Shown here: positions 1 to 64,000 of the stretch, piece by piece
Position numbering within the stretch: position 1 is the stretch's first letter
How the letters are laid out: every line of letters begins with the position of its first letter
Virus record (IMG/VR): IMGVR_UViG_3300036791_000462
Span: 43,111 to 107,110 of that record
DNA length: 64,000 nt
Strand: one strand, 5' to 3'
Origin: a virus
Made by a program: the position numbers and the translations under genes
Notes under the pieces: model-generated
Told to the model about the DNA's origin: nothing
The model's input: the letters and a program-made list of their open reading frames with translations, nothing else
The model's database searches: none

Positions 1-662
1 TCGAAGTCCGCAGCGAACACCTCGGGCACCAGTTCGCGCAGCCGCGCCGGGCTGCCGTCGTACTCGTCGCCCGCGAGATCCTCCACGATGGCCTGAGCGC
101 TCGTGTGCGGCCCCGTGCCGCCGTAGCCGAACTCGAACTGGCCGTCTTCGCCGGGCGCGAGGTCGCGGCGCTCACCGTCGGCGTCAACGTGGTACAGCCG
201 TACCTCGGTTTGCTTGGGTCCGTCGGCGTTGAACTTCTCGGCCTGCTCGCGCTCCCAACCGTACACGTTCACCCACCGCTCGACGGTGATCGGCTCGCGG
301 ACGATCTCGAAGTGCTCACCGAGGGGTTTCAGCCAACCGGCGGCGTACACGTACCCGTATGACGCCTGGGTCGAGCCGACGATGATCCCCTGCTCATCCT
401 CGTAGAGCACCAGTTCCTGATCGAAGTCCTGCCGAAACATCCAGTAGTTCTCGCCGAGCCACTCGCGCATCTTCGCGATAGCGCCGGTGCCCTCCGGTGA
501 GCCGTTCAGCCACGCGACCAACTTGCTCTTGGCCTCGTCGTTCTCGGCGACGAGATCCTGACGGTCCCAGACGAGGTCGCTCGGGGCGATCAGCCGCGCG
601 CCCCACGCCGTTTTGATGTCTTTCGGAACGCCGGTCCGGCGTCCGTAGGCCAGGTCATCCAT
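1..662 (-). CDS. Hypothetical protein with DUF6166-like motif (truncated by window edge)
   Basis: Hand-translated from ATG at 662 behind CGACCGAGGAGG: MDDLAYGRRTG...QFEFGYGGTGPHTSAQAIV. Resembles the FEWGYGGSGP motif of DUF6166. Confidence 0.6.
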   Translation of the reverse strand, partial: MDDLAYGRRTGVPKDIKTAWGARLIAPSDLVWDRQDLVAENDEAKSKLVAWLNGSPEGTGAIAKMREWLGENYWMFRQDFDQELVLYEDEQGIIVGSTQASYGYVYAAGWLKPLGEHFEIVREPITVERWVNVYGWEREQAEKFNADGPKQTEVRLYHVDADGERRDLAPGEDGQFEFGYGGTGPHTSAQAIVEDLAGDEYDGSPARLRELVPEVFAADF

Positions 663-667
663 GCTTC

Positions 668-714
668 CTCCTCGGTCGTTTCTCTACATCCAGCTTAGCA
701 CACAACGCGCGTTA
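668..714 (-). promoter_or_regulatory. Repeated cassette: palindrome 696-714, extended -10 (TGCTAAGCT), CGACCGAGGAG
   Basis: TAGCACAC-AAC-GCGCGTTA; the upstream gene's stop is at 712-714. Confidence 0.75.
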
Positions 715-981
715 GAAGCAGGTGTCGCAGGTGCAGTGTGGCTGCTTGCCGCTTCTGCAGGTCGCCATCGCTTTGTGCCTCGGCATGAACGGGTCGAGCA
801 GCGGGTGCTCAACGATCTCGCGACACTGCTCGCAGTTGGGGTCGTAGATGCCGAGCTTCTCCCAGCGCGCGAGGCGCTCCTCGCGGGTTTCGCTGGCCCC
901 GAACGGCGAGATCGCGAACACGGTCTGGTTGCCGTTCTCGTCAAAGCGCTCGACGCTGCGGTCAATCAGCGGTTGTCCCAT
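712..981 (-). CDS. Small Cys-rich hypothetical protein
   Basis: MGQPLIDRS...CEQC...HCTCDTCF; abuts the neighbouring gene. Confidence 0.5.
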   Translation of the reverse strand: MGQPLIDRSVERFDENGNQTVFAISPFGASETREERLARWEKLGIYDPNCEQCREIVEHPLLDPFMPRHKAMATCRSGKQPHCTCDTCF

Positions 982-1340
982 CAGTCCTGCCACCTCCTGG
1001 TTCCGGCTTCCTCGAACTCCTCGCGGGTGATCTCCTGCACCTCGGCGAGCGGCACGAACCCCGGCTCGCCACGCGGCTCCATCACCGAGTAGCACCACGC
1101 ACAGAAGCTCTCGCGCATCGACCAGGCGTAGCGGGCGGAGTCGGCATCCTCGCCGTACAGACGGATGCTGTACCCGTAGATCGTGATCGCCTTGGCGGGT
1201 GCCATCGAGACGTACACGATCCCGTCGCGCTCGAACGGCTCCTGCGGGTTGCCGCCCCAGCGGCGTTTGAAGTAGAGCGGCTGGCCGTCGAGCGCGAACG
1301 GCGCGTCCGGCTCGGCCTGGTAGTCGAAGGTCGTGCTCAT
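981..1340 (-). CDS. Hypothetical protein
   Basis: 119 aa ORF in a tightly packed, overlapping gene run. Confidence 0.6.
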   Translation of the reverse strand: MSTTFDYQAEPDAPFALDGQPLYFKRRWGGNPQEPFERDGIVYVSMAPAKAITIYGYSIRLYGEDADSARYAWSMRESFCAWCYSVMEPRGEPGFVPLAEVQEITREEFEEAGTRRWQD

Positions 1341-1573
1341 GCGTTCGCGAGATCGTCGTGCATCCGCCCGATCTCGGTCGCCCGGCGGATCTCGCGCAGG
1401 TCCGCCTGATCCTCCAGGTAGCGGGCGTTGAGTCGCATCGCGGCGATCTCCGCGTCAGCGAGCGACGGGTAGGTCTTCGCGTTCTGGGTGCTGTTCGGGT
1501 AGCGCTGGTCGATCACCTTGAAAAACGGCGTGTTCAGCGCGTAGGTGGTGGTCGCCTCGTATGGCAGGTTCAT
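1337..1573 (-). CDS. Hypothetical protein
   Basis: CGACCGAGGAG RBS upstream; overlap with next gene. Confidence 0.6.
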   Translation of the reverse strand: MNLPYEATTTYALNTPFFKVIDQRYPNSTQNAKTYPSLADAEIAAMRLNARYLEDQADLREIRRATEIGRMHDDLANA

Positions 1574-1978
1574 CTAGCCCTCCTCGGTCGTGGTTTGCAG
1601 CCGGTCGATCAGCGCGTCGATCCGCGCGTCCATGAGATCGCCCAACGTGGGATCCCTGTAGCGCCACGTGGCGAGATCGAAGTCGAAGTCGTAGAAGGCG
1701 ATCAGCGCCCGCTGCGCACGGTCAAGACGCTGGAACGCTCGGGTCGCGTGCGACCGGTTCGCGGGGCTGCGCCCGTCCTTGACCGCCACCACCTGGAACG
1801 TCGCGTCGGCTTCGAGCACCGTGCGCACGAGCGCTAGCTCGCGCCGGTAGAGCTTCGCGTCGTCACCGTCGGCGCGGAACATCCGGCGCTGCTCGGCGGC
1901 GATCAGCTTGACCTTCGACTGCTGCTCGGCGCTGTACGCGCGAGCCCAGGCGACCTTGCGTTTCATCAGCTTGCTCAC
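1574..1978 (-). CDS. Hypothetical protein
   Basis: 134 aa ORF, packed. Confidence 0.55.
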   Translation of the reverse strand: MSKLMKRKVAWARAYSAEQQSKVKLIAAEQRRMFRADGDDAKLYRRELALVRTVLEADATFQVVAVKDGRSPANRSHATRAFQRLDRAQRALIAFYDFDFDLATWRYRDPTLGDLMDARIDALIDRLQTTTEEG

Positions 1979-2154
1979 GCGGCGGTCTGCTCCTCGTAGA
2001 ACCCCTGCGCGCGCTCCTGTGTGGAGAAGCGGTGAACCTGGATCGCCGCGCCCTGCTTGATCGTCACGATCCAGTCGGGCGTCCGTTTGGTGGTCGCGGT
2101 TCGGTGGTCGATGTACGGAGCGGTGACGGTCCGCTCAGAAGTGGTGCTCATCAT
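1975..2154 (-). CDS. Small hypothetical protein (59 aa, below ORF-track cutoff)
   Basis: MMSTTSERTVTAPYIDHR... directly after the cassette RBS; GTGA overlap with next gene. Confidence 0.55.
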   Translation of the reverse strand: MMSTTSERTVTAPYIDHRTATTKRTPDWIVTIKQGAAIQVHRFSTQERAQGFYEEQTAA

Positions 2155-2156
2155 GG

Positions 2157-2214
2157 CTCCTCGGTCGGTGCGGCCTCATCACCGCACCTACATCATAACA
2201 CACGATGCGTGTTA
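2157..2214 (-). promoter_or_regulatory. Repeated cassette (palindrome 2196-2214, TGTTATGAT, GGTGCGG/CCGCACC hairpin, CGACCGAGGAG)
   Basis: TAACACAC-GAT-GCGTGTTA; upstream stop at 2212-2214. Confidence 0.8.
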
Positions 2215-2475
2215 GGACAAGTCCGCCATGCAGGTCGAGAGCATCTCGCGCACGATGTCGCGCTGCTCGTCACGATCCAACCCCACCCAGGCGTACAACC
2301 AGAGCGCGCTCTTGGCCTCGGCGTGCAGCCGCGTCTGCTCGATCCGATCCTCGATGGTGCCGAACTCGATCCCCTCGGCGAGCATCACGTCGATGTGCTC
2401 AGGGTCCATTGCAGGCGCAGTCTCGCACCTCCCAACCCTGAAAACTAGAGCGTCTGACGTGAGCTTTCCTCGCAA

Positions 2476-2901
2476 TTAGCGGGATTCGGCAAGCTCGCGC
2501 GTCTCGATCCCCTCGCGCTCGATCAGCGACTTCGCGAACGAGATCGCCTGGCGCGCTCTGTTGCGCCGGAAGCAGTAGCTCTCCGCCCCCTCCAACTCAT
2601 CGCAGTCGAGCCAGCCGGTGAACACGTCGCTGCCCATCCACTCCTCGATCTGCTCGTCGGTCGTGAGCCCGTTGATGTCGAGCGCCCGGCCGTCCGGCAG
2701 GGCGACGTAGACGTGGTCAAGCTCGCCGTCGCGCCAGGCTCCCATCAGTTCCGCGCCGGGGATCAGTTCGCACAGCGCGAGCGCAAGGCTGTGGCAGTGG
2801 CCGCGTGAGAACACGTCATGCGCGTTCTCGTCCAGGACGCCGGGTTCAAGCTCAATCTCTGTGTCGCGCCCGAACCATCCGTTGTAGGTCCAGGTGGACA
2901 A
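2476..2901 (-). CDS. Hypothetical protein (GHCH...HVY...LD motifs, possible papain-like fold)
   Basis: Follows the cassette at 2908-2969; Cys/His/Asp spacing only suggestive. Confidence 0.55.
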   Translation of the reverse strand: MSTWTYNGWFGRDTEIELEPGVLDENAHDVFSRGHCHSLALALCELIPGAELMGAWRDGELDHVYVALPDGRALDINGLTTDEQIEEWMGSDVFTGWLDCDELEGAESYCFRRNRARQAISFAKSLIEREGIETRELAESR

Positions 2902-2907
2902 TTTCTA

Positions 2908-2969
2908 CCTCCTCGGTCGGTTGGAGGGGGAGCGTTTCCCACTAACATCCTAGCACAAAACGTGCGCTA
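2908..2969 (-). promoter_or_regulatory. Repeated cassette (palindrome 2951-2969)
   Basis: TAGCACAA-AAC-GTGCGCTA, TGCTAGGAT, CGACCGAGGAG. Confidence 0.7.
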
Positions 2970-3403
2970 GCGGAAACTATTCATGCTTGAATAGTTTGCT
3001 GCAGCTACGAGAAGCGGCCGTTGACCAGAACCAAGCAGATCGCGTACGTCGCAAAGACGCAGAGGAAGTACAGGAAGGTGCGGCTGGTCAAACCGCCCGG
3101 ATGGTACGGCTCAGGCTCGGCAGAGCCCCAGATACGTTGCCGCCGCCGCGATCACGGTCGGCAACCCGATCCAGAAGATCAGCGGGTCCACCGTCACCGC
3201 GAGAATCGAGAGGATCGGAACGGCGACCCAGCGCGCGAGCCCCCACACGGCGCGAGCCTCGGCTCCGTGGTCGCGCAGGCGTTCGGCCAGTTCCTGCGGC
3301 CCCGGTTCTGGGGCGCGCAGACGTTGGCGTTCGGCCTGCTCCTCCAGACGCCGCCGTTCGGCTCTGCGCCCGCTCGCTCTGCCGAGTAGGAGCCAGCCAA
3401 GCA

Positions 3404-3703
3404 TCAGCGGGAGGGCACCTCGCCGTCGAGCGGCACCCCGAAGCGCTGCAGGATGACCATCACGCCCCACAGCACCTTCAGCAGGTCAACCTCAGCGTCC
3501 GCGACAGGCCCAACGGCGGTGTAGTCACCAGTCGAGGCCTCCAGGTCGTACGCGCGTTTCCACGCTCTCGCGAACGTGTTGTCGTCCATGTGCGCAAGCG
3601 CGCTCGACACGTCCTTGCCTCGGTACTCGCACTCGGCGCAGTGGTCGTGAAGGATCTGCCGGGCGTCGAACCCGTCGAGCCCGTCGTGGTAGCTATGCGT
3701 CAC
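3404..3703 (-). CDS. Hypothetical protein
   Basis: 99 aa with GACCGAGGGGAG RBS. Confidence 0.55.
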   Translation of the reverse strand: MTHSYHDGLDGFDARQILHDHCAECEYRGKDVSSALAHMDDNTFARAWKRAYDLEASTGDYTAVGPVADAEVDLLKVLWGVMVILQRFGVPLDGEVPSR

Positions 3704-4100
3704 GGTTCTCCCCCTCGGTCGGCTTGTCGGGAAAACGCTGCAAATACTGCGGCGAAGCGATCAGCTTCGCCCCCTGGTTCAGCACCTCGGTAACGGAATG
3801 CCACGAGTCGTACAGGTACACGGGAACGTCCACCGTCAGCGCTTCGCCGAGCCCCAGCGTCAGCGCATCGTCACCGAGATCAACCTTCAACTGCTTGGTG
3901 AACCACAGGTGCGCAGCGCAGCGGTAGAGCGGGTCATCGCGCATCAGATTCTGGGCCAGGATCCGAAAGACGGCGATGCCCTTCGGGTCAAGCTGAGGGA
4001 TCACCTCCAGCGGAAGCTGCTTCTCGTAGCCGTGCTCTCTGCCCAGCGCGTACACCGTGAACACGCCCTGCAGATCGACTGCTTTGGCGTCGTCAAGCAC
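3693..4100 (-). CDS. Hypothetical protein
   Basis: GTG start inferred (VLDDAKAV...); packed. Confidence 0.5.
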   Translation of the reverse strand: MLDDAKAVDLQGVFTVYALGREHGYEKQLPLEVIPQLDPKGIAVFRILAQNLMRDDPLYRCAAHLWFTKQLKVDLGDDALTLGLGEALTVDVPVYLYDSWHSVTEVLNQGAKLIASPQYLQRFPDKPTEGENRDA

Positions 4101-4533
4101 GTGGCGTCCTGTCCGGCATGCGCTGGATGAACTCGCGCTCGCGCAGCGCCGGGTAGATGCTCGGCGCGTGCTCGCGCCTGCCGTTGCGCCGCCCATCCTC
4201 GTAGGCGGGCGAGCGGTCAAACTCGGGGTCGTCGCTGTGACGCTGGTAGAGCTTGGTCGCGAACTCTGGGGCACCGAACGCGAGCGTCAACGCTGGCTGG
4301 TCGCGCGTGAAGTTCTCCAGCGCGTCAGCCATCCCGTCAGCGAACCCCTGCCCGTACGGGATCAGGTCTTCGTTCAGCAGCGGATCGTTGGGGTGGGGTT
4401 CGCGCTGCTGCTGGTAGCGCATCGCGGCGAACGCGGCGTTTGGTGCGGTGTAGCCAAGCTGCAGCTTCTCGCGGTCGCCGCGCATCAGCGCAGCGGTCGT
4501 TTCGCGCAGCGACATCTCATACGGTTCAGCCAT
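4093..4533 (-). CDS. Hypothetical protein
   Basis: ATG after the cassette RBS. Confidence 0.6.
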   Translation of the reverse strand: MAEPYEMSLRETTAALMRGDREKLQLGYTAPNAAFAAMRYQQQREPHPNDPLLNEDLIPYGQGFADGMADALENFTRDQPALTLAFGAPEFATKLYQRHSDDPEFDRSPAYEDGRRNGRREHAPSIYPALREREFIQRMPDRTPRA

Positions 4534-4539
4534 CCGGCT

Positions 4540-4582
4540 CTCCTCGGTCGGGTAGACCAAGGGTAGCACACGACAGGAGCTA
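4540..4582 (-). promoter_or_regulatory. Repeated cassette (degenerate palindrome 4564-4582)
   Basis: TAGCACAC-GAC-AGGAGCTA; upstream stop at 4580-4582. Confidence 0.65.
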
Positions 4583-4907
4583 CGGGAAACGCATGTCGCT
4601 GTGATGCTTGGTGCTTGACCGACGCGCCGTGAGCCTCACCTCGAAGATCACCAAGGCGCTCATGTCCACCACCCACACCCGGCCCTCGTACGCGGCGCGG
4701 TACGCGGGCTCTGCCCACTGGATCGTACGCTTCCACTCGTGGCGCTCATCGCGGTCATGCGGCCAGCGGATCCGGGCGACCGCCCACGGCCACACCCGGC
4801 TCCAGTCGGTAATCCCCTGCATCTTCTTGCGGCCCAGCAGCACACGAATCTGCTCCGCCGGGGTCATCGCCCGACCCGTGAACTCGTCGGGATGCCCGCG
4901 CGGCAGA

Positions 4908-5639
4908 CTAGCCTGCAGCGGCTCCAGTATCGCCCCCACTTCCTCCGGTCCTTTCATCGTCGGACTGCAAGTCACGCGGAACCCCGAAGTCGGCAGCCAG
5001 TTGCGGGTCGATGGGAGGTGCCCCTTGATCCCACCCCGGCGGCGGTGTCCACGTTTGCTTGCCCGCACCCTTGCGATAGCGCAGCGGTTCCGGGGAGCCC
5101 GCCTCGAACGGCACGTCGATTCGCATCCCGGCGTCACGAATCTGCGTTTCGGTCATCCCCCCGGCCGGTAGCTCACTGGCCTGCGGGGGGTTCGGCAGGT
5201 CGCTGCTTGAGTCCGCTTCGCTCAACTGGTTCAAGTCCTGCAGCCACTGCGGGTCGTCGCCCGCGAAGTCCTCGTCCACCGGTCCTTCGGGCTCGGCGAC
5301 GCCCTGCACCGGCTCGGTCAGACGGTGCCTGCCGCCGACCATCCCGGCGATCTCCTCGGCGCTGGACGGCCACAGGTCATCCTGCGCCTGGGGGTTGGTC
5401 ATCCACCCGTTGTCGTTCTCAGAGAACGTGTCGCCGTCACCCGGTCCTGTCTGGCGGTACGGTGTCGTCCCGTCACGCAGCCAGTAGGTGTAGTCGCCGC
5501 CTTCGTAGTCCGATCTTGGTGGTCCCGGCAGCGGGCGTTGCGGCAGTGTTTGCGACGGGTCCGTTTCGCGGTTGACCGTCCCGCCTGGATCGACTGGTGC
5601 GAGCGGGTCGCGGGCCTCGTCCAACTCGTCGGCCATCAC
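4908..5639 (-). CDS. Acidic, Pro/Asp-rich hypothetical protein coupled to the zeta/NTase effector gene
   Basis: GTGA overlap with 5636..8494; low-complexity acidic sequence. Confidence 0.6.
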   Translation of the reverse strand: MMADELDEARDPLAPVDPGGTVNRETDPSQTLPQRPLPGPPRSDYEGGDYTYWLRDGTTPYRQTGPGDGDTFSENDNGWMTNPQAQDDLWPSSAEEIAGMVGGRHRLTEPVQGVAEPEGPVDEDFAGDDPQWLQDLNQLSEADSSSDLPNPPQASELPAGGMTETQIRDAGMRIDVPFEAGSPEPLRYRKGAGKQTWTPPPGWDQGAPPIDPQLAADFGVPRDLQSDDERTGGSGGDTGAAAG

Positions 5640-8494
5640 GCCACCCTCGGGCGCAGCACCCCGGTGAGCCGATTGCCCCGACGGGCGCGGTTACCTGTTG
5701 GTTCCTGGGTGCCTGCCAGGATCGCGTTGGTGCGCGCGGTCAGGCCCTTCAGTTCTCTGGCGGCAGCGCGCTGCTCGTCGCGGGTGCCGAGAATCACCTC
5801 GTGCGGGTCCGCGACGAGCCCGCCGTGCTGGGACACGCCCCACGCCCGGTCGTAGTACGGCTTCGCGGCTTTCTGCAGGTCCGCGACAACCTGTTTCTCG
5901 GCCGGTGTCGGCTCGCGTTTCTGCTGTTTGGCAAGCTCCTCGACCTGGCGTTCCAACTCGTAGTAGTGGTGGCCCGGCCCGATCTCCTTCGTCCACCACA
6001 GCGGGTTGGTGTTGACCTGAAGCTCGGTCGTCAGCCCACCGGCGGACTCGGGTGCGCGCAGGATCAGGGTCGTGTCGCCGTACCCGTTCTCCGTCGAGCG
6101 GTTCGACCCGTTCGCGTCCACCAGACGGCGTTTCATCCGCTCCACCGTCCAGCCCTTCGCAGCGACCTGCTGGCGGATCGTCGCGAGCGTGTGTTCGAGA
6201 TCCTGCGCGGTCGGGACGGTCACCGTCGCACGAACCGCGTCGTGCAGGTCAGAGAAGTCGTTCGCGTGACCCAGCGACGCCTGCTTCGCAATCGCTCGCT
6301 TCAGGCTCTTGATCGGCGCGACGATCAGGTGCGGCTGGTCCATGTTGTGCTGGATGTCCTGCCCGGTCTGCTGGAAGCTCTTGCCCTGCGAAATGTCGTG
6401 CTTGGTCCCGCCAAGCTGGTCGATCACGCCGGTGCCGATGTCGAGGATCTGCTGCAACGCCGGAAGCGTTTTCGACTCGCCTCGCGCGAGAAGCTCCTGC
6501 GGGTCGCTGACCGGCTGTTTCTTCTTCTCCCCGTCGCCGGTGATCCCGAACTGGTCGCGCATCGACTGAAACTCCTTCGAGACGTTGCGGCCCACACGAC
6601 GCTCGACCTCGGGGTTCGTTCGGGTCGTCTGCCCGCCCGTTTTCCAGACGCCGCGCTTCGGGCCTGCCACGTCACGCACGCCAGGTAGCTGCTCGTGCGC
6701 CTTGGCGAGCACCTGCGCGTACGCGCGGTCGGCAGGGATCGCGTAGTCCGAACCGTCGAGCTTCTTGTCCTCCGCGCCCGACGGGAAGCTGATCTTGCCG
6801 TCCGGCAGCGCTTGGGCTACGAGCCTCGGTGGGTTCGGTCGGCCGGACGCTTCGTCCAACCCCTGGTTGGTGTCGTACACGTGGACTCGCGCGCCCATCT
6901 GCGCCGCCTTGTCCATCACGCCGGGGATCGTCGCGGACACGTCGCGGTGGACCGCGCGCATGATCACGTCGGGGATCATGCGACCGCCCGCCTCGGCGTT
7001 CGCACGCGCCTTCTCGGCACGGTCCTTCGCGCGGCTGATCGCGTCGTTCGTCGGCGTGCTGACGTAGGAGATGCGCGGGTTGACGTACCCCGCGTCGGTG
7101 AACGACTTGACGCGCTTGGCGACCTCGTCGGCGTTCGTGTTCGTGATCCCGTCCACGATCACGTTCAGCTTGCGCTTCTGCGCCTCCGCCATCACGTGCT
7201 GCGCGATGTCCCACGCCTCGGCGTACACCCGCAGGTTCGCCTCCGGGTCATCCGCCGAGCTTGCCTGAAACTCGGGTAGCTCCGCCTTGATCAGGTCCGG
7301 GTCGAGGAGCAGCGCGTTCTGAGGCAGCGCATCCGGGTCGTCAGGGTGCTTCTGGCTGAGCATGTGCAACAGCCCGCCCTTCCCGGCCGCGTACCCACCG
7401 CCGGTGAACATCACGGTCGGCTTGCCGGACGGCGCTTTCAGATACGAGTTCGTTTTGCTGAGCCCCCGGTCGTTGCCCTTCGCGTCCAGGTTGTGCTCGC
7501 GCAGCATCATGTCGATGATCCGCGCGTGCAGCTTCGCGCGGGACTGGTCCCACGTGCCGTCCGGGTTGCGGTACATCTCAGCGGTCGTCGGCCTGGTGGT
7601 CGCATCCTCCGCGTACGCCAACAGCGTTTTCTGGGACACGCGGCCCGCATCGTTGAAGTGAACCTCCGCTTGGCTCAGATCATGCTCACCGCGAACCTGC
7701 CCAGCGGCCGGGGTTGAGCGTGACAGCCCGACGCGACGCACCCGGCGGCCGATCCGCTTCTCCAGCGACTTGGTGCGCCGTTCGTACAGCGCCGACTGGC
7801 CGTGCGCGAGCGTCTGCTTACGGTCGTGGATCGCGTTGGTGTGCGCCTGCTCCTTCGCGAAGTGCTCCGCCGCCGCCGCGTGGTCACCACGTTTCGCTGC
7901 CGCGTTGCCCGCCTTGCGTTCCTGGGTCGCGAGCCGCTCCAGGCGCTGGCGTCCAGCGAGGTGAACCTTCTGCGCGTCGGTGGCCTCCTGTTTGAACTGG
8001 CGCAGGCTCATCGCCTCCGGGAGCGTGCCGCCAGTCTGCACCGCCTTACCCGCAGGATGCGGTTCGGGGGTCGCGAACACGGGAAACTTCCCGCCTCTGA
8101 CGCCAGCCCGGCGGCCCTTCAGCACCTTGATCTCGCCCGGCATCCGCTCCGTCGGTGGGCGCTGGATCGTTTTCAGACGCGGGCCTGAGTGAACCGCTTT
8201 CGCGATCCGGTTCTGCGGCACGACCTCGTGGGAGCGGAGCTTCGCGTCGGCAAACGCGCCGCCGAGCTTGTCGATCCACTTCCCGCCACGGCCGCGCGGG
8301 TGCAGCACCTCGGTCCAGTCAACCTCCTGCAGGCCGGTGAGCGCCAGGTCGAGCACGCCTGCCTGCTCCCACAGGTCAAGTTCGGTGTGCGACACCCAGC
8401 CGATCCGGTCCAGATCGTCGGTGGTGGCGAGCCCCCGGCGCAAGAACTCCTCTCGGAGGGTGGCGTTCTCGCGCGCAATGGTGGCAGCCTCCAT
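5636..8494 (-). CDS. Tagged polyvalent effector: zeta-toxin-like P-loop kinase + C-terminal RelA/SpoT-like nucleotidyltransferase
   Basis: Tag LQEVDWTEVLHPRGRGGKWI. Zeta motifs TGGGYAAGKG, LLDPDLIKAELPEF, NVIVDG, GRMIP. RSH-synthetase-like motifs PIKSLKRAIAK, DLHDAVRATV, GYGD, ELQV. Confidence 0.75.
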   Translation of the reverse strand: MEAATIARENATLREEFLRRGLATTDDLDRIGWVSHTELDLWEQAGVLDLALTGLQEVDWTEVLHPRGRGGKWIDKLGGAFADAKLRSHEVVPQNRIAKAVHSGPRLKTIQRPPTERMPGEIKVLKGRRAGVRGGKFPVFATPEPHPAGKAVQTGGTLPEAMSLRQFKQEATDAQKVHLAGRQRLERLATQERKAGNAAAKRGDHAAAAEHFAKEQAHTNAIHDRKQTLAHGQSALYERRTKSLEKRIGRRVRRVGLSRSTPAAGQVRGEHDLSQAEVHFNDAGRVSQKTLLAYAEDATTRPTTAEMYRNPDGTWDQSRAKLHARIIDMMLREHNLDAKGNDRGLSKTNSYLKAPSGKPTVMFTGGGYAAGKGGLLHMLSQKHPDDPDALPQNALLLDPDLIKAELPEFQASSADDPEANLRVYAEAWDIAQHVMAEAQKRKLNVIVDGITNTNADEVAKRVKSFTDAGYVNPRISYVSTPTNDAISRAKDRAEKARANAEAGGRMIPDVIMRAVHRDVSATIPGVMDKAAQMGARVHVYDTNQGLDEASGRPNPPRLVAQALPDGKISFPSGAEDKKLDGSDYAIPADRAYAQVLAKAHEQLPGVRDVAGPKRGVWKTGGQTTRTNPEVERRVGRNVSKEFQSMRDQFGITGDGEKKKQPVSDPQELLARGESKTLPALQQILDIGTGVIDQLGGTKHDISQGKSFQQTGQDIQHNMDQPHLIVAPIKSLKRAIAKQASLGHANDFSDLHDAVRATVTVPTAQDLEHTLATIRQQVAAKGWTVERMKRRLVDANGSNRSTENGYGDTTLILRAPESAGGLTTELQVNTNPLWWTKEIGPGHHYYELERQVEELAKQQKREPTPAEKQVVADLQKAAKPYYDRAWGVSQHGGLVADPHEVILGTRDEQRAAARELKGLTARTNAILAGTQEPTGNRARRGNRLTGVLRPRVA

Positions 8495-8804
8495 TTGGGC
8501 GGCAATGCTAACGCCGCTGCAGGCGGTTACCTCAGACGAACGGTGAGCGCTCCTGCGGGCGCGTCAACCGCCACCACTTCCGTGCCTGCTCCACTTTCTG
8601 TCTGATCGCGGGTCGCTGGTCCTCGTAGATGCAGTGGTCGCACACCGCTTCGAACTGCAGCAGCCGCTCTTTCGCGAACCGGCCGCAACACCGGCAGCGA
8701 CACTGGTGCAGCGCATGTCGTTGGCTGGCCTCGCGGCGGTCGTCGTCCACATCCTGCGGTGAGACGAACAGTCGCAGGCTGCTTCGGTCGGGCATGCGCG
8801 GACT

Positions 8805-9038
8805 CTATCGTGCGCTTGCGACCCACTCTCGATAGAGGCTCATCACCTCATCCGGCGCGTAGCTGCGCGCGTCCAGGTCAAGCCACTCCAGGAACCGTAG
8901 TGCGCGGTCCTCCGAGGACTCGCCATCTTCGCCTTCCTCGAACACCGGTCCGAACGCGATCCCGGTCACGCTGTCGTACAGCACCGCGACCTCGCGGGAG
9001 TCGCCCGTCTCAAACCCGATGATGATCCTGACGCTCAC
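8805..9038 (-). CDS. Hypothetical protein
   Basis: 77 aa, VLYDSVTGIAFGPVF; plausible codon usage. Confidence 0.5.
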   Translation of the reverse strand: MSVRIIIGFETGDSREVAVLYDSVTGIAFGPVFEEGEDGESSEDRALRFLEWLDLDARSYAPDEVMSLYREWVASAR

Positions 9039-9048
9039 GTTGATCCTG

Positions 9049-9090
9049 CGACCCCCAGGACTTGGTGGTCCACCGTTGTCCTGGGGGTCG
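9049..9090 (-). terminator. Hairpin terminator after the Ig-repeat gene
   Basis: CGACCCCCAGGAC...GTCCTGGGGGTCG inverted repeat. Confidence 0.55.
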
Positions 9091-9103
9091 GTAGGTCAGG
9101 CGA

Positions 9104-10855
9104 TCAGGTCGCCTGAATCCGGACGTGCATCGCCTTGCGGTTCAGCACGACGCGGACCTGGTGCCCGTTGCGGATCAGACGGCGCAGAACGCCGCATGTC
9201 TGGCCCTTCCCATTCAGTTCGCGAATGAGAACCTCACATGAGGTCTTCGAGCCCTTCGAGTTGAGCCACAGCACGTTGCGATGACCCTTGCGCAGGTAGC
9301 TCACTCGCTCGCCAACGAGGCAGCGCAGCACCGGCGGCTTGCTACCAGTGGGGGCCACGTACGGAGGCGGCGTGTCAACGACAGGCATCGGGTAGACGCC
9401 CGGCATCGTCGGGGTCGTGACCGGCACGACAGTCGGCGCTGGGGTTGTCGCCCCGGTGCCTGAGCCCGTCCCTGAGCCCGTGCCCGTAGCGGGCGGGATG
9501 ACCGGCAGCGGCGGGGTGCCAGCAGTGGCGTTCGTGAACGTCACCTCGGTCACACCAGCGCTGATCGTGGCTGTGATCGTCCCTGCGGACAGGCTGTCCG
9601 AGACGAAGTCGGCCGATGGGTCAACCGCTTCGCCGATGACCGACAGTCCGGTCGTGGGCGTTTCGGTGATCGTCTCGGTCGCGCTGAGCGGGAACGAGCC
9701 CGCGATGGCGCAGAAGCCAGCCGGGACGCTCAGCGTCTGGCCGCCGATGGTGAACTTGAACACCTGGCCGACGGTGACGCCGGTACCCGCGTTCTTGCAG
9801 ACCTTCAGCAGACCCGGTGCGGCCGGGACGTTGGTGTAGAACACGTCCGTCTCGCCGGACCCGAGCGTCACGCTGACGTTCCCGCCATTGAGGTCGGTCG
9901 AGCCTGGCACCGCGCGGTTGTCGGTCACGTTGATCGCGCTGACAGCCGTGCCTGGGACGGCGGTTTCGTGGATGTTCAGAACGGTCCCGCCTGGGTACGG
10001 AGTCGGGATCAGCACACAGCTACCTGGGAACGGTTCGGCAACGGCGGTGTACGTGTTGCCGCCGACCGTGAACGAGTAGATCGTCCCGTTCAGGCTGGAC
10101 GCCCCCGCGATCTTGCAGATCTTCAGCCGCGAGGTTGAGTTGACGAACGTCTCGATGACTTCGTTGTTGACATCGGTGCCCTGCGGGACGTTGACCTCGG
10201 TCGTGTCAGCGGCGAGGTTGTCGGACAGCAGGTCGGTCGAGGGGATCGTGGAGACGGCCACCAGGTCGGTGTTGTTCGACCCGATCTCGTTGACCTGATC
10301 CGTTCCGGCTGGCACCCGGAACGAGTCCGAGCAAGCGCCGACCGGCACGCCCGAGACGACCTTGTCGAAGCCCATCGGCCCCTTGACCTCGAACGTGAAC
10401 GTGCCCGTCAACCCGGAGCCCTGCGCTGCTGATTTGCAGATCTCCAGAGTGCCGAACATCTCTTTGTTCGTGTATTCGACCGTGGTCGCGGTCGAGATGT
10501 CGCCCGCCGCGACCGTGACCACATCCGTGCGTGTGCTCAGGTTCGAGGACACGAGGTCGGCCTGCGGGATCGTGTCGGTCGCCGTCTCAGCCGTGAAGGT
10601 GTTCGACGCCTCCACGACCGTGTGGTTGCCAGCAGGCACCTGCAGCGGTGCCGAACACTGCCCGGTGAGCACAACTACCTGGTGCCCATCGACCGTGAAC
10701 GTGAACGGCCCCGTCACCGGCGCGGTGGAGTCTGAGTGCTTGCAGATCTCCAGGAATCCGGTTGGTACGGCGGTCGGTACGGACGCGCTCGCGAGCGCCG
10801 GTACGACCAGGGCGGCGACAGCGACAGCTACCGCCACCAGAATGACTTTCTTCAT
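9104..10855 (-). CDS. Secreted protein with four tandem Ig/prealbumin-like beta repeats, Pro/Thr linker and basic C-terminus
   Basis: Signal peptide MKKVILVAVAVAVAALVVPALASA; repeats L[EK][IV]CK...F.F.V.G...C...V.E...V.FTN. Confidence 0.7.
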   Translation of the reverse strand: MKKVILVAVAVAVAALVVPALASASVPTAVPTGFLEICKHSDSTAPVTGPFTFTVDGHQVVVLTGQCSAPLQVPAGNHTVVEASNTFTAETATDTIPQADLVSSNLSTRTDVVTVAAGDISTATTVEYTNKEMFGTLEICKSAAQGSGLTGTFTFEVKGPMGFDKVVSGVPVGACSDSFRVPAGTDQVNEIGSNNTDLVAVSTIPSTDLLSDNLAADTTEVNVPQGTDVNNEVIETFVNSTSRLKICKIAGASSLNGTIYSFTVGGNTYTAVAEPFPGSCVLIPTPYPGGTVLNIHETAVPGTAVSAINVTDNRAVPGSTDLNGGNVSVTLGSGETDVFYTNVPAAPGLLKVCKNAGTGVTVGQVFKFTIGGQTLSVPAGFCAIAGSFPLSATETITETPTTGLSVIGEAVDPSADFVSDSLSAGTITATISAGVTEVTFTNATAGTPPLPVIPPATGTGSGTGSGTGATTPAPTVVPVTTPTMPGVYPMPVVDTPPPYVAPTGSKPPVLRCLVGERVSYLRKGHRNVLWLNSKGSKTSCEVLIRELNGKGQTCGVLRRLIRNGHQVRVVLNRKAMHVRIQAT

Positions 10856-11795
10856 GCGAAGAACTCTCCCGTCACAAGATTTACAGAGAAACAGTTGATC
10901 CGTTGTGTCTCGTTTCTGCTAATTGCCCCCTCCCGAGCCCAGCGTCTGCGCAGCGGTTAGCTGCTCCACTTACACAGACAGTGGACTTAGATCAGCTTTA
11001 CCAGGTGCCACGGTGCCATCGCGGCGGGGGGATCTTACTCCCTGTGACGAACCCAACCAGGGTTTTTCTGGTGATCGTCTGTGGTCACCTCTCGCGCTCC
11101 CGATAGCCGCAGCCGCAGCACACGCGGTAGATCCGCCACGGCAGCCAGCCACGCACCCGAATGAAGTTGTGCCCCAACTCGCCCCACTTCGGACAGACGC
11201 TCATGGCGGCGTGCGGTTCGCGTCGGGGTGAGCGGCAAGCCAGTTCCGGTGAAGTTCTGGCGTAAGCCTTGGATCGGGTTCCTTCGTCGCCCACAGGCGA
11301 CCCCGATGCGCGTTCCCTCGCGGCGTATGACAGCGCTCGCCGACGCCTGCGCCGCAACTAGGACAGCCAATCGCAAGCGCATACCGTTCTGCCTGCTCGC
11401 TCAAATCACCACAGCCCTTCGGCAGCCGTGCGGAGGTCGGCGATGAACTCCTCAACCTCGTCGCGCGAGTACAAGGCCGGTCCTTCGCTGTCGGCTGTCC
11501 CACCGTTCGCGCGGTACACGACCAGCACGCGGCGTTGGCGTTCGCGTGTCCCGTCGCCCCAGACCTGCTCGGCGATCACCCAGCCCTTGTCCTCGTCAAC
11601 CACCCTGTCCCCCGTTCGTGAGCGGGGCTCGCCCGAACAGGATGCAGATCGCCTCGGAGGCAAGCGTGTCGCAACCCGCCTCGCAGATCTCCCACGGCTC
11701 CGTGTGACCCAGCGCATCGTGCAGCCGCATCGACAGGCCCCAGTGGCGCTCAATCGGGATGTGCTCAAAGTCGAGCGTGCCGCCAGGCTCGGCCA

Positions 11796-12047
11796 TCAGT
11801 TCCACGGCGCGGCTCGGCGCATGTCGGCAAAGTGATCGTCGGGGGTGATCTCCGGGTGCATCCACTTCCAGATCTCCCAGCGCCCAAGAGCGAACACGAA
11901 GCCGATGCCGACGCCGACCGCGACCCCTTCCAGCGGCGTCACCGACACGAGCGTCAGGACGCCGAACACGACGGCGGCGCTGAGCAACGCGTTCGGCCAG
12001 TAGCGCGGTGTCCACGCCCGGCGGGTGCGACTGTAAAACCTACTCAT
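11796..12047 (-). CDS. Small membrane protein (2 TM)
   Basis: Hydrophobic LLSAAVVFGVLTLV and VAVGVGIGFVFALG. Confidence 0.45.
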   Translation of the reverse strand: MSRFYSRTRRAWTPRYWPNALLSAAVVFGVLTLVSVTPLEGVAVGVGIGFVFALGRWEIWKWMHPEITPDDHFADMRRAAPWN

Positions 12048-12652
12048 CGCCCACGATCCCGCGTCGTCGGCATTCGCGTTCAAGCTCCGCCATCAGCGAC
12101 CGTTCGGGCTCGATCCCACGCTTGAACTGGTGGCGGCGATCAAGCTCCTGGAGGATGTCCAGCAGGCAGTAGGCCTCGGCGTCGCTGAACCCGTCCCAGC
12201 GCTTGCGGCGGTCGCGGCGACGCAGGCGGCGCGGCTGTCTCGGCACGTCGGACAGCGTGGCATCCATCTGCGGCATCCGGAAGACCGTGGTGTCGTCAGC
12301 GTCGGCCATACGGCCCACCCGCGCGGTTGACCGCGTCGATCAGGTCCGGCATCGCGTTGAGAGCCGCCTGCCGGGAGATCGCCCGCATCCTGACCACGTC
12401 GCACGCGGCCTCCTCGATGTCGAGCAACTGCTCCAGCCGCTCTGTGCGCCAGCACGCCCTGAAACGCTCCCAGCGGGTTTTGGCCTGGTGGTAGCGACAG
12501 TAGGTGCCGCGCCCCGATTTCAGGATCGCGATGTGGTGGGTGCGGGTGCAACGGCCCACGTAATGCTTGCCCAGGCGCATGCGGCGGACAGCGGGGCGGG
12601 CTTCACCGCGAGAGCGGTCAGCCTTCATCTCGGTCCATCACCCTAACCCCGC

Positions 12653-12946
12653 CTACCGGGTTCCTATCCCGGAATCGGCCTGCTGACCGGCCGATACCTT
12701 GAGCAATTCCAGCAACTCCATCGCGCGGTCGTGCGTGTTGTTGAAGTCCTCCTCGTCGCCGTCCGGCGTGACCCATTCTTTGTACTGGTGCTCAGCGTCG
12801 GCGTAGACGCCGTCGATCTGTTTGTGACCCGCGACCCAGCGCACAAACTGGTTCAGCCACACGGCCTCGGTTTTCAGCCGCTCGTTCTCGACGGTCAACT
12901 GCTCGATCACGCGCTCGGCCGCTCGCATCGCTGGCGGTTGAGGCAT
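12653..12946 (-). CDS. Hypothetical protein
   Basis: 97 aa with coiled-coil-like N-terminus. Confidence 0.5.
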   Translation of the reverse strand: MPQPPAMRAAERVIEQLTVENERLKTEAVWLNQFVRWVAGHKQIDGVYADAEHQYKEWVTPDGDEEDFNNTHDRAMELLELLKVSAGQQADSGIGTR

Positions 12947-13125
12947 CAGTCAGTCGGCCTGCTGCTCGGCCGATGTCTCTGAGGTCTTCGTGCGCTTGGC
13001 GTTAGCGCGACTGATCGCCACCTGCTCGCGCACACGCAGGTCGGGGTTGCCCTCGTTCGCGTCGGCGTAAGCGCCGGGACCGATCACCTCGTCGCAGACC
13101 TGCCGGGCGATGTCCCACATGTGAT

Positions 13126-13178
13126 CTCCTCTCGGTCGGGAACCGGTTTGGAGCATAACGCACGACGGGTGATAGAGT
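13126..13178. promoter_or_regulatory. Divergent copy of the cassette (palindrome 13156-13174)
   Basis: TAACGCAC-GAC-GGGTGATA; -10 TATGCT on minus and TG-A-TAGAGT on plus, at a strand switch. Confidence 0.65.
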
Positions 13179-13320
13179 CCCGCGCTTCCTTACCGGTCGT
13201 TTAGCCACCAACGAAAGGAGCCGCACCACACGACCAACTAGCTGAGCCCCCGGAACGTAAGCGAGTACGGGAACAGGCTCGGCGTGCTGATCAGTGACCT
13301 CAGACCGTCAGGAGGAGTCT

Positions 13321-13914
13321 TTGAAACGCTTGACTCTCGCGGCCAGCATCTTTGCGCTGGCCGTTGCTCTACCTGGAGCCGCCGACGCGCGGTTATCCGA
13401 CGCGCAGTACCACGCCTACTACCACGCCTACGCGCACGTGGTTCAGCAGTTCGGCCTACGCGCCGCCGGTTGCAAGCTGATGGGTGCGGACCGCACCTGC
13501 CACGAACAGCCAACCGACCAGCGGGTGCTGGCCTCGACGGACGTGCTGCACAGGATCGTCGGGCCTGTCGCGTACCCAGCAGCGGCGCACCAGTCGCATC
13601 ACTTCCGTCCGAACCTGCCCGCGAGCACGCCGTCGGTGCCGACCCCGGCGATGAACGGACCGGTGCTCGCGTCCTACTACGACCTCTCCGGTGATGGTGC
13701 GTGCGGCGCACCGGCGCAGTCGGGCTACCAGTTCGCTTCGCTGATCCTGCCGTGCGGGACGCGGATCGTGATCTGCAACGGCTCGACGTGCGTGACCGCG
13801 ACGATGAACGACCACGGCCCCTACGTCGCTGGGCGCACGTTCGACCTGAATGTGGCGTTGAAGGATGCGCTGGGCTGCGGCGGGCTCTGTGAGGTGACCT
13901 GGCGACCAGCCTAG
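13321..13914 (+). CDS. Secreted RlpA-like double-psi beta-barrel (lytic transglycosylase/expansin-like) protein
   Basis: GGAGGAG then TTG start; signal peptide MKRLTLAASIFALAVALPGAADA; ASYY...LPCGTRIVI...NDHGPYVAGRTFDLN. Confidence 0.8.
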   Translation: MKRLTLAASIFALAVALPGAADARLSDAQYHAYYHAYAHVVQQFGLRAAGCKLMGADRTCHEQPTDQRVLASTDVLHRIVGPVAYPAAAHQSHHFRPNLPASTPSVPTPAMNGPVLASYYDLSGDGACGAPAQSGYQFASLILPCGTRIVICNGSTCVTATMNDHGPYVAGRTFDLNVALKDALGCGGLCEVTWRPA

Positions 13915-14189
13915 GATGTGTGCTGCGCCGCTCTCCCGTGCCCTTTCGAGCGGGACGCTCGTCGGGAGAGCGGCGCGAACGAATCTGTGGCGCAGCCGCC
14001 CGGCGGCCGGATCATCTGGCGGGTGCTCGCGTTCATGATCCGCGTTGACGGTGGGGTGGAGATCTCCGGGAACGTTCGCGACCTCGCCGACCTGATCGGC
14101 TGGATCGCGGTCGCGGTCAAGCACGGTGAGGCGACCGCCGCGTACGTGACCGACGAGACGCTCACGAGACTGCGAATCGAACTGCTGGA

Positions 14190-14378
14190 CTAGTCGATCA
14201 GCAGTCGCTGGCCCATGCCCATCCCCAGGCCGCGTCCGAACCTTTCAAAGCACGGAACGCATTGATACGCCCACGGTCCCATCGTGGTCGCGGCATCGTA
14301 CGCTGCCGGTCGTTCCTTGCAGATGTCGCAGGTCGGTCGTTCGCTGAGCACGTCGGTGGCGGTGTCGTCGTACAGCAC
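14190..14378 (-). CDS. Small zinc-finger protein
   Basis: CDIC...YDAAT..GPWAYQCVPC; follows the cassette at 14387-14433. Confidence 0.55.
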   Translation of the reverse strand: MLYDDTATDVLSERPTCDICKERPAAYDAATTMGPWAYQCVPCFERFGRGLGMGMGQRLLID

Positions 14379-14386
14379 GCGGCATT

Positions 14387-14433
14387 CCTCTCGGTCGGTG
14401 TCCCACCACCAGCATAGCGCACGTCGTGCGTTA
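14387..14433 (-). promoter_or_regulatory. Repeated cassette (palindrome 14415-14433)
   Basis: TAGCGCAC-GTC-GTGCGTTA, -10 TATGCT, CGACCGAGAGGA. Confidence 0.7.
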
Positions 14434-15069
14434 GCGCAATGGTTTGCGCGACACGCCTACGACGCGAGGTCCAGCGACCCCTGGCCCGTCAACCCGCGCT
14501 TCATCTTCTGCACACAGTCGTCGTGCGCGAACACGTCGAGGTAGCGGTACACAACCCGGTCGGACATGTCGCGGCGGTTACCTGACGCGCGCAGCCGCTT
14601 GCGGGCGGTGAAGCACGACGTGGCCTGCCACACCTGCAGCCCATCCGGGTCAATCGGCTTCTTGCAGAAGAAACAGTTCATGGCTCTCCTCGGTCGCGGG
14701 ACATCCCGTCGCGAAATGTACGCGCAGCCGCAGACACCGCCCTTCCAAGACGCACGAACCAGGCTCCCAGGCGTTTGCAGGCTCCCTGAGCCCACCTCAG
14801 CGCCGTGGCGGCGATCCCAGCGACCCACACGGCCCCTGCAGCGACCAGCGCGCCGAGCGCCAGCACAGCCGCCCAGAGGCGCATCAGCACCGTCGGCCGC
14901 TCCAGTTGGATCCTCGGCGGTCCTGTCTGCCACTCCGGTTTGAAGCCGCTGACCCACATCGTTTCGGACCGGTGGCAGCGTTCGCACACGCGCGTCCTTG
15001 TCGGCAGGTCCGAGCCGTTGCGCCAGTCGGAGAACTCGTGGCCGTACAGCGCGCAGCGAACCCTGCCGG

Positions 15070-16089
15070 TCAGAGATACTCGCGGTTGGCGATCACCTGG
15101 TCGCGGTATTTCGGTGGCAGTGTCTCGCACAGAAGCAGCCGGTCGGACGATTCGCGCGCCTGCTCGATCTCACCGAGATGCCAGGCGGCGATGGATAGCT
15201 CAAATTCGCAGCCCCATTCGTACACCCAGCGGTGGACGAACAGCGCGTCTTCGGACATCGGGATCCGCGTGCCACGCTCAGCGACAACGTGCGCGGCGGC
15301 CCAGAACGCACGGTGACGCATCCGCCACGCGATCTCGTACAGCGGCTCGGCTCTGCTCGGGCGAAAGCTCCACGCTGCCAGCAGCCGCTCGATGTCGCCG
15401 GTCAGCTTGCCGATCTCGTACAGCGCGCAGAAGTGCTCCTCGGTCCAGCCGCCGAGCGCGGCGCGGTGCTCGTAGACGCTGAGCGCCTCGTCGCGACGGC
15501 CGAGGTCGCGCAGCGTGTTCGCGAGGTAGAAGACGGTGCGCGGGTCGTTGGGGTGGCGCTCGTTCTCGTCGGACAGGAGCTTCAGGTCACGCTCGAACTT
15601 CTCCGGGCGATGCCCACCATCGCCGCTGTGCAGCACCGTGATCGACCGCAGACGCTGCGGCGGGATCTCCGCCTCGTTCGTCGCGATGTACTCGTGCGTC
15701 GGCCCCACGAAAAACCAGTGTTTGTGACCTGACACCAATCGTTTGATCCAATACTCCGGGTCACCCTCATGGCGCAGCATGTAACTATCCACCGCAAGGT
15801 TCAGTTCGACCTCGTCGTATGTGACAGTGTGGTCGGCGTCGAGCAGCAGCAGCCAGTCAGCTTTCCCGTACGCCAACTCCATCAGTTCGGTGCGGTTGTG
15901 ACCAAAGTTCACCCATTCGCGTTCGTGCAGTTCACCGGGTATTCCGCTGCTTTCGATCAGGCGTTGGGTGCCGTCCTGGCTGCCGGTGTCAACGACCACA
16001 AACCTGTCCACCAGGCGGCGAACAGACTCCAGGCAGCGAACAATCGTGCTCGCCTCATCCCGAACGATCATCGCCAGCGCGATGCTCAG
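15070..16089 (-). CDS. Glycosyltransferase family 2 with C-terminal TPR repeats
   Basis: LAMIVRDE, VVVDTGSQDGT, WVNFGHNR, LLLDAD (DxD), HEY, TPR-like FYLANTLRDLGRRDEA. Start uncertain (possible CTG at 16089). Confidence 0.85.
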   Translation of the reverse strand: MSIALAMIVRDEASTIVRCLESVRRLVDRFVVVDTGSQDGTQRLIESSGIPGELHEREWVNFGHNRTELMELAYGKADWLLLLDADHTVTYDEVELNLAVDSYMLRHEGDPEYWIKRLVSGHKHWFFVGPTHEYIATNEAEIPPQRLRSITVLHSGDGGHRPEKFERDLKLLSDENERHPNDPRTVFYLANTLRDLGRRDEALSVYEHRAALGGWTEEHFCALYEIGKLTGDIERLLAAWSFRPSRAEPLYEIAWRMRHRAFWAAAHVVAERGTRIPMSEDALFVHRWVYEWGCEFELSIAAWHLGEIEQARESSDRLLLCETLPPKYRDQVIANREYL

Positions 16090-16963
16090 GACCGCCCCCG
16101 CCTTCGGCTCTCGCGTGCCATCGGTAGCAGGATCAGCAGCAGGTATGCGACACAGCCCACCTGCAACCCCGAACCGGCCATCAGGCGTCGCCCCACCATT
16201 CCTCGTCCTGGGTTTCGGTGTACCAGCGCGAGCCGTGCTGAGGCATTGGTCGTGCGCTCCGTCCGTGCGGGCCGGGGAGCGCCCCGGCTGCCCACGCTGT
16301 GCCACTGGGCGGGCATGACTGGCTACCCCGCAGGTGGACCGGGTCAGGGGTGGTGCAAGCATCGGCGATGGCGTCGAGGCGACGCAGAGCGTGCTCGCGA
16401 GCGAGGTCGTGCGTGAAGGTCATCCGCCGCTCCGAAGCGGCTGTCGGTGGGCCATCCGTACAGCCTCTTTCCACCGAGCCCATGTCCCCGACGGCGGCTC
16501 ACCTTCGCGCCCTGGGAACTCGACCACCTTCTTGCAAATGGTGCAGACCGCGACACCATCGGGGTATCGCGTGAGGTCGTGAACCGGCTGGCCTGGTCGG
16601 CATACCTTCCGGACTCCTGAGCCGCCGCACGTCGGGCATGTATCGACCGGCGGGTCGTCCAGCCACTCGGGTCTGTGGCTCACGCCCGTGCCATCGCAGT
16701 CGGAGCATTGCATCAGCGTCTCCACCCGATCACGAGCGCGCGCTGGGACAGGTACTCGCCCCACTCGTTGCGACGCCACGGGCGCAGGATGATCGCCTTG
16801 CTCGCATACCGGTTGCCCTCGCGGTCCAGCGTTGTGGCCTCGTCCACGATCCGGTAGCAGGTGCCCTGAATGCAGGTCGTGACGATCAGCCGCCCGAAGC
16901 GCTGGGCACGGAAGCGGTAGCGTCGCTCGGGTTCACGGCCCGCGCTCCTGCTCGCATAGTCGT

Positions 16964-17518
16964 TCATGCCTGCGACCGCCACGACGACGCCCACATGAAC
17001 GGGAACCCAGCGAGCTTCGCGCACTGCTCATCCTCAGGCCGGTCGCCGACGAACAGTCCCAGATGCGGCGGGTACATCTCGTCGTAGCGGTGGGCGATGT
17101 CGAGCGCCGCTTCGATCAGCAGCCCCGGCGATGGTTTGCGACACCAGCACCACGCCATCTCGGGGTCATCAGCGTGGGGGTGATGGGAGCACCACGCGAG
17201 CTTGTCGAACAGCTTGTCGGCCTGGTTGTACGTCTCGGTCATCGCAGCCTGCACCAGGCCGTAGCTGACGAGCCCAAGCGCGATCCCGCCCTGGTTCGAG
17301 ACGCCGATGATCCTGCCGCCCTGGCGTTTCCAGACGCGCATCCGCTCCACGGCTTCGGGGAACACGACCACGTCCTCGGGGCCGTTCACGAACCGGCCGA
17401 GCGGGTCGTCCTTGCCTTGGCGGACGGTGCCGTCGATGTCGAGCACGAGCAGCGGCACGCGCTTCTCGACAGCAAACTCGCTGGCCCGTGCTGCGGCTTG
17501 GCTTTGGCTCATAGCCAT
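16964..17518 (-). CDS. HAD-superfamily IIIA phosphatase (GmhB/histidinol-phosphatase-like)
   Basis: LDIDGT, VSNQGGI, CSHHP...CWCRKPSPG, FVGDRPED. Confidence 0.85.
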   Translation of the reverse strand: MAMSQSQAAARASEFAVEKRVPLLVLDIDGTVRQGKDDPLGRFVNGPEDVVVFPEAVERMRVWKRQGGRIIGVSNQGGIALGLVSYGLVQAAMTETYNQADKLFDKLAWCSHHPHADDPEMAWCWCRKPSPGLLIEAALDIAHRYDEMYPPHLGLFVGDRPEDEQCAKLAGFPFMWASSWRSQA

Positions 17519-17976
17519 CCCATTCGCTTCGCGGTGTTGTACAGCAACAGCCGGACCTCCGGGCCGTAGTCAAACCGTGTCGAGTTCTGCACGATGCTGC
17601 GACCCAGGTCACCGTCGGCGTGGCGGAGCGTCGCGGCTTTCCAGTCGGCGAGCATCTCCAGCACCTGGATCAGGTCCATGTCCCGCATCCCGTTCTCGAA
17701 ATGCTCGGGGTGATGGTCGTTCTGGCGGTAGTGGTGTTTCAGCCCCTCGCCCATCCCGAGCAGGAAACGCTTGTACTCCTCAGAGCCGTAGGTGCTGTCT
17801 CGCAGCTTCGGGGTGTACTCGTTGAAAACCGCCAGTTCGGGCTCGACCATCTTTGACTCGTCGTGGTGCTCAGCGCGGATCTGCAGGTCCACGATCACGG
17901 CTGCCAGCAGTTGCCGAACCTCGACTATGTGATCGAGCGTGTCCCGGCGGCTGTCGTAGCTCGTTGCCTCAGCCAC
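17509..17976 (-). CDS. HD-like protein (DUF5662-like)
   Basis: HHDESK, HHYRQNDHHPEHF, EMLADW. Confidence 0.7.
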   Translation of the reverse strand: MAEATSYDSRRDTLDHIVEVRQLLAAVIVDLQIRAEHHDESKMVEPELAVFNEYTPKLRDSTYGSEEYKRFLLGMGEGLKHHYRQNDHHPEHFENGMRDMDLIQVLEMLADWKAATLRHADGDLGRSIVQNSTRFDYGPEVRLLLYNTAKRMGWL

Positions 17977-18827
17977 GCGCGTAGCCCTCGATACCGAACT
18001 CGGCGAGGAGCGCGATCACGCCCTCGCTGATCTCACGGTCGGGCATCACCACGTCGGGAGCTTCGCGCATCACCGCGCCCGAGCCCGCACCGGCCGCCTG
18101 GAACGCGATCTCGCGGACACGGTCATCGAACCCGCGTTTGCGCTCGGTGCGGACGCCCTCGTCGTAGCCGGACATGATCGCGTTCGCGAACCAGCCGATC
18201 ATCGTGCCCTCGTCCGTCGGGATTCCGGGGTTCAAGCGGACGATCCGGGCGAACTCCTGCGCCCACGTCTGCGCGTCGGTGTTGCCGACTAGCTCCATCT
18301 CAACGTTGCTCACGGCATCTCCCTCGTGTGAGGCTTGGGCCTTCAGGTATCGGTAGCGCCGCTCGGCCACGCGGCCCGGTTCATCGTTACTCACGCTCAC
18401 GGAAGCTCCTTCATTCGGTGATCCACACACTCCTGGAACTCCGCTGCGAACCTACCGCCGCCACGAGCCGCCAGGCCGAATATCTGCGTCACGATCCCCG
18501 CTGCGCCATCAGGGCCGAACAGGTACATCTGCTTGACGCGGTCGGTGGCGTAGTTGATCCGGCCCTCCATGATCAGCGCCATCGACGGGGCCTCGTCGCG
18601 TTTGGAGTCCACCAGGATCACCTCGTTGTAGTCGAGCAGCACCGCGCCGCGCATGTCGAGCAGCGAGTCGCCCCGGCCGTACGGGGAGCCGCCGACGCTG
18701 TCACCGCCGCTGCGAGCCGGATCGTGAAGTTGTTCGGCGTGCTCGCGCATCACCGCGCGCAGGCGTTCCACCTCACGCGCAAGGTCGGCTTTCGGCCAGT
18801 CCATCAGACGGGCGGGAGGCGGTCCGC

Positions 18828-19301
18828 TCACACTGTTTCCGGCAGCGCCAGCAGCGGCGCTTCTAGCTCGATCCGGCCGTCGTGAGCAAGCTCCTCGTAG
18901 ACGGTCCTGTTGGTGCGCGGGTTGATCAGGTGCGGCAGGAACGCCTGCTCGAAGCTCTCCAGACCCTCGTCCACGGCCACCATCCGGGCCTTGAGGTTCC
19001 ACGCCAAGACACGCCAGATCCGCCGCTCCTCCTGCGCGTACATCTCGTTGCGAATCTGGGCGACGGTTTTGACGTGCGCGCGCACCGCTTTGGCTCGCAC
19101 GTCGTGCTCGTTGACGAGCGTCAGCGGCACGCGCATGCGCACGGTGTGAGCCTTGATCGTGAACGTGATCGCTGCCCACCGCCAGTTGCCTTCGCGCTCC
19201 TCACCGAACGCGAGCCGGTCAGCGCCGTGGTCTTGCAGCAGCTTGCGGATCTCCGCCTGCGAGCGTTCAACTGCGACGGTAGTGGTTGCGTATGCGGTCA
19301 T
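18828..19301 (-). CDS. Conserved phage hypothetical protein
   Basis: YATTTVAVERSQAEIRKLL...WRVL...LKA...SFEQAFLP. Confidence 0.6.
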   Translation of the reverse strand: MTAYATTTVAVERSQAEIRKLLQDHGADRLAFGEEREGNWRWAAITFTIKAHTVRMRVPLTLVNEHDVRAKAVRAHVKTVAQIRNEMYAQEERRIWRVLAWNLKARMVAVDEGLESFEQAFLPHLINPRTNRTVYEELAHDGRIELEAPLLALPETV

Positions 19302-19706
19302 GTCGCACTTGGCCCCCGGCTCGTGGCTTCGGATAGCGCTCGTCGCGTTTCGGCTTCGATCTCCTCAAGCCATGCCGACGTTTGGAGCGCCTGAGCGCTG
19401 TCGGCAGGGAGCATTTTGGCTTGGTTCATGTGCTCGACCGTGGCCCGTAAGAACACGGCGGCAGCGAAAGACAGGGTGACCGTGACTGACGCTTCGCTTC
19501 GGCCCATCAGGATTCGGACTCGGCGCACATCGGGCAGCGGTAGCGCTCGGCAAACTCGCGCCACAGGGATTCGGTCATCCCGACCTTGGCGGCTGCCGGT
19601 GGGATGTCCGGCAGGAAGTCGAGCAGCGTGCCGGTGCCGAGTGGTTGGTCGCAGGCGACGCATCGTGGGGGTTGGGCACGCACGACGCCTTGTGTTTCGT
19701 AGCTGC

Positions 19707-19997
19707 TCATACGCTCAGGTCGATGGCGTTGCGGTGATACCCGGAGTCGGGGTCGGCTTCGTGCTCGGCTAGCAGCCGCATCACCCGGTCGGTCACGAGC
19801 GGCTGTAGATCCTCGGGGACGCTGTCGTAGAAGGCCTCCAGCGGGATGCCCTGAAAGAACCCGCCGTCGCGGATGATCTCCTCGTCGGAGGGTTGCTTGG
19901 CGAACTCTTGCCAGAACGCCCCGTTGCATGGGTGGTCGTATCCAACGACAACTCGTTCCTGGCCGGTTGGGTATCTGCTCAGGATGATTCGGCTCAC
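19707..19997 (-). CDS. Hypothetical protein
   Basis: GTG after CGACCGAGGAG. Confidence 0.55.
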   Translation of the reverse strand: MSRIILSRYPTGQERVVVGYDHPCNGAFWQEFAKQPSDEEIIRDGGFFQGIPLEAFYDSVPEDLQPLVTDRVMRLLAEHEADPDSGYHRNAIDLSV

Positions 19998-20139
19998 GGC
20001 ATTGCTCCTCGGTCGGTGGGTAGAAAACCAACCCTAGCGTACGCACCTGACGTGTGTTAGGTTTCCCGCAACGAGCGGTCCTGAGTACGGCAGGGGAGCC
20101 GCCTCAAGCCAGCCTGTCGCCCCCGGCAGGCTCGCAGCG

Positions 20140-20185
20140 AACAGGAGCCCCGGTTCTGAGCACAATCAGCCGGGGCTCCTGTTTT
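20140..20185 (+). terminator. Strong hairpin with T tail
   Basis: AACAGGAGCCCCGG...CCGGGGCTCCTGTTTT. Confidence 0.65.
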
Positions 20186-21995
20186 GACATTTCGCGGCGC
20201 AACGCTCCTTCTAGGTAGGTATGGGCTACTACACGTTCGCGACTACCAACCACGCGCCGCGCTGCCAGCGGCAGATCGAGCCGGTGCTCGTCCGCCTCAC
20301 CAAGGCTCGCTACAACCTTGCGCCGCTTCAGACGGTGCGTTTCACGCCTCGGTACTTCGAGCCGGTGTCGTGCACCCGGCCGATGGTTTACGGCGTCGGA
20401 GGTGTCTCGCCGCGCATTCGCATGCGCCGCCAGGATCAGCTTGGGGTGCGCCGGATGCCGACGGATCGTTACGAGCCGATTGGGTAGAAAGAAGGTGCCC
20501 TCCGGACAACGGCGTCCTTGGCCGGTGAAGCGGGGCAGGGGTGGTGGGAAGTGCTCTGGCAACCACCACCAGATGAATGCAACTGCATACCCGGTGGTGG
20601 ACGCCAGCCGTGGCCGGGGGGTTCGGCTGACGCCCACCTCCTGGTTGGGAGGAGGGGCGTCGGCGCTTCGGGAGCGACCGGATTTGTTAGTAGCCGCCGA
20701 CGCCGCTTGCAATGGTGCGGCCTGGTGCTTTTCGGCAGGTGAAGTTTTCGGTGCTTTGGACGGATAGGCAGGCGCGTCGGACTGTCTGGCAGGGGGGCGA
20801 CAGCCGACGCGCCTAACGATTCAACGTAGGCGACCGGGCCGGACTTTGGGCTACAACGCGTGAATCGGGCGGAGGTCCACCGGCTGGCCGCACTTCTCGC
20901 AACGCACATCGGCGGCCCCGTCGTTCAGCGCGTCGAAGCTTGCGACCTGTAGCGCCTGCTCCAGGACGGCGTGCGCGCCTCCCTCCGGGCAGTCAAGTCC
21001 GTCGGGGGCGAACACCCCAAGTTCGCGCAGCGAGGCGTTCAGTGGCTTGCTCACGCGGTCGTGGGGGCGGTTGCGGGCGGGTTGGCTGCTGCCGCGTTGA
21101 TGCAGGTGGGGCACACGACTTTGATGGCTTGCGGGTAGCCGGGTTCGCATTTCACGCCCTTGCCACAGATGATGCAGGGACGGATTGACCACATAGTGGT
21201 TCTGACACTCATGAATGCCGCCTTTCGGCATGCGGCGTTCAGGCCGCTTTGAGTCCTTGCGCGGCGTCGCCGAGGATCAGGTCGAGCGTTTCGATGCCGC
21301 GTTCGAGTGCTTGGGCTTGGGGACCGGTGATGCTGCCTTGACCGTGGAGCGGTCCTTGGTGTTGGGTGGCGCTTATGTCGAGCAGCCACTGGCGTAGCTC
21401 AGGCAGGGACATTGGGGGCATGCGTCCTCCTCGGTCGTAGGGATCCGGGGATGCTACGCCTCTGAGCGCGGTCGCGGAAGTGTTTTCGAGCGGGCCGTGG
21501 ATCTTGCAGTCGCGGCCTGCGTGGTGTTCAGCGCAGGCGTCGAGCGGGTTCATGCGGCGTCCAGTTCGAACGGGATTTCGTCGGCGACGTTGGCGGGGGT
21601 GATTTGGATCGTCGCGTGAACGTGGACGATCTCGACACCGTTGTCGTGTTCGATGTCCACGTCGTCAAGGCTGAAGCCGGTCAGCGCGCAGCCTTGTTCG
21701 CGGGCGATGCGACGCGCCATCCGGATTGCTATTTCGGTGAAGGACTCCATAGGGCCGGTAGATACCCCATCGGTCGGACGTGCTCACACGGTCAGTTCGG
21801 GGAAGTTGCGCTCCTGGCGCTTGGCTCCGCTGGCGGCAGCGGTCAGCGCAACAGCGAGCGTTTTGCCCTGGCCGGTGTTCGTTTTGACCCACCGGCCGTA
21901 CTTCTTGTCTTGGCGGCGCAGGTCGCAGAACCACGATCCACCGAGGGTGCCGGGCTGGTGGCGAACGTCTATCGCCCAGCGCGGGTAGTCGTCGT

Positions 21996-22277
21996 TCATC
22001 GTCTCGATGTGCGCTCGGCGTGCTCGGCGGTGAACTGGTCGGCTTCGGGGCAGTCGGCGAAGTGGTTGAGGTGCAGCGGCAGGCTGTGTTTGCGGGCGAG
22101 GTCGAGGCTGATGCCGCTGAGTGTGATCGCGAGCTTCTGTCCAAGGTCGCGGGGCGCGAGGATCAGCACGTTGCCGTTGTCGGACGGGTTGGTGTTGATC
22201 GGCGCGGTTTTCCCGGCGGCGGTCAGCGCCCACGTCAGCGCCTGGCCGCACGCGGAGCAGTGGTTGAGGTTGTTCAT
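21996..22277 (-). CDS. Zn-binding phage hypothetical protein
   Basis: CSACG..LTWALT..GK..PI...GNV...HFADCP. Confidence 0.55.
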   Translation of the reverse strand: MNNLNHCSACGQALTWALTAAGKTAPINTNPSDNGNVLILAPRDLGQKLAITLSGISLDLARKHSLPLHLNHFADCPEADQFTAEHAERTSRR

Positions 22278-23510
22278 CCTTGGCCCATCGTTTCGATAGG
22301 GATGATCTGCAGTTCTTTGCCGTTGGCTTTGAACAGGGCGGTGAGGTGGACGAGCAGGTCAGCCATCGCGTCCACGTCATTGTTGTAGCCGTGGAGGCTG
22401 ATACCGCCGTGTTGGCCGTCGTCCAGGAAGATGATCGCCTTGTCGCCGAGTCTGGTTTCGGGGTGGGCGTCCATCGCTTTGCCCATCGCGTCGCAGATTC
22501 GGGTCAGGCGGTCGTGCGGTTTGCCCTGGGTGCGTTTGAGGTGGTTGTTGTTGGCGCTCATGGCTCGGCGCGCGCTCGGATCAGCCCGGCGATTTCGATG
22601 GCGTGAACGGGGGTGACCCCGGCGCGGTTGCGTTGGAGGTCTTCGATTTGTTGGGCGGCGCGCATCAGGTTCGCCCACGTGATTTGTAGGGTTTGTTCTT
22701 CTCCAGCCGCATCTTGCCGTGCTGCGGACATTTGGGTGCTGGGTCGCCTTCTCGCTGGAAGATGCGCAGCGGTGTTTTGGCCTTGTAGCAGGCGTCACAG
22801 ACATAGGCGCGGCGTTCAGACACGGCTCCGTCTCCATTGCGTGGGGTCGCGCAACCAGTCGCGCAGGGCTTCGATGGCGCGGTCACGTCTCTGTTCGGCT
22901 CGGATGTACACGCCGACGCCGTCCACGTTCGTTGCGGCCTGCGCGTCAACGACTTCTTGTGCCAGTCTCACAAGCGTTTCGGTTGGCGTTTCAGGCACTG
23001 TCGCGGACGGGGATGTGCGGGCCTTCGTGGCCTTTGGGGAGGCGGCAGTGTCCGTCTTCTGACTGGTGCCAGCACGCTTCGTAGCCGTAGATGGTTTGGT
23101 CGGGGTCTGGGCCTTCGGCTACGGCGATGCGGATGATGTCGTTGCCGCACACGGCGCACTCAATCGTGAGGGTTCCGGAGACGGCGTTGTAGACGGCCCA
23201 GGTGGGTTCTGAGGGGTGGCAGTTGCCGTGGAGGTACAGGCCGTCGTGGGCGGTGTGGTCGCAATCTGGTTCGTCGCAGCTAACGCGGTCGAGTTCTTGG
23301 CGGGTGAGGGTTCGGTCTACGGTCATGGCTGTCGCCCTTCGAGCAGCACGGTGACTTCTTCGCGGATCACTTCGCGGATGCCTGCCCAGAACGCGCGCTC
23401 GCGTGTTTCGGAGGCGAGGATCGCTGCGCCCTGGTCATGGCCGAGGTATTGCGCGGGGAGCGTGTGGATGTGGCGGATGGCTCGCACGGCTTCGGGGATC
23501 GGGTCGTCGG

Positions 23511-24050
23511 TCATGGCTCGATCAGCCCGCGTTCGAACTGCTTCTGGAACGAGTTGTCTGGGTCGAACTCGAAGCGGTAGGGCTCGGCTCGGAACGGAAC
23601 GTCGTCGCTGTCTGGGGTGCCGTAGACGGGTTGGAGGTCGTCGGTGTCTACGGGGATGTCGGTGTCCTGGGTGTGTGCTTGGCGGACGCTCGGGTTCTCG
23701 CGCGGGGTGCTTGAGCCGCTGGTGCCGGTGCGGGGCATGATCGCGTCGGCGACTACGTCTATCGCTTCGCGCTTGTTGCCGTCTTTCTCCCATTCACGCC
23801 AGCGGAGTCGGCCGGTGACCGCGAGCCCGTCGCCTTTCTTGAGGTTGCCTGCTACCCATTCGCCCATGCCTTTCCAGATGGTGATGTTGAAGTAGCCGGG
23901 TTTGTCGATCCAGTTGTCGCCGTCTTTGGTGCGGTCGTTGACGGCGAGGCGGAGGTCGCAGACGGTGGTGCCGGATGGGAGTGTGCGGAGTTCTGGATCT
24001 CTGGTGAGGTTGCCGCTCAAAGCGACGTGGTTCAAAGTGAATCCGGGCAC
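23511..24050 (-). CDS. ssb: Single-stranded DNA-binding protein
   Basis: NHVALSGNLTRDPELR, LRLAVN, KKGD.LAVTGRL..REWE, acidic DDVPF followed by a short extension. Confidence 0.92.
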   Translation of the reverse strand: MPGFTLNHVALSGNLTRDPELRTLPSGTTVCDLRLAVNDRTKDGDNWIDKPGYFNITIWKGMGEWVAGNLKKGDGLAVTGRLRWREWEKDGNKREAIDVVADAIMPRTGTSGSSTPRENPSVRQAHTQDTDIPVDTDDLQPVYGTPDSDDVPFRAEPYRFEFDPDNSFQKQFERGLIEP

Positions 24051-24300
24051 GTCAGTTCTCCTCGGTCGGGGGTTTGGTGGTTGGTGGGTTGATGGGGCTG
24101 AGTGCGGTGATGGCGTAGCTGAGCGGGCGGCTGTGTTCTCTGGCTTCTTGTTCGGTGATGGTGGGGAGGCGGTGTGCCGCGCGGTGGGCGCGGATCAGGT
24201 GGATGGCGGTCGGGATCAGGACGGCGAGGATGACGATAGCTACCACGGCGATGTAGACGGTTGTCACAAGTTGTGTGTTTGGGGGGGTTTGGCGGATGGG

Positions 24301-24591
24301 TTAGACGCGGGCGCGGGGGCGTCTGTAGTTGCACAGGCGGCAGATGCCTTCTCGGAGGATGCCCTGTTCGCAGCGTGGGCAGAGTTCGAGTGGTTGGGCG
24401 GGTAGCTCGGCGTTGGCGAGCGGGACGGCGAGGTACTCGGCGAGTGCTTGTTCCACGATGCTGGAGATTGATCGGCGTTTGCCTCGGGGAGTGAGTTCGG
24501 TTTGCGCTTGTGCTTGGAGGCGTTTGACGAGTTCGGGGTGCAGCGTCCAGTTGACGCACACGCGGATTCGGCGGTCAGTTCTGCGGGCCAT
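24301..24591 (-). CDS. Ribbon-helix-helix-like DNA-binding protein with C-terminal Zn ribbon
   Basis: RVCVNWTLHPELVKRL...SISSIVEQALAEYL; CPRC...CRLC. Confidence 0.55.
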   Translation of the reverse strand: MARRTDRRIRVCVNWTLHPELVKRLQAQAQTELTPRGKRRSISSIVEQALAEYLAVPLANAELPAQPLELCPRCEQGILREGICRLCNYRRPRARV

Positions 24592-25543
24592 CGGTCAGCA
24601 GGTAGCGCTCGAACGCAGCGGTCGCGAGTTCGCGGTCCTGGTGGGTGGAGAGCACCTCGCCGTCGGGGGCGACGAGCGCCCACCCGTCGTCGCTTGGTAG
24701 GACTCTGGTTTGGCGGCGTTGGTGGTGGCGGCAGTGGGCGCACTGGGTGGGGCAGCGCGGTCGTTTCGGGATCGCTTCGGGCATCGCGCAGTGAAAGGGG
24801 GTCTGTGAGCTTGCCTGCGGCTCGCTGACGCCCTCCGCGCTGGTCGGCGAGGGGTCGGGTTCTGGTTCGCTCACACGGCGTTAGGGGGCGTTGGTTGCCT
24901 GTTCTGCGAGTGACCGGCCGAGTTCGACCTGCAGCACCTGCCAGTGCGCGGCGACGGCGTAGCGGAGCGCGTCGAGTTCGGAGTCGAACACGACCGCGTC
25001 GAAGCTGCCGTCGTCGTTGTCCGGGTTGTAGCCGAACGCCATCCACAGGTCGCTGACTCGTTTGTCGCGCACGACATCGCGCTCGCGGGCGACGGTGAGC
25101 AGCGGGTCGGGCTCGGCGACCTCGACGGGTTCGTCGGCGACCTCGTAGCTCGCTTCGTCCACCGGGTCGATGGGTTCTTCGCCGTCGGCGAGGCGTGGAA
25201 GTCCCATCTCCAGCGCGCGTGGGCAGTCCCCGGCGTGGCGTTCGAGCGCGTCGAGGACACCGCATTCGCGGCAAGGTTCAGCGACGGCCATCGACTACCG
25301 CTGTTTGGATCCGGACGATCAGTTCGGAGGACTCGACGGCGGTCAGCCCGTCGGAGCGGACGATGTCGCGGGCTAGCTGCCCGAGGCGGCGTTCTTTGTC
25401 CTCGTCGGACTCTTGTATCTGGAGTGCTTCGGTCACCAGCGCGGCCCATTCCTCAAGCTCGCTCATTGTCTGTGCAAGCTACCACCGCAGGCTCACGGAA
25501 GGCGCTATGAAATGCCGCTGTTTGCGGGAAGTTCCCCCCGTAC

Positions 25544-25577
25544 ACGCTCACGTTGTGTGCTATGTTCTTAGTGCGGG
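25544..25577 (+). promoter_or_regulatory. Plus-strand cassette-type promoter driving a non-coding region and tRNA
   Basis: CAC-GTT-GTGTGCTA-TGTT followed by GTGCGG, as in the other cassettes. Confidence 0.6.
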
Positions 25578-25938
25578 TGTGGGAGCCCGCGAGAAGGCCC
25601 CGGCGGGACGCACAAAGGCCTCCCAGCCCAATGGCTCGCCGGGTCGCCCCGATGGGATTCCCTTCGGAGTGGAGATCCGCCGCGACGCTCATCCGCGAGC
25701 GGCGCAGCAGATCCCGGAGGGTCCGGACTCGGCTTCCGGACGGGGCACCGCAGAAGTGTGTGACGTGGGCATCCTTCAGGCGTGGAGAGCCGAGGATTGT
25801 GCCCGGAACGCCAGCGTCCGGTGTATCGAGGGGTTGATCTCCCTTGACGGGACGCAGCGACCACGGACGAATTGCCAGGAGGAGGGATCCTCGTTGTGCT
25901 GGTGAGTGAGGGCCGGTGGGTGTCCGCGTCGAGATCTT
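25570..25938 (+). ncRNA. Candidate ~370-nt structured RNA upstream of tRNA-Glu
   Basis: No convincing ORF. Many hairpins: GTCCGGA/TCCGGAC, GGGCATCCTT/GAGGATTGTGCCC, CCGGA/TCCGG, TCGAGGGG/CCCTTGA. Confidence 0.4.
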
Positions 25939-26011
25939 GCCGCTGTCGTCTAGCAGGTCAGGACGCCGCCCTCTCAAGGCGGAAGCACGGGTTCGAATCC
26001 CGTTGGCGGTG
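25939..26011 (+). tRNA. tRNA-Glu (CTC), no encoded CCA
   Basis: GCCGCTG/TGGCGGT acceptor, CCGCC-CTCTCAA-GGCGG anticodon arm, ACGGG-TTCGAAT-CCCGT T arm. Confidence 0.9.
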
Positions 26012-26014
26012 CTC

Positions 26015-26407
26015 TTACAGCGTTGCGCCTGCTGTCGCGAGGATGTTGCGCAGCGTGCCTGTCGGGATCGAGCCGGTGTGCGTTGGGACGATCACGCGCC
26101 TGCCGCCGTCGGGGTGTTCGAACACGGCGTGGCTGCCTTTCTGGCCGACTCGTTTGAACCCGGCTTTGCGGAGCATGCGGTGGATCTGCTTGGCTGTCAT
26201 CGCTGGCAGCTTCGAGGGTGGGTGCGCTGCGTGGATCACGCCTGAGAGCGTGAACTCGCCGCTGCGGTTACGCGGGTGCAGGATCTCGTCCCACGCGAAG
26301 TGCGACGGGTCGCGACGTTCGAGGATCAGGGTCGCGGCGCGCATCGCTACCGGTCGGCTCAGGCCGCGCGCTTCGTGGATCGCGACCTGGTCCCAGTAGC
26401 CGGGCAT
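26015..26407 (-). CDS. hicA: HicA-family RNase with N-terminal variant tag
   Basis: AWDEILHPRNRSGEF then AKQIHRMLRKAGFKRVGQKGSHAVFEHPDGGRRVIVPTH...IPTGTLRNIL. Confidence 0.85.
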   Translation of the reverse strand: MPGYWDQVAIHEARGLSRPVAMRAATLILERRDPSHFAWDEILHPRNRSGEFTLSGVIHAAHPPSKLPAMTAKQIHRMLRKAGFKRVGQKGSHAVFEHPDGGRRVIVPTHTGSIPTGTLRNILATAGATL

Positions 26408-26618
26408 GGCCGGATCGTAAGGTGGTCTGGCGACCCGGTCACAGATCGAACCGGGTCGCCTGGTTTTTGCGGAGGCTCTGGCGGGATCTGTCCCTCAGGT
26501 TGGGTCGCCGCCCTCCTCGTGCTCTACGTCTCTAACCGTGCTCGCGGGCTCGGGTGTGACATCCACCTCGTAACGTCTGACGTGTGTTGTAGGTTCCCGC
26601 GTGGCACGGCTGGTCTGA

Positions 26619-26646
26619 GCGCCCTCGCTGAAAATGCGGGGGCGCT
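26619..26646 (-). terminator. Hairpin after the lysis cluster
   Basis: GCGCCCTCGC-TGAAAAT-GCGGGGGCGC. Confidence 0.45.
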
Positions 26647-26843
26647 GCCTTATGCGGTCTGGAAGTCGATGTGGTCGATGTCGGCCGGGTCGTACACGGT
26701 CAGCGTCGGCGTACCGCTCTCGTCGGTGGTGGTCACGTGAACGTTGCCGTCGCCGACGATCCCGATGTGGGTCACGTCGATGGGGGTGTCGGGGTCTGCG
26801 GCGAGGAACACGCGGCCGGGCGTGTCGGTGGGCCGGTACGCCA

Positions 26844-27749
26844 TCACGGTGCTGGGGCGAACGGGATCAGGCTCGCGACCTTACCCTTGTCGCTCCCGTT
26901 CCAGGCTGTCTCGCCCTTCGGCTGCCACGTGTAGACGGTCGAGCCGTCGGTCAGGGTGACGAACACGTGCAGCACGCCCTGGGCGTTGGTCGAAGCGGAG
27001 ATGCCTCGGATCTCACTGGGCGCGTCGGCGAGCTTCACGAGCTTCGCGACCTGTTTGCCAGCGGCTCCGCCGTTCCAGGCTGACTCGCCTTTCTTCTGCC
27101 ACGTGTACCAGACGGCTTTGCGTTGCGGTCCGACCACGAACGTGTGCAGGCTGCCGTTGTCCGCGACGGCGGATGCGATCATCTCTATCTCCTCAGGCTT
27201 GGGCGGTGTCGGTTCGGGCGAGCTTCCGCTGGCGTGTTGTCGGGCGGCTGCCAGGATCGCCTGGAGCGGGAAACCGGGGCCGCAATCGCTGTGCCCGCCT
27301 CCTGCTGCGCCTAGCTGCTTGTGCTCGCAAACCCCGGCGCTGGCACCCTGTGCTTGGGCGTCGGACAGCGCGACTATCGGAATGCCGAAGTACGTGGCCT
27401 CCTCGGCGATCCAACGAGCTACGTTGTCGAGCATGGCGGGGTGGGCGTTCCATTCCTCCCGGCTCCAGTGCGCAAAAGCACAGATTTCCATGTTCATGCT
27501 CGGCGGGTTGTAGGCGGCACAGGTCCAGGCCTTGTCGGGCCGTCGCACGTACTCGCCGATCACCCCTGGGGTGGAGTCGATGCCGACGTGCGAGCTTGCT
27601 TGGACGTTGCCCCTGAAGTACGCCCCGAGCGCCTGAAACGTCAAGGCCCCTTCAGCGGTGTGGCAAACCAGGAGCCTTACCCGCGCGCCTCCGCGCGAGG
27701 AGTAGTTAGGGCTCGGGATCAGGGTTCGTTTCAGCGGCGGTGTCGGCAT
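26844..27749 (-). CDS. N-acetylmuramoyl-L-alanine amidase (Amidase_2) endolysin with two C-terminal beta-propeller-like repeats
   Basis: SPNYSSR, LLVCHTAEG, ASSH, AWTC..YN...MEIC, HSDCGPGFP; repeats G.LH.FV...YTWQ.KGE.AWNG x2. Confidence 0.85.
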   Translation of the reverse strand: MPTPPLKRTLIPSPNYSSRGGARVRLLVCHTAEGALTFQALGAYFRGNVQASSHVGIDSTPGVIGEYVRRPDKAWTCAAYNPPSMNMEICAFAHWSREEWNAHPAMLDNVARWIAEEATYFGIPIVALSDAQAQGASAGVCEHKQLGAAGGGHSDCGPGFPLQAILAAARQHASGSSPEPTPPKPEEIEMIASAVADNGSLHTFVVGPQRKAVWYTWQKKGESAWNGGAAGKQVAKLVKLADAPSEIRGISASTNAQGVLHVFVTLTDGSTVYTWQPKGETAWNGSDKGKVASLIPFAPAP

Positions 27750-27860
27750 GTGGGATCTCCTCCGGGTGCGACGGTTCTTCGTCGGGCTCGGGGTTGGGCT
27801 CCGGCCAGTCTGGGTCGTTCTCCTGGTCGTAGATCGTGTGCTCGTAGTCCTCCTGGTCTG

Positions 27861-28181
27861 TCACTTCGTGCCTCCTGCGGCTTGCTTGGGCTGTTCGATC
27901 TGCACTGGCTCTGGGACGGGCGTGGCGGCGATCCCCTTCTGCACCTTCTGCTCCCACGCAATCCAGCCTCGCAGCCAGGACTGCTGGCCGAGCCAGACGA
28001 GCAGGCTGGTGAGCCCGAACACGAGCGCTTGGGTCAGCCACTTGGTGATCGAGGATGCGTTGGTGTGCCAGTTGGTGAGGAAGTGCAGATGGACGAATAA
28101 CCAATCCACCACGGCCCCCGAGAGGATCGCGATATACGGACCGGCGAACGCGACGATCCGGTTGAGTGGCACGTTACTCAT
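27861..28181 (-). CDS. Holin candidate (2 TM)
   Basis: Two hydrophobic segments; lies between the two endolysins. Confidence 0.55.
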   Translation of the reverse strand: MSNVPLNRIVAFAGPYIAILSGAVVDWLFVHLHFLTNWHTNASSITKWLTQALVFGLTSLLVWLGQQSWLRGWIAWEQKVQKGIAATPVPEPVQIEQPKQAAGGTK

Positions 28182-28188
28182 GAATACC

Positions 28189-28986
28189 TCACTTCTTGCG
28201 CTTGTACTTGTCGCGCAGCAGCTTGATCGTTTGCGGTCCGACAACGCCGTCGGCGGTGAGCTTGTTCTTCTTCTGGAAGTTCTGCACCGCCTTGGTCGTG
28301 CGGGCTCCGTAGTCGCCGTCGATGGCCGGTGGGATCTTCTTCGCCTTGTCGCCCTTCGGTAGGTAGCCGCCGCGCAGCAGGTAGGTCTGGACCTCTTTCA
28401 CGTCGTTGCCGGTGTCGCCCTGGCGGAGCGTGCGGTCAGGGAGCTTGCCGGTCTTGCCAGGCACCACGGCGTCGCCGAGCGCGCTGGCTCGCGCGTAGCG
28501 TTGCTGGCGGTCTGTGAGCCCGTTGGTACCGCCGTTGATCCGCCGGGTCGCGGCGTTCACGTCGCGCTGGTCAGCGATGGGGTTCAGCCCGTGCTGCCAC
28601 CACCACCAGGCGCTGATCCGGAAGGCGTTGCGCGGCTGTGCGGCTAGTTCCGGGTGGTTGATCAGGTCAAGGCCGAGCGCTTTGCCTGCGGCGGCGTAGT
28701 TCGTGCGGCCGGTCAGTTGGATCGGGCCGCGTCCCTTGTACCGTCGGCCGTCGCCAGGTTGGGTGTTGCCGAGATCGGCGCGGCCTTGGTACGCGGCCCC
28801 GGAGGCGATCTCCTCCATGTACTTGAGGCTGCCGCTTTCGTGTCCCACCTGGCTTAGCCACATTTGCGCGCGTTCGGGGGTGTTGATCTGGAACTCGTTC
28901 ATCGCCTGTTCCATGAACGGGAGGTACGCCTGGGCGGTGTGGCGCGGTAGGCCGGGCATCGCTTTCATCAGCGTTTCGACGTTCAC
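28189..28986 (-). CDS. GH19 (chitinase-like) endolysin with C-terminal peptidoglycan-binding domain
   Basis: QVGHESG, YKGRGPIQLTGRTNY, TRRINGGTNGLTDR; LRQGDTG.DVKEVQ...DGDYG..T..AV..FQ....L.ADGVVGPQT. Confidence 0.92.
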   Translation of the reverse strand: MNVETLMKAMPGLPRHTAQAYLPFMEQAMNEFQINTPERAQMWLSQVGHESGSLKYMEEIASGAAYQGRADLGNTQPGDGRRYKGRGPIQLTGRTNYAAAGKALGLDLINHPELAAQPRNAFRISAWWWWQHGLNPIADQRDVNAATRRINGGTNGLTDRQQRYARASALGDAVVPGKTGKLPDRTLRQGDTGNDVKEVQTYLLRGGYLPKGDKAKKIPPAIDGDYGARTTKAVQNFQKKNKLTADGVVGPQTIKLLRDKYKRKK

Positions 28987-29522
28987 GCGGGCTCGTCTTC
29001 GGTGGGGTGCGCGGGTGTTTCGGACGGCTCATCGGGTGCGATGGGCACGCCGTCGTCGTCGGTGTCGGGCACGTCGGCGTCGTCCAGTTCGGTGGGGTCG
29101 TCCGGCAGGTCAGTCACGCGGCGCTCCTCGCGGTTGGGTGTGTGCCGCCGACTGTACGCCCGCGCCCGGCGCGGACCGCAATCAGGCTTCGATCTGCGCC
29201 TGCGGTCTGTGTGGCAGCAGGCGCTCGCCGGACGGTAGCTCGCGGTGCGTCATGTCGATGGGCACGAGGTTGACGATGATCACGATCCCGCCGGGTTCGA
29301 ACGTCGCCGAGTGCCCGCGCTCCACCCTGATCGGCGTCAGGTCCAGTCGGCCCCACTCGCCGCGAACCTGCATCGCGCCACGGGTGATCCAGCCAACGTC
29401 CTTGATGTCCCACGTCACCGGGTCGAGGTTGCGAACTGTCAGGTCCGCGTAAAGCGCGAGCGCGATCAGCTTCGGTGGTGCCCAGACCTCGTCGGTGCCG
29501 ACGGTGACGAGCGCGTGGGCGG

Positions 29523-29732
29523 TCACGCCGTGTCGGGCGACTGGTCTTCGGACAGGCCCGAGCGGTCCATGTCAAGCAGGTAGGTTCCGACCCGGTCGGA
29601 CAGGTTCTCCCTGTCGGTCGTGTCGAGGTCGGTGTCCGCGTTCAGTTGCTGGCGGATCTGCTTGAGCCCTTCCCGGTCGGGGAAGCGGCGCTCGATCTCG
29701 TCCGCGTATGCGTTTGCGTCCATAGCGCTCAT
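29523..29732 (-). CDS. Small helical protein directly downstream of the effector array
   Basis: 69 aa; position compatible with an immunity or chaperone gene. Confidence 0.45.
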   Translation of the reverse strand: MSAMDANAYADEIERRFPDREGLKQIRQQLNADTDLDTTDRENLSDRVGTYLLDMDRSGLSEDQSPDTA

Positions 29733-29733
29733 C

Positions 29734-32409
29734 TTAGGCTAATCCCTCGGTTTTGAATGTCCGGTCCAGGTCGCTGACGTTGATGCCCTTCTCGGCCAGC
29801 GGGCCTAGTGATGCTGCGTCTCGCAGCCGTGCCAGATACGCCTGTGCCGGGGAGATCTTCATCACTCCCAGCGCGTTGGACACGTCCCGGTGGATCCGGT
29901 CGATCTGCTCAGCCGGAATGTTTTGGCCCTGCATCCACCTGTCGGCGACTGTCATCGCGTGGTGATGCTCAGCGCTGCGCACTCTTGGCGCTTCCGCTGT
30001 CACCGGTCGCGGGGTCGGCGCTGACGGTTGGTCGATCTGGTCGCCCGCGACCCACAGGCGTCCGCCGTCTTTGAGCACGACCAGCGCGTTGTTCTCGTTC
30101 ACGTCGAAGACCGTGCCGTCCAGTTGCCGTCCTGAGCCTGCCAGCGCGAACTTGACCTGGTCGCCCGCCTGCACCTTGCGTCCGCTGGCGGTGGTGACGG
30201 TCGGCATCTCCGTTTTGATGTCGGACAGGTCGGGTGTGACGACGGGGTCAAACGTGCTGTGCGTGATTTGCTTCGCGTCGGGGTGAAGGAGCGCGCCTCG
30301 TAGCGTCTTGACTCCTGGTCGTGACTGTTGCGCGAGCGCGATCAACTCCTGGTGCTGGTCGGCGGTGGCGCGCTGGAACTTCAGTTCGCGGAGCTTGGAG
30401 CGGCGCTGCTCGTCGCTCAGGCCCGCGCTGCGCATGATCGCCCCAACCTGCGCACGGTATTTCGGGTAGGTGCCGCGCACGCGGTAATCCATCGGGTGGC
30501 GTTTGACGGCTTCGAGCACGTCGGTCATCCCGTAGCTGCGTAGCCAGTCGGCGACCTCCAGGTGTCCTGTCTCCTCGGTCAGCGCCTCCTCAACGTTGAC
30601 GCCGAACCCCTTGTAGTCCTGTGCCTGGATGCCGCCGAGCACGCCGACGCCGTGGTTGATCTCGTGCTGGAGGATCTCCAGGTCGTTGTAGAAGTTCAGC
30701 CGCTCGTTGTCGGTCTGCTGCTTACCTTCGGCGCGGGTGGTGAGGAAGTCGCTGGCGTTGTCGAGGTAGCGCTGCTTGATCCCTATCGACCCGTTCCAGC
30801 GGTGGATGCCAGCGGCGTTGCGGGGGATCCGCTCGGCGTCCACGTGCTTGACGTTCTGCTCGGTTTCGTAGCGCTTGGCGAGTTCGTCCGCGCGGCCGAG
30901 TACGTCGGTCAGCAGTTCGTCCAGGTTCTTCGGCGCTTGGCCGTGTGGCAGCCGGGTGCGGTTCTGCGGGACGATCTCGACCTTCGAGATGTTCGGAGCG
31001 CGTCTGAGCGCGCCCCCGATGTACTGCGGCTCGACGGTGAGTCTCACGGTCGAGCGGTCGGGCAGGACCAGCTTGCTGGAGAGCGTCGGCGTGGTGCCGG
31101 GCTCCTGGGGTAGCTTCACGGCCCCGAGACGTTCCAGTAGCTGCGTCGCGCTGTACACGTCCATGTTTCCTAGCTCGTGCAGCAGCGCCTTGTTGTCACG
31201 GCCGACCAGCGCCGCTTTGATCGCCTCGTCCTTCTGCACGGCCTCCTCGCGCTTGCGCTTGATCTCGTCCTGAGCCTCCTGCCAGACGCGCACGTCGTCG
31301 GCGCGCTGCTCGGGCGTCACGATCATGTGGTCCCAAACCATCGAGCCGTGGCCCGCGTTGACGACCTCCAGCGGACGTTGGTACTCGGGGTCTGAGGGGT
31401 TGCCGCCTCGGCGCATGTGCAGCACGAGCGAGTCGGGCGGCTGGCCGGGGCCGACCTCCTTGTCGAACCGGGTGACGCCCTCCACGCCTTCGGGGAGGCT
31501 GCCTGCGGATAGCTCGCCACGGTTCTGGGACACCTTCATCCGCCAGCCCGAGTCGATGGTGTGCAGCGCGTTGACGACAGTGTTGGCGTTGTCGCCCGGT
31601 TTGACGTGGGCGAACGGGTTCTCCTGGATCGCGGCGAGCTTCGCGCTCGCGACCTCGCTGTCGGTTGGGCGAAACGCGGTGACCTTGCCGACCTGCACGC
31701 CGCCGGGGGTGTCGTCCACACGCAGCGCACGGCCCTGCCCGTTGGGGTGAACGAACTCCATCCAGTCGTCGCCGTTTTCGTTGACGACCTTCGGGCGGCT
31801 GTAGCCCGCACCGCGCATCGAGTTGCGAACGGTCTGCGGGTCGCCGTGGGTCAGCAGCGCGGCGACCGGGTCGCTGTTCGGGATCGGGGGGTGCAGTTCG
31901 GCGCTGGCGTCGGCGACGGTGCCGCCTGGTGCTTCGCCGAACCCTGGTCCCTTGAGCGTCAGGTGCAGGTCCGCTCCCTGCGTGTGCGAACGGAAGACCT
32001 GTTTGCGGTTGTCGCCGCTGACGTAGTGGAAGTCAAGCGGCATCGGGTGCCCGCCGCGAGCGGCGGTTTCGAGCGACATCGAGCCGCTGCGGATCTCGCT
32101 CATCGTCTGGCCGATCAGCCCGGCGGCGAGGTCGTGCGACGGGTGTGTCTCATCGAGGATCGCGGGCGGGCGCTCCAGCGTTTCGATCCACTTGCCGCCG
32201 CGTCCTCGCGGGTGCTCAAACGCTTTGAAGTCCGCTTCGCTGATCTCGCCGTACAGCGACTGTTCGATCTCGCGGTCGATCTGCTCAAGCTCGGCGCGGT
32301 CCTGTGCGCTCATCTGATCCCAGTTGCGCCGGGCCTGTTCGATCTCCTGCTCGGTGGGTTCCTCAGCCCCGACCTGGCCGTCGGTGATCTTCAGCGGTTC
32401 GGGGTTCAC
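29734..32409 (-). CDS. Tagged polyvalent effector with zincin metallopeptidase and SH3/KOW-like domain
   Basis: Tag ISEADFKAFEHPRGRGGKWI; LQHEINHGV...VEEALTE; VQAGDQVKF...GTVFDV...ALVVL. Confidence 0.65.
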   Translation of the reverse strand: MNPEPLKITDGQVGAEEPTEQEIEQARRNWDQMSAQDRAELEQIDREIEQSLYGEISEADFKAFEHPRGRGGKWIETLERPPAILDETHPSHDLAAGLIGQTMSEIRSGSMSLETAARGGHPMPLDFHYVSGDNRKQVFRSHTQGADLHLTLKGPGFGEAPGGTVADASAELHPPIPNSDPVAALLTHGDPQTVRNSMRGAGYSRPKVVNENGDDWMEFVHPNGQGRALRVDDTPGGVQVGKVTAFRPTDSEVASAKLAAIQENPFAHVKPGDNANTVVNALHTIDSGWRMKVSQNRGELSAGSLPEGVEGVTRFDKEVGPGQPPDSLVLHMRRGGNPSDPEYQRPLEVVNAGHGSMVWDHMIVTPEQRADDVRVWQEAQDEIKRKREEAVQKDEAIKAALVGRDNKALLHELGNMDVYSATQLLERLGAVKLPQEPGTTPTLSSKLVLPDRSTVRLTVEPQYIGGALRRAPNISKVEIVPQNRTRLPHGQAPKNLDELLTDVLGRADELAKRYETEQNVKHVDAERIPRNAAGIHRWNGSIGIKQRYLDNASDFLTTRAEGKQQTDNERLNFYNDLEILQHEINHGVGVLGGIQAQDYKGFGVNVEEALTEETGHLEVADWLRSYGMTDVLEAVKRHPMDYRVRGTYPKYRAQVGAIMRSAGLSDEQRRSKLRELKFQRATADQHQELIALAQQSRPGVKTLRGALLHPDAKQITHSTFDPVVTPDLSDIKTEMPTVTTASGRKVQAGDQVKFALAGSGRQLDGTVFDVNENNALVVLKDGGRLWVAGDQIDQPSAPTPRPVTAEAPRVRSAEHHHAMTVADRWMQGQNIPAEQIDRIHRDVSNALGVMKISPAQAYLARLRDAASLGPLAEKGINVSDLDRTFKTEGLA

Positions 32410-33932
32410 GTCTTCCTCCGCTTCGCTGCGGCGGCGGCTCTGCGTGCCGTCTCGGCTTCCACGTCGGCGTCCTGGCGGCGCTGCTGTTCAGTCCAGACGA
32501 CGGCCTGTAGCTCGTGCGGTTTGAGCCCCACCCTGTCGGCGACGGCGTGCACACGGTTCGCGGTCCACAGGTAGCCGCTGTTCTTGGCGGTGGGTTTACC
32601 TGAGCCGATCACGATCTCGCCCGCCTTGTCGTAGTCGGCACGGGCGGTTTCGCCGAGCAGCGCGCGGGCCATCAGCGTGTCCACGGTGACGGTCGTCGGC
32701 TGGTCGGGGAACGCGAGGTTGTTGTAGAAGCTGCGGGTCTTCGGGTAGCTCAGCACCGCGTCGGGGTTCTCGCCTCGGTACAGGCGCAGCGCGGCTTTCA
32801 GCGAGTTGCGCATCATCGTCGGGCGCTCCAGCCTGGCAGCGAGCGCGTTCGGGTCTTCGTTGGGATGCGCCCTGGCGATCTTCATCGCGCGCAGCGCCGC
32901 TTCGAGGTTCTCGTACTTGCCCGCTTTCGGGCCGGTCTGCCACTGCCAGCGCATGCGCGGTGAGGTCGCGGCAACCATCGCGGTCAGCACCGCCGGGTCC
33001 ACGTTGTTCTTTGCGGCGACCTGCCCGATCAGGTTGTGCGCGTCGGCGTACCAGCGCGCGTCGTGCTCGCCGTGACCGGTGCTCATCGCCTGGCGGTACA
33101 TCTCCTCGAAGCGAGCCTCCGCCTGGGCGTCGGTTAGCTCCACGCGGCTGTGTTCGTGTCCGCGCTGCTCCAGCGGCGTGACGCGGCCGAGGTCGCCCTG
33201 TTCCTGGGCGGTCGGTTCGCGGGTGTGCTTGTCCCACTCCTCGGGGAGTCCCAGCCCGATGCCCTTCTTGCCGGGCGCGGTGTAGACGGTGACGTGCGGC
33301 GGCGGCACGGGGATCTTCTCGCCCGCCTGTTCGGAGAGCTTGTCGTACAGATCGGAGGCACCCTCGACTTTTGCGGGGATCACGAGCGAACGTCGATCAC
33401 CCTTCTCGGCGATACGCCACGGCGGTCCGATGTGCGTGACGCTCACCGGCGCGTTCTGCACCTGGTTGGCCATCTGCTTCAGCGTCGCCTCGTCGGTGAT
33501 GGAGGTCGCGCGCTTGACCCGCCGGGAGTCGAACATCGTGACGTGCGGGTTTCGCACCTTCTCCCAGCGCTCACCGCCGACGGTGATCGTTTGCGGCAGG
33601 TCGGGCAGCTTGACCTCCAGCCCCCGGTAGTGCTCGCCCTTGTGCAGCGAGGAGGTGATCCACTTGCCCCCACGTCCGCGCGGGTGCTCCAGGTCATCCC
33701 AGACGCTTTCGGTTAGCTCGCTGTCGCCGTTGCCCGCGAGCGCCTGCACCTGCTGCCAGAACTCCCAGTCGTCGTCGTGGGTCGCGTCGTCCGGTGGGAG
33801 CGACAGGTCGGGCCAGCGGTCGCTGACAGTCGCAGCGGCTTGCGCCCAGTCTGGGCCGCCGCGTTTGACGACCTGCAGATCGCCGGGTTTCCAGGCGAAG
33901 CGGTCGGTGGGGTCGGGTTCCTCGACGGCCAT
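32406..33932 (-). CDS. Tagged effector: 2H phosphoesterase + HhH-glycosylase-like (DUF7178-like) domain
   Basis: Tag LTESVWDDLEHPRGRGGKWI; two PHVT motifs; WY..AH, AATSPR..W..N, PKTRSFYNNL, VTVD, ELQAVVW. Confidence 0.7.
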   Translation of the reverse strand: MAVEEPDPTDRFAWKPGDLQVVKRGGPDWAQAAATVSDRWPDLSLPPDDATHDDDWEFWQQVQALAGNGDSELTESVWDDLEHPRGRGGKWITSSLHKGEHYRGLEVKLPDLPQTITVGGERWEKVRNPHVTMFDSRRVKRATSITDEATLKQMANQVQNAPVSVTHIGPPWRIAEKGDRRSLVIPAKVEGASDLYDKLSEQAGEKIPVPPPHVTVYTAPGKKGIGLGLPEEWDKHTREPTAQEQGDLGRVTPLEQRGHEHSRVELTDAQAEARFEEMYRQAMSTGHGEHDARWYADAHNLIGQVAAKNNVDPAVLTAMVAATSPRMRWQWQTGPKAGKYENLEAALRAMKIARAHPNEDPNALAARLERPTMMRNSLKAALRLYRGENPDAVLSYPKTRSFYNNLAFPDQPTTVTVDTLMARALLGETARADYDKAGEIVIGSGKPTAKNSGYLWTANRVHAVADRVGLKPHELQAVVWTEQQRRQDADVEAETARRAAAAAKRRKT

Positions 33933-33942
33933 TCTACCTATT

Positions 33943-35535
33943 TTAGCGCACATCCTGTGCTTGCGGCGGCAGGGCTTCCAGGATCACGCTGCGGTTGCCC
34001 CACTGGTCCTCGTTGACCTCCGCGACGCGGAACGTCGTGTTGCGGGGCAGCAGCACCTCGGACTCGGGTAGTCCCGAGCCGCCGCCGATGTGCAGTCCTT
34101 CCTCGAACGCGAAGGCGTGGATGCCAGCCGGTAGCCGGATCGAGGTCACCTCGTCGCCGGGTCTGGCGGCTATCGGGCTGCGCAGTGACGTGGACACGAA
34201 CGCGGGATCGCGGACCTCGTCGCCGACGTGCAGGTTCGCGAACTGGCCGACCGGGCCGCCTCGGTAGACGGTGACGTTCTCCTTCAGGGTGGACTTGCCG
34301 ATGGCGGAGTCGAGCCGGTCGATCATCTGTCCGACGGTCGCGCCGCTCGGGGGTGTCGAGTACCACGCCGACGGCGAGTCGCGGGTGACCTCGGGGTTGA
34401 GGTTGCGCAGGAACTCGTTGACGTGCACGAACCCGGACGCCTGGTAGGACGACAGCGCCCACTGTTCGTCGGTTGTCGTGCCGCTGCTGGTGAACGCCTT
34501 GTTCGCGAACTCGCGGGCGGATTGCATCTGGGTTTTGAACTCGCCCTCGTCGGATGGTTCGCGAGCACCGAACCCCTGCGTCTGCCACGACTCGGGCTCG
34601 GGCCACTTCGCAGGCTCAGGCTCTGGCGGCTGCTCGCGCAGGTCAAGCTCGCCTTTCCAGTGGGAGCCGATCATCAGTTCCTTGCCCGGCCAGTTGCGCG
34701 TCTTGGGCGGGCCGGTGCCGGTCGAGTAGTCGTGACGTTCGGGTGGGGTTTCCCACCACCAGTGATCGAGCCCCCATCCGGCTAGCTCCGCTTCGGAGCC
34801 GAACTCCCCGGCGGTCAGCTTGCGCTCCAGTTCGGTCATCGTCTGCTCGGTGGCGCGGCTGGCGATCTGTTTCCAGCGGCCGTCCTTCTTGGCGTCGGCG
34901 AGGATCTGTTTCTGCACCGCCTGCTTGTTGCCGGTCCAGACGAACCCGCGTCTCGCCCAGGCGTAACCGCCGACGGACACCGCTTCCACATCGGCCTTGT
35001 CCACCCCGGCGTCGCGCAGCGTGCCGAGGAAGTGGTTGGTGAACGCCGCCCCGAACCCGTTGCCCTGCTCGGAGCCGCGCAGGTAGATGTTCGACAGTTC
35101 GGCATGCCGTTCGCCACGGAGGTTCGGTGGCTTCAGCGTGACGCGAGCGAGCCCCACCGGTTCGATCTCCCCGACCTTCTGGAGGTTGAGCCACACCTCC
35201 CCGTACAGGTTCTGGGTTTTGGTGCGACCGGAGCGGACAGCGACGATCCCGGCGTGCTGGAACCCGTCCATCGCTTTGGCGAAGTCCTCGCCGGTGAAGC
35301 TCTCCCCGACACGTGGCGCTGCGGGTTTCGCGACACCTGGCTCGGGCGCAGATGTGTGGTGGTGGATGCCGCTGGTGATCCACTCGCCGCCCCGACCGCG
35401 TGGGTGTAGCCACTCGATGAAGTGCGCTTCCTGTAGCTCCTCGCCGTCGTTGTCGGTTGGCACGTCCACGGTCGCGAGCAGGCGTGCGACCTCGTCTTCG
35501 GGTACGCCGAGGAACAACGCAGTCGGAACGGTCAT
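33943..35535 (-). CDS. Tagged effector: GNAT acetyltransferase + VIP2/Alt-like ADP-ribosyltransferase
   Basis: Tag LQEAHFIEWLHPRGRGGEWI; QGNGFG, GGYAWARRGF; Y......VNEFLR, VYRG, FVSTS, ESEVLLPR (R-S-E class). Confidence 0.85.
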   Translation of the reverse strand: MTVPTALFLGVPEDEVARLLATVDVPTDNDGEELQEAHFIEWLHPRGRGGEWITSGIHHHTSAPEPGVAKPAAPRVGESFTGEDFAKAMDGFQHAGIVAVRSGRTKTQNLYGEVWLNLQKVGEIEPVGLARVTLKPPNLRGERHAELSNIYLRGSEQGNGFGAAFTNHFLGTLRDAGVDKADVEAVSVGGYAWARRGFVWTGNKQAVQKQILADAKKDGRWKQIASRATEQTMTELERKLTAGEFGSEAELAGWGLDHWWWETPPERHDYSTGTGPPKTRNWPGKELMIGSHWKGELDLREQPPEPEPAKWPEPESWQTQGFGAREPSDEGEFKTQMQSAREFANKAFTSSGTTTDEQWALSSYQASGFVHVNEFLRNLNPEVTRDSPSAWYSTPPSGATVGQMIDRLDSAIGKSTLKENVTVYRGGPVGQFANLHVGDEVRDPAFVSTSLRSPIAARPGDEVTSIRLPAGIHAFAFEEGLHIGGGSGLPESEVLLPRNTTFRVAEVNEDQWGNRSVILEALPPQAQDVR

Positions 35536-38138
35536 TCCGGTTTGACTCCGTTCATCCAGTCACCGATCTGCCGCACCCAGCCGGGCCACTCCACCGCTTT
35601 GTAGTACGGGCCTGTCACGAGCGATGCCGCCTCCGCGAACGTTTCGGTCGCGTAGCCCCCGGCAATGTTCGAGTACGGCCCGGTGGCGCGTCGCTGCGCC
35701 GCTCCCTCGTAGTCGGGGTTGCCCGCCGCGTACTGGCTGAGCCCCTTCGCGACCGCGCTCCAGTCGATCTCACCGTTGTGCTTTGGCAGCATGTCGATGA
35801 ACTGCTGGCGCTGGGTGTCGCTCAGCGCTTCCCACAGCCCGTGGCCCCACTCGTGGCGCAGCACGCCCGCCGGGTCATTGGTGGACGTGAACTGGTCGCC
35901 AGGTTTCGATGGCTTCGGGCCGTAACGGTCAGGGAACTCGTCGGCGAGCCGCTGGCCGACAGACATCGCGGGAGCGTTGATCGAGGTGAGGTTCTGAGGC
36001 ACGTTGCGGCTGGCGGTCACGAACACGTCCCGGACGCCTCCGGGGGCACGGCCATAGCCCTTTTCGGAGATCAGGATCTGGTTGTCCTCGACGGCGGGCC
36101 AGCGGTCACGCAACGCCGCGAAGCGCGGCAGCGCATCGTTCGCGGCGTTCGCCGCACGCACCGCTCGGTACGCGCGTTTGCCGTCCTCGCCAGTGTCGGC
36201 TGCGACCGCGCCACGGTAGTTCTTGCGCTGCGACGCGAGCGTCGTCGCTCTGAACTTGTCGGTCAGATCCTGCGCTGAGTTGGTGATCGTCTCGACGGCG
36301 TTCGGGTCGCTCAGGAACGCGCCCTTGCCGATCCGCTCGGGGTACTCCAACAGCTTCGAGTTGACGGTCGCGCGCAGTTCGCCGGTGTCCCACATCGACA
36401 CGAACACATCGACCGTGCCCATGTCGAGTTGGTCGTTCGCCTTCGCGTTGGCGAGGAAGTCGGGAAGCTGTGCCAGCCCCGTCTCCAGGTCGCGCTGTGC
36501 CCGGTCGGCGTAGCCACTCGCGGCCATCTGCGCCGCTTCGGCGTAGCTGCCAGCGAGCCTGGTCGGCGTGCGCCTGGTCGGCGGTGGCGACGGCGGCGGG
36601 TTCAGCAGGTGGCTGATCGCCTGCACGGTCTGCTCGGGCGTCTGCTGCGAGGAGTCAACGATGTGAGTCGCGCCGCTTCTCGCCGCGTCGATTCGGGGAG
36701 CGTCAAGCTGGTCGCGTTCGGTGATTGCCGCGTGCGCCTGCGGGACGGTCAGCCCGCGCGACTCCGCCCGGCGCTGCGCACGGACGTGCGGGTCGGCGGT
36801 CAGGAAGATCCGGTCGTGCGCGTTCAGCGCGCTGCCAGCGTCGCGGCCGTCGGCAACGAACAGTCCGCCTTCGGCGATGCGCTGGTGGATCGCCGAGTCC
36901 ACAGCGCTGCGAACCTCCGTCTCGCCGCCGAGCGCGGACGCGGCACGGTCCACGTTGGTGTTGCGGATCTGCTGGGAGATGTCACGGCCGTCAAGCGTGA
37001 CAGTCGAACCGTCAGCGCGGATCCGTCCGGCGCGGAGCGCTCTGACAGGGTCGATTCCCATCGTCTTCGCGAGCCCTGCCGCGCGGTAGTGAGCGCCGGT
37101 ATCGACGTACGTCCCGCCGAGCCGTTGCGCGAGCCTGCGAGCGACGGTGCTTTTGCCGGACGCGGCCGGGCCGTCGATGGCGATCACGTGCGCGGTGCCG
37201 AGCTTGTCGATCCATTCGCCGCCGCGCCCACGCGGGTGCTGTAGCTCCGTCCAGACGCTTTCCTGTATGCCCTGTAGCTGGGCGAGTGCTCGCGCCACGC
37301 TGGGGCGCACCTCCAGCCCGCTGAGCCACTGCTCGACCTCCCCTGGGTCTGCGACCACCCTGATCGCTTCCTCCAGCGCCAGAGCCGCCCTGGCGTCTCT
37401 GGCGGCCTGTGCCGGTTCGGGCACCGTGTCACCCGGCCCGAGCGGTTTCAGCCAGCAGCCGCAGCCGGTGTGGATCGGCGGTGGGATCGCGTCGAGCACG
37501 CCCCACGGCCACGCTTTGCCCGCGAGCGCGAGGCAGCCTCGGGTGTGGTTCTTGCGGTCGCCGAGCATCCACTTCGCACCGAGCGGCGACCGTGCTTTGA
37601 CGAGCGCGTTCTCGACGTGCGCGGTGGCTCTCGCCATCATCGCCTGTTGGCGCAGCTTGGAGTAGTGCTGCTCGCGGCTGATGATCGCGTTGATCCGCGC
37701 CTGCTGTTTGCTGTCGGGAAGCTGCCCTGCAGCGTTCAGGTCGTCCTGGACGCGCGCCAACGCTTTCTGCTGAAACAGCCGCTCGTATTGCATCTCCCTG
37801 GCGACAGCTTCGCGGATCACGGCCGGGTCGGCGTTCGGGTAGCGGCTGCGCAGTTGCTTGGTCAGCCAGTCGGCCGAGTCAGCGTGGTGGCGGCGGAACA
37901 GCGCACGCAGGATGCGCAGCGCGACGGCGATCTTCAGGCCGGTGACCGCAATCCCAACCGGCACCTTCGCGGCAGCGACAGCGGCCTGGGCTGGCAGCGT
38001 GACGGTGACCGCCGGTATCGCCGCCACGCCGACGGCGACCTTAGCGGCCTGCCCTGCAGCAGCGGCTTTCAGGATCTGCTGGACCGACGACGACTGCGGC
38101 GGCTGTTGGGGTTGCTGCCCCTGGTCGGGAACGGCCAC
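35532..38138 (-). CDS. MuF-like head morphogenesis protein fused via the tag to cytidylate kinase and a zincin toxin domain
   Basis: Downstream of portal. MuF-like C.ALAGK...PPPIHTGCGC; tag IQESVWTELQHPRGRGGEWI; VIAIDGPAASGKST, VDTGAHYRA, ADGRDAG, FLTA (Cmk); RHEWGH...SQYA...ETFAE. Confidence 0.8.
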   Translation of the reverse strand: MAVPDQGQQPQQPPQSSSVQQILKAAAAGQAAKVAVGVAAIPAVTVTLPAQAAVAAAKVPVGIAVTGLKIAVALRILRALFRRHHADSADWLTKQLRSRYPNADPAVIREAVAREMQYERLFQQKALARVQDDLNAAGQLPDSKQQARINAIISREQHYSKLRQQAMMARATAHVENALVKARSPLGAKWMLGDRKNHTRGCLALAGKAWPWGVLDAIPPPIHTGCGCWLKPLGPGDTVPEPAQAARDARAALALEEAIRVVADPGEVEQWLSGLEVRPSVARALAQLQGIQESVWTELQHPRGRGGEWIDKLGTAHVIAIDGPAASGKSTVARRLAQRLGGTYVDTGAHYRAAGLAKTMGIDPVRALRAGRIRADGSTVTLDGRDISQQIRNTNVDRAASALGGETEVRSAVDSAIHQRIAEGGLFVADGRDAGSALNAHDRIFLTADPHVRAQRRAESRGLTVPQAHAAITERDQLDAPRIDAARSGATHIVDSSQQTPEQTVQAISHLLNPPPSPPPTRRTPTRLAGSYAEAAQMAASGYADRAQRDLETGLAQLPDFLANAKANDQLDMGTVDVFVSMWDTGELRATVNSKLLEYPERIGKGAFLSDPNAVETITNSAQDLTDKFRATTLASQRKNYRGAVAADTGEDGKRAYRAVRAANAANDALPRFAALRDRWPAVEDNQILISEKGYGRAPGGVRDVFVTASRNVPQNLTSINAPAMSVGQRLADEFPDRYGPKPSKPGDQFTSTNDPAGVLRHEWGHGLWEALSDTQRQQFIDMLPKHNGEIDWSAVAKGLSQYAAGNPDYEGAAQRRATGPYSNIAGGYATETFAEAASLVTGPYYKAVEWPGWVRQIGDWMNGVKPE

Positions 38139-38166
38139 AGCCGAAGCCTACGGGCGAACCGGGTGG

Positions 38167-38667
38167 TTAGCTCAAACCGTTACCGTTGCGCCGCAGGATC
38201 GTGTTCTGCACTTCGCCCTCGGGCGTGCAGGCCCACACGATGATCTCGACCCCAGCGTCACCCAGACGGCGCTCGCTCGTGCGGTACACCAGCGGCGGGT
38301 CGTAGCGGACGTGCTTGGTTCCGCCCTCCGCCATCTCGTTCAGCCGGGGCAGAACACAGTCGCGCGGCTTGCCCATCTGCTTGGCTAGCTCGGTGCCGGT
38401 GAGACGCTTCCCGCTCAGCGCCAGCAACGTCTGCGCACGCGACTTCTCGTAGTCCAGCTTGGGATTGACCGCCGCGTCCTTGGCCGTATCAGGATCGGTG
38501 CGCCGGGCCATTGCGTCACCGGAGAGGTCGGCCTCCTTCGCGCTGAGGACGGCGATGTCGTCCCCGTAGTCGATGCCCTCGGCCTCGTACGCCTGCTTCA
38601 TCTTTGCCAGGAAGACGCGGACCTCCTCGGGGGTCGCATCTTCTGCTGGGCGCGAGACGATCTGCAT
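38167..38667 (-). CDS. Winged-helix DNA-binding protein
   Basis: ARRTDPDT...LTGTELAKQMG....VLPRLNEM; start uncertain. Confidence 0.55.
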   Translation of the reverse strand: MQIVSRPAEDATPEEVRVFLAKMKQAYEAEGIDYGDDIAVLSAKEADLSGDAMARRTDPDTAKDAAVNPKLDYEKSRAQTLLALSGKRLTGTELAKQMGKPRDCVLPRLNEMAEGGTKHVRYDPPLVYRTSERRLGDAGVEIIVWACTPEGEVQNTILRRNGNGLS

Positions 38668-38695
38668 CCCGCCACCCTATCGCGTTAGCGCACGG

Positions 38696-40789
38696 TCAGT
38701 GCTTGCCGTTGCCGTTGGCTGCCGCTTCGGCGAGCATCTGGTCCACGACCTCGCCGATCTCCTCGTCCCAGAAGCGCATGATCTCCTCGACACGTTCGGG
38801 GCTCAGGCCCTCGTCGGCTGCGGCCTGCTGCATCTGCTGTCCCTGTCCCTGGTTGCCCTGGTACTGAGACGAGAAGCCCTGAGCGCCGTACGGGTTCATC
38901 TCGCCGTCGGGGCCTTGCCCCGGCACCATCGCCTGCGGCGCGAACGGATTCGGCCCGGACGGAATCAACGGTGGTGCTGGCCCTCCGCCGCCGCCGGGTT
39001 GCGCGTCGGTGGGGGGAGGTCCGGCCATCTGCTGGGCCATCAGCGGATCGACATACCCCTCAGGAAGGATTCGCTCGACGGCGGCGGCCGGGTCGGCGAG
39101 TTCGAGCCCCTGGCCGAGCGCGACAGCGAGCAGCGTCCGGCTTAGCTCAAGGTTGGTGTTGTTCGGATCGAACGTGCGCGCCAGGTTCGCGATGCTGGTT
39201 ATCAGGTCGGACATCTGCCGCTTGAGCGGCGAGGGCATCGAGAACTCGTAGCTGAGGTTGCGTTCCGTGTCCTCCTCATCCTCCGTCTGGCCGTGGTAGG
39301 CCTCAGTCAGGCCCTGCGCGCCGTAGACGGCGGTATCCATCGGCTCGGTCATCGAGGACGGCGGCTCTGTCTGTGCGGGTGACGGTGGCGTCGCGCCCTC
39401 CCCGCCGGGCACCTGCTCGCCGGGCTGCTTGGACTTCAGCTTCGCGCGTTCCTCCGGGGTCAGTTGCGTCGGGAGCGTCCCGGCGTCCACCGCCTTCTGG
39501 ATCACCCGGTCTGTGAACGTGCGAAACAGGCCCTCGAACAGTTCCTGGAACGCCTCGACCTTCTTCATCACCGGCAACTCCAGCGACGCAGCGGTCGCAA
39601 GGTTCGCGTTTGACTGGTCGCCGAGATAGTGCTGCGGCCACGTTCCGGCGGAGATCTGGGAGCGGATCATCTGCGCGTCCTGGGACGCTTGCGCCGCCTG
39701 GGTGGAGACGGAGAACGGTTCGGTCGTGACGCCCGCTGATTCGTTCAGCATCGACGCCGGTCGCGGCCCTGGTGTGATCACCCCCGCGTCCGGCGAGTCA
39801 ATCGACGTGGCAGCGAGCGTCGAGGTGCGCGACAGTGCCTGCGCGGCGATAGCCGCGACCTGCTGCGGAGAGCCCTTGACAGTTCTCCTCATGATGAACG
39901 CTGCCGCTGCCTGGGTCATGTCCACCCGTGCGGCCATGAAGTCGTTCAGCGCCGCCATCCACTTGACCATTCGGCGCATCGCGGGGATGCCGAACACCTG
40001 CTCGGTGCCCCGGTTGATCGCGATGTGGTAGACGAGCCCTTCGCCGAGCTTCTCCGGTGGGCACGGCGGATCTTCGGTCAGCAGCAACCCTGTTTCGGAG
40101 TCGGTCGCGGCGAGCGACTGGTAATACTGGACGACGGGCTGACCGCCCTGCTGCAGGCTCGCCGCCGACTTCAGGCTGACGCGGTCCATCGTGTAGTCCC
40201 ACTGGTATTCACGTCTGCGGGCGACGTAGTAGAGGACGCGCAGGCGGTTCTGGGAATCGCGGACGGCGTCCTCCACGAGATCGTGGTTGAGCATCCCGAG
40301 CTTGACCTTCCCGTCGTCGCCGTTCTCGAAGAACAGGATGAACAGGTTCGACTGAAGCACCAGGTCGGTGCAGAGCGCCACCTGGGCGGGGAACGTCGTC
40401 AGCGCCGCCATGTTGTCCGGATCCGACCACGCCTCGTCCACGACTTCCTGCACCTTCTCGTCCACGCACTTGGGCTTCGGGACACCGCGACCAAAGATGA
40501 ACTGGCAGGAGATGTCCACGTTCGCCCCGGCGACGGGATCCTGAATCCAGACCATCCGGGCCTGCGCGGCCATCTTCCGGCGCTCGATAGCCTTGACCTC
40601 CTGCGGCTGCCCGCCGATCTGGTCAAGGACGTAGTAGCCGAGCATGTCGAGTTCCTTCTGCATCGCCCGGCGCTCGACATCGCTGGCCTCAAGCAGTTGC
40701 AGGCGGTCCTGGTCAACGACCGTCTTGCCGGTGCGCTGCTCGACGGCCTCCTGGAGCTTGCCGATCAGGCCGCTACTTCCCCGCGCCAT
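38696..40789 (-). CDS. Portal protein
   Basis: DPVAG..VD....FIFGRG, HIAINR....FGIP, PQHYLGD..NANLATA.SLELP; position between TerL and MuF. Confidence 0.85.
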   Translation of the reverse strand: MARGSSGLIGKLQEAVEQRTGKTVVDQDRLQLLEASDVERRAMQKELDMLGYYVLDQIGGQPQEVKAIERRKMAAQARMVWIQDPVAGANVDISCQFIFGRGVPKPKCVDEKVQEVVDEAWSDPDNMAALTTFPAQVALCTDLVLQSNLFILFFENGDDGKVKLGMLNHDLVEDAVRDSQNRLRVLYYVARRREYQWDYTMDRVSLKSAASLQQGGQPVVQYYQSLAATDSETGLLLTEDPPCPPEKLGEGLVYHIAINRGTEQVFGIPAMRRMVKWMAALNDFMAARVDMTQAAAAFIMRRTVKGSPQQVAAIAAQALSRTSTLAATSIDSPDAGVITPGPRPASMLNESAGVTTEPFSVSTQAAQASQDAQMIRSQISAGTWPQHYLGDQSNANLATAASLELPVMKKVEAFQELFEGLFRTFTDRVIQKAVDAGTLPTQLTPEERAKLKSKQPGEQVPGGEGATPPSPAQTEPPSSMTEPMDTAVYGAQGLTEAYHGQTEDEEDTERNLSYEFSMPSPLKRQMSDLITSIANLARTFDPNNTNLELSRTLLAVALGQGLELADPAAAVERILPEGYVDPLMAQQMAGPPPTDAQPGGGGGPAPPLIPSGPNPFAPQAMVPGQGPDGEMNPYGAQGFSSQYQGNQGQGQQMQQAAADEGLSPERVEEIMRFWDEEIGEVVDQMLAEAAANGNGKH

Positions 40790-40939
40790 CTGGGACCACC
40801 ACCCTCCACCCTTCGAGGCGCGCGCTGGGCACGCACTCGATCTCGCAGTTGAGCGCGTCCTCGATCACGGCCTGGCCGCTTTCTGGTAGATCGAGGACGT
40901 ACACGAGTTGGCGCTCGTTGGTCAGATACAGCCGCTCGG

Positions 40940-41308
40940 TTAGCGGTCGTGTTCTCGGTCCGTTAGCCACCGGTCGCGCTCCTGGGCCTCTGCGGCGAGC
41001 GCCAGCGCGTCGTTGCGCTCACGATCTTCAGGGTGCCCGGCGGTCAGGTCGCCGTGGCGGTTCAGTAGTGGGCGGACGGTCTTGGAGGCAATGTAGGCCT
41101 CGCGGTCTTTGCGCCATGTCGGGCAGGTCTGGTAGCCCTCGGCGTTGAAGCAGTACGCCGCTAGCGTCGAGGGGTCGTGGCGGCTGTCGATCACGTCTGA
41201 GGTGATCCGGCAAGCGCACCCCGTGCCACCTGCTGCCTCAGCCACGAGAGAGCCTGCGGGGCACGGGGGTTCGTTCGGATGGGGAACGACGATGCGCTCG
41301 TACTCCAT
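40940..41308 (-). CDS. Cys-containing hypothetical protein
   Basis: 122 aa upstream of portal. Confidence 0.5.
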   Translation of the reverse strand: MEYERIVVPHPNEPPCPAGSLVAEAAGGTGCACRITSDVIDSRHDPSTLAAYCFNAEGYQTCPTWRKDREAYIASKTVRPLLNRHGDLTAGHPEDRERNDALALAAEAQERDRWLTDREHDR

Positions 41309-41740
41309 GCGGCCACCTTACCGCCGCTCAGAGCATCTTCCTCAGAGGAAAATCTCTCCCCGGTCGCGAGCGGCATCGTGTTTCGCCGGGGAGCCGGTAC
41401 GGGCCGCGATGCCCGCCCTGCGAGTGTGACGCATTGCCTGCTCGCGGGAATTTGCGCCCGCCTCCAGGTTGCTCCGCTCTCACTGTGCAAGCTCAGCCTA
41501 ACACATCACGTGCGATAGCGGTCGAGTGCTTCGGCGGCGATCTCAGCGAACCGCTCCAGCGCGACGCGGTAGTGCTCGCGCTCGACGCTGAGCCTGAGGA
41601 TCTCGGCGGCGAGGCGCTTCGCGTCGGTGAGCGCTTCCCCGGAGTCGCAGTAGGCGTCGGTGCCGGGGGGACCGTCGGAGTAGAACTCCACCCGCGCGAT
41701 CACGTCATCGACCGACTCGTCCCTGCGCCCCGGTTCAGAG

Positions 41741-42088
41741 TCAGGCATCCTCCACAGTGTCGCGCCTCAGCTTGGTGATGACCTCATCGAATGTTCGGTG
41801 CAGACGGTCGTCCCATCCAGGCGGCATCTCCAGTTCCTCGGGTCGCATCGCCTCGCGCATCAGCTTCAGGCGGATCGCGATGCTGTCCCAGCCGTAGCGC
41901 CACAGCCAGCCGACGCACACGACCTCCTTCTCGGCCTGCGACTGGTGGCAGGCGAAGACCGGAGCCCCGAACTGGTCGTCGGTGGTTCGCACGAGTTCTT
42001 CAGCGAGGTCCAGCGAGAAGTTGGGGATCTCGTCGGCGTGCTGGTCGATGCGCCACGGACACGATGGGCAGGGCTGCCGCTCGCTCAT
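41741..42088 (-). CDS. DUF6283-like Cys-rich phage protein
   Basis: PCPSCPWR...FACHQS....CVGWL. Confidence 0.6.
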   Translation of the reverse strand: MSERQPCPSCPWRIDQHADEIPNFSLDLAEELVRTTDDQFGAPVFACHQSQAEKEVVCVGWLWRYGWDSIAIRLKLMREAMRPEELEMPPGWDDRLHRTFDEVITKLRRDTVEDA

Positions 42089-42601
42089 TTCGATTGCCTC
42101 GCATGCTGCCAGCAGTAGTCGCTGTCGTTGGCTTGGGTCCGCTCGCACCGAATGCCAGCCTTGGTGGTCGCTTTGCAGCGCACGTCCTGTGCCAGGTCGT
42201 AGGTGCTCCTACCCCACTGGCGCTGGCGTGCCGGGACGACCTTGAGCGGGCCGGGGTTGATGTTGAATCGACCGGCGCTTTGACCCACTGTCGCGCTCGT
42301 TGTCGCCTCGGTCGCCGCCGCGCAGGACGAGCACATCTGCACGCTGATCAGTCCGGGAATCGAACTGGCGATCCGCAGCGACGTGGTGGCCTCGGCCGTG
42401 CAGCAGCCGACGACGGTCGGGTGGTTGACCGAACACAGGCAATGGCAGCCCATCAGCCCGGTGTCCTTACGTGGGTCTTGCCGGTGCGCTCACGCACGCG
42501 GCGGATCTCGCGGTCGCGGATCTTGATCGTCGGGCACCAGCGGTCATCGACCCGCCAACCCCAGCGCGCTTTGCGGACCTGGATCACGCCACTCTGGCCC
42601 A

Positions 42602-43093
42602 TCAGTGGAACTCCACGAGCCCGTCGTCGGCTGCTAGCTCGAACGCCCGCCGCCAGGTGACGTACTCCTCGTAGTAGCTCCCTGGCGCGTTGTCGTCGCG
42701 CGCCTGCTCGTCATGCTCGGCGAATGCCTGAGCGATTCGTTTGGCCGGACCGGGTCCGATGATCCCCTCGTTGTCGGCGAAGTGGATCAGTTCGAAGAAC
42801 GGCTTGTCGGCGTACTCCTCGGGGTTGTTCCAGGCCGTGCTGGCCGGGACGCCGAGCGCCACATGGCTGAGCCAGTCGCGGAAGGCGTTGTAGCTGCTGT
42901 AGCTGCCCGCCGGGAAGTCGAACCGCTGCTCGTAGGAGTAGTACCCCGCCTTGCAGCCGTCGGCGCGGTCGGCGAAGTCGCGGTTGGGGTAGGCGTACTC
43001 GTACCCCTGGTCGAGCATGTCGTCGTAGTTGTAGCCGTCGCCCTCGGCAGTCATGAACCTGGCCTTGCTCAGCGCGGTCACATCCAAACCCAT
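42602..43093 (-). CDS. Conserved hypothetical protein
   Basis: MGLD...GSYSSYNAFR...PFFELIHFADNEG.IG...V.FH. Confidence 0.65.
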   Translation of the reverse strand: MGLDVTALSKARFMTAEGDGYNYDDMLDQGYEYAYPNRDFADRADGCKAGYYSYEQRFDFPAGSYSSYNAFRDWLSHVALGVPASTAWNNPEEYADKPFFELIHFADNEGIIGPGPAKRIAQAFAEHDEQARDDNAPGSYYEEYVTWRRAFELAADDGLVEFH

Positions 43094-43324
43094 CAGAGGA
43101 TCCCCTCTCGTTCTCGTGCGTAGCTGATCAGTGCGTCTCGCGCCTCGGCATACGCGGTGATCCGCCGGTTGATCTCATGGGCGGCTTGTTCACGGGCGTC
43201 CGGCTCGCGCGTGTCCACGCCGAGCTTGCCCTGGAGCCCGTCGATCATCGCTTCGGCGGCGGTCATGTAGGCGGTGGTCAGGCCCAGGAGCGTCAGCCAC
43301 TCCTGGACCATCGGGTCGCTCACC

Positions 43325-44038
43325 TCAGGCATCGTCCCGCCTCGCGCACCGCGAACAGGTGATCGCCCCCTCGGTCTTCTCGTACAGGGACGAGCGTCGC
43401 AGCAGCGCTCCGCACACCAGCCGGGTCGCCCCGTCGATCTGGGCAGCGAGGTGGACGTTCGTCCCCTGTCGTCCGTAGAGCTTGATCCGGAACGTGTCGG
43501 TGGCGGCGTCGAGCGCGGCGCGCTTGGCGGCTTTGCGCTCGCGCTCACGCTGCTCCCACCGTGCCGACTCGGGGTCTTGAAACGCGACGTGCCCGTAGAA
43601 GTTCACGTCGAAGTAGTCCACCTGGACCTCTGAGCCGTCGTGGTTGTAGGCGTTGTGGATCCGTTCCAGGGTCATCTTCGCGACGGCGGCCTCATCGGTC
43701 AGGATGCTGTGCGCGGTCGCTCCCTCACGCGCGTCGCCACGCGCGGCGCACCACATGTTCGGGCAGCCGGTCGCGACGGAGCTTCCGTCTTCGAACGTGC
43801 GGCGGCTGCCGGGGACGATCCCCTCGCACTCGGTCCAGGCGTCGGCGCAGTCCTTGACGCGCACGTTGATCGAGCTTCCCCCGGAGAAGCTCTCGCTGAC
43901 GACGCTGTACTTCCAGCGCTCCGGGAGCATCCCGTCCCTGATCGCGCGTTTGATGTCAGCGCGGATCAGCTTCGCGATGTCGGTGGTCGAGAGCCCTTTC
44001 TGCTGCTCGTATTTGTAGCCGTAGCTGCGTTCGTACAT
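43325..44038 (-). CDS. LPD29-like (large-polyvalent-protein-associated) domain protein
   Basis: IAKLIRADIK...KYSV....FSGGSSINVRV...YNHDGS....DYFDVNFY. Confidence 0.7.
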   Translation of the reverse strand: MYERSYGYKYEQQKGLSTTDIAKLIRADIKRAIRDGMLPERWKYSVVSESFSGGSSINVRVKDCADAWTECEGIVPGSRRTFEDGSSVATGCPNMWCAARGDAREGATAHSILTDEAAVAKMTLERIHNAYNHDGSEVQVDYFDVNFYGHVAFQDPESARWEQRERERKAAKRAALDAATDTFRIKLYGRQGTNVHLAAQIDGATRLVCGALLRRSSLYEKTEGAITCSRCARRDDA

Positions 44039-44044
44039 CAGTGT

Positions 44045-44103
44045 CTCCTCGGTCGTGCGACCTTCTCTGGCCGCACCTACATCATAGCACACGTCGTGCG
44101 TCA
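44045..44103 (-). promoter_or_regulatory. Repeated cassette (palindrome 44085-44103)
   Basis: TAGCACAC-GTC-GTGCGTCA, TGCTATGAT, GTAGGTGCGG leader, CGACCGAGGAG; upstream stop at 44101. Confidence 0.8.
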
Positions 44104-44228
44104 CTGGGTGGTCACGATCAGCGCCGCGACCACCATCAGGAAAGCGACAGCGAACGCGCAGTACGCGAGTGCGTAGGCCACCGTGTCGGAGGTCAGGAAC
44201 CAGTCGATGAAACGGTGGAAGCGTTCCA

Positions 44229-44873
44229 TCAGAATTGCGGCCCTTCCGCGACGGCGTCGTTCGCGGCGTCGTTCGCGGCGTCGCGGCGCTCCTGGCGCTT
44301 CTCCTCCAGGAACTCCTGCCACTCGTCGGCGTCGGTCGGCTCGCCCTTCTCGTCAACCTCGCCCTCGTACTCATCGGCGAACTCCGACTCGTCGGCGTCG
44401 GGGTCGTCCATGCCCTCGATCTCATCGGCCATCGACTCGATCTCGTCGGCGGCGGACTCGCACGCCTCGGCCTTCTCGCGGATCTCCTCGCTCTGCTGCG
44501 TCTCGTGCCCGAAGCCGTCTTCCATGTTGTCGGCCGATTCGGTGTAGCTCTCGCTGGCCTCGCGCACGCCGTTCGCGTACTCGCGGACGATCTCGGCCAG
44601 GTCGGTCAGGGTCGCTTCGGGCACCTGCGCGAGCGCGTCTTCGGCGGCTTCCTGCGCGGCGTAGATCGTCTGCAGGTGCGGGCTGGTGGTCTGGTCGGAC
44701 GGGCGGATCCGGCAGTTGGCGCAGAAGTTCTTGCGCTGGCTGTAGCGGCCGATCCGGTTCGCGAACCACTTATACGGCTGGCCTGGCAGGATCTCGGTGC
44801 CGCACTTGATGCAGCGGCGGCTGTGGCCGTCCTTGCGCCCCTTGGCGCTCTTGACGTATGTGACTCGGGCCAT
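44229..44873 (-). CDS. Zn-finger + highly acidic coiled-coil protein
   Basis: CIKC...CANC then a long D/E-rich helix. Confidence 0.6.
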   Translation of the reverse strand: MARVTYVKSAKGRKDGHSRRCIKCGTEILPGQPYKWFANRIGRYSQRKNFCANCRIRPSDQTTSPHLQTIYAAQEAAEDALAQVPEATLTDLAEIVREYANGVREASESYTESADNMEDGFGHETQQSEEIREKAEACESAADEIESMADEIEGMDDPDADESEFADEYEGEVDEKGEPTDADEWQEFLEEKRQERRDAANDAANDAVAEGPQF

Positions 44874-45083
44874 CGTTCTCCTCTGGTGGTCAGTCGCCGT
44901 CGTTGCCCCTCAGGGCCTCGGACAGCGAACGGGTGAGCATCTCCTCGGCGCGCGCCGCGTCGCCCCGGCGGAGCCAGTAGTCGTGCGACTCGCGTCCCGC
45001 CTGCTCCAGGTAGTCCCAGTAGCTCTCGCCGCCGTAGTTGGTGCGCTGCGCGTCGCGAGCAGCCTGGACCTCGTAGGTTTTCA

Positions 45084-45407
45084 TCACGCCTCCCTGGTGA
45101 TCGCGTCACCGAAGTCGTAGGAACGGAAGCTCGACGCGCGGTAGGCAACCTCGCCGACCTCGTCGGCGTAGACGTTGCGCTGCTCGCCCTTGATCCAGAC
45201 CTTCGCGCCGCGCTTGAAGACGCGGCGGACGACGTAGGTGTCGTCCCAGTCGAGGTCCACGGTGACGCTGTAGCCAGCGCCGACCTTCAGCGTGACCCCG
45301 GTGTCGCGGCGTTCGATCCTTCCGCCGCTGATCGCGAGGATGTTCATCCGCCCGATCTGCACAACGGTTTGTTGCACGTCGCACGAGCGAAACGTTTCGG
45401 TTGTCAT
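45084..45407 (-). CDS. Hypothetical protein
   Basis: Follows cassette; QIG...LAISG...DDTY.V...E..NVYADE. Confidence 0.6.
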   Translation of the reverse strand: MTTETFRSCDVQQTVVQIGRMNILAISGGRIERRDTGVTLKVGAGYSVTVDLDWDDTYVVRRVFKRGAKVWIKGEQRNVYADEVGEVAYRASSFRSYDFGDAITREA

Positions 45408-45413
45408 GGCATC

Positions 45414-45473
45414 TCCTCGGTCGTTGGAGCGGCTCTCTCACCGCACCTACAGCATAGCACAGGTCGTGTGCTA
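45414..45473 (-). promoter_or_regulatory. Repeated cassette (palindrome 45455-45473)
   Basis: TAGCACAG-GTC-GTGTGCTA; upstream stop at 45471. Confidence 0.8.
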
Positions 45474-45823
45474 GCGGATGCGACTGACGCCACGTTGGCG
45501 GTCGTCGGACGGCCACGCTCGCCAGCAGACCATCGGGATATCGAGATGAAGCTCGAACGCGGGTTTGCGACCGCGCAGCTTGACGAAGGCGTACGCGCGC
45601 ACGTGCGGGTGCTCGACCTGCACCTGGTCGATGTGCTCGTGGATCATCACGAACTGGAAGGTGTTGATCCCCTGCGGGTCGAGGCGCTTGACGAGGTGCG
45701 GCGGTAGCTGGCGGTTGTAGCCAGCGGCCCTGGCGCGCTGGATCGCGGCCATCAGTTGCTTGTAGTTGCACCAGCGGCCTGCCTGCACGTCGCCGGGGAG
45801 CTTCTGGATCAGGTCGGGGTCAG

Positions 45824-46780
45824 TCATCGGACTAGCTCGAAAACCCTGCGCTTGAAGATCAGCGGCTTGCCGTCCGGACCCTTGACGTACGGGGCGATCC
45901 AGATCTGGCGGTAGATCGTGCGCCTGGTCCCGTCGTCGTCGCGCTCGATGTACGGCTGGTTGCGCCAGTGGCCCTGCACCATCCAGCGGTGCGACCACTG
46001 AACGTCACGCTCGTCACCCTCGTACTCGGGCGTGTTCTTGGCGCGGCGCAGGGTGAACACGACAACCTCGCGGATGTCCCGCCAGGTCGCCTTGGCGCGT
46101 TTCCAGACCGGCCGGGCGGCGCGTTCGCGGAACGGGATCGCGACTTCCTGCTGGCAGAGGCGGAAGAAGACCTTCACGTGCGCGAGCACGTCGCGGATCG
46201 TTTCGTCGTCGTCGTAGACCTTGGATGCCTGCTCGAAGCGCATGAACGTCGCGTACTCCAGCACCAGGTCGGACCCTCCGACGCGGCTGTCGTGGTAGAC
46301 GGCGTCATCCACCGGGTCGCCGTCGCCCCGGTGGGAGTAGAGCGCGATCAGCAGCCCGGTGCGTTCGGGGTTGATGCTCCACTCGAACGCGCGGAACGGC
46401 ATCTGCAGCCCGCGCGTGTCGGTGACGTACACCGGCTTGGCGAAGTAGGCGAAGCCGTCGGGGACCATCAGGTCGGTCAGGATCAGCGGCTCGGGTCTGA
46501 ACTTCTCGGCGGCGAAGTCGATCAGTTCGACCAGGTCGCCGCTGACGTAGAACGGGTCACACTCAGGCAGGCTGGTCGTGACGAGGTGCACCAGGTTGGA
46601 CGCATAGTCGTCCAGGTTCACGTTCGTGAAGTCACCTGTCAGCGGGTCGTACGCGCCCGCGCGGATCAGGGCGCGCACGAACCCGTCAAGGTACTCGCGC
46701 CCCTCAAGCGTGCCGAACGAGCGCAGCAGCGATGTCTGCGCGTCGAGCGCTGTGTCCCACCCTTCGTTGCGAACAGTCAC
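45824..46780 (-). CDS. Conserved phage hypothetical protein (GHWR motif)
   Basis: SHRWMVQGHWRNQPY...IWIAPYVKGP. Confidence 0.7.
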   Translation of the reverse strand: MTVRNEGWDTALDAQTSLLRSFGTLEGREYLDGFVRALIRAGAYDPLTGDFTNVNLDDYASNLVHLVTTSLPECDPFYVSGDLVELIDFAAEKFRPEPLILTDLMVPDGFAYFAKPVYVTDTRGLQMPFRAFEWSINPERTGLLIALYSHRGDGDPVDDAVYHDSRVGGSDLVLEYATFMRFEQASKVYDDDETIRDVLAHVKVFFRLCQQEVAIPFRERAARPVWKRAKATWRDIREVVVFTLRRAKNTPEYEGDERDVQWSHRWMVQGHWRNQPYIERDDDGTRRTIYRQIWIAPYVKGPDGKPLIFKRRVFELVR

Positions 46781-46804
46781 GTCAGGTTCCTCGGTCGGTA
46801 CTGC

Positions 46805-47230
46805 TTACCTGTCAGTGTACTCAAGCTCGAAGTAGCGCGCGACACGCGGGTCTTCGCGCATCCCGTCCAGTCGTGCGAACACCTCATCGAAGTAGGTGCG
46901 CAGCCCCTTCTGGGAGAACCGGGCGACCGGCTCTGAGCGCGTCAGCCCAAGCCCCTCGAACAGGGTGTAACTCTGTGAGGTGCCGATCCGTCGTCCGTCC
47001 TGGTAGATCGTCTCCTCGGTGACGCGGCTGATTGACGAGTAGTAGCTCCGGGGGCTGGTGTTGCCGCTGAAGTAGTTGATGCCGCCCTTCGTGTAGCCGA
47101 CGCGGAAGCTGGCGTACTCGCGGCGCTCCTCGCCGTCGCGTCCGCCGTTGTCGGTGCTGACAAGAAAGTCGGCGGTGATCGTCCGCGCGTTCGTGTTGAC
47201 GGTGATGCGCGGTTCGGTGGTGGTAGTCAT
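46805..47230 (-). CDS. Hypothetical protein
   Basis: CGACCGAGGAG RBS. Confidence 0.6.
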   Translation of the reverse strand: MTTTTEPRITVNTNARTITADFLVSTDNGGRDGEERREYASFRVGYTKGGINYFSGNTSPRSYYSSISRVTEETIYQDGRRIGTSQSYTLFEGLGLTRSEPVARFSQKGLRTYFDEVFARLDGMREDPRVARYFELEYTDR

Positions 47231-47274
47231 GGTTCTCCTCGGTCGTGTTGGTCAGGCGGTCGCGGCCCGGAAGA

Positions 47275-47694
47275 TCACCCGTAGACGATCTCTCCGAGCA
47301 GCGCGACCTGGGCGATCACGTCGGCAGCATCAGCGTCGATGTTCCCGGCGTCGTTCTCAGCGTCGGCGACCATGATCATCGCCCGCAGCCGGTCGTTGAT
47401 TCCGATCTCGCCGCGCTTGATCTTGCCGAGCCCTCGCGCGACGGCGTCGAAGTCAAGGTCGAGCCCCTCGTCCTTGTAGCCCGTCTCGTCGTCGTTCATC
47501 TCGTGCAACGTGGCGCGTGTGTCGTCGCCCTGCCGCTTGCCGGTGTAGACGCTGAGCTTGCCGTCGAAGATCCCGGAGTAGTCGCCATACTGGTACTGGC
47601 TCACCTGTGCCCAGTAGCCGGTCCCGCCCTCGACGGCGGTGGTGATGATGTCGGCGAGGAACTGTTTGCGCTCCTCGGTTCTGGCTCGTGTCAT
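47275..47694 (-). CDS. Conserved phage hypothetical protein
   Basis: TAVEGG.GYW...IDADAAD.I.Q.AL.GEIVYG. Confidence 0.65.
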   Translation of the reverse strand: MTRARTEERKQFLADIITTAVEGGTGYWAQVSQYQYGDYSGIFDGKLSVYTGKRQGDDTRATLHEMNDDETGYKDEGLDLDFDAVARGLGKIKRGEIGINDRLRAMIMVADAENDAGNIDADAADVIAQVALLGEIVYG

Positions 47695-47898
47695 CGGTTA
47701 CCTCCCCAGCTTGTCCAGCGCCACGCTGATCCGCGCGGCGGCTGAGCCGATCCTGGCGCGCTCGCCGAGGGTGGATCCGCGTTCGTCCAGCACCTCGCCG
47801 AGGTCCATCACCTCGCTCAGCGCGGTCTTGAGTAGCTCGCGGACGGTGAGTTCGCCGAGCGTTCGTGTTGCTCGTAACGTCTCCTGTCCCATGTGTTC

Positions 47899-47956
47899 CT
47901 CCTCGGTCATTGCGGTCTTCTGACCGCACCTACATCGTAGCACACATCGTGCGTCA
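47899..47956 (-). promoter_or_regulatory. Repeated cassette (palindrome 47938-47956)
   Basis: TAGCACAC-ATC-GTGCGTCA, TGCGGTC/GACCGCA hairpin; upstream stop at 47954. Confidence 0.75.
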
Positions 47957-48547
47957 GTCGCTGGGAAGGTACAGGCCCTTCGGGTTGCGCGTCGTGGTCA
48001 TCCCGACGATGTCGATGGGCACGTACCCCTCCATCCCCGACTCGCAGATCGCGTCGATGATCTCTCCCGCAGGCCAGCCCTCGACGGGCGCGTGCGCGAG
48101 CGCGATCCACCCCGCCTCGTCCAACGGCCCGAGCATCTCCAGGAACGCGAGCGCCGACGGCGAGAACGGCTCGCGCGGCGTCAGCTTGATCACCGGGCCG
48201 GTTGCCGAGTTCGGGCGGCCCCACGCCCAGATCAGGCCCTTGCCGTGCGGACGGTGCCGAACGTTGGCTTTGCCGACCCAGACGCCCTGGACGGTCTGGT
48301 CGTAGCTCCAGAGCGTCGGGTCAACGATCACCGCCTTGTCGGCGTAGCAGTCGTCGCCGAGCACCAGCCAGGAGTGCTGGCCGGGTACGCCCTGGCAGAA
48401 CCCGCGTGCTACACGGCAGGTGCCGAAGCGCCCGGAGCGCATCAGCGCGACGCTCGCGGCGTGGCAGCGGTGTGCCCAGTCGTCCAGTGGCGCGAGTGTC
48501 TGTTCAGCCAGGTCGGCTAGGGCGACCCGGAAGGGTTCGTAGGTCAC
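47954..48547 (-). CDS. Hypothetical protein with Cys-His-Asp (transglutaminase-like) spacing
   Basis: HRCHAAS...QHSW...VDPT; GTG start inferred. Confidence 0.5.
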   Translation of the reverse strand: MTYEPFRVALADLAEQTLAPLDDWAHRCHAASVALMRSGRFGTCRVARGFCQGVPGQHSWLVLGDDCYADKAVIVDPTLWSYDQTVQGVWVGKANVRHRPHGKGLIWAWGRPNSATGPVIKLTPREPFSPSALAFLEMLGPLDEAGWIALAHAPVEGWPAGEIIDAICESGMEGYVPIDIVGMTTTRNPKGLYLPSD

Positions 48548-49019
48548 CGCCCGTACAGCGCCTGGGAGCGCCTGTCGCGCGCCTCGGCAGCGAGGTCGCG
48601 CACCGGTGCGGTCTTGCCCGTCTTGACGAGCGATGCCAGGCCCACGAGCCCGATGAACTCGCCCTCCAGTGTCTGGACGTAGCACATGCCCATCGTCCCG
48701 TTGGCGGGGCAGCCGAACGGCTGGGTCTTCTGCACCTCGCGGCCTGCGTAGGCCATCACGCGAGCGCTTGTCAGGTCGAGCAGCCCTCCCGGCTCAAGCC
48801 GGTAGACAGCCTTGTTCTTGGTCTTCGCCATCACGCCACCTCCTCCATTTCGATCTCGGCCTCGTAGAGCGTCTGGCCCAGCCGGTCGGCGCAGCGTGCG
48901 CACGACAGGTACCAGTCGAGCACCGGGTGCTTGCACGCGCCCTCTGCGGCCCGGTCGCATTTCGCGAACGCTTGGCAGCGGACGTTGTCGCTGGCCTCCA
49001 GTGTCTTCGTCATGTCGCC

Positions 49020-49084
49020 CTCCTCGGTCGGTTGGTGCGGCCCCTCTGACCGCACCACCAGTATAGCGCACATCGTGTGCTCTA
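49020..49084 (-). promoter_or_regulatory. Repeated cassette (palindrome 49064-49082)
   Basis: TAGCGCAC-ATC-GTGTGCTC, TATACT, GGTGCGG/CCGCACC hairpin. Confidence 0.8.
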
Positions 49085-49285
49085 GCTGACGCTGCTGAGG
49101 ACGCCGTCCACGATCTGGTAGTTGACGGGCTCGTCGCTCTCGACAACGCGCGTGTCGCGGACCAGGGTCCAGCGCATGGACAGGTCGCGAACGTACATCT
49201 GCGCCTCGGCCTCGGTCGCGAAGCGCAGCGCGTTCCCGGCCCACGTGCCGCTGTCGTCAGCGATCACCTCTGCTTTGAAGCTCAT
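49082..49285 (-). CDS. Small conserved phage protein
   Basis: WAGNALRFATEAEA..Y..DL..RW..V.DTRV.ESD.PVNY. Confidence 0.6.
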   Translation of the reverse strand: MSFKAEVIADDSGTWAGNALRFATEAEAQMYVRDLSMRWTLVRDTRVVESDEPVNYQIVDGVLSSVS

Positions 49286-49879
49286 GTTTCACCTCCCCTC
49301 TCCACTAGCTCGACAAGGGTGTCGGGATCGACCCAGCGCAGCGTGGTCCGCAGCCCCTGTGGGGTTACGTCGAGCCGCGCGAGCTTGACCTTGTCGGAGC
49401 GCTGGCCGTCGAAGTAGATGACCGTCTCGTACAGCGCCTTACCGCCGACGATGCGGATCCGCTTGTCGCCCTCGTAGCCGATCAGATCCCACGCGCGGAC
49501 GACGCCCCACCAGTCCACGGTGTTGGTGCAGGTCGTACATTCGACGCGGCCGTCCGGCCGGTTGATCGTGTCGCGGTCTTCGTAGCAGACCGCGCACCAC
49601 ATCAGCGGTCCCCCCTCAGCGATGCGCGCACGGCCTGGCGGCTGCGCTTGTCCTTGCGCACGCGGCCCTTGCCGGACTTGCCCATCGCCCCGGCGCTGTT
49701 GCGCTGGTGGGCAGCGACGGCGACCCAGGAGCGAACCTTGGTCTGTTTGGCGCTCATGCCCACAACTCCTCATCGAAGTGGTGCCAGAGCGGCGAGCGGC
49801 CGTACTGCGAGTCGGTCCACGGCGCGTCGAGCGCGTTGATCCAGCTTTGGATCCATGCCCTGAGCTTTCTCATCGCTGC

Positions 49880-49943
49880 CTCCTCGGTCGGTGGGGGCGG
49901 GGCCTCTCTCCCGCACCACCAGTATAACACACAACGTGTGTTA
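49880..49943 (-). promoter_or_regulatory. Repeated cassette (perfect palindrome 49925-49943)
   Basis: TAACACAC-AAC-GTGTGTTA, TGTTATACT; upstream stop at 49941. Confidence 0.85.
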
Positions 49944-50571
49944 GCTGCGTGCCCGGAGAACTGCGCGGCCCTTGTCGGTGATCCGCCAGCGCTCATGCGC
50001 GTTGCGCGACACGAGCCCGCGCTCCTCCAGCCGCCAGAGCACGTCGGAGCGGACGCCCAGCCACTTGGCGGTACGTCCGTTGCCGAACTCCAGCGAGCCG
50101 AGCACGGTCATCTGTCGGCGCGTCAGCTTCACGAGTCGTCGTCCTGCGCGTAGGGGTCGCGCCAGCCTCTGTCTTCACCGGCTCGCCACGCCGCCCACGA
50201 ATCGAGTTCGTCTTCGGTATCCATCGCGAGGTCGAGCAGCCGGTCGCGTTCCGCCAACTCGTCGTCAGTCAGCTTGCGCTGGCGCGGCAGCCCCCACCCG
50301 TAGTCCTGGCTGTCCCAGGTCATCACGCCTCCAGCGCCCGAGCGAACCCGAACGTGGCCTTGGTCTTGGTGGTCGCGGCCTCGGTCAGCATCACCGCGCC
50401 GACGTTGATCGTGATCGTCTCGCCGTCGGTCGTGATGAACTGGCGGATCCCGTCGTCGTCGCCCATCGTCCGGCGCTTCAGCGTCGAGCCGATATCGGCG
50501 GCGCGGCCCTTGACGGTCCTGGCGAGCCCGTTTGCGAAGTACAGAGTGGTCGCTGCGTCCATCCTTCAGGC

Positions 50572-50636
50572 CTCCTCGGTCGGGGGAGATTGCGCCCTTG
50601 GGGGCGCACCTAAAGAATAGCACACATCGCGCGCTA
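50572..50636 (-). promoter_or_regulatory. Repeated cassette (palindrome 50618-50636)
   Basis: TAGCACAC-ATC-GCGCGCTA, TGCGCCC/GGGCGCA hairpin; HNH stop at 50634. Confidence 0.75.
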
Positions 50637-51272
50637 GCGCACCCTGCGAGAGTGCCCTTTGATGAAGTGCGTCGGCTGTCCCTTCACGTGTCCCTTCGCG
50701 CTGTTCGTCATCTTCGCGATGGACGTTCTCTGACCGCAGCCGCACTCGCACAATCCGGGACCGAAGACCGGTTCTGGACGCTCAACTCGATCCCAGGTGT
50801 CCCCTCGTACCGCCATCTGCACGGTCGAGATCGAGACGCCGTATTCGTCGGCGAGAGCACGGCTGCGTTCGCCTGTGTGGTAGCGCTCGCGAATCGCTCG
50901 CACGCTCTCCAGGGTTAGCCTGCTCGCCTGCCGCTCGCGGTCGTACATATCGGCGGCGTTGTCGCGCTGGCTTCCGCCAAGCAGATGCGACGGGTTACAG
51001 CAAGGCGGGTTGTCGCAGGTGTGTCTGACTGATCGCGGCAGCGTGCCGTGGGTCAACTCGAAGATCAACCGTGTGGCTTGCCGAACTTTTTGGCCTCCCT
51101 CCACCACGACCACAAGCTGCCCGTAGCCATGGCTCTGCCTTCCCACCCAGAGCCAGCACTCGTCCGGTCCGCGAACGTCAACCTTCGCCCACAGCCGCTC
51201 GATCAGTCGCGAGGTCCACGGCGTCTCAGTACCCGTCGTCGTCGCTGTCGTCGTCGCTGCCGTGGAATCCAT
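50634..51272 (-). CDS. HNH endonuclease with HTH and Cys-rich C-terminus
   Basis: ECWLW...GYG...VRHTCDNPPCCNPSHL.GS..DN..DM; LCECGCG; start uncertain, overlaps the TerL end. Confidence 0.85.
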   Translation of the reverse strand: MDSTAATTTATTTGTETPWTSRLIERLWAKVDVRGPDECWLWVGRQSHGYGQLVVVVEGGQKVRQATRLIFELTHGTLPRSVRHTCDNPPCCNPSHLLGGSQRDNAADMYDRERQASRLTLESVRAIRERYHTGERSRALADEYGVSISTVQMAVRGDTWDRVERPEPVFGPGLCECGCGQRTSIAKMTNSAKGHVKGQPTHFIKGHSRRVR

Positions 51273-52977
51273 TGCTGTCGTCGTAGACGTACGAGCCGTC
51301 GTCACGGCCTGGGGAATACTCCATCGAGTCTTCGCGCAGCGTCGAGCGCTGGAACCCCAGTTGTTCCATCTCGTCTATGGACGTGATCTCCTCGCGACCC
51401 ACCTGTTGCCGTATCCAAAGACATTCCGACGCAACAACAGAGTAGCAAAAGGCTTGCATGTAGTCGTCGGGACCGTCGGCGCGGTAGAGCACCTTGACCT
51501 TGCCGAGATCGTCCTGCTCGACAGAGCGGACGTTCGAGCACATCTGCGCGACGAATGCTTCAGGGAGGTCTTGGGGGAGGTGTTCGCGTTGGGCGCGGAT
51601 GCGTTCCTGGGCAGCGTCTATCGCCTCGGTGCGCCGCACGCTCGCGCGGCGTTGGAGGTCGTTCACGGTCAGCACGTCCTTCTGCTCGCCGGTGGCGTAG
51701 TTGACGATGAACACGCGACCGGCGAAGCGGTTCGCAAACGCTGCCGCGAGACGCCCTTCGGGGAGGTGGTCGATGCCTGCCATGTTCACCCGGAAGCGGT
51801 CCATCAGCTTCGCGAGATCCTCGAAGCTGTCCACCAGCCCGACGTGCAGCGCGCGGCTCTGGGTGTCGCTCGTGTGCTCGCTGACCCACACGTTCAGCGA
51901 GCGGGTGCTCGCGACATCGACGCCCATCGTGACGGGGTTGGCCCCGGTGTACGCCTGCTGCTGGGTGTAGTCGCGCTGGGCGGCAGCGATCATCGCAGCG
52001 GTCAGCCTCGCTCCCTCGGCCTCCCACGGCTCCCCGAGATCGCGGTTGTAGAAGACCTGGCGGCGGTAGACCACCTGTTCGCGGGACGCGGCGATCAGCT
52101 TCGGAACGATCTCCTCGCTGGGGAGGATCAGCTTTGTCACGTGGTAGCCGCGCACGTCACGGCCGGGGTAGGTCGCGACCCACTCGCCGACGGCGACGTT
52201 CAGTGGACCGCGACGACACTGAGAACACACCCTGCCGCCGCGATCCAGGTCTATGTTCTCAGGCCACCGCACCGCCTGCCACAGGCCGCAGAACTCGCAG
52301 CGGACAGTCCACTCGCGCTGGTCACTCTTGTCCCACTCCTTGTGGATCCCGTGCTGAGAGATCGTCGGGAAGCCGATCCGGCGGATCAACCCGAGCGAGT
52401 CCTGCCCGCCGACACGGCGCTCGGCGATAGGGATGTGCGCCTGGACCAACAGGTCGTGCTCATCGAGGCACAGCGCGTCGGCGTCGATGCTCTCAAGCCC
52501 GGCCTCGGCCTCGCTGCCTCGGAAGTAGCAGATCCCGAGCCCCACGGACTTCAGCGTCTTGTTCATCACGCTGGCGGGCGGGACGCGGGTGCGGAGGTAC
52601 TCGCCGAGAATCAGCGGTTTGATGCGCCCGTCGGAGAAGTCGAGTAGCTGACGTTCGCGTGGGAACAGGTAGAGCACGCGCGCACCGTGCATGTCGGCCC
52701 AGCACAACGCCCAGCGCACGAGCCACGCGGAGATCCCAAGCTGGGTCGCTTTCATCACCACAACCTCTTTGTCATCGAACCCCTGCTCGTAGAGTTCGCG
52801 CTGGAACGGCCAGCGGCGGAAGTCGAGCGGGCCTTTGGATTCGGGCACCTTGATCGCCCAGTCCAGGAAGCTCGCGCGGCGCTGCTCGGCGGCGTCCAGG
52901 TCGGATTGGAGCGCGTCGAGGAAAGCGTCGGTGACGCTCAGCTTGAAGCTGTCACGCGGATCGAGCTTCAGCGGCAC
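51226..52977 (-). CDS. terL: Terminase large subunit (gpA-like)
   Basis: VVMKATQLGIS, YLFP, LCLDEHD, GFPT, CEFC..CSQC, FYNRDLGEPW, MGVDV, PDDYMQA. Confidence 0.9.
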   Translation of the reverse strand: MPLKLDPRDSFKLSVTDAFLDALQSDLDAAEQRRASFLDWAIKVPESKGPLDFRRWPFQRELYEQGFDDKEVVVMKATQLGISAWLVRWALCWADMHGARVLYLFPRERQLLDFSDGRIKPLILGEYLRTRVPPASVMNKTLKSVGLGICYFRGSEAEAGLESIDADALCLDEHDLLVQAHIPIAERRVGGQDSLGLIRRIGFPTISQHGIHKEWDKSDQREWTVRCEFCGLWQAVRWPENIDLDRGGRVCSQCRRGPLNVAVGEWVATYPGRDVRGYHVTKLILPSEEIVPKLIAASREQVVYRRQVFYNRDLGEPWEAEGARLTAAMIAAAQRDYTQQQAYTGANPVTMGVDVASTRSLNVWVSEHTSDTQSRALHVGLVDSFEDLAKLMDRFRVNMAGIDHLPEGRLAAAFANRFAGRVFIVNYATGEQKDVLTVNDLQRRASVRRTEAIDAAQERIRAQREHLPQDLPEAFVAQMCSNVRSVEQDDLGKVKVLYRADGPDDYMQAFCYSVVASECLWIRQQVGREEITSIDEMEQLGFQRSTLREDSMEYSPGRDDGSYVYDDSNGFHGSDDDSDDDGY

Positions 52978-53165
52978 GGGTGATCCTTTCGAGGTGGTAG
53001 GCGCAGTAGCTCTCGCGCGGCATCGCCTGCTCCGGGCAGCCGGGCGTCTCGCAGCGTTTACTCACCGGCCGTCGGCCTGAGCGCATCCTGGCGACACCGT
53101 CTCGTTCCATCGCTCCCGCCACCGCCGCGAACTGGTCACGGTGCTCGACGCAGAAACGCGAGCCC

Positions 53166-53753
53166 TCAGCCCGATCCGTTGGACACCTGGGGCTGCTGCA
53201 CCGCATCGGCTCGGAGCGTGTCGAGGATCGCGCGCTTCATCTCCGGGGTGGCTCCCTGCTCTGTGAGGACGGTCACGAGCCGGACGGCGAGCGATTGCAC
53301 GTCGAGTTCGAGGCGCAGGGTGCCGAGGTCGTGCGGGAGGATGCCGGTCGCTTGCATCAGTTCGGCGGTGCGGGTCAGCGCGTTCATCTGGGCGTTGATC
53401 GCGGAGATCTCGGTCGCCTCGGTGGTGGTCGAGTCGGCGACCTCGGCTAGCTGCTCGACCCAGCTTTCGAGCCGGTCGAGCATCCCGTGAACGATGGCGA
53501 TGGGATCGCGGCCCTGGTAGGTCGCCTGGTTGGCGTCACGCCACTGCCCGTAGATCTCCTTGCACTGGCGCTGGGTGAGGTCGTACTTGGAGGACAGGTA
53601 CGCCCAGCCCTGGCCGCGCAGCTTGTCGCGGATCAGTTCAGCGTTGCGCGCTTCGCGCTCGCGCTCGGTGAGCCCCGGCTTGCGCCCGTGCTTGCGCCCC
53701 TCGGCATCGGCCATGCCCTCAATCGTGCGCTTGTCGGCGGGCTCGTCCGTCAC
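53166..53753 (-). CDS. Terminase small subunit candidate
   Basis: HTH-like N-terminus plus helical body, upstream of TerL. Confidence 0.6.
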   Translation of the reverse strand: MTDEPADKRTIEGMADAEGRKHGRKPGLTEREREARNAELIRDKLRGQGWAYLSSKYDLTQRQCKEIYGQWRDANQATYQGRDPIAIVHGMLDRLESWVEQLAEVADSTTTEATEISAINAQMNALTRTAELMQATGILPHDLGTLRLELDVQSLAVRLVTVLTEQGATPEMKRAILDTLRADAVQQPQVSNGSG

Positions 53754-54632
53754 GGCTTCAAGCGTACCGCCGCGCTGGTGCCCTACTGGGACTGGGTATC
53801 GACCTGGGCCGGATGCGGCGGCTCGGCCGTCTGCGCTGCCTGGGTCGCAGCGGTGAGTTGGGTCGTGACCGATTGCAGGCTGTCGTGGATCTCGTCTAGC
53901 TGGGCCTGGGTGACGGTGCCCGCTTGCATGGTGGTAATGAGGTTCGCGAGCGTTTCCAACTCGTTCGCAGCCGCCGCCTCGGCGTCCTTGAGCGCTGCGA
54001 TGTCCGCCTGTATCTGCGCGATGTCAGCCATCATCTTCTCCAGTAGATCGGTGAGGGGCCAGAACTGCAGGTACCTGGCGCGGAGTTGCCGTAGGTAATC
54101 GAACACGTCGTCCATGCCTGGTAGCGCGCATCCTACGCCAGTGGGATCAGCGCATGCGTTCCGCGAGCCAGGCGTCACGCTTGGCGACACGGTCGCGCTG
54201 CTTCTTCTCGCTCTCGGAGCCGAGTTCGACCCCGAGCCCGCAGCGGCGGCACAGGCCGCGTGGCGCGTCGTGGCCGTGCTGTTCGCAGACGAGCGCTGCC
54301 GCCTGTGGCTCTGGCATCCCGTCGGAGCGCAGCGACAGGTAGTGGCCGAGCGCGAGGTACTCCTCTACGGCCGTCTCGTCGTAGCCGTGAAAGTCTTTGA
54401 TCCGGCCGTGTAGCTCGGCGCGCAGATCGACGGGCTCCTGCGACTCAGGCGGTGGGGGGCTCGTCGTCACGGTCGAAGTACCCTGACAGGCGCGCGGGGC
54501 CAATCCGAATGTCGATCCCCCACCTGCCTACCTCCACGTAGCACCGTCTGGGTCCGAGGCGAAGCCAGCGCACGTCCTGCTCGTCGCCGCTGCGGTCGTA
54601 GCGGGTGTACCACGGTCGGCTGACGAGCGCCA

Positions 54633-54929
54633 TTAGAACGGCTCGACGGGCTCGACCTTCAGTTTCTTGGTGATCTCCTCACGGGTACGAAGCGCTTCGG
54701 CCCAGTTACGCATCGGGACTGCGCGCCAGATGCCCTCGCGGCCCTTCGCGACCTCGGTGACAGCGTTGTGGCGGATCGTGGTAGTCGCGCCACCGGCTTC
54801 GACCCATGCGACCACGGTGTCGCCGTTGTCGTCTTTGAGTTCGCGCTGTTCCAGCACGACGTACTCGGTCGGCTGCTGGGTGCGGCCGTTCGTCTTGCCG
54901 TCTTCTTTGGCTGCCGCTTTGGTCGCCAT
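54633..54929 (-). CDS. Hypothetical protein
   Basis: 98 aa, coupled to the HTH gene. Confidence 0.5.
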   Translation of the reverse strand: MATKAAAKEDGKTNGRTQQPTEYVVLEQRELKDDNGDTVVAWVEAGGATTTIRHNAVTEVAKGREGIWRAVPMRNWAEALRTREEITKKLKVEPVEPF

Positions 54930-55258
54930 CAGCTTGCCGCCGCGCGCTTGCGGGTGCGCTTTGGTTTGACCGGCTCTGGTTCCGGCTCGGGTTCGGGGTC
55001 ACGGTTGCGGCGGTTCGCTTCTACCCAGTCGCTCATGCGCTCGATGTCCTTCCGGTGCCAGATCGGGGTTGCTTGTAGTCTCGCTGCTGTCGGTGGCATC
55101 ACGCCTCGCTTGATCCAGCGACCGATGCGAGGTCGCTCGACGCCGAGGAGTTCCGCGACCTCTGCGGTGCCGACGACATCGAGTTGCCGGACCTGCTTCG
55201 GCTGCTTCGGCCTTGGGGGTATGTGCCCGTTTCTTTCTAGGATTTTGACGCTGCTCAT
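54929..55258 (-). CDS. Excisionase/AlpA-like HTH regulator
   Basis: VVGTAEVAELLGV....IGRW.....MP.P.A.LQATPIW...DIE; own TGTGTTATGCT promoter. Confidence 0.75.
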   Translation of the reverse strand: MSSVKILERNGHIPPRPKQPKQVRQLDVVGTAEVAELLGVERPRIGRWIKRGVMPPTAARLQATPIWHRKDIERMSDWVEANRRNRDPEPEPEPEPVKPKRTRKRAAAS

Positions 55259-55639
55259 ACCCTCCAGCATAACACAAGATTGGCGCTTGGTGCGGTCAGC
55301 GTCCCATCCGGCGTCGGATGGCATCGAGGGTCGGGCAGATGTACCCGTTGTAGCGGTGGGTGCAGCCCTCGCCGAGCGCGGCGATCTCCGCCATCGTGGT
55401 GCGGGTCGTGATCGGGCACCGGCATCCCCGGTTGCGGTCTAGCTCATCGCGGATGATCGTCTGCAGCTTGGTGCGAGCCTCCTGCTCGCGGTGGCGCTCC
55501 GCGCCCTCCTGTAGCCGGTCGCGGTCGCGCTGCCGTTTGCGAGCGGCGCGCTCCTCCTCTAGCGGTGTCGTCATCACAGCCATCGGGTTCTCCTCGGTCG
55601 GGTGGTGCCCGACGGCGGGTGACCGCCGGGCACCTGGGG

Positions 55640-56002
55640 TTAGTTCGGGAAGCGCTGCAGCGGCATTTCGATCTCGCGGTCGGGAGCTTCGCGCAGCGCC
55701 TGGATGCACGCTCGATGGATCGAGCCGCGTCCGCTCAGCCGCAGCACCGATTCGGGTAGATGCCCGATTCGGTGTGTGCTGAGCGCCTCTGCAGCCGCGT
55801 AGCCGGTGAACAGCCGGTTGTCGATGCTCTCGTCCAGCCAGCCGCCCAGGCCGCGTGCCTTCATTGCTGCCGACACCTGCGCGGGTGTTTGGGTCGGCAC
55901 GACGGCGCGGTCATGGGCGTCGAGTTCGTCCAGCTTCTCAACGTCGTAGACGCTGTGCGAGTCGAGGTCGCTCAGCCAGTCAGCCAGTTCTTTGTTGGTC
56001 AT
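55640..56002 (-). CDS. Hypothetical protein
   Basis: Packed ORF with RBS. Confidence 0.5.
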   Translation of the reverse strand: MTNKELADWLSDLDSHSVYDVEKLDELDAHDRAVVPTQTPAQVSAAMKARGLGGWLDESIDNRLFTGYAAAEALSTHRIGHLPESVLRLSGRGSIHRACIQALREAPDREIEMPLQRFPN

Positions 56003-56004
56003 AG

Positions 56005-56433
56005 TCACCTCCCTTCTGTCCAGTAGCCGTACACGCAGCGGGTGCCGTCACGCGACGGGTCGTGCGTGTCATGGATCACGCCGTCGATCACGGCGGTGAC
56101 GTGTTTGGACACCGAGACGATCAGTCGCCCGTCGGGCAGTTCGCCGTTTGCGAGGTGCACGGTGCAGCCTGAGCCGATCTGCATCGTCGGCGTCCAGTCC
56201 CAGCCGAGGCTGGCGAGATACCGGCGGAGGGTTGGGGACTTCACGCCTGTGCGCGCGTGCGAGCGTCTGCTCCCGCTGCGGGGTCGTTCGCGTTGCGCGA
56301 CCTGGTTGAGCGCGTCGTAGATCTGCAGGTACGGGATGCCGGTGGCGATGGCTATCGCGCGGGTCACGCAGTCACCTGTCGTGCCTTTGAACCCGGCGGC
56401 GGCTCTGCCGCCGTCGTCGTGTACCCACTGCAT
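56005..56433 (-). CDS. Conserved phage protein (GDCVTRAIAIA; peptidase-like Cys-His-Asp)
   Basis: GDCVTRAI...KHVTAVIDGVIHDT.D...VYGYW. Confidence 0.7.
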   Translation of the reverse strand: MQWVHDDGGRAAAGFKGTTGDCVTRAIAIATGIPYLQIYDALNQVAQRERPRSGSRRSHARTGVKSPTLRRYLASLGWDWTPTMQIGSGCTVHLANGELPDGRLIVSVSKHVTAVIDGVIHDTHDPSRDGTRCVYGYWTEGR

Positions 56434-56678
56434 CAGCGTTCGTCTTCTCTACGGGTCGCGAAGTGGAACCCGTGGCAGAAGCTGCACTCGTAGATGCACT
56501 TGCCAGAGACTCTGTAGCGCTCGGCATGTGTGATTGCAGCCTGGCGCGTTTTGAACCTGCGCTTCGGTTTACCGTCTGCGCGGAAGTGTTCACCAACTAT
56601 CCTGGTCACTGCAGACTCCTCGGTCGATGTGGAGTGACCCGAAGGCCACTCACACATTATAGCATCCGAGGTGTAAGG

Positions 56679-57338
56679 TCAGTCGATCCGCGACTCACCG
56701 TAAGCGGTGATCCCACCCTCGCGCAGCACCTCGGCGACCGCGTAAGCGGCTGCCTCCCACCTGGTCAGTGACTGTGAGCCACGGTCACCGCAGATCTTCC
56801 ACAGGCTCATGCGCACACCGCCCGCGTAACTGTCAGGTGAGCCGTAGCCCTCCTTGATCAGCCACCGTGCGAATCGTGAGCCGCCCGGCCGGACGCTCAC
56901 CCAACCGAAGCCGCAGACACCCTCGCGCACTTCGTAGATGTTCTCGTTGGGATCGAACCCGCCGCCGTCGCCGCCCATCAGCGACCCCATCACGTCCTTC
57001 GGCGTACCGACGTACATCGTTGTCGGGATCGCTTCCCGGAATGCTTTCTCGCCAGCCTCAGCCGCACGTGCGAGCAGGGACTTCATCTCGGCCGTGCTCA
57101 GCTTGGTCGAGCCGCCCCCGCCGCTTGCCTTGTTCCGGCAAGTCGAGCAGATCGCGTACTCGCTCAGGGAGCCAGCGTCCTGACGCTCGATCCGACCGCG
57201 ACTCCACGAGCCGCGCCGGTCGCCCTTGATCTCGGACACGTCCTTGCCGCAGATCGTGCGACTGGAGTCGGAGTCGGTCGCGTAGTGCCAGCGGGGCTGA
57301 CGGTACGCGCCCGGATTGGTCTTCCGGATCGCTTCCAT
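56679..57338 (-). CDS. Hypothetical protein (CGFGWV motif)
   Basis: GVCGFGWV.V.PG...FARWL...QS....EAAA.A.A.VL...GI.AY..SRID. Confidence 0.65.
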   Translation of the reverse strand: MEAIRKTNPGAYRQPRWHYATDSDSSRTICGKDVSEIKGDRRGSWSRGRIERQDAGSLSEYAICSTCRNKASGGGGSTKLSTAEMKSLLARAAEAGEKAFREAIPTTMYVGTPKDVMGSLMGGDGGGFDPNENIYEVREGVCGFGWVSVRPGGSRFARWLIKEGYGSPDSYAGGVRMSLWKICGDRGSQSLTRWEAAAYAVAEVLREGGITAYGESRID

Positions 57339-57347
57339 TCTTCAAAC

Positions 57348-57460
57348 CTCCTCGGTCGGGGGAAGTCGGGGCTATCACCCCGCACCTACAGAGTAGCACA
57401 TATCGTGTGCTGGGCGTGCTATGATGTTCGTGCGGGCATGAGCCCGTATGACCGAGGAGG
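57348..57460. promoter_or_regulatory. Divergent cassette pair
   Basis: Palindrome 57394-57412; plus-strand TGCTATGAT; (C)GACCGAGGAG on both strands. Confidence 0.75.
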
Positions 57461-57465
57461 AAGAC

Positions 57466-57654
57466 TTGAGCATCGCACTGACCAGAGCGCAGGCCGTGGC
57501 GCTCACCAAGCTGATTGTCGATGACGTGATCGAGAGCGACAGCGGCGATCTGCTGCTGACCCCGCAAGGCAGCGGCAGCATCTACGCAGCGTTCCAGCGC
57601 GGGAGTTTCACGATCCTCACTGACGGCACCACCACCGAGGAGGACTTCGGCTGA
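57466..57654 (+). CDS. Small hypothetical protein
   Basis: TTG after GACCGAGGAGG. Confidence 0.5.
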   Translation: MSIALTRAQAVALTKLIVDDVIESDSGDLLLTPQGSGSIYAAFQRGSFTILTDGTTTEEDFG

Positions 57655-57655
57655 G

Positions 57656-57934
57656 ATGGCACGGTCCCGTGAGCAGGCGAAGCGTCAGATGGCGCGTAGC
57701 TGGCGGCGACTGGCTGCTTCGTCAGCCGCTCGCGTCGATGCGCTGCTGCACGCGATCACCATCGCGCAACTCTCGACGGACCTTGAGGTTGGGAGCTTGC
57801 GGAAGGTTCTGACCGCCGAAGTTGAAAGCCACCTGTATCACCAGGCTCGCGCCGACGGCGACGCCCACCCAGCGGCGCTGGAGAAGTCCCGACAGGGTCG
57901 CAAGCAGGTGGACGCGCTCGCTGGCTGGAACTAG
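57656..57934 (+). CDS. Hypothetical protein
   Basis: Coupled to the previous gene; followed by hairpins. Confidence 0.45.
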   Translation: MARSREQAKRQMARSWRRLAASSAARVDALLHAITIAQLSTDLEVGSLRKVLTAEVESHLYHQARADGDAHPAALEKSRQGRKQVDALAGWN

Positions 57935-58009
57935 GAGAGGGGGGCCAGCCTCAGCCGACCCCCCTCTTATTGCGTTTGCGCTCAGTGCGCGTGCAATAAG
58001 TTCCCGAGG

Positions 58010-58056
58010 TGACCGGCCCCCTGGACACCGGGTAAGTGAGGGGGCCGGTCTTTCTC
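58010..58056. terminator. Hairpin between convergent genes
   Basis: GACCGGCCCCC...GGGGGCCGGTC-TTTCT; a second hairpin GAGGGGG/CCCCCTC at 57938-57967. Confidence 0.55.
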
Positions 58057-58203
58057 CTCGGTGTAAGTCTGCCCTACTCGTCCTCGTCGGGAGCAGGTTC
58101 CGTCCCTGGGTCGGGCTCGACGGGGGTGGGCTCGGGCTCGGCGGGCTCCGTCGGGACTTCAGGCTCTTGGACGCTCACGTCATGCTCCTCGGTTGGGGTT
58201 GCC

Positions 58204-58752
58204 TCAGCCGGTCAACGCTAACTGATCGGAGGGGCTCTGTGCTGCTAGCTCCAGTTGGCCGTCCTCCGCGCAAGCAGACACCACCCAGACCCGGATCTCG
58301 GCGCGGGGCGGATCTCCGTAGCGCTTCTCCGCACGGACGGAGACGACCTGGCCGTCGTCGGCGTACAACACGCCTGTGAGCGCGTCGAGGATCGCACGCA
58401 GGTACTTGTCCACGTCGGGCCGGACGGCCGGATACGTGGGCGCGGAGGCTTTCAGCAGGTGCGCGTTGCGGCCTGTACCGAAGTGCCCGGAGTTGCGCGA
58501 CTGGTAGAAGATCACCTCAACGCCAACCGGCTGGTTCGGGGCGATCCGGCCACCCGCCTTCTCGCGAGCTTCCAGCGCACAGCTTGCGACAGCGTGCTCC
58601 CACACGCGACCGCGCGCACCGGCAGCGTTGCGGGTGACGACCGCTGGGTTACCGTTCTCGCGTACGACAATCGAGCCGTCCTTGTGCTTAGCCACGAAAC
58701 TCGAAGTCGAGCCCTTCGTCACCGGCTTACCGATCACCGTGAACTGGATCAT
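58204..58752 (-). CDS. rusA: RusA-family Holliday junction resolvase
   Basis: F.V.GKPV.KGS, RPDVDKYLRAILDALTG....DDGQVV.....KRY. Confidence 0.9.
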   Translation of the reverse strand: MIQFTVIGKPVTKGSTSSFVAKHKDGSIVVRENGNPAVVTRNAAGARGRVWEHAVASCALEAREKAGGRIAPNQPVGVEVIFYQSRNSGHFGTGRNAHLLKASAPTYPAVRPDVDKYLRAILDALTGVLYADDGQVVSVRAEKRYGDPPRAEIRVWVVSACAEDGQLELAAQSPSDQLALTG

Positions 58753-59485
58753 GCTGTGAGTCTACGACCCGCCTCAGACGAGCTTTGTTGGGCTCGGGTT
58801 TCGGGTACGGCAGCGGCGTCAGCTTGAGCGCACGCCGGGCTCGGCGGGTGCGCGGCTTGACGTAGCGATACTTCGGGATGCCCTCGATCCGCGTCCACCC
58901 TCGCTCGGCGGCGACACGCGCCTCGCCCTGGTAGGGCCGCTCGCCGTCTCGGAGTCCCTGCTCGACCGCGATCCGCCACGGCCGCTTCTTGCCGACGCGC
59001 GTTTTGCCGTCAGAGTCCAGGTAGTGGTAGGCACTTTTGGTCCGGCCGGTGTAGAGCCACGACGCTGCCTGGTAAAGCCCACCGTGGTTGCGGTATTCGG
59101 TGTTGGCGTCGGTGTGGGGATAGGGGTCTGCGTAGGCGACAAGCATCTCGATCTGGGGCGGTAGCTGCGCAACCGTGCGCCTGAGGAACCACGTCCCAGT
59201 GTTCGGGTCCAGGCCGTCGATGGTGTAGAAACGGGTTAGCTCGGCGGTGTTGGCGCGGGTGCCGCCGTCCCACAGCGAGGCGGTGACGTTCTCACGGACG
59301 GGCGGGGCGAACACGGCAGCGCCGACGAGCAGGCTGGGAGCGAAGCTCAGTTGCCCGGTCGTGGTTGCCGCTGCGTACAGCCCGTAGTTGTGCCCGCCGG
59401 TCCAGACGGTTCCGAGGTAGTGCCCCTGTTCGAGCAGGCCGCGTGCCGTGGCGATGTCGATGGGGCGCACCTCGTAGTCGTCCAT
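58727..59485 (-). CDS. Mom-like GNAT-fold DNA-modification protein
   Basis: HYL, ELTRFY, LVAYADP...HGGLYQAASWLYTG, KYRY, PYPK. Confidence 0.75.
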   Translation of the reverse strand: MDDYEVRPIDIATARGLLEQGHYLGTVWTGGHNYGLYAAATTTGQLSFAPSLLVGAAVFAPPVRENVTASLWDGGTRANTAELTRFYTIDGLDPNTGTWFLRRTVAQLPPQIEMLVAYADPYPHTDANTEYRNHGGLYQAASWLYTGRTKSAYHYLDSDGKTRVGKKRPWRIAVEQGLRDGERPYQGEARVAAERGWTRIEGIPKYRYVKPRTRRARRALKLTPLPYPKPEPNKARLRRVVDSQHDPVHGDR

Positions 59486-59490
59486 TCCGT

Positions 59491-60186
59491 TCAGGTCGAT
59501 AGCTTCGCTTCGAGTTCGTTGGCTTTGGCGAGGAACTGTGGGATTTCCTCGGGGCGGCGTCCGTTGGTGCTGCGGAGTTTGATTATCAGTTCTCGTGTGT
59601 CCTGGTCGCCGCGCATGAGGTCGCACGATGCCAGGATCTCCTCGGCCCAGCTTTTCATTGAGAGGACTTCTTCGTACACCGTCACCAACTCGTCGGCCGG
59701 TACGTGCTTCCAGAAGATCATCCCGTCGGCGCACATACGCCTCAGCAGCCCGGCAAGTTCAACGACCCGGCGGCGAGCTTCGATCCAGCGGCTTTGTGAC
59801 TTTGTGCCGAGTGCGTTTTCGATCCGGCGGTATTCGGCGATTCGGCCCGCTTCGCCCTCCAGCGGCCTGCCAAGCTGGTGGCGGTGTTTTGCGGTTTTCT
59901 CGCGTTTGTAGCGGGCAGCTTGCGGTGCGATCTGGCTGTCAGGGGTGATCTCGTAGATGCGAGCCAGGTGTTGCTGTTTGCGGGAGCGGATCAGCCCTTC
60001 GGCTTCTAGTTCGATCCGGGGTTTGGTGGGATAGTCGGCGCGGCTCCATTTCCACCGCCGCCCGTCGGCCAGCACACGGTCCTGTTGAAAGAACTTCGTC
60101 ACCTGCGGCCCGGTTTCCTCCAGCACGGCGTACATCAGCCGTGCCTCGTATGAGACTTGGCCCAGGGCCTGCTCTTTGGTGGTCAT
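59491..60186 (-). CDS. Hypothetical protein
   Basis: 231 aa with GAAAGGA RBS. Confidence 0.6.
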   Translation of the reverse strand: MTTKEQALGQVSYEARLMYAVLEETGPQVTKFFQQDRVLADGRRWKWSRADYPTKPRIELEAEGLIRSRKQQHLARIYEITPDSQIAPQAARYKREKTAKHRHQLGRPLEGEAGRIAEYRRIENALGTKSQSRWIEARRRVVELAGLLRRMCADGMIFWKHVPADELVTVYEEVLSMKSWAEEILASCDLMRGDQDTRELIIKLRSTNGRRPEEIPQFLAKANELEAKLST

Positions 60187-60248
60187 CGTTTCCTTTCAGC
60201 CCAGGGGAACGGGCGGCCACGTGGCCGCCCGTTCCTCGGAGCTACTTG

Positions 60249-60977
60249 CTATTCGCCGTTGCCGTTGGCGTCGGCGGGGGCGCGGAACTTGAACGCTCCC
60301 TCTGCCTTGTCTTGGGCGGTCTTCATGGCCTTGCTGAGTTCCCGGTTTGCGGGGGCCTTCAGCGCCGGTACCTGCTTGGCCCACAGGCCGATCTTCTCGC
60401 CGGTCGCACCGGCGAGACGACCGATCTTGTCGAGTTCCGGCCGGACGGCATCCTGCCGGATGTACTTTTCTTCGGCAGTCAGATAGACCAGGGTCTTGGT
60501 CTTGACGAGCATCGTGCCGTCTTCCCGTTCAGCGATGGTGCGCTGGAGCGGGCCGCCGGGGTTCATGTCGAACGCTTTCCAGACCTTCGTGCGTGCAGCT
60601 TCCCACGCATCGCGTTCTGCCCCGTCGAGGGCGTCCCAGGCGTTTTCGTCGTCTGGGGTAGCCATGCCGTCGATAACGGCTCCGGTGACCTCGTCGCGGT
60701 CGGCGGAGCCGTCGTGCGTGTTCTTGTCCACCACGAGGTCATGCTGGTCAACCTGGTCAAGGACGCGGTCGCGGATCGCGTCGAGATCGAGATTCTCGAC
60801 AATCCCCCCGTTCTTGTCCCTGCTGAGCTTGGTCAAGCCACGCTCACGGAACAGCCGACGGCTGTTGATCTCAATCAGCCCGCTACTGGAACTGTTGAGT
60901 TTGACGGAAGTCTCATACGACTCCGCCGCTGATTTTGCGTCCTCCTCGGTGAACGCATCGGTCGCTGTAGCAACCAT
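60249..60977 (-). CDS. Hypothetical protein
   Basis: 242 aa with GGAAGGAG RBS. Confidence 0.6.
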   Translation of the reverse strand: MVATATDAFTEEDAKSAAESYETSVKLNSSSSGLIEINSRRLFRERGLTKLSRDKNGGIVENLDLDAIRDRVLDQVDQHDLVVDKNTHDGSADRDEVTGAVIDGMATPDDENAWDALDGAERDAWEAARTKVWKAFDMNPGGPLQRTIAEREDGTMLVKTKTLVYLTAEEKYIRQDAVRPELDKIGRLAGATGEKIGLWAKQVPALKAPANRELSKAMKTAQDKAEGAFKFRAPADANGNGE

Positions 60978-61167
60978 TTTGGACTGCTCCTTCCTCCCGT
61001 GCCGAAATCCCGGTAGGGGATAGACGGTCGGGGGTCCGGGGTTTACGACGGGGAAGCTAGCGAGTCCGGTTCACGATGTCAAGGGGTCGGTCGTGAAGGG
61101 GTACCAGAGGTTATCGTAGGTCATCCTCGGGTATCTAATGTCACCTCAGTTAGCTACCATCCGAATC

Positions 61168-61407
61168 ATGCCGAACGTCACCGAAACCGCTCTCGTAGGA
61201 GTCGCCGAAGCTGCCGAGATCCTTGGCGTGTCCCGTGCGCTCGTGGGCCGCTGGCACCGCACGGGGACGGTGGCACTCGCCGACGGACGGCGGGTGCTGT
61301 TCCCCAAGCCGGTCGCTCAGCTTCGGGCTACGCCCGTCTGGCGGCAGGCGGACATCGAGCGGCTGCGTGATGCGCGCAACGCCCCGGCCGACATCAGGCC
61401 GGTTTAG
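61168..61407 (+). CDS. Excisionase/AlpA-like HTH regulator (paralog of 54929..55258)
   Basis: LVGVAEAAEILGV....VGRW...FPKPVAQLRATPVW...DIE. Confidence 0.75.
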   Translation: MPNVTETALVGVAEAAEILGVSRALVGRWHRTGTVALADGRRVLFPKPVAQLRATPVWRQADIERLRDARNAPADIRPV

Positions 61408-62411
61408 AGCCCGTTGCGGATCTCGCGGACCTTGGTCACCAGCGCTTCGGCGTCGGCCTGTTCGCCCTCCCGCCGCTGCTCCAGCACCTTCTCGTCGGCG
61501 AACTCCATGACGGCGTCGATCACGATCTGGGCCAGCACGTCGGGTGGTAGCGCCTCAAGCTGGGCGGTGTCACCCGAGCCGCCCGCCGCGATCTGCTCGG
61601 CCTGCCAGCGCAGTCGTTTGGTGCGCTCGCCGCGCATGCGCAGCGTGTCGGACGGGATGTGCAGCAGTTGCTCGATCACGTTGTGGTCGATGATCTGGTC
61701 GATGGTCAGCGCCAGCCGCACGGGCTGGAACAGCCCGAGCCACTCCGTTACCTGCTCTGTCGTCGGCTCCTCGCTCGCGCGTCTCGCTGCGCGCACTCGA
61801 TCCTGCGCGGCGAACATCTGCGCGTCTTCGGCCAGCGACTGGTAGATGACCGTCCCGTTCGGGTCGTTGTCGCCGACGTGGAGCATCACCGTCGGCTTGT
61901 TCTCGGCACGCGAGGCGTCGGCGAGCGCTTTGACGACGGTCAGGCTGGTTTGCCCGCCGCCGGAATGCACTGTGCAGGGGAGGTCGCCGAGCGCGCGTTG
62001 AAGCTGGGGCTTTGTGCCTGCCGCTTCGGTCCAGACGATGATCCGGTAGGGCTGGCCCTCCGCTCTGTGGCGGCGGTGGTTTCCGGCGCGCTTTTCGGTG
62101 AGCGTCCAGAAGTCGCCTTGGCGGATCTCTACGTCCGTGCGCGGCACGGCCAGACCTTCTACGTCGGCGTCGGTGATGCTCTCGAAGGGGATCAACTCCG
62201 CACGTCTTGCGTTCGCGATGTGTCCCACCAGGCTGTCGTAGGCCGCGTCCGATTTGCCGATCACGCCTTTGCCAATCAGCCGGTAGAAGATCTGCCGAAC
62301 AGTCAGCGGAAGGTAGTTCTCGTACTCGTCCAGGACTGCCTCGACGTGGGCGAGTAGCTGCAGCGTTTCAGGCTTGAATCGGTGATCGGGCTTGTAGCCG
62401 CGCACACTCAT
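61404..62411 (-). CDS. TOPRIM-domain protein (TopoVI-A/JetD-like)
   Basis: LTVRQIFYRL, IVWTE, HVGDNDPNG (DxD), RLALT, QLEALPP. Confidence 0.75.
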   Translation of the reverse strand: MSVRGYKPDHRFKPETLQLLAHVEAVLDEYENYLPLTVRQIFYRLIGKGVIGKSDAAYDSLVGHIANARRAELIPFESITDADVEGLAVPRTDVEIRQGDFWTLTEKRAGNHRRHRAEGQPYRIIVWTEAAGTKPQLQRALGDLPCTVHSGGGQTSLTVVKALADASRAENKPTVMLHVGDNDPNGTVIYQSLAEDAQMFAAQDRVRAARRASEEPTTEQVTEWLGLFQPVRLALTIDQIIDHNVIEQLLHIPSDTLRMRGERTKRLRWQAEQIAAGGSGDTAQLEALPPDVLAQIVIDAVMEFADEKVLEQRREGEQADAEALVTKVREIRNGL

Positions 62412-62420
62412 AGACTTCGT

Positions 62421-62490
62421 CTCCTCGGTCGGTTGTCCCCTCAGGGTAACACGAGACGTGTGCTATGCTCAGGCAAATTGACCGAGGAGG
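62421..62490. promoter_or_regulatory. Divergent cassette (palindrome 62447-62465)
   Basis: TAACACGA-GAC-GTGTGCTA; -10 on both arms; GACCGAGGAG on both strands. Confidence 0.8.
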
Positions 62491-62494
62491 AGTG

Positions 62495-62872
62495 ATGCCC
62501 ACCGAGAAGATCGCGTGCGCTCGGTGCCATAGGGTGCTGGCGTTCGAAGTACAAGTCGAGGATCGGGAGTACGACGGCGACTCGCCAGAGGATGTGTTGG
62601 TGCGTCTTCCGGAGGGTGTGCTGTCCGCAGTCTGCATCGGTTGCACGACTACGCGCGAGGCGCATCAGCACCTGATGGAACTAGCCTCGCAGATGCTCAC
62701 AATCAACGAGAGCTATATCGAGGAGATCGAGGGAGTTGGCACGGTCATGCCAGCGCTGCTCGATGATCCGCAGGTGAAGGCCGGTCTGGCGCAAGCACGA
62801 CAGCGAGCACTGGAGGCCCGTGCCCAGCTTCAGGCACTGAGCGAACTTGAACACGAGATCGAGGGCGAGTGA
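62495..62872 (+). CDS. Zn-binding hypothetical protein
   Basis: CARC...CIGC after the cassette RBS. Confidence 0.55.
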   Translation: MPTEKIACARCHRVLAFEVQVEDREYDGDSPEDVLVRLPEGVLSAVCIGCTTTREAHQHLMELASQMLTINESYIEEIEGVGTVMPALLDDPQVKAGLAQARQRALEARAQLQALSELEHEIEGE

Positions 62873-63141
62873 GCAGCGACTACCTACAGCGCTATCCCAG
62901 CCCGTACGGCACGGGCATCGGCGACATCTGGAGCGCCGAGGAATCGGAGATAGGACGACGGATCAAGAACAAGCACGGCGGCGTCCTAATCCACGAGGTG
63001 TTCAAAAGCGACAACGGCAAACCCGAGGAGCGCATCTACTGGGTCGAGGAAAACAACCCGGACCCGGCGATGCAGAAGTTGATCGCGCGGGCTCGCGCAG
63101 GCACGCCGCTGTGGGTCGAAGCTCAGGCGAGGCGAAACTGA
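62869..63141 (+). CDS. Hypothetical protein
   Basis: GTGA overlap. Confidence 0.5.
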   Translation: MSSDYLQRYPSPYGTGIGDIWSAEESEIGRRIKNKHGGVLIHEVFKSDNGKPEERIYWVEENNPDPAMQKLIARARAGTPLWVEAQARRN

Positions 63142-63356
63142 TGAGTCGGCGTTATCCAGAGGGCGGAGTAGCAACCGCGACCTGCTCAACCGGTAAGCGG
63201 CGCTACCGGACGCAGGACAGCGCGGAGAACGTTTTGCGAAGCATGGCGCGCGGCAAGAAGTGGATCCGCCGTGCGGTGCACGGGCATCACGAACTTCGCG
63301 CGTACCGCTGCCCGCGTTGCGACGGCTGGCATCTCACCTCTCAGGTGAAGCGGTGA
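63141..63356 (+). CDS. Small Zn-finger protein
   Basis: GKRRY......YRCPRCDGWHLT. Confidence 0.55.
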   Translation: MSRRYPEGGVATATCSTGKRRYRTQDSAENVLRSMARGKKWIRRAVHGHHELRAYRCPRCDGWHLTSQVKR

Positions 63357-63889
63357 TGGCCTACCTCGACCGGTTCATCCCCAAAGCCCGCGAGGTCATA
63401 GCTCGCAGCGACACGCGGATGGATCCCAGCGTCGTGGCGCACATGGATCAGACGATGGCTCGCAACGACGCGGTGGCCCGCGAGGTCGGGAAGCTGATCG
63501 GCACCGAACCGATGAAACAGCCGCAGCTTCGAGCGCAGGCGCTGATGATGGCAATCGGCGAAGCCGCCGAGCGTCTGCAACCCAAACCGTGCCCGCACTT
63601 CGATTACAGCGTCCCACCGTTCGAGCAGGACATTCACATCCACCTGTCGTTCGGAACAGCGGCGTGCCACGACTGCCTCGGGGAGTTCATCGAAGCTCAC
63701 GTCGCCAAGCACGGGCTGACGCCGGTCAGCGGACCGGACGACCGCTGCGACCTGTGCGACGCGCCGTCCACCGACTTTCGGGAGATCGGCACGCAGTGGG
63801 GTGTCGCTCGCGTGTCGATGAACGTGTGCGACGAGTGCTACGACTGGCTGAATCCGACGGACTACATCCAACGCTTCCCCTCCCAATGA
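63356..63889 (+). CDS. Cys-rich hypothetical protein
   Basis: CPH..CHDC..CDLC..CDEC. Confidence 0.5.
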   Translation: MAYLDRFIPKAREVIARSDTRMDPSVVAHMDQTMARNDAVAREVGKLIGTEPMKQPQLRAQALMMAIGEAAERLQPKPCPHFDYSVPPFEQDIHIHLSFGTAACHDCLGEFIEAHVAKHGLTPVSGPDDRCDLCDAPSTDFREIGTQWGVARVSMNVCDECYDWLNPTDYIQRFPSQ

Positions 63890-64000
63890 CCATTCCGATG
63901 CAAGATTCCAGAGCAGGGGTGGCCTATGGCCCACTGGGGGTCACAGGAGCTTGCAGAACATTCCGCCGCTGAGTTCCGAGGCAGGTTTCGCAGGCCCGGT

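Follow-up and report, generated by a model that had tools for sequence, protein, structure and literature searches.

What are four large genes of multi-domain enzymes doing beside the portal gene of a phage, and do their products share a common fate? The window, the whole stretch of 64,000 nt that was analysed, comes from an uncultured, high-GC phage of 107 kb (86% complete); no isolated phage was matched by this phage or its relatives. All features located below lie on the minus strand. The portal gene (38696..40789, 697 aa; PHROG 10963 portal, E 8e-23) is followed by a gene for a 166-aa protein (38167..38667) and then by the array, which comprises g868 (35532..38138), g530 (33943..35535), g515 (32406..33953) and g891 (29734..32409), encoding 868, 530, 515 and 891 aa. 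The first-pass annotation had described a tightly packed four-gene array after the portal, with two 4-nt overlaps and one 10-nt gap. The ORF coordinates confirmed the array, its tight coupling and both overlaps (35532-35535 and 32406-32409); the g530/g515 junction depends on the start codon, a 10-nt gap being obtained with ATG 33932, where the gene call of the source record starts g515 (508 aa), and an 11-nt overlap with ATG 33953. The GC3 of the four ORFs was 0.85-0.87, which is of coding type.

The portal directly precedes the array here and at about 20 related loci, and portal homologues with 70-79% identity adjoin the same kind of array in relatives. The slot between portal and array is variable: the 166-aa protein encoded there in this phage matched only a PHROG family with no assigned function, and in relatives the slot is empty or holds a different ORF of 600-650 aa. 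After g891 come a 69-aa acidic ORF (29523..29732) and then genes for lysis instead of head genes; about 60 kb separate the capsid gene from the array. No promoter-like sites were found in the scanned stretch 28900-41500, and the three terminator-like matches within it were all weak and fewer than in shuffled sequences.

Each array gene encodes at least two unrelated domains: a cytidylate kinase (Cmk) and a zincin in g868, GNAT and an ADP-ribosyltransferase (ART) in g530, a 2H phosphoesterase and an HhH-GPD-like domain in g515, and a zincin and a beta-barrel in g891. All seven enzyme domains proposed at first sight were recovered, the support being strong for Cmk and for an Arg-type ART, and moderate for GNAT, 2H, the HhH-GPD-like domain and the two zincins. 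The Cmk domain of g868 (aa 317-510, 36609..37190) matched PF02224 with E 1.3e-34 and 120 bits against a 26-bit cut-off, and aligned with the Thermus thermophilus Cmk structure 3akc (E 8.5e-23), with the P-loop (GPAASGKST), DGRD and LTA..VRA.RR motifs in agreement; its 103 bits fell below the cut-off of 135.55 for the NCBIfam equivalog TIGR00017. The zincin-like domain that follows (aa 521-868, 35535..36578; HEWGH at 35841-35855) had no Pfam or PDB sequence match, and its look-alikes in the ESM Atlas (0.95) were Pro-Pro endopeptidase and metalloprotease clusters.

In g530, which starts with a leader and a junction tag, the ART (aa 326-524, 33964..34560; PF03496, E 6.5e-17) is of the R-S-E type, with R425, S448-T-S and E491-S-E493 as catalytic residues, and aligned with the Arg-ART Vis (4xzj, E 1.3e-5) with YRG, STS and ExE in register. 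No ART domain was present in the related arrays examined. The GNAT-like module before it (aa 57-300, 34636..35367; QGNGFG at 157-162) matched PF00583 weakly, at 18.6 bits under a 20.7-bit cut-off. It is 51-61% identical to modules that end the MuF-type ORF in relatives L013 and L034; homologue P0014 is on record with PF00583, and both P0014 and P0007 were named GNAT by JGI.

The conserved leader and tag of g515 are followed by the 2H module (aa 105-257, 33183..33641), for which two HxT motifs (HVT at 137-139 and 220-222) carry the assignment; the Z-scores of its fold matches (1vdx, MHV ns2, USB1, LigT, rotavirus VP3 and penguinpox cGAMP PDE) were low, at 3.7-5.5. The helical domain DUF7178 (aa 274-493, 32475..33134; PF23802, E 3e-18) resembled HhH-GPD glycosylases. 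Each of its best 21 structural matches was a chain of 8-oxoguanine glycosylase type; 20 are entries named Ogg/AGOG, and the other is 1xg7, which was deposited as a hypothetical protein. The Z-scores were 11.2 for 3knt (MjaOgg) and 8.8 for 1xqp (AGOG), values to be read with the caution needed for helical domains below Z 13. By eye, its PKTRSF and VTVDT look like the HhH-Lys and VDTH-Asp motifs. In g891, a leader, a tag and an alpha/beta region precede a gluzincin metallopeptidase domain (aa 483-715, 30265..30963; HEINH at 30652-30666), in which H582, E583, H586, E608, E612 and E613 were invariant (alignment A3). DPP III and M1 aminopeptidases were its fold matches with a middling Z of 8-9; the motif carries the call. 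A small Tudor/KOW/SH3-like beta-barrel (aa 735-803, 30001..30207; Z 7-8.7, rmsd 1-2.8 Å) and a low-confidence tail complete the protein.

The N-terminal domain of g868 (aa 1-293, 37260..38138) has the position of the MuF family, with one small gene between it and the portal; members of that family are head proteins of about 300 aa with a C-terminal H..CxC motif. H198, C202, H223, C226 and C228 were invariant (alignments A1 and A6), and the last three line up with CNCRC of SPP1 gp7, a resemblance that is not proof of homology. The domain had no match to PF04233 (Phage_Mu_F) at E<=5; a six-frame search of the genome gave just a spurious 13-bit match elsewhere, and two of 18 homologues reached the family below threshold (E 0.023). 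In hhalign against SPP1 gp7 the probability was 0.6%, with the CxC motif alone aligned. Because there was no Phage_Mu_F match, the name MuF-like refers here to position and the H..CxC motif only.

What the four proteins have in common is a short junction motif, [LI]xE[AS]x[WFY]xExxHPRGRGG[KE]W. It was found as IQES followed by HPRGRGGEW in g868 (aa 291-312, 37203..37268; the Cmk domain begins 8 residues further on), LQEA and HPRGRGGEW in g530 (aa 34-55, 35371..35436), LTES and HPRGRGGKW in g515 (aa 80-101, 33651..33716), and ISEA and HPRGRGGKW in g891 (aa 56-77, 32179..32244). The motif is shared by three proteins encoded outside the array: a HicA toxin (26015..26407; PF07927, E 3.5e-17) with the variant HPRNRSGEF, which recurs in relative G003; a 952-aa protein with a Zeta-toxin kinase domain (5636..8494; PF06414, E 1.7e-22) and the tag LQEVDWTEVLHPRGRGGKW; and a peptidoglycan (PG)-binding protein with two tags. 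The source genome thus holds eight copies in seven genes, each in the coding frame. On the coding strand, each of five related genomes has 4-8 copies, and a reversed-pattern control gave none.

AF2 models were built for g515 and g891, and the tag segment was predicted to be disordered in both (pLDDT below 50 in g515). Residues H, P, R, R and G were invariant and synonymous positions were free to vary; judged from this sequence conservation, selection acts on the tag at the peptide level. At E<=1e-3 the tag matched 392 cluster representatives, and a single protein had as many as 15 matched stretches. Among 74 tag representatives the cargo included PG_binding (19), Zeta (12), GNAT, HicA, ART, PolyA_pol, NUDIX and PHP. 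No published description of the tag was found.

Comparison with relatives whose portals are 70-79% identical showed that units of tag plus module have been inserted, deleted, fused or split. The cargo was not invariant, NUDIX, Zeta, HD-like and other domains being found, and homologues of the MuF-like domain with 52-77% identity carry Cmk, NUDIX, NUDIX + Zeta, or GNAT. Tags part the modules within single ORFs in L043 (2362 aa, four tags), L023 (three) and P0002 (three; the relative most similar in this protein), and the Zeta module of relatives lies inside a MuF-type ORF. In P0063, whose 2H and DUF7178 parts show 69% and 38% identity to g515, an extra tag and a module of about 250 aa stand exactly between these two parts. 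The flavour of the tag goes with the module downstream, that of g530 travelling with the GNAT module in relatives. The break between g868 and g530 is special to the source phage; those before the lead515 gene and the 891-type gene also occur in relatives, indicating that a three-gene array is the common state. With cassettes reshuffled and cargo variable, the locus is best described as an array of polyvalent proteins that is variable, evolves fast and is partly split. The first-pass picture of a polyvalent MuF protein split into tagged modules is therefore upheld by the single ORFs of relatives as regards the split and the tags; its MuF membership found no family match.

The sequence before the tag offers a further clue. 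An [LI]xE[AS] site stands exactly 10 residues before HPR in g868, g530, g515, g891 and at the second tag of the PG-binding protein, i.e. at five of the eight tags in the source genome, and at 24 of the 77 tags of the clade; the exact site is missing at this position from HicA, the first PG-binding tag and Zeta (LQEV). The same site is concentrated in a 494-aa protein encoded next to the capsid gene (13 copies against 1.3 expected, about 10-fold; 0/20,000 shuffles), whose scaffold/protease-like label is taken from weak PHROG links and composition only. This protein had no Pfam or NCBIfam match, and its sole PHROG match was a family with no assigned function. Its counterparts in four relatives have 12-14 sites each, including one that is only 44% identical, and permuted control patterns occurred 0-2 times in it, except for the spacing variant [LI]xEx[AS] (7). 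The capsid protein has two sites within its first 31 residues, and the portal has five (residues 12, 32, 348, 494 and 686; 0.97 expected, P 0.003). The site 10 residues ahead of HPR, common to cargo, scaffold-like protein and capsid N-terminus, is new here. In T4, the propeptides of head cargo direct proteins to the core and are cleaved off by gp21, a protease with cuts after Glu (PMC9026906). As a pattern, the distribution of [LI]xE[AS] resembles that of T4 head protease cut sites; no prohead protease or gp21 homologue was identified in the contig (86% complete).

Having the same tag and a probable head-protease cut site, all four products are most likely head cargo that is cut free and injected. 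We therefore consider it probable that the array encodes head-associated polyvalent effectors which are packaged, cut at the [LI]xE site and delivered to the host. The unit would be a cassette consisting of the [LI]-x-E site followed by [AS], the HPRGRGG[KE]W tag ten residues on, and one or two enzyme domains. The array would be expressed late, along with the portal, and the procapsid would take in the MuF-like domain and the tagged modules. Cleavage at [LI]xE by a prohead protease would then separate the modules, or remove the short leader of a stand-alone gene product, leaving the tag at the new N-terminus. The freed enzymes (CMP kinase, two zincins, GNAT with Arg-ART, and 2H with the glycosylase-like domain) would enter the host with the DNA, as would HicA, the Zeta kinase and the PG-binding protein from elsewhere in the genome. 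There, as infection begins, they may modify nucleotides, proteins, RNA or DNA, and also the cell wall.

The tag could alternatively be a processing signal only, with no part in loading. The junction would then be cut by the zincins of the array (as MPTase) or by a prohead protease, yielding units or stripping inhibitory leaders from pro-toxins, and loading, if it takes place at all, would depend on something other than the tag, such as the MuF-like domain or portal contacts. The tags do lie at module boundaries, and HExxH is 7-fold enriched in tag-bearing proteins, with at least one in every related array, which suits the reading as head cargo as well and agrees with the MPTase-driven processing that Iyer et al. 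suggested for polyvalent proteins (PMC5512222); toxin-type modules such as HicA, Zeta and ART would also gain from latency until cut. However, the strongest constraint, HPRxRxG.[WF], lies past the putative cut site and would be kept on the product, suggesting a role beyond cleavage. In several gene calls the HPR core is only 8-17 residues from the N-terminus, with room for little beyond the extended motif, so that nothing substantial would be released, and stand-alone tagged genes occur far from the array with no MuF domain as carrier. A signal for processing only is thus unlikely.

It is more doubtful still that the products are not virion cargo and that the tag docks late intracellular enzymes to a shared hub (a phage or host factor, for example the ribosome, RNA polymerase, a chaperone, a site on the membrane, or nucleic acid via R-G-R-G-G), assembling or localising them in the infected cell. 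A linear motif that is disordered and keeps its basic and aromatic residues invariant would suit docking, as would the scatter of tagged genes across the genome, the lysis genes downstream of the array and the lack of confirmation of Pfam MuF membership. Yet in all relatives the array goes with the portal gene and starts with the same conserved portal-side domain, the junction site is the one that abounds in the scaffold-like protein and recurs at the capsid N-terminus, the PHROG label of a Zeta-containing relative is 'minor head protein', and variants such as HPRDERGRF have no RGG character. Finally, a conserved DNA joint for in-frame cassette swapping with little peptide function, comparable to the conserved pre-toxin junctions of polymorphic toxins, is very improbable: indel and swap boundaries coincide with tags and copies within the source genome share 19-24 of 27 core bases, but codons vary (CGC/CGT/CGA/CGG/AGG; GGC/GGT/GGA/GGG) while amino acids are invariant, the motif is kept in very distant variants with different codons and flanks, and the runs of identity are interrupted and too short for selection to act mainly on them.

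Within the reading of the array as injected head cargo, one extension is more tentative, namely that the HPR tag with a lineage-specific protease site would act as a general, portable label, which a conserved head component might read so that any protein bearing it is loaded into capsids and, once cleaved, delivered to the host.

Comparative genomics has already revealed polyvalent phage proteins; the present locus adds a proposed rule of site, tag and cargo. Iyer, Burroughs, Anand, de Souza and Aravind (2017, PMC5512222) inferred head packaging, injection and peptidase processing for such proteins. As in the present array, unrelated effector domains (ART, GNAT, kinases, 2H, zincin MPTase and Zeta kinase) are strung together, encoded among portal and packaging genes, and diversify fast in architecture. 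In this phage, by contrast, the set is spread over four coupled genes and three tagged genes elsewhere, and a conserved site and tag head every module; the words 'conserved motif', 'interdomain', 'Cmk' and 'cytidylate' do not occur in the main text of that study.

The CTS/gp21 processing of IPI-III and Alt in T4 (PMC9026906) is similar in that head cargo carries short N-terminal peptides, the head protease cuts after Glu past a short motif, such sites abound in the scaffold, and an injected ADP-ribosyltransferase is among the cargo. Unlike in T4, the conserved peptide follows the putative cut site and the mature protein would keep it, and the tag is reiterated within polyproteins and common to hundreds of protein clusters. 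The ejection and inner-body proteins of phiKZ-like phages (PMC9026906, PMC7411985) are likewise cut after Glu at short motifs by a gp21-like protease, from propeptides that hold redundant sites; the present phage belongs to a different lineage of about 107-125 kb and combines recognisable enzymes with a constant tag.

In the MuF polymorphic toxins that temperate phages encode (Jamet et al. 2017, PMC5576092; Zhang et al. 2012, PMC3482391), a conserved portal-side N-terminal domain is also followed by variable toxin or enzyme domains, and transport inside the head has been predicted. These toxins carry one C-terminal toxin, whereas here there are many modules with a tag at each junction, and no Phage_Mu_F match, adjacent immunity genes or integrase were found. 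That immunity genes would not be interspersed, as the first-pass annotation had stated, proved correct: the junctions leave no room for extra ORFs, and only the 69-aa ORF comes after g891. Its homologues (57-58% identical) are located 0-18 nt downstream of the 891-type gene in L042 and L044 and are missing from relatives without that gene, which makes it a possible partner or neutraliser of g891. A search of the 107 kb (86% complete) for tyrosine and serine integrases found none. The lack of immunity genes and integrase fits the proposed function in host takeover or anti-defence, as opposed to that of an inter-bacterial toxin.

These results show that cassettes fused in some phages occur as separate genes in others, and the locus offers a testable rule, in which a cut site is followed ten residues on by a constant tag and then by cargo. 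If this rule is true, injected effectors could be predicted genome-wide, adding HicA, the Zeta kinase and the PG-binding protein in this phage, and it would become clear why such toxins can do without an immunity gene in a lytic phage. The rule might also be used for loading chosen proteins into phage heads in the laboratory. If the tag is indeed read as a portable label, it would represent an undescribed cargo-loading code in hundreds of phage and plasmid protein clusters, and would explain how stand-alone HicA and Zeta kinase genes become those of injected effectors. Of the individual enzymes, Cmk, GNAT-ART, and 2H with the glycosylase-like domain may serve to take over the host early on or to counter its defences.

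The four genes behind the portal were found with the ORFs, sizes and junctions described in the first-pass annotation. They are g868 (35532-38138), g530 (33943-35535), g515 (32406-33953) and g891 (29734-32409), all on the minus strand; at the third junction (g530/g515) the genes overlap by 11 nt or stand 10 nt apart, depending on the start codon, and the gene call of the source uses the downstream start. The window takes in bases 43111-107110 of the source contig, an IMG/VR virus sequence of 107,110 bases (66% G+C, estimated completeness 86%), whose minus strand carries nearly all genes. First in transcription order is the terminase large subunit (51226-52977), followed by about 10 kb of small genes, the portal (38696-40789), the gene of a 166-aa protein (38167-38667) and the four-gene array. 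The array is followed directly by a 69-aa ORF, two small ORFs, two endolysins and a HicA gene (26015-26407), which adjoins a tRNA-Glu(CTC) (25939-26012) on the opposite strand. The head genes are split. The capsid gene (L002:15975-17033, genome 15975-17033) and an adjoining gene for a 494-aa scaffold-like protein (L002:17552-19036, genome 17552-19036) lie outside the window, about 60 kb beyond the array; the distance between the portal and capsid genes, which share a strand, is about 60 kb. No integrase was found in the phage genome (86% complete). Within positions 28900-41500 the scan found no promoter-like sites and three terminator-like matches, all weak, with shuffled sequences giving more.

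All four array proteins carry the sequence [LI]xE[AS]x[WFY]x[DE]xxHPRGRGG[KE]W. The tag (HPRGRGG[KE]W) stands at residue 301 of g868, where it follows the conserved N-terminal domain; its positions in g530, g515 and g891 are 44, 90 and 66, respectively. The whole genome has eight copies in seven genes, all in frame on the coding strand; outside the array the tagged products are the HicA toxin, a Zeta-kinase protein of 952 aa and a PG-binding protein of 612 aa (L004:1547-3385, genome 39547-41385), the last with two copies. The HicA tag is a variant, HPRNRSGEF, found also in the related genome G003, and the gene has no HicB neighbour. In the 612-aa protein the first tag has a GGTAGGxF leader and precedes PG_binding_1, and the second precedes a region with a weak ParB-like match.

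The H, P, R, R and G of the tag are invariant while synonymous positions are free to vary, indicating selection on the tag peptide. Variation at synonymous sites also led to rejection of the tag as a DNA-level recombination joint. A nucleic-acid binder of the AT-hook or RGG-box type was set aside, since the widespread variants HPRDERGRF and HPRGEHGRW have no such character. The tag region was disordered in both AF2 models (g515 and g891), with pLDDT <50.

The upstream half of the shared motif, [LI]-x-E-[AS], follows the pattern of the T4 gp21 site, [LI]-x-E. The 494-aa scaffold-like protein contains 13 [LI]xE[AS] sites against 1.3 expected, a number reached by none of 20,000 shuffles of its own sequence. 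It has the highest site density of the proteome (12 times the average) and 13 of the proteome's 57 sites. Reversed or permuted control patterns occurred 0-2 times in this protein, the exception being the spacing variant [LI]xEx[AS], with seven occurrences. Its homologues in four relatives, one of them only 44% identical, have 12-14 sites each. In the capsid protein two sites fall within residues 1-31, before the Pfam capsid domain, and the portal has five (P 0.003). Five of the genome's eight tags, those of g868, g530, g515 and g891 and the second one in the PG-binding protein, have the site exactly ten residues ahead of HPR, and the other three have no exact site; across the clade the site occurs in this register in 24 of 77 tags.

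The head proteases of T4, phiKZ and SPN3US cleave after Glu behind a short motif (PMC9026906). Judged from these sequence patterns, the simplest reading is that a prohead protease would cut just ahead of each tag, which would separate the modules or remove the leaders and leave the tag at the new N-terminus. No prohead protease gene was identified in the phage genome (86% complete). Some stand-alone tagged genes have little beyond the extended motif before the HPR core, and retention of the tag on stand-alone genes, some nearly leaderless, speaks for a function in loading or delivery beyond cutting alone.

The seven enzyme domains listed for the array earlier (Cmk, two zincins, GNAT, ART, 2H phosphoesterase and HhH-like) stand, with support that differs from domain to domain. 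Cmk, which begins eight residues past the g868 tag, matched PF02224 (E 1.3e-34), and alignment to solved structures of the enzyme shows the P-loop and further conserved motifs to be intact; its score was under the NCBI equivalog cut-off, and it was the sole addition of the NCBIfam search. The ART domain of g530 matched PF03496 (E 6.5e-17), with its R, STS and ExE motifs in register with those of the arginine-specific enzyme Vis. The GNAT domain scored just below the Pfam cut-off; it has a QGNGFG motif, and among its relatives PF00583 is on record for one and the JGI name GNAT for two. Two HxT motifs mark the 2H phosphoesterase of g515, whose modelled fold resembled LigT, USB1, ns2 and VP3 (Z 3.7-5.5). 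The same protein matched DUF7178 (E 3e-18), and the top 21 matches of the DUF7178 model were all 8-oxoguanine glycosylase-type chains (HhH-GPD fold; best Z 11.2). By ESM look-alike scoring the HEWGH domain at the C-terminus of g868 resembles clusters of Pro-Pro endopeptidases and metalloproteases (score 0.95). In the HEINH domain of g891 the HExxH and Glu residues are invariant, and the fold resembles DPP III and M1 aminopeptidases (Z 8-9); g891 has in addition a small Tudor/KOW/SH3-like barrel. Several of these fold matches rest on middling Z-scores. VIA-align was used for the g891 and g515 folds because Foldseek was insufficient for both, giving only multi-domain noise such as nucleoporins with the whole g891 model and only weak rows with g515. 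PDB sequence searches with g891, g515 and the g868 C-terminus gave no useful match, and PADLOC gave no real match. An anti-defence role of the cargo is plausible, for example through putative 2H destruction of nucleotide signals or an Alt-like ART.

Among 50,697 records of isolated phages, none matched the array by megablast, so that a relative at the DNA level was absent; tblastn of the portal gave one archaeal-virus match (22% coverage) and nothing else, and tblastn of the MuF-like domain gave none. By these searches no cultured relative is available. Relatives were gathered from IMG/VR by one DNA-pattern scan and two protein-based scans, and about 25 loci were syntenic, with a conserved 122-aa gene, the portal (70-79% identity) and the array. 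Five related genomes of 110-126 kb, of which four have a completeness of 91% or more, contain 4-8 tag copies each, and the reversed-pattern control gave 0. The slot between portal and array is variable, holding here the 166-aa protein (C-terminal half winged-helix-like by eye) and in L041 and L048 an ORF of 600-650 aa, and being empty in L023, L042 and L043.

In the loci of these relatives the tag sits between modules within single ORFs. L043 has one ORF of 2362 aa, in which the N-domain, 712 aa, 217 aa, 727 aa and Zeta are each separated by a tag. In L041 the order is N-domain, tag, 726 aa, tag and Zeta (PF00293 (NUDIX) and PF06414 (Zeta) are recorded for P0005, the MuF homologue on this contig), and in L023 it is N-domain, tag, 278 aa, tag, Cmk, tag and GNAT. 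L042 and L044 have three genes, the first with the N-domain, tag, about 470 aa, tag and GNAT, the second with the conserved g515 leader, tag, about 490 aa, tag and DUF7178, and the third a tagged g891-like gene. Both relatives with a g891-like gene have the 69-aa ORF behind it, and relatives lacking the gene lack the ORF as well.

Change at the level of cassettes is visible in the relatives whose proteins are most like those of the array, P0002 and P0063, both from one 117-kb contig. In P0002, an ORF of 1167 aa, the N-domain and Cmk are 76% identical, and Cmk is followed by a different zincin (HEAGH) and then GNAT, each behind its own tag. P0063 is 69% identical to g515 in the leader and 2H part and 38% in DUF7178, and has an extra tag and a module of about 250 aa exactly between these parts. 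In the tblastn map of related loci the ART domain and the first part of g891 had no counterpart, and the g868 zincin had only one, a weak match in L043 (26% identical). The g868/g530 stop/start is the sole break special to this phage. P0167 and P0170 match 36-43% of g515 at 58-62% identity, the matching part being assigned to leader and 2H by analogy with P0063. Alongside it P0167 has a CCA-adding/poly(A) polymerase and an HD domain, and P0170 a RelA/SpoT-type HD and a NUDIX domain; these partners hint that such cassettes may serve in RNA-end repair or nucleotide signalling.

The array had been interpreted as a large polyvalent MuF protein split into tagged modules. This central interpretation is supported, with qualifications. 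Its modular part agrees with the division of the relatives' single ORFs by the tag, but the MuF part does not have a Pfam match behind it. The N-terminal domain of g868 is MuF-like by position and an H..CxC motif only, the Pfam MuF profile did not match it, and hhalign of the domain against SPP1 gp7 was not significant.

A 40-position tag profile detected 392 cluster representatives (E<=1e-3) among 1.84 billion proteins, with at most 15 stretches within one protein, and in general form the motif reads [WFY][DE]ExxHPR[GD]xxG[RK][WF]. P0054 and P0056 (5313 and 7334 aa), from one NCBI contig of 409,570 bases, have about 15 copies each of WDExKHPRGEHGRW. Cargo in 74 representatives includes PG-binding, Zeta kinases, GNAT, HicA, ART, poly(A) polymerase-type nucleotidyltransferases, NUDIX and PHP; the PG-binding architecture was commonest (19/74), and HExxH was enriched 7-fold in tag-bearing proteins. 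The tag is not universal, since HPR was absent from distant MuF-type arrays (portals 45-51% identical), and P0020 and the locus L055 (L055:10700-12301) have a different junction, GQFRPKRGG. The pattern of the latter, [WF]..KGT..G.FRP[KR]RGG, may represent a second tag type.

An exact-tag scan of cellular genomes gave 12 matches, about 10 of them by chance in short non-coding frames. The matches that appeared genuine number two to three, those in Nostocoides jenkinsii and a Solirubrobacteraceae MAG, with one in a Gemmatimonadota MAG (L061) as a possible third. The clearest in-frame tags, in Nostocoides jenkinsii Ben 74 (L066) and the Solirubrobacteraceae MAG (L067), are probably in genes of prophages or elements. 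The cellular matches hint at actinobacterial hosts and do not settle the host.

No description of the tag motif was found in the polyvalent-protein, MuF-toxin, polymorphic-toxin or other literature searched, an absence that is no proof. The locus belongs to the polyvalent phage proteins, a known class, and is of interest for its site-tag junction and for the occurrence of the same cassettes in fused and in split form.
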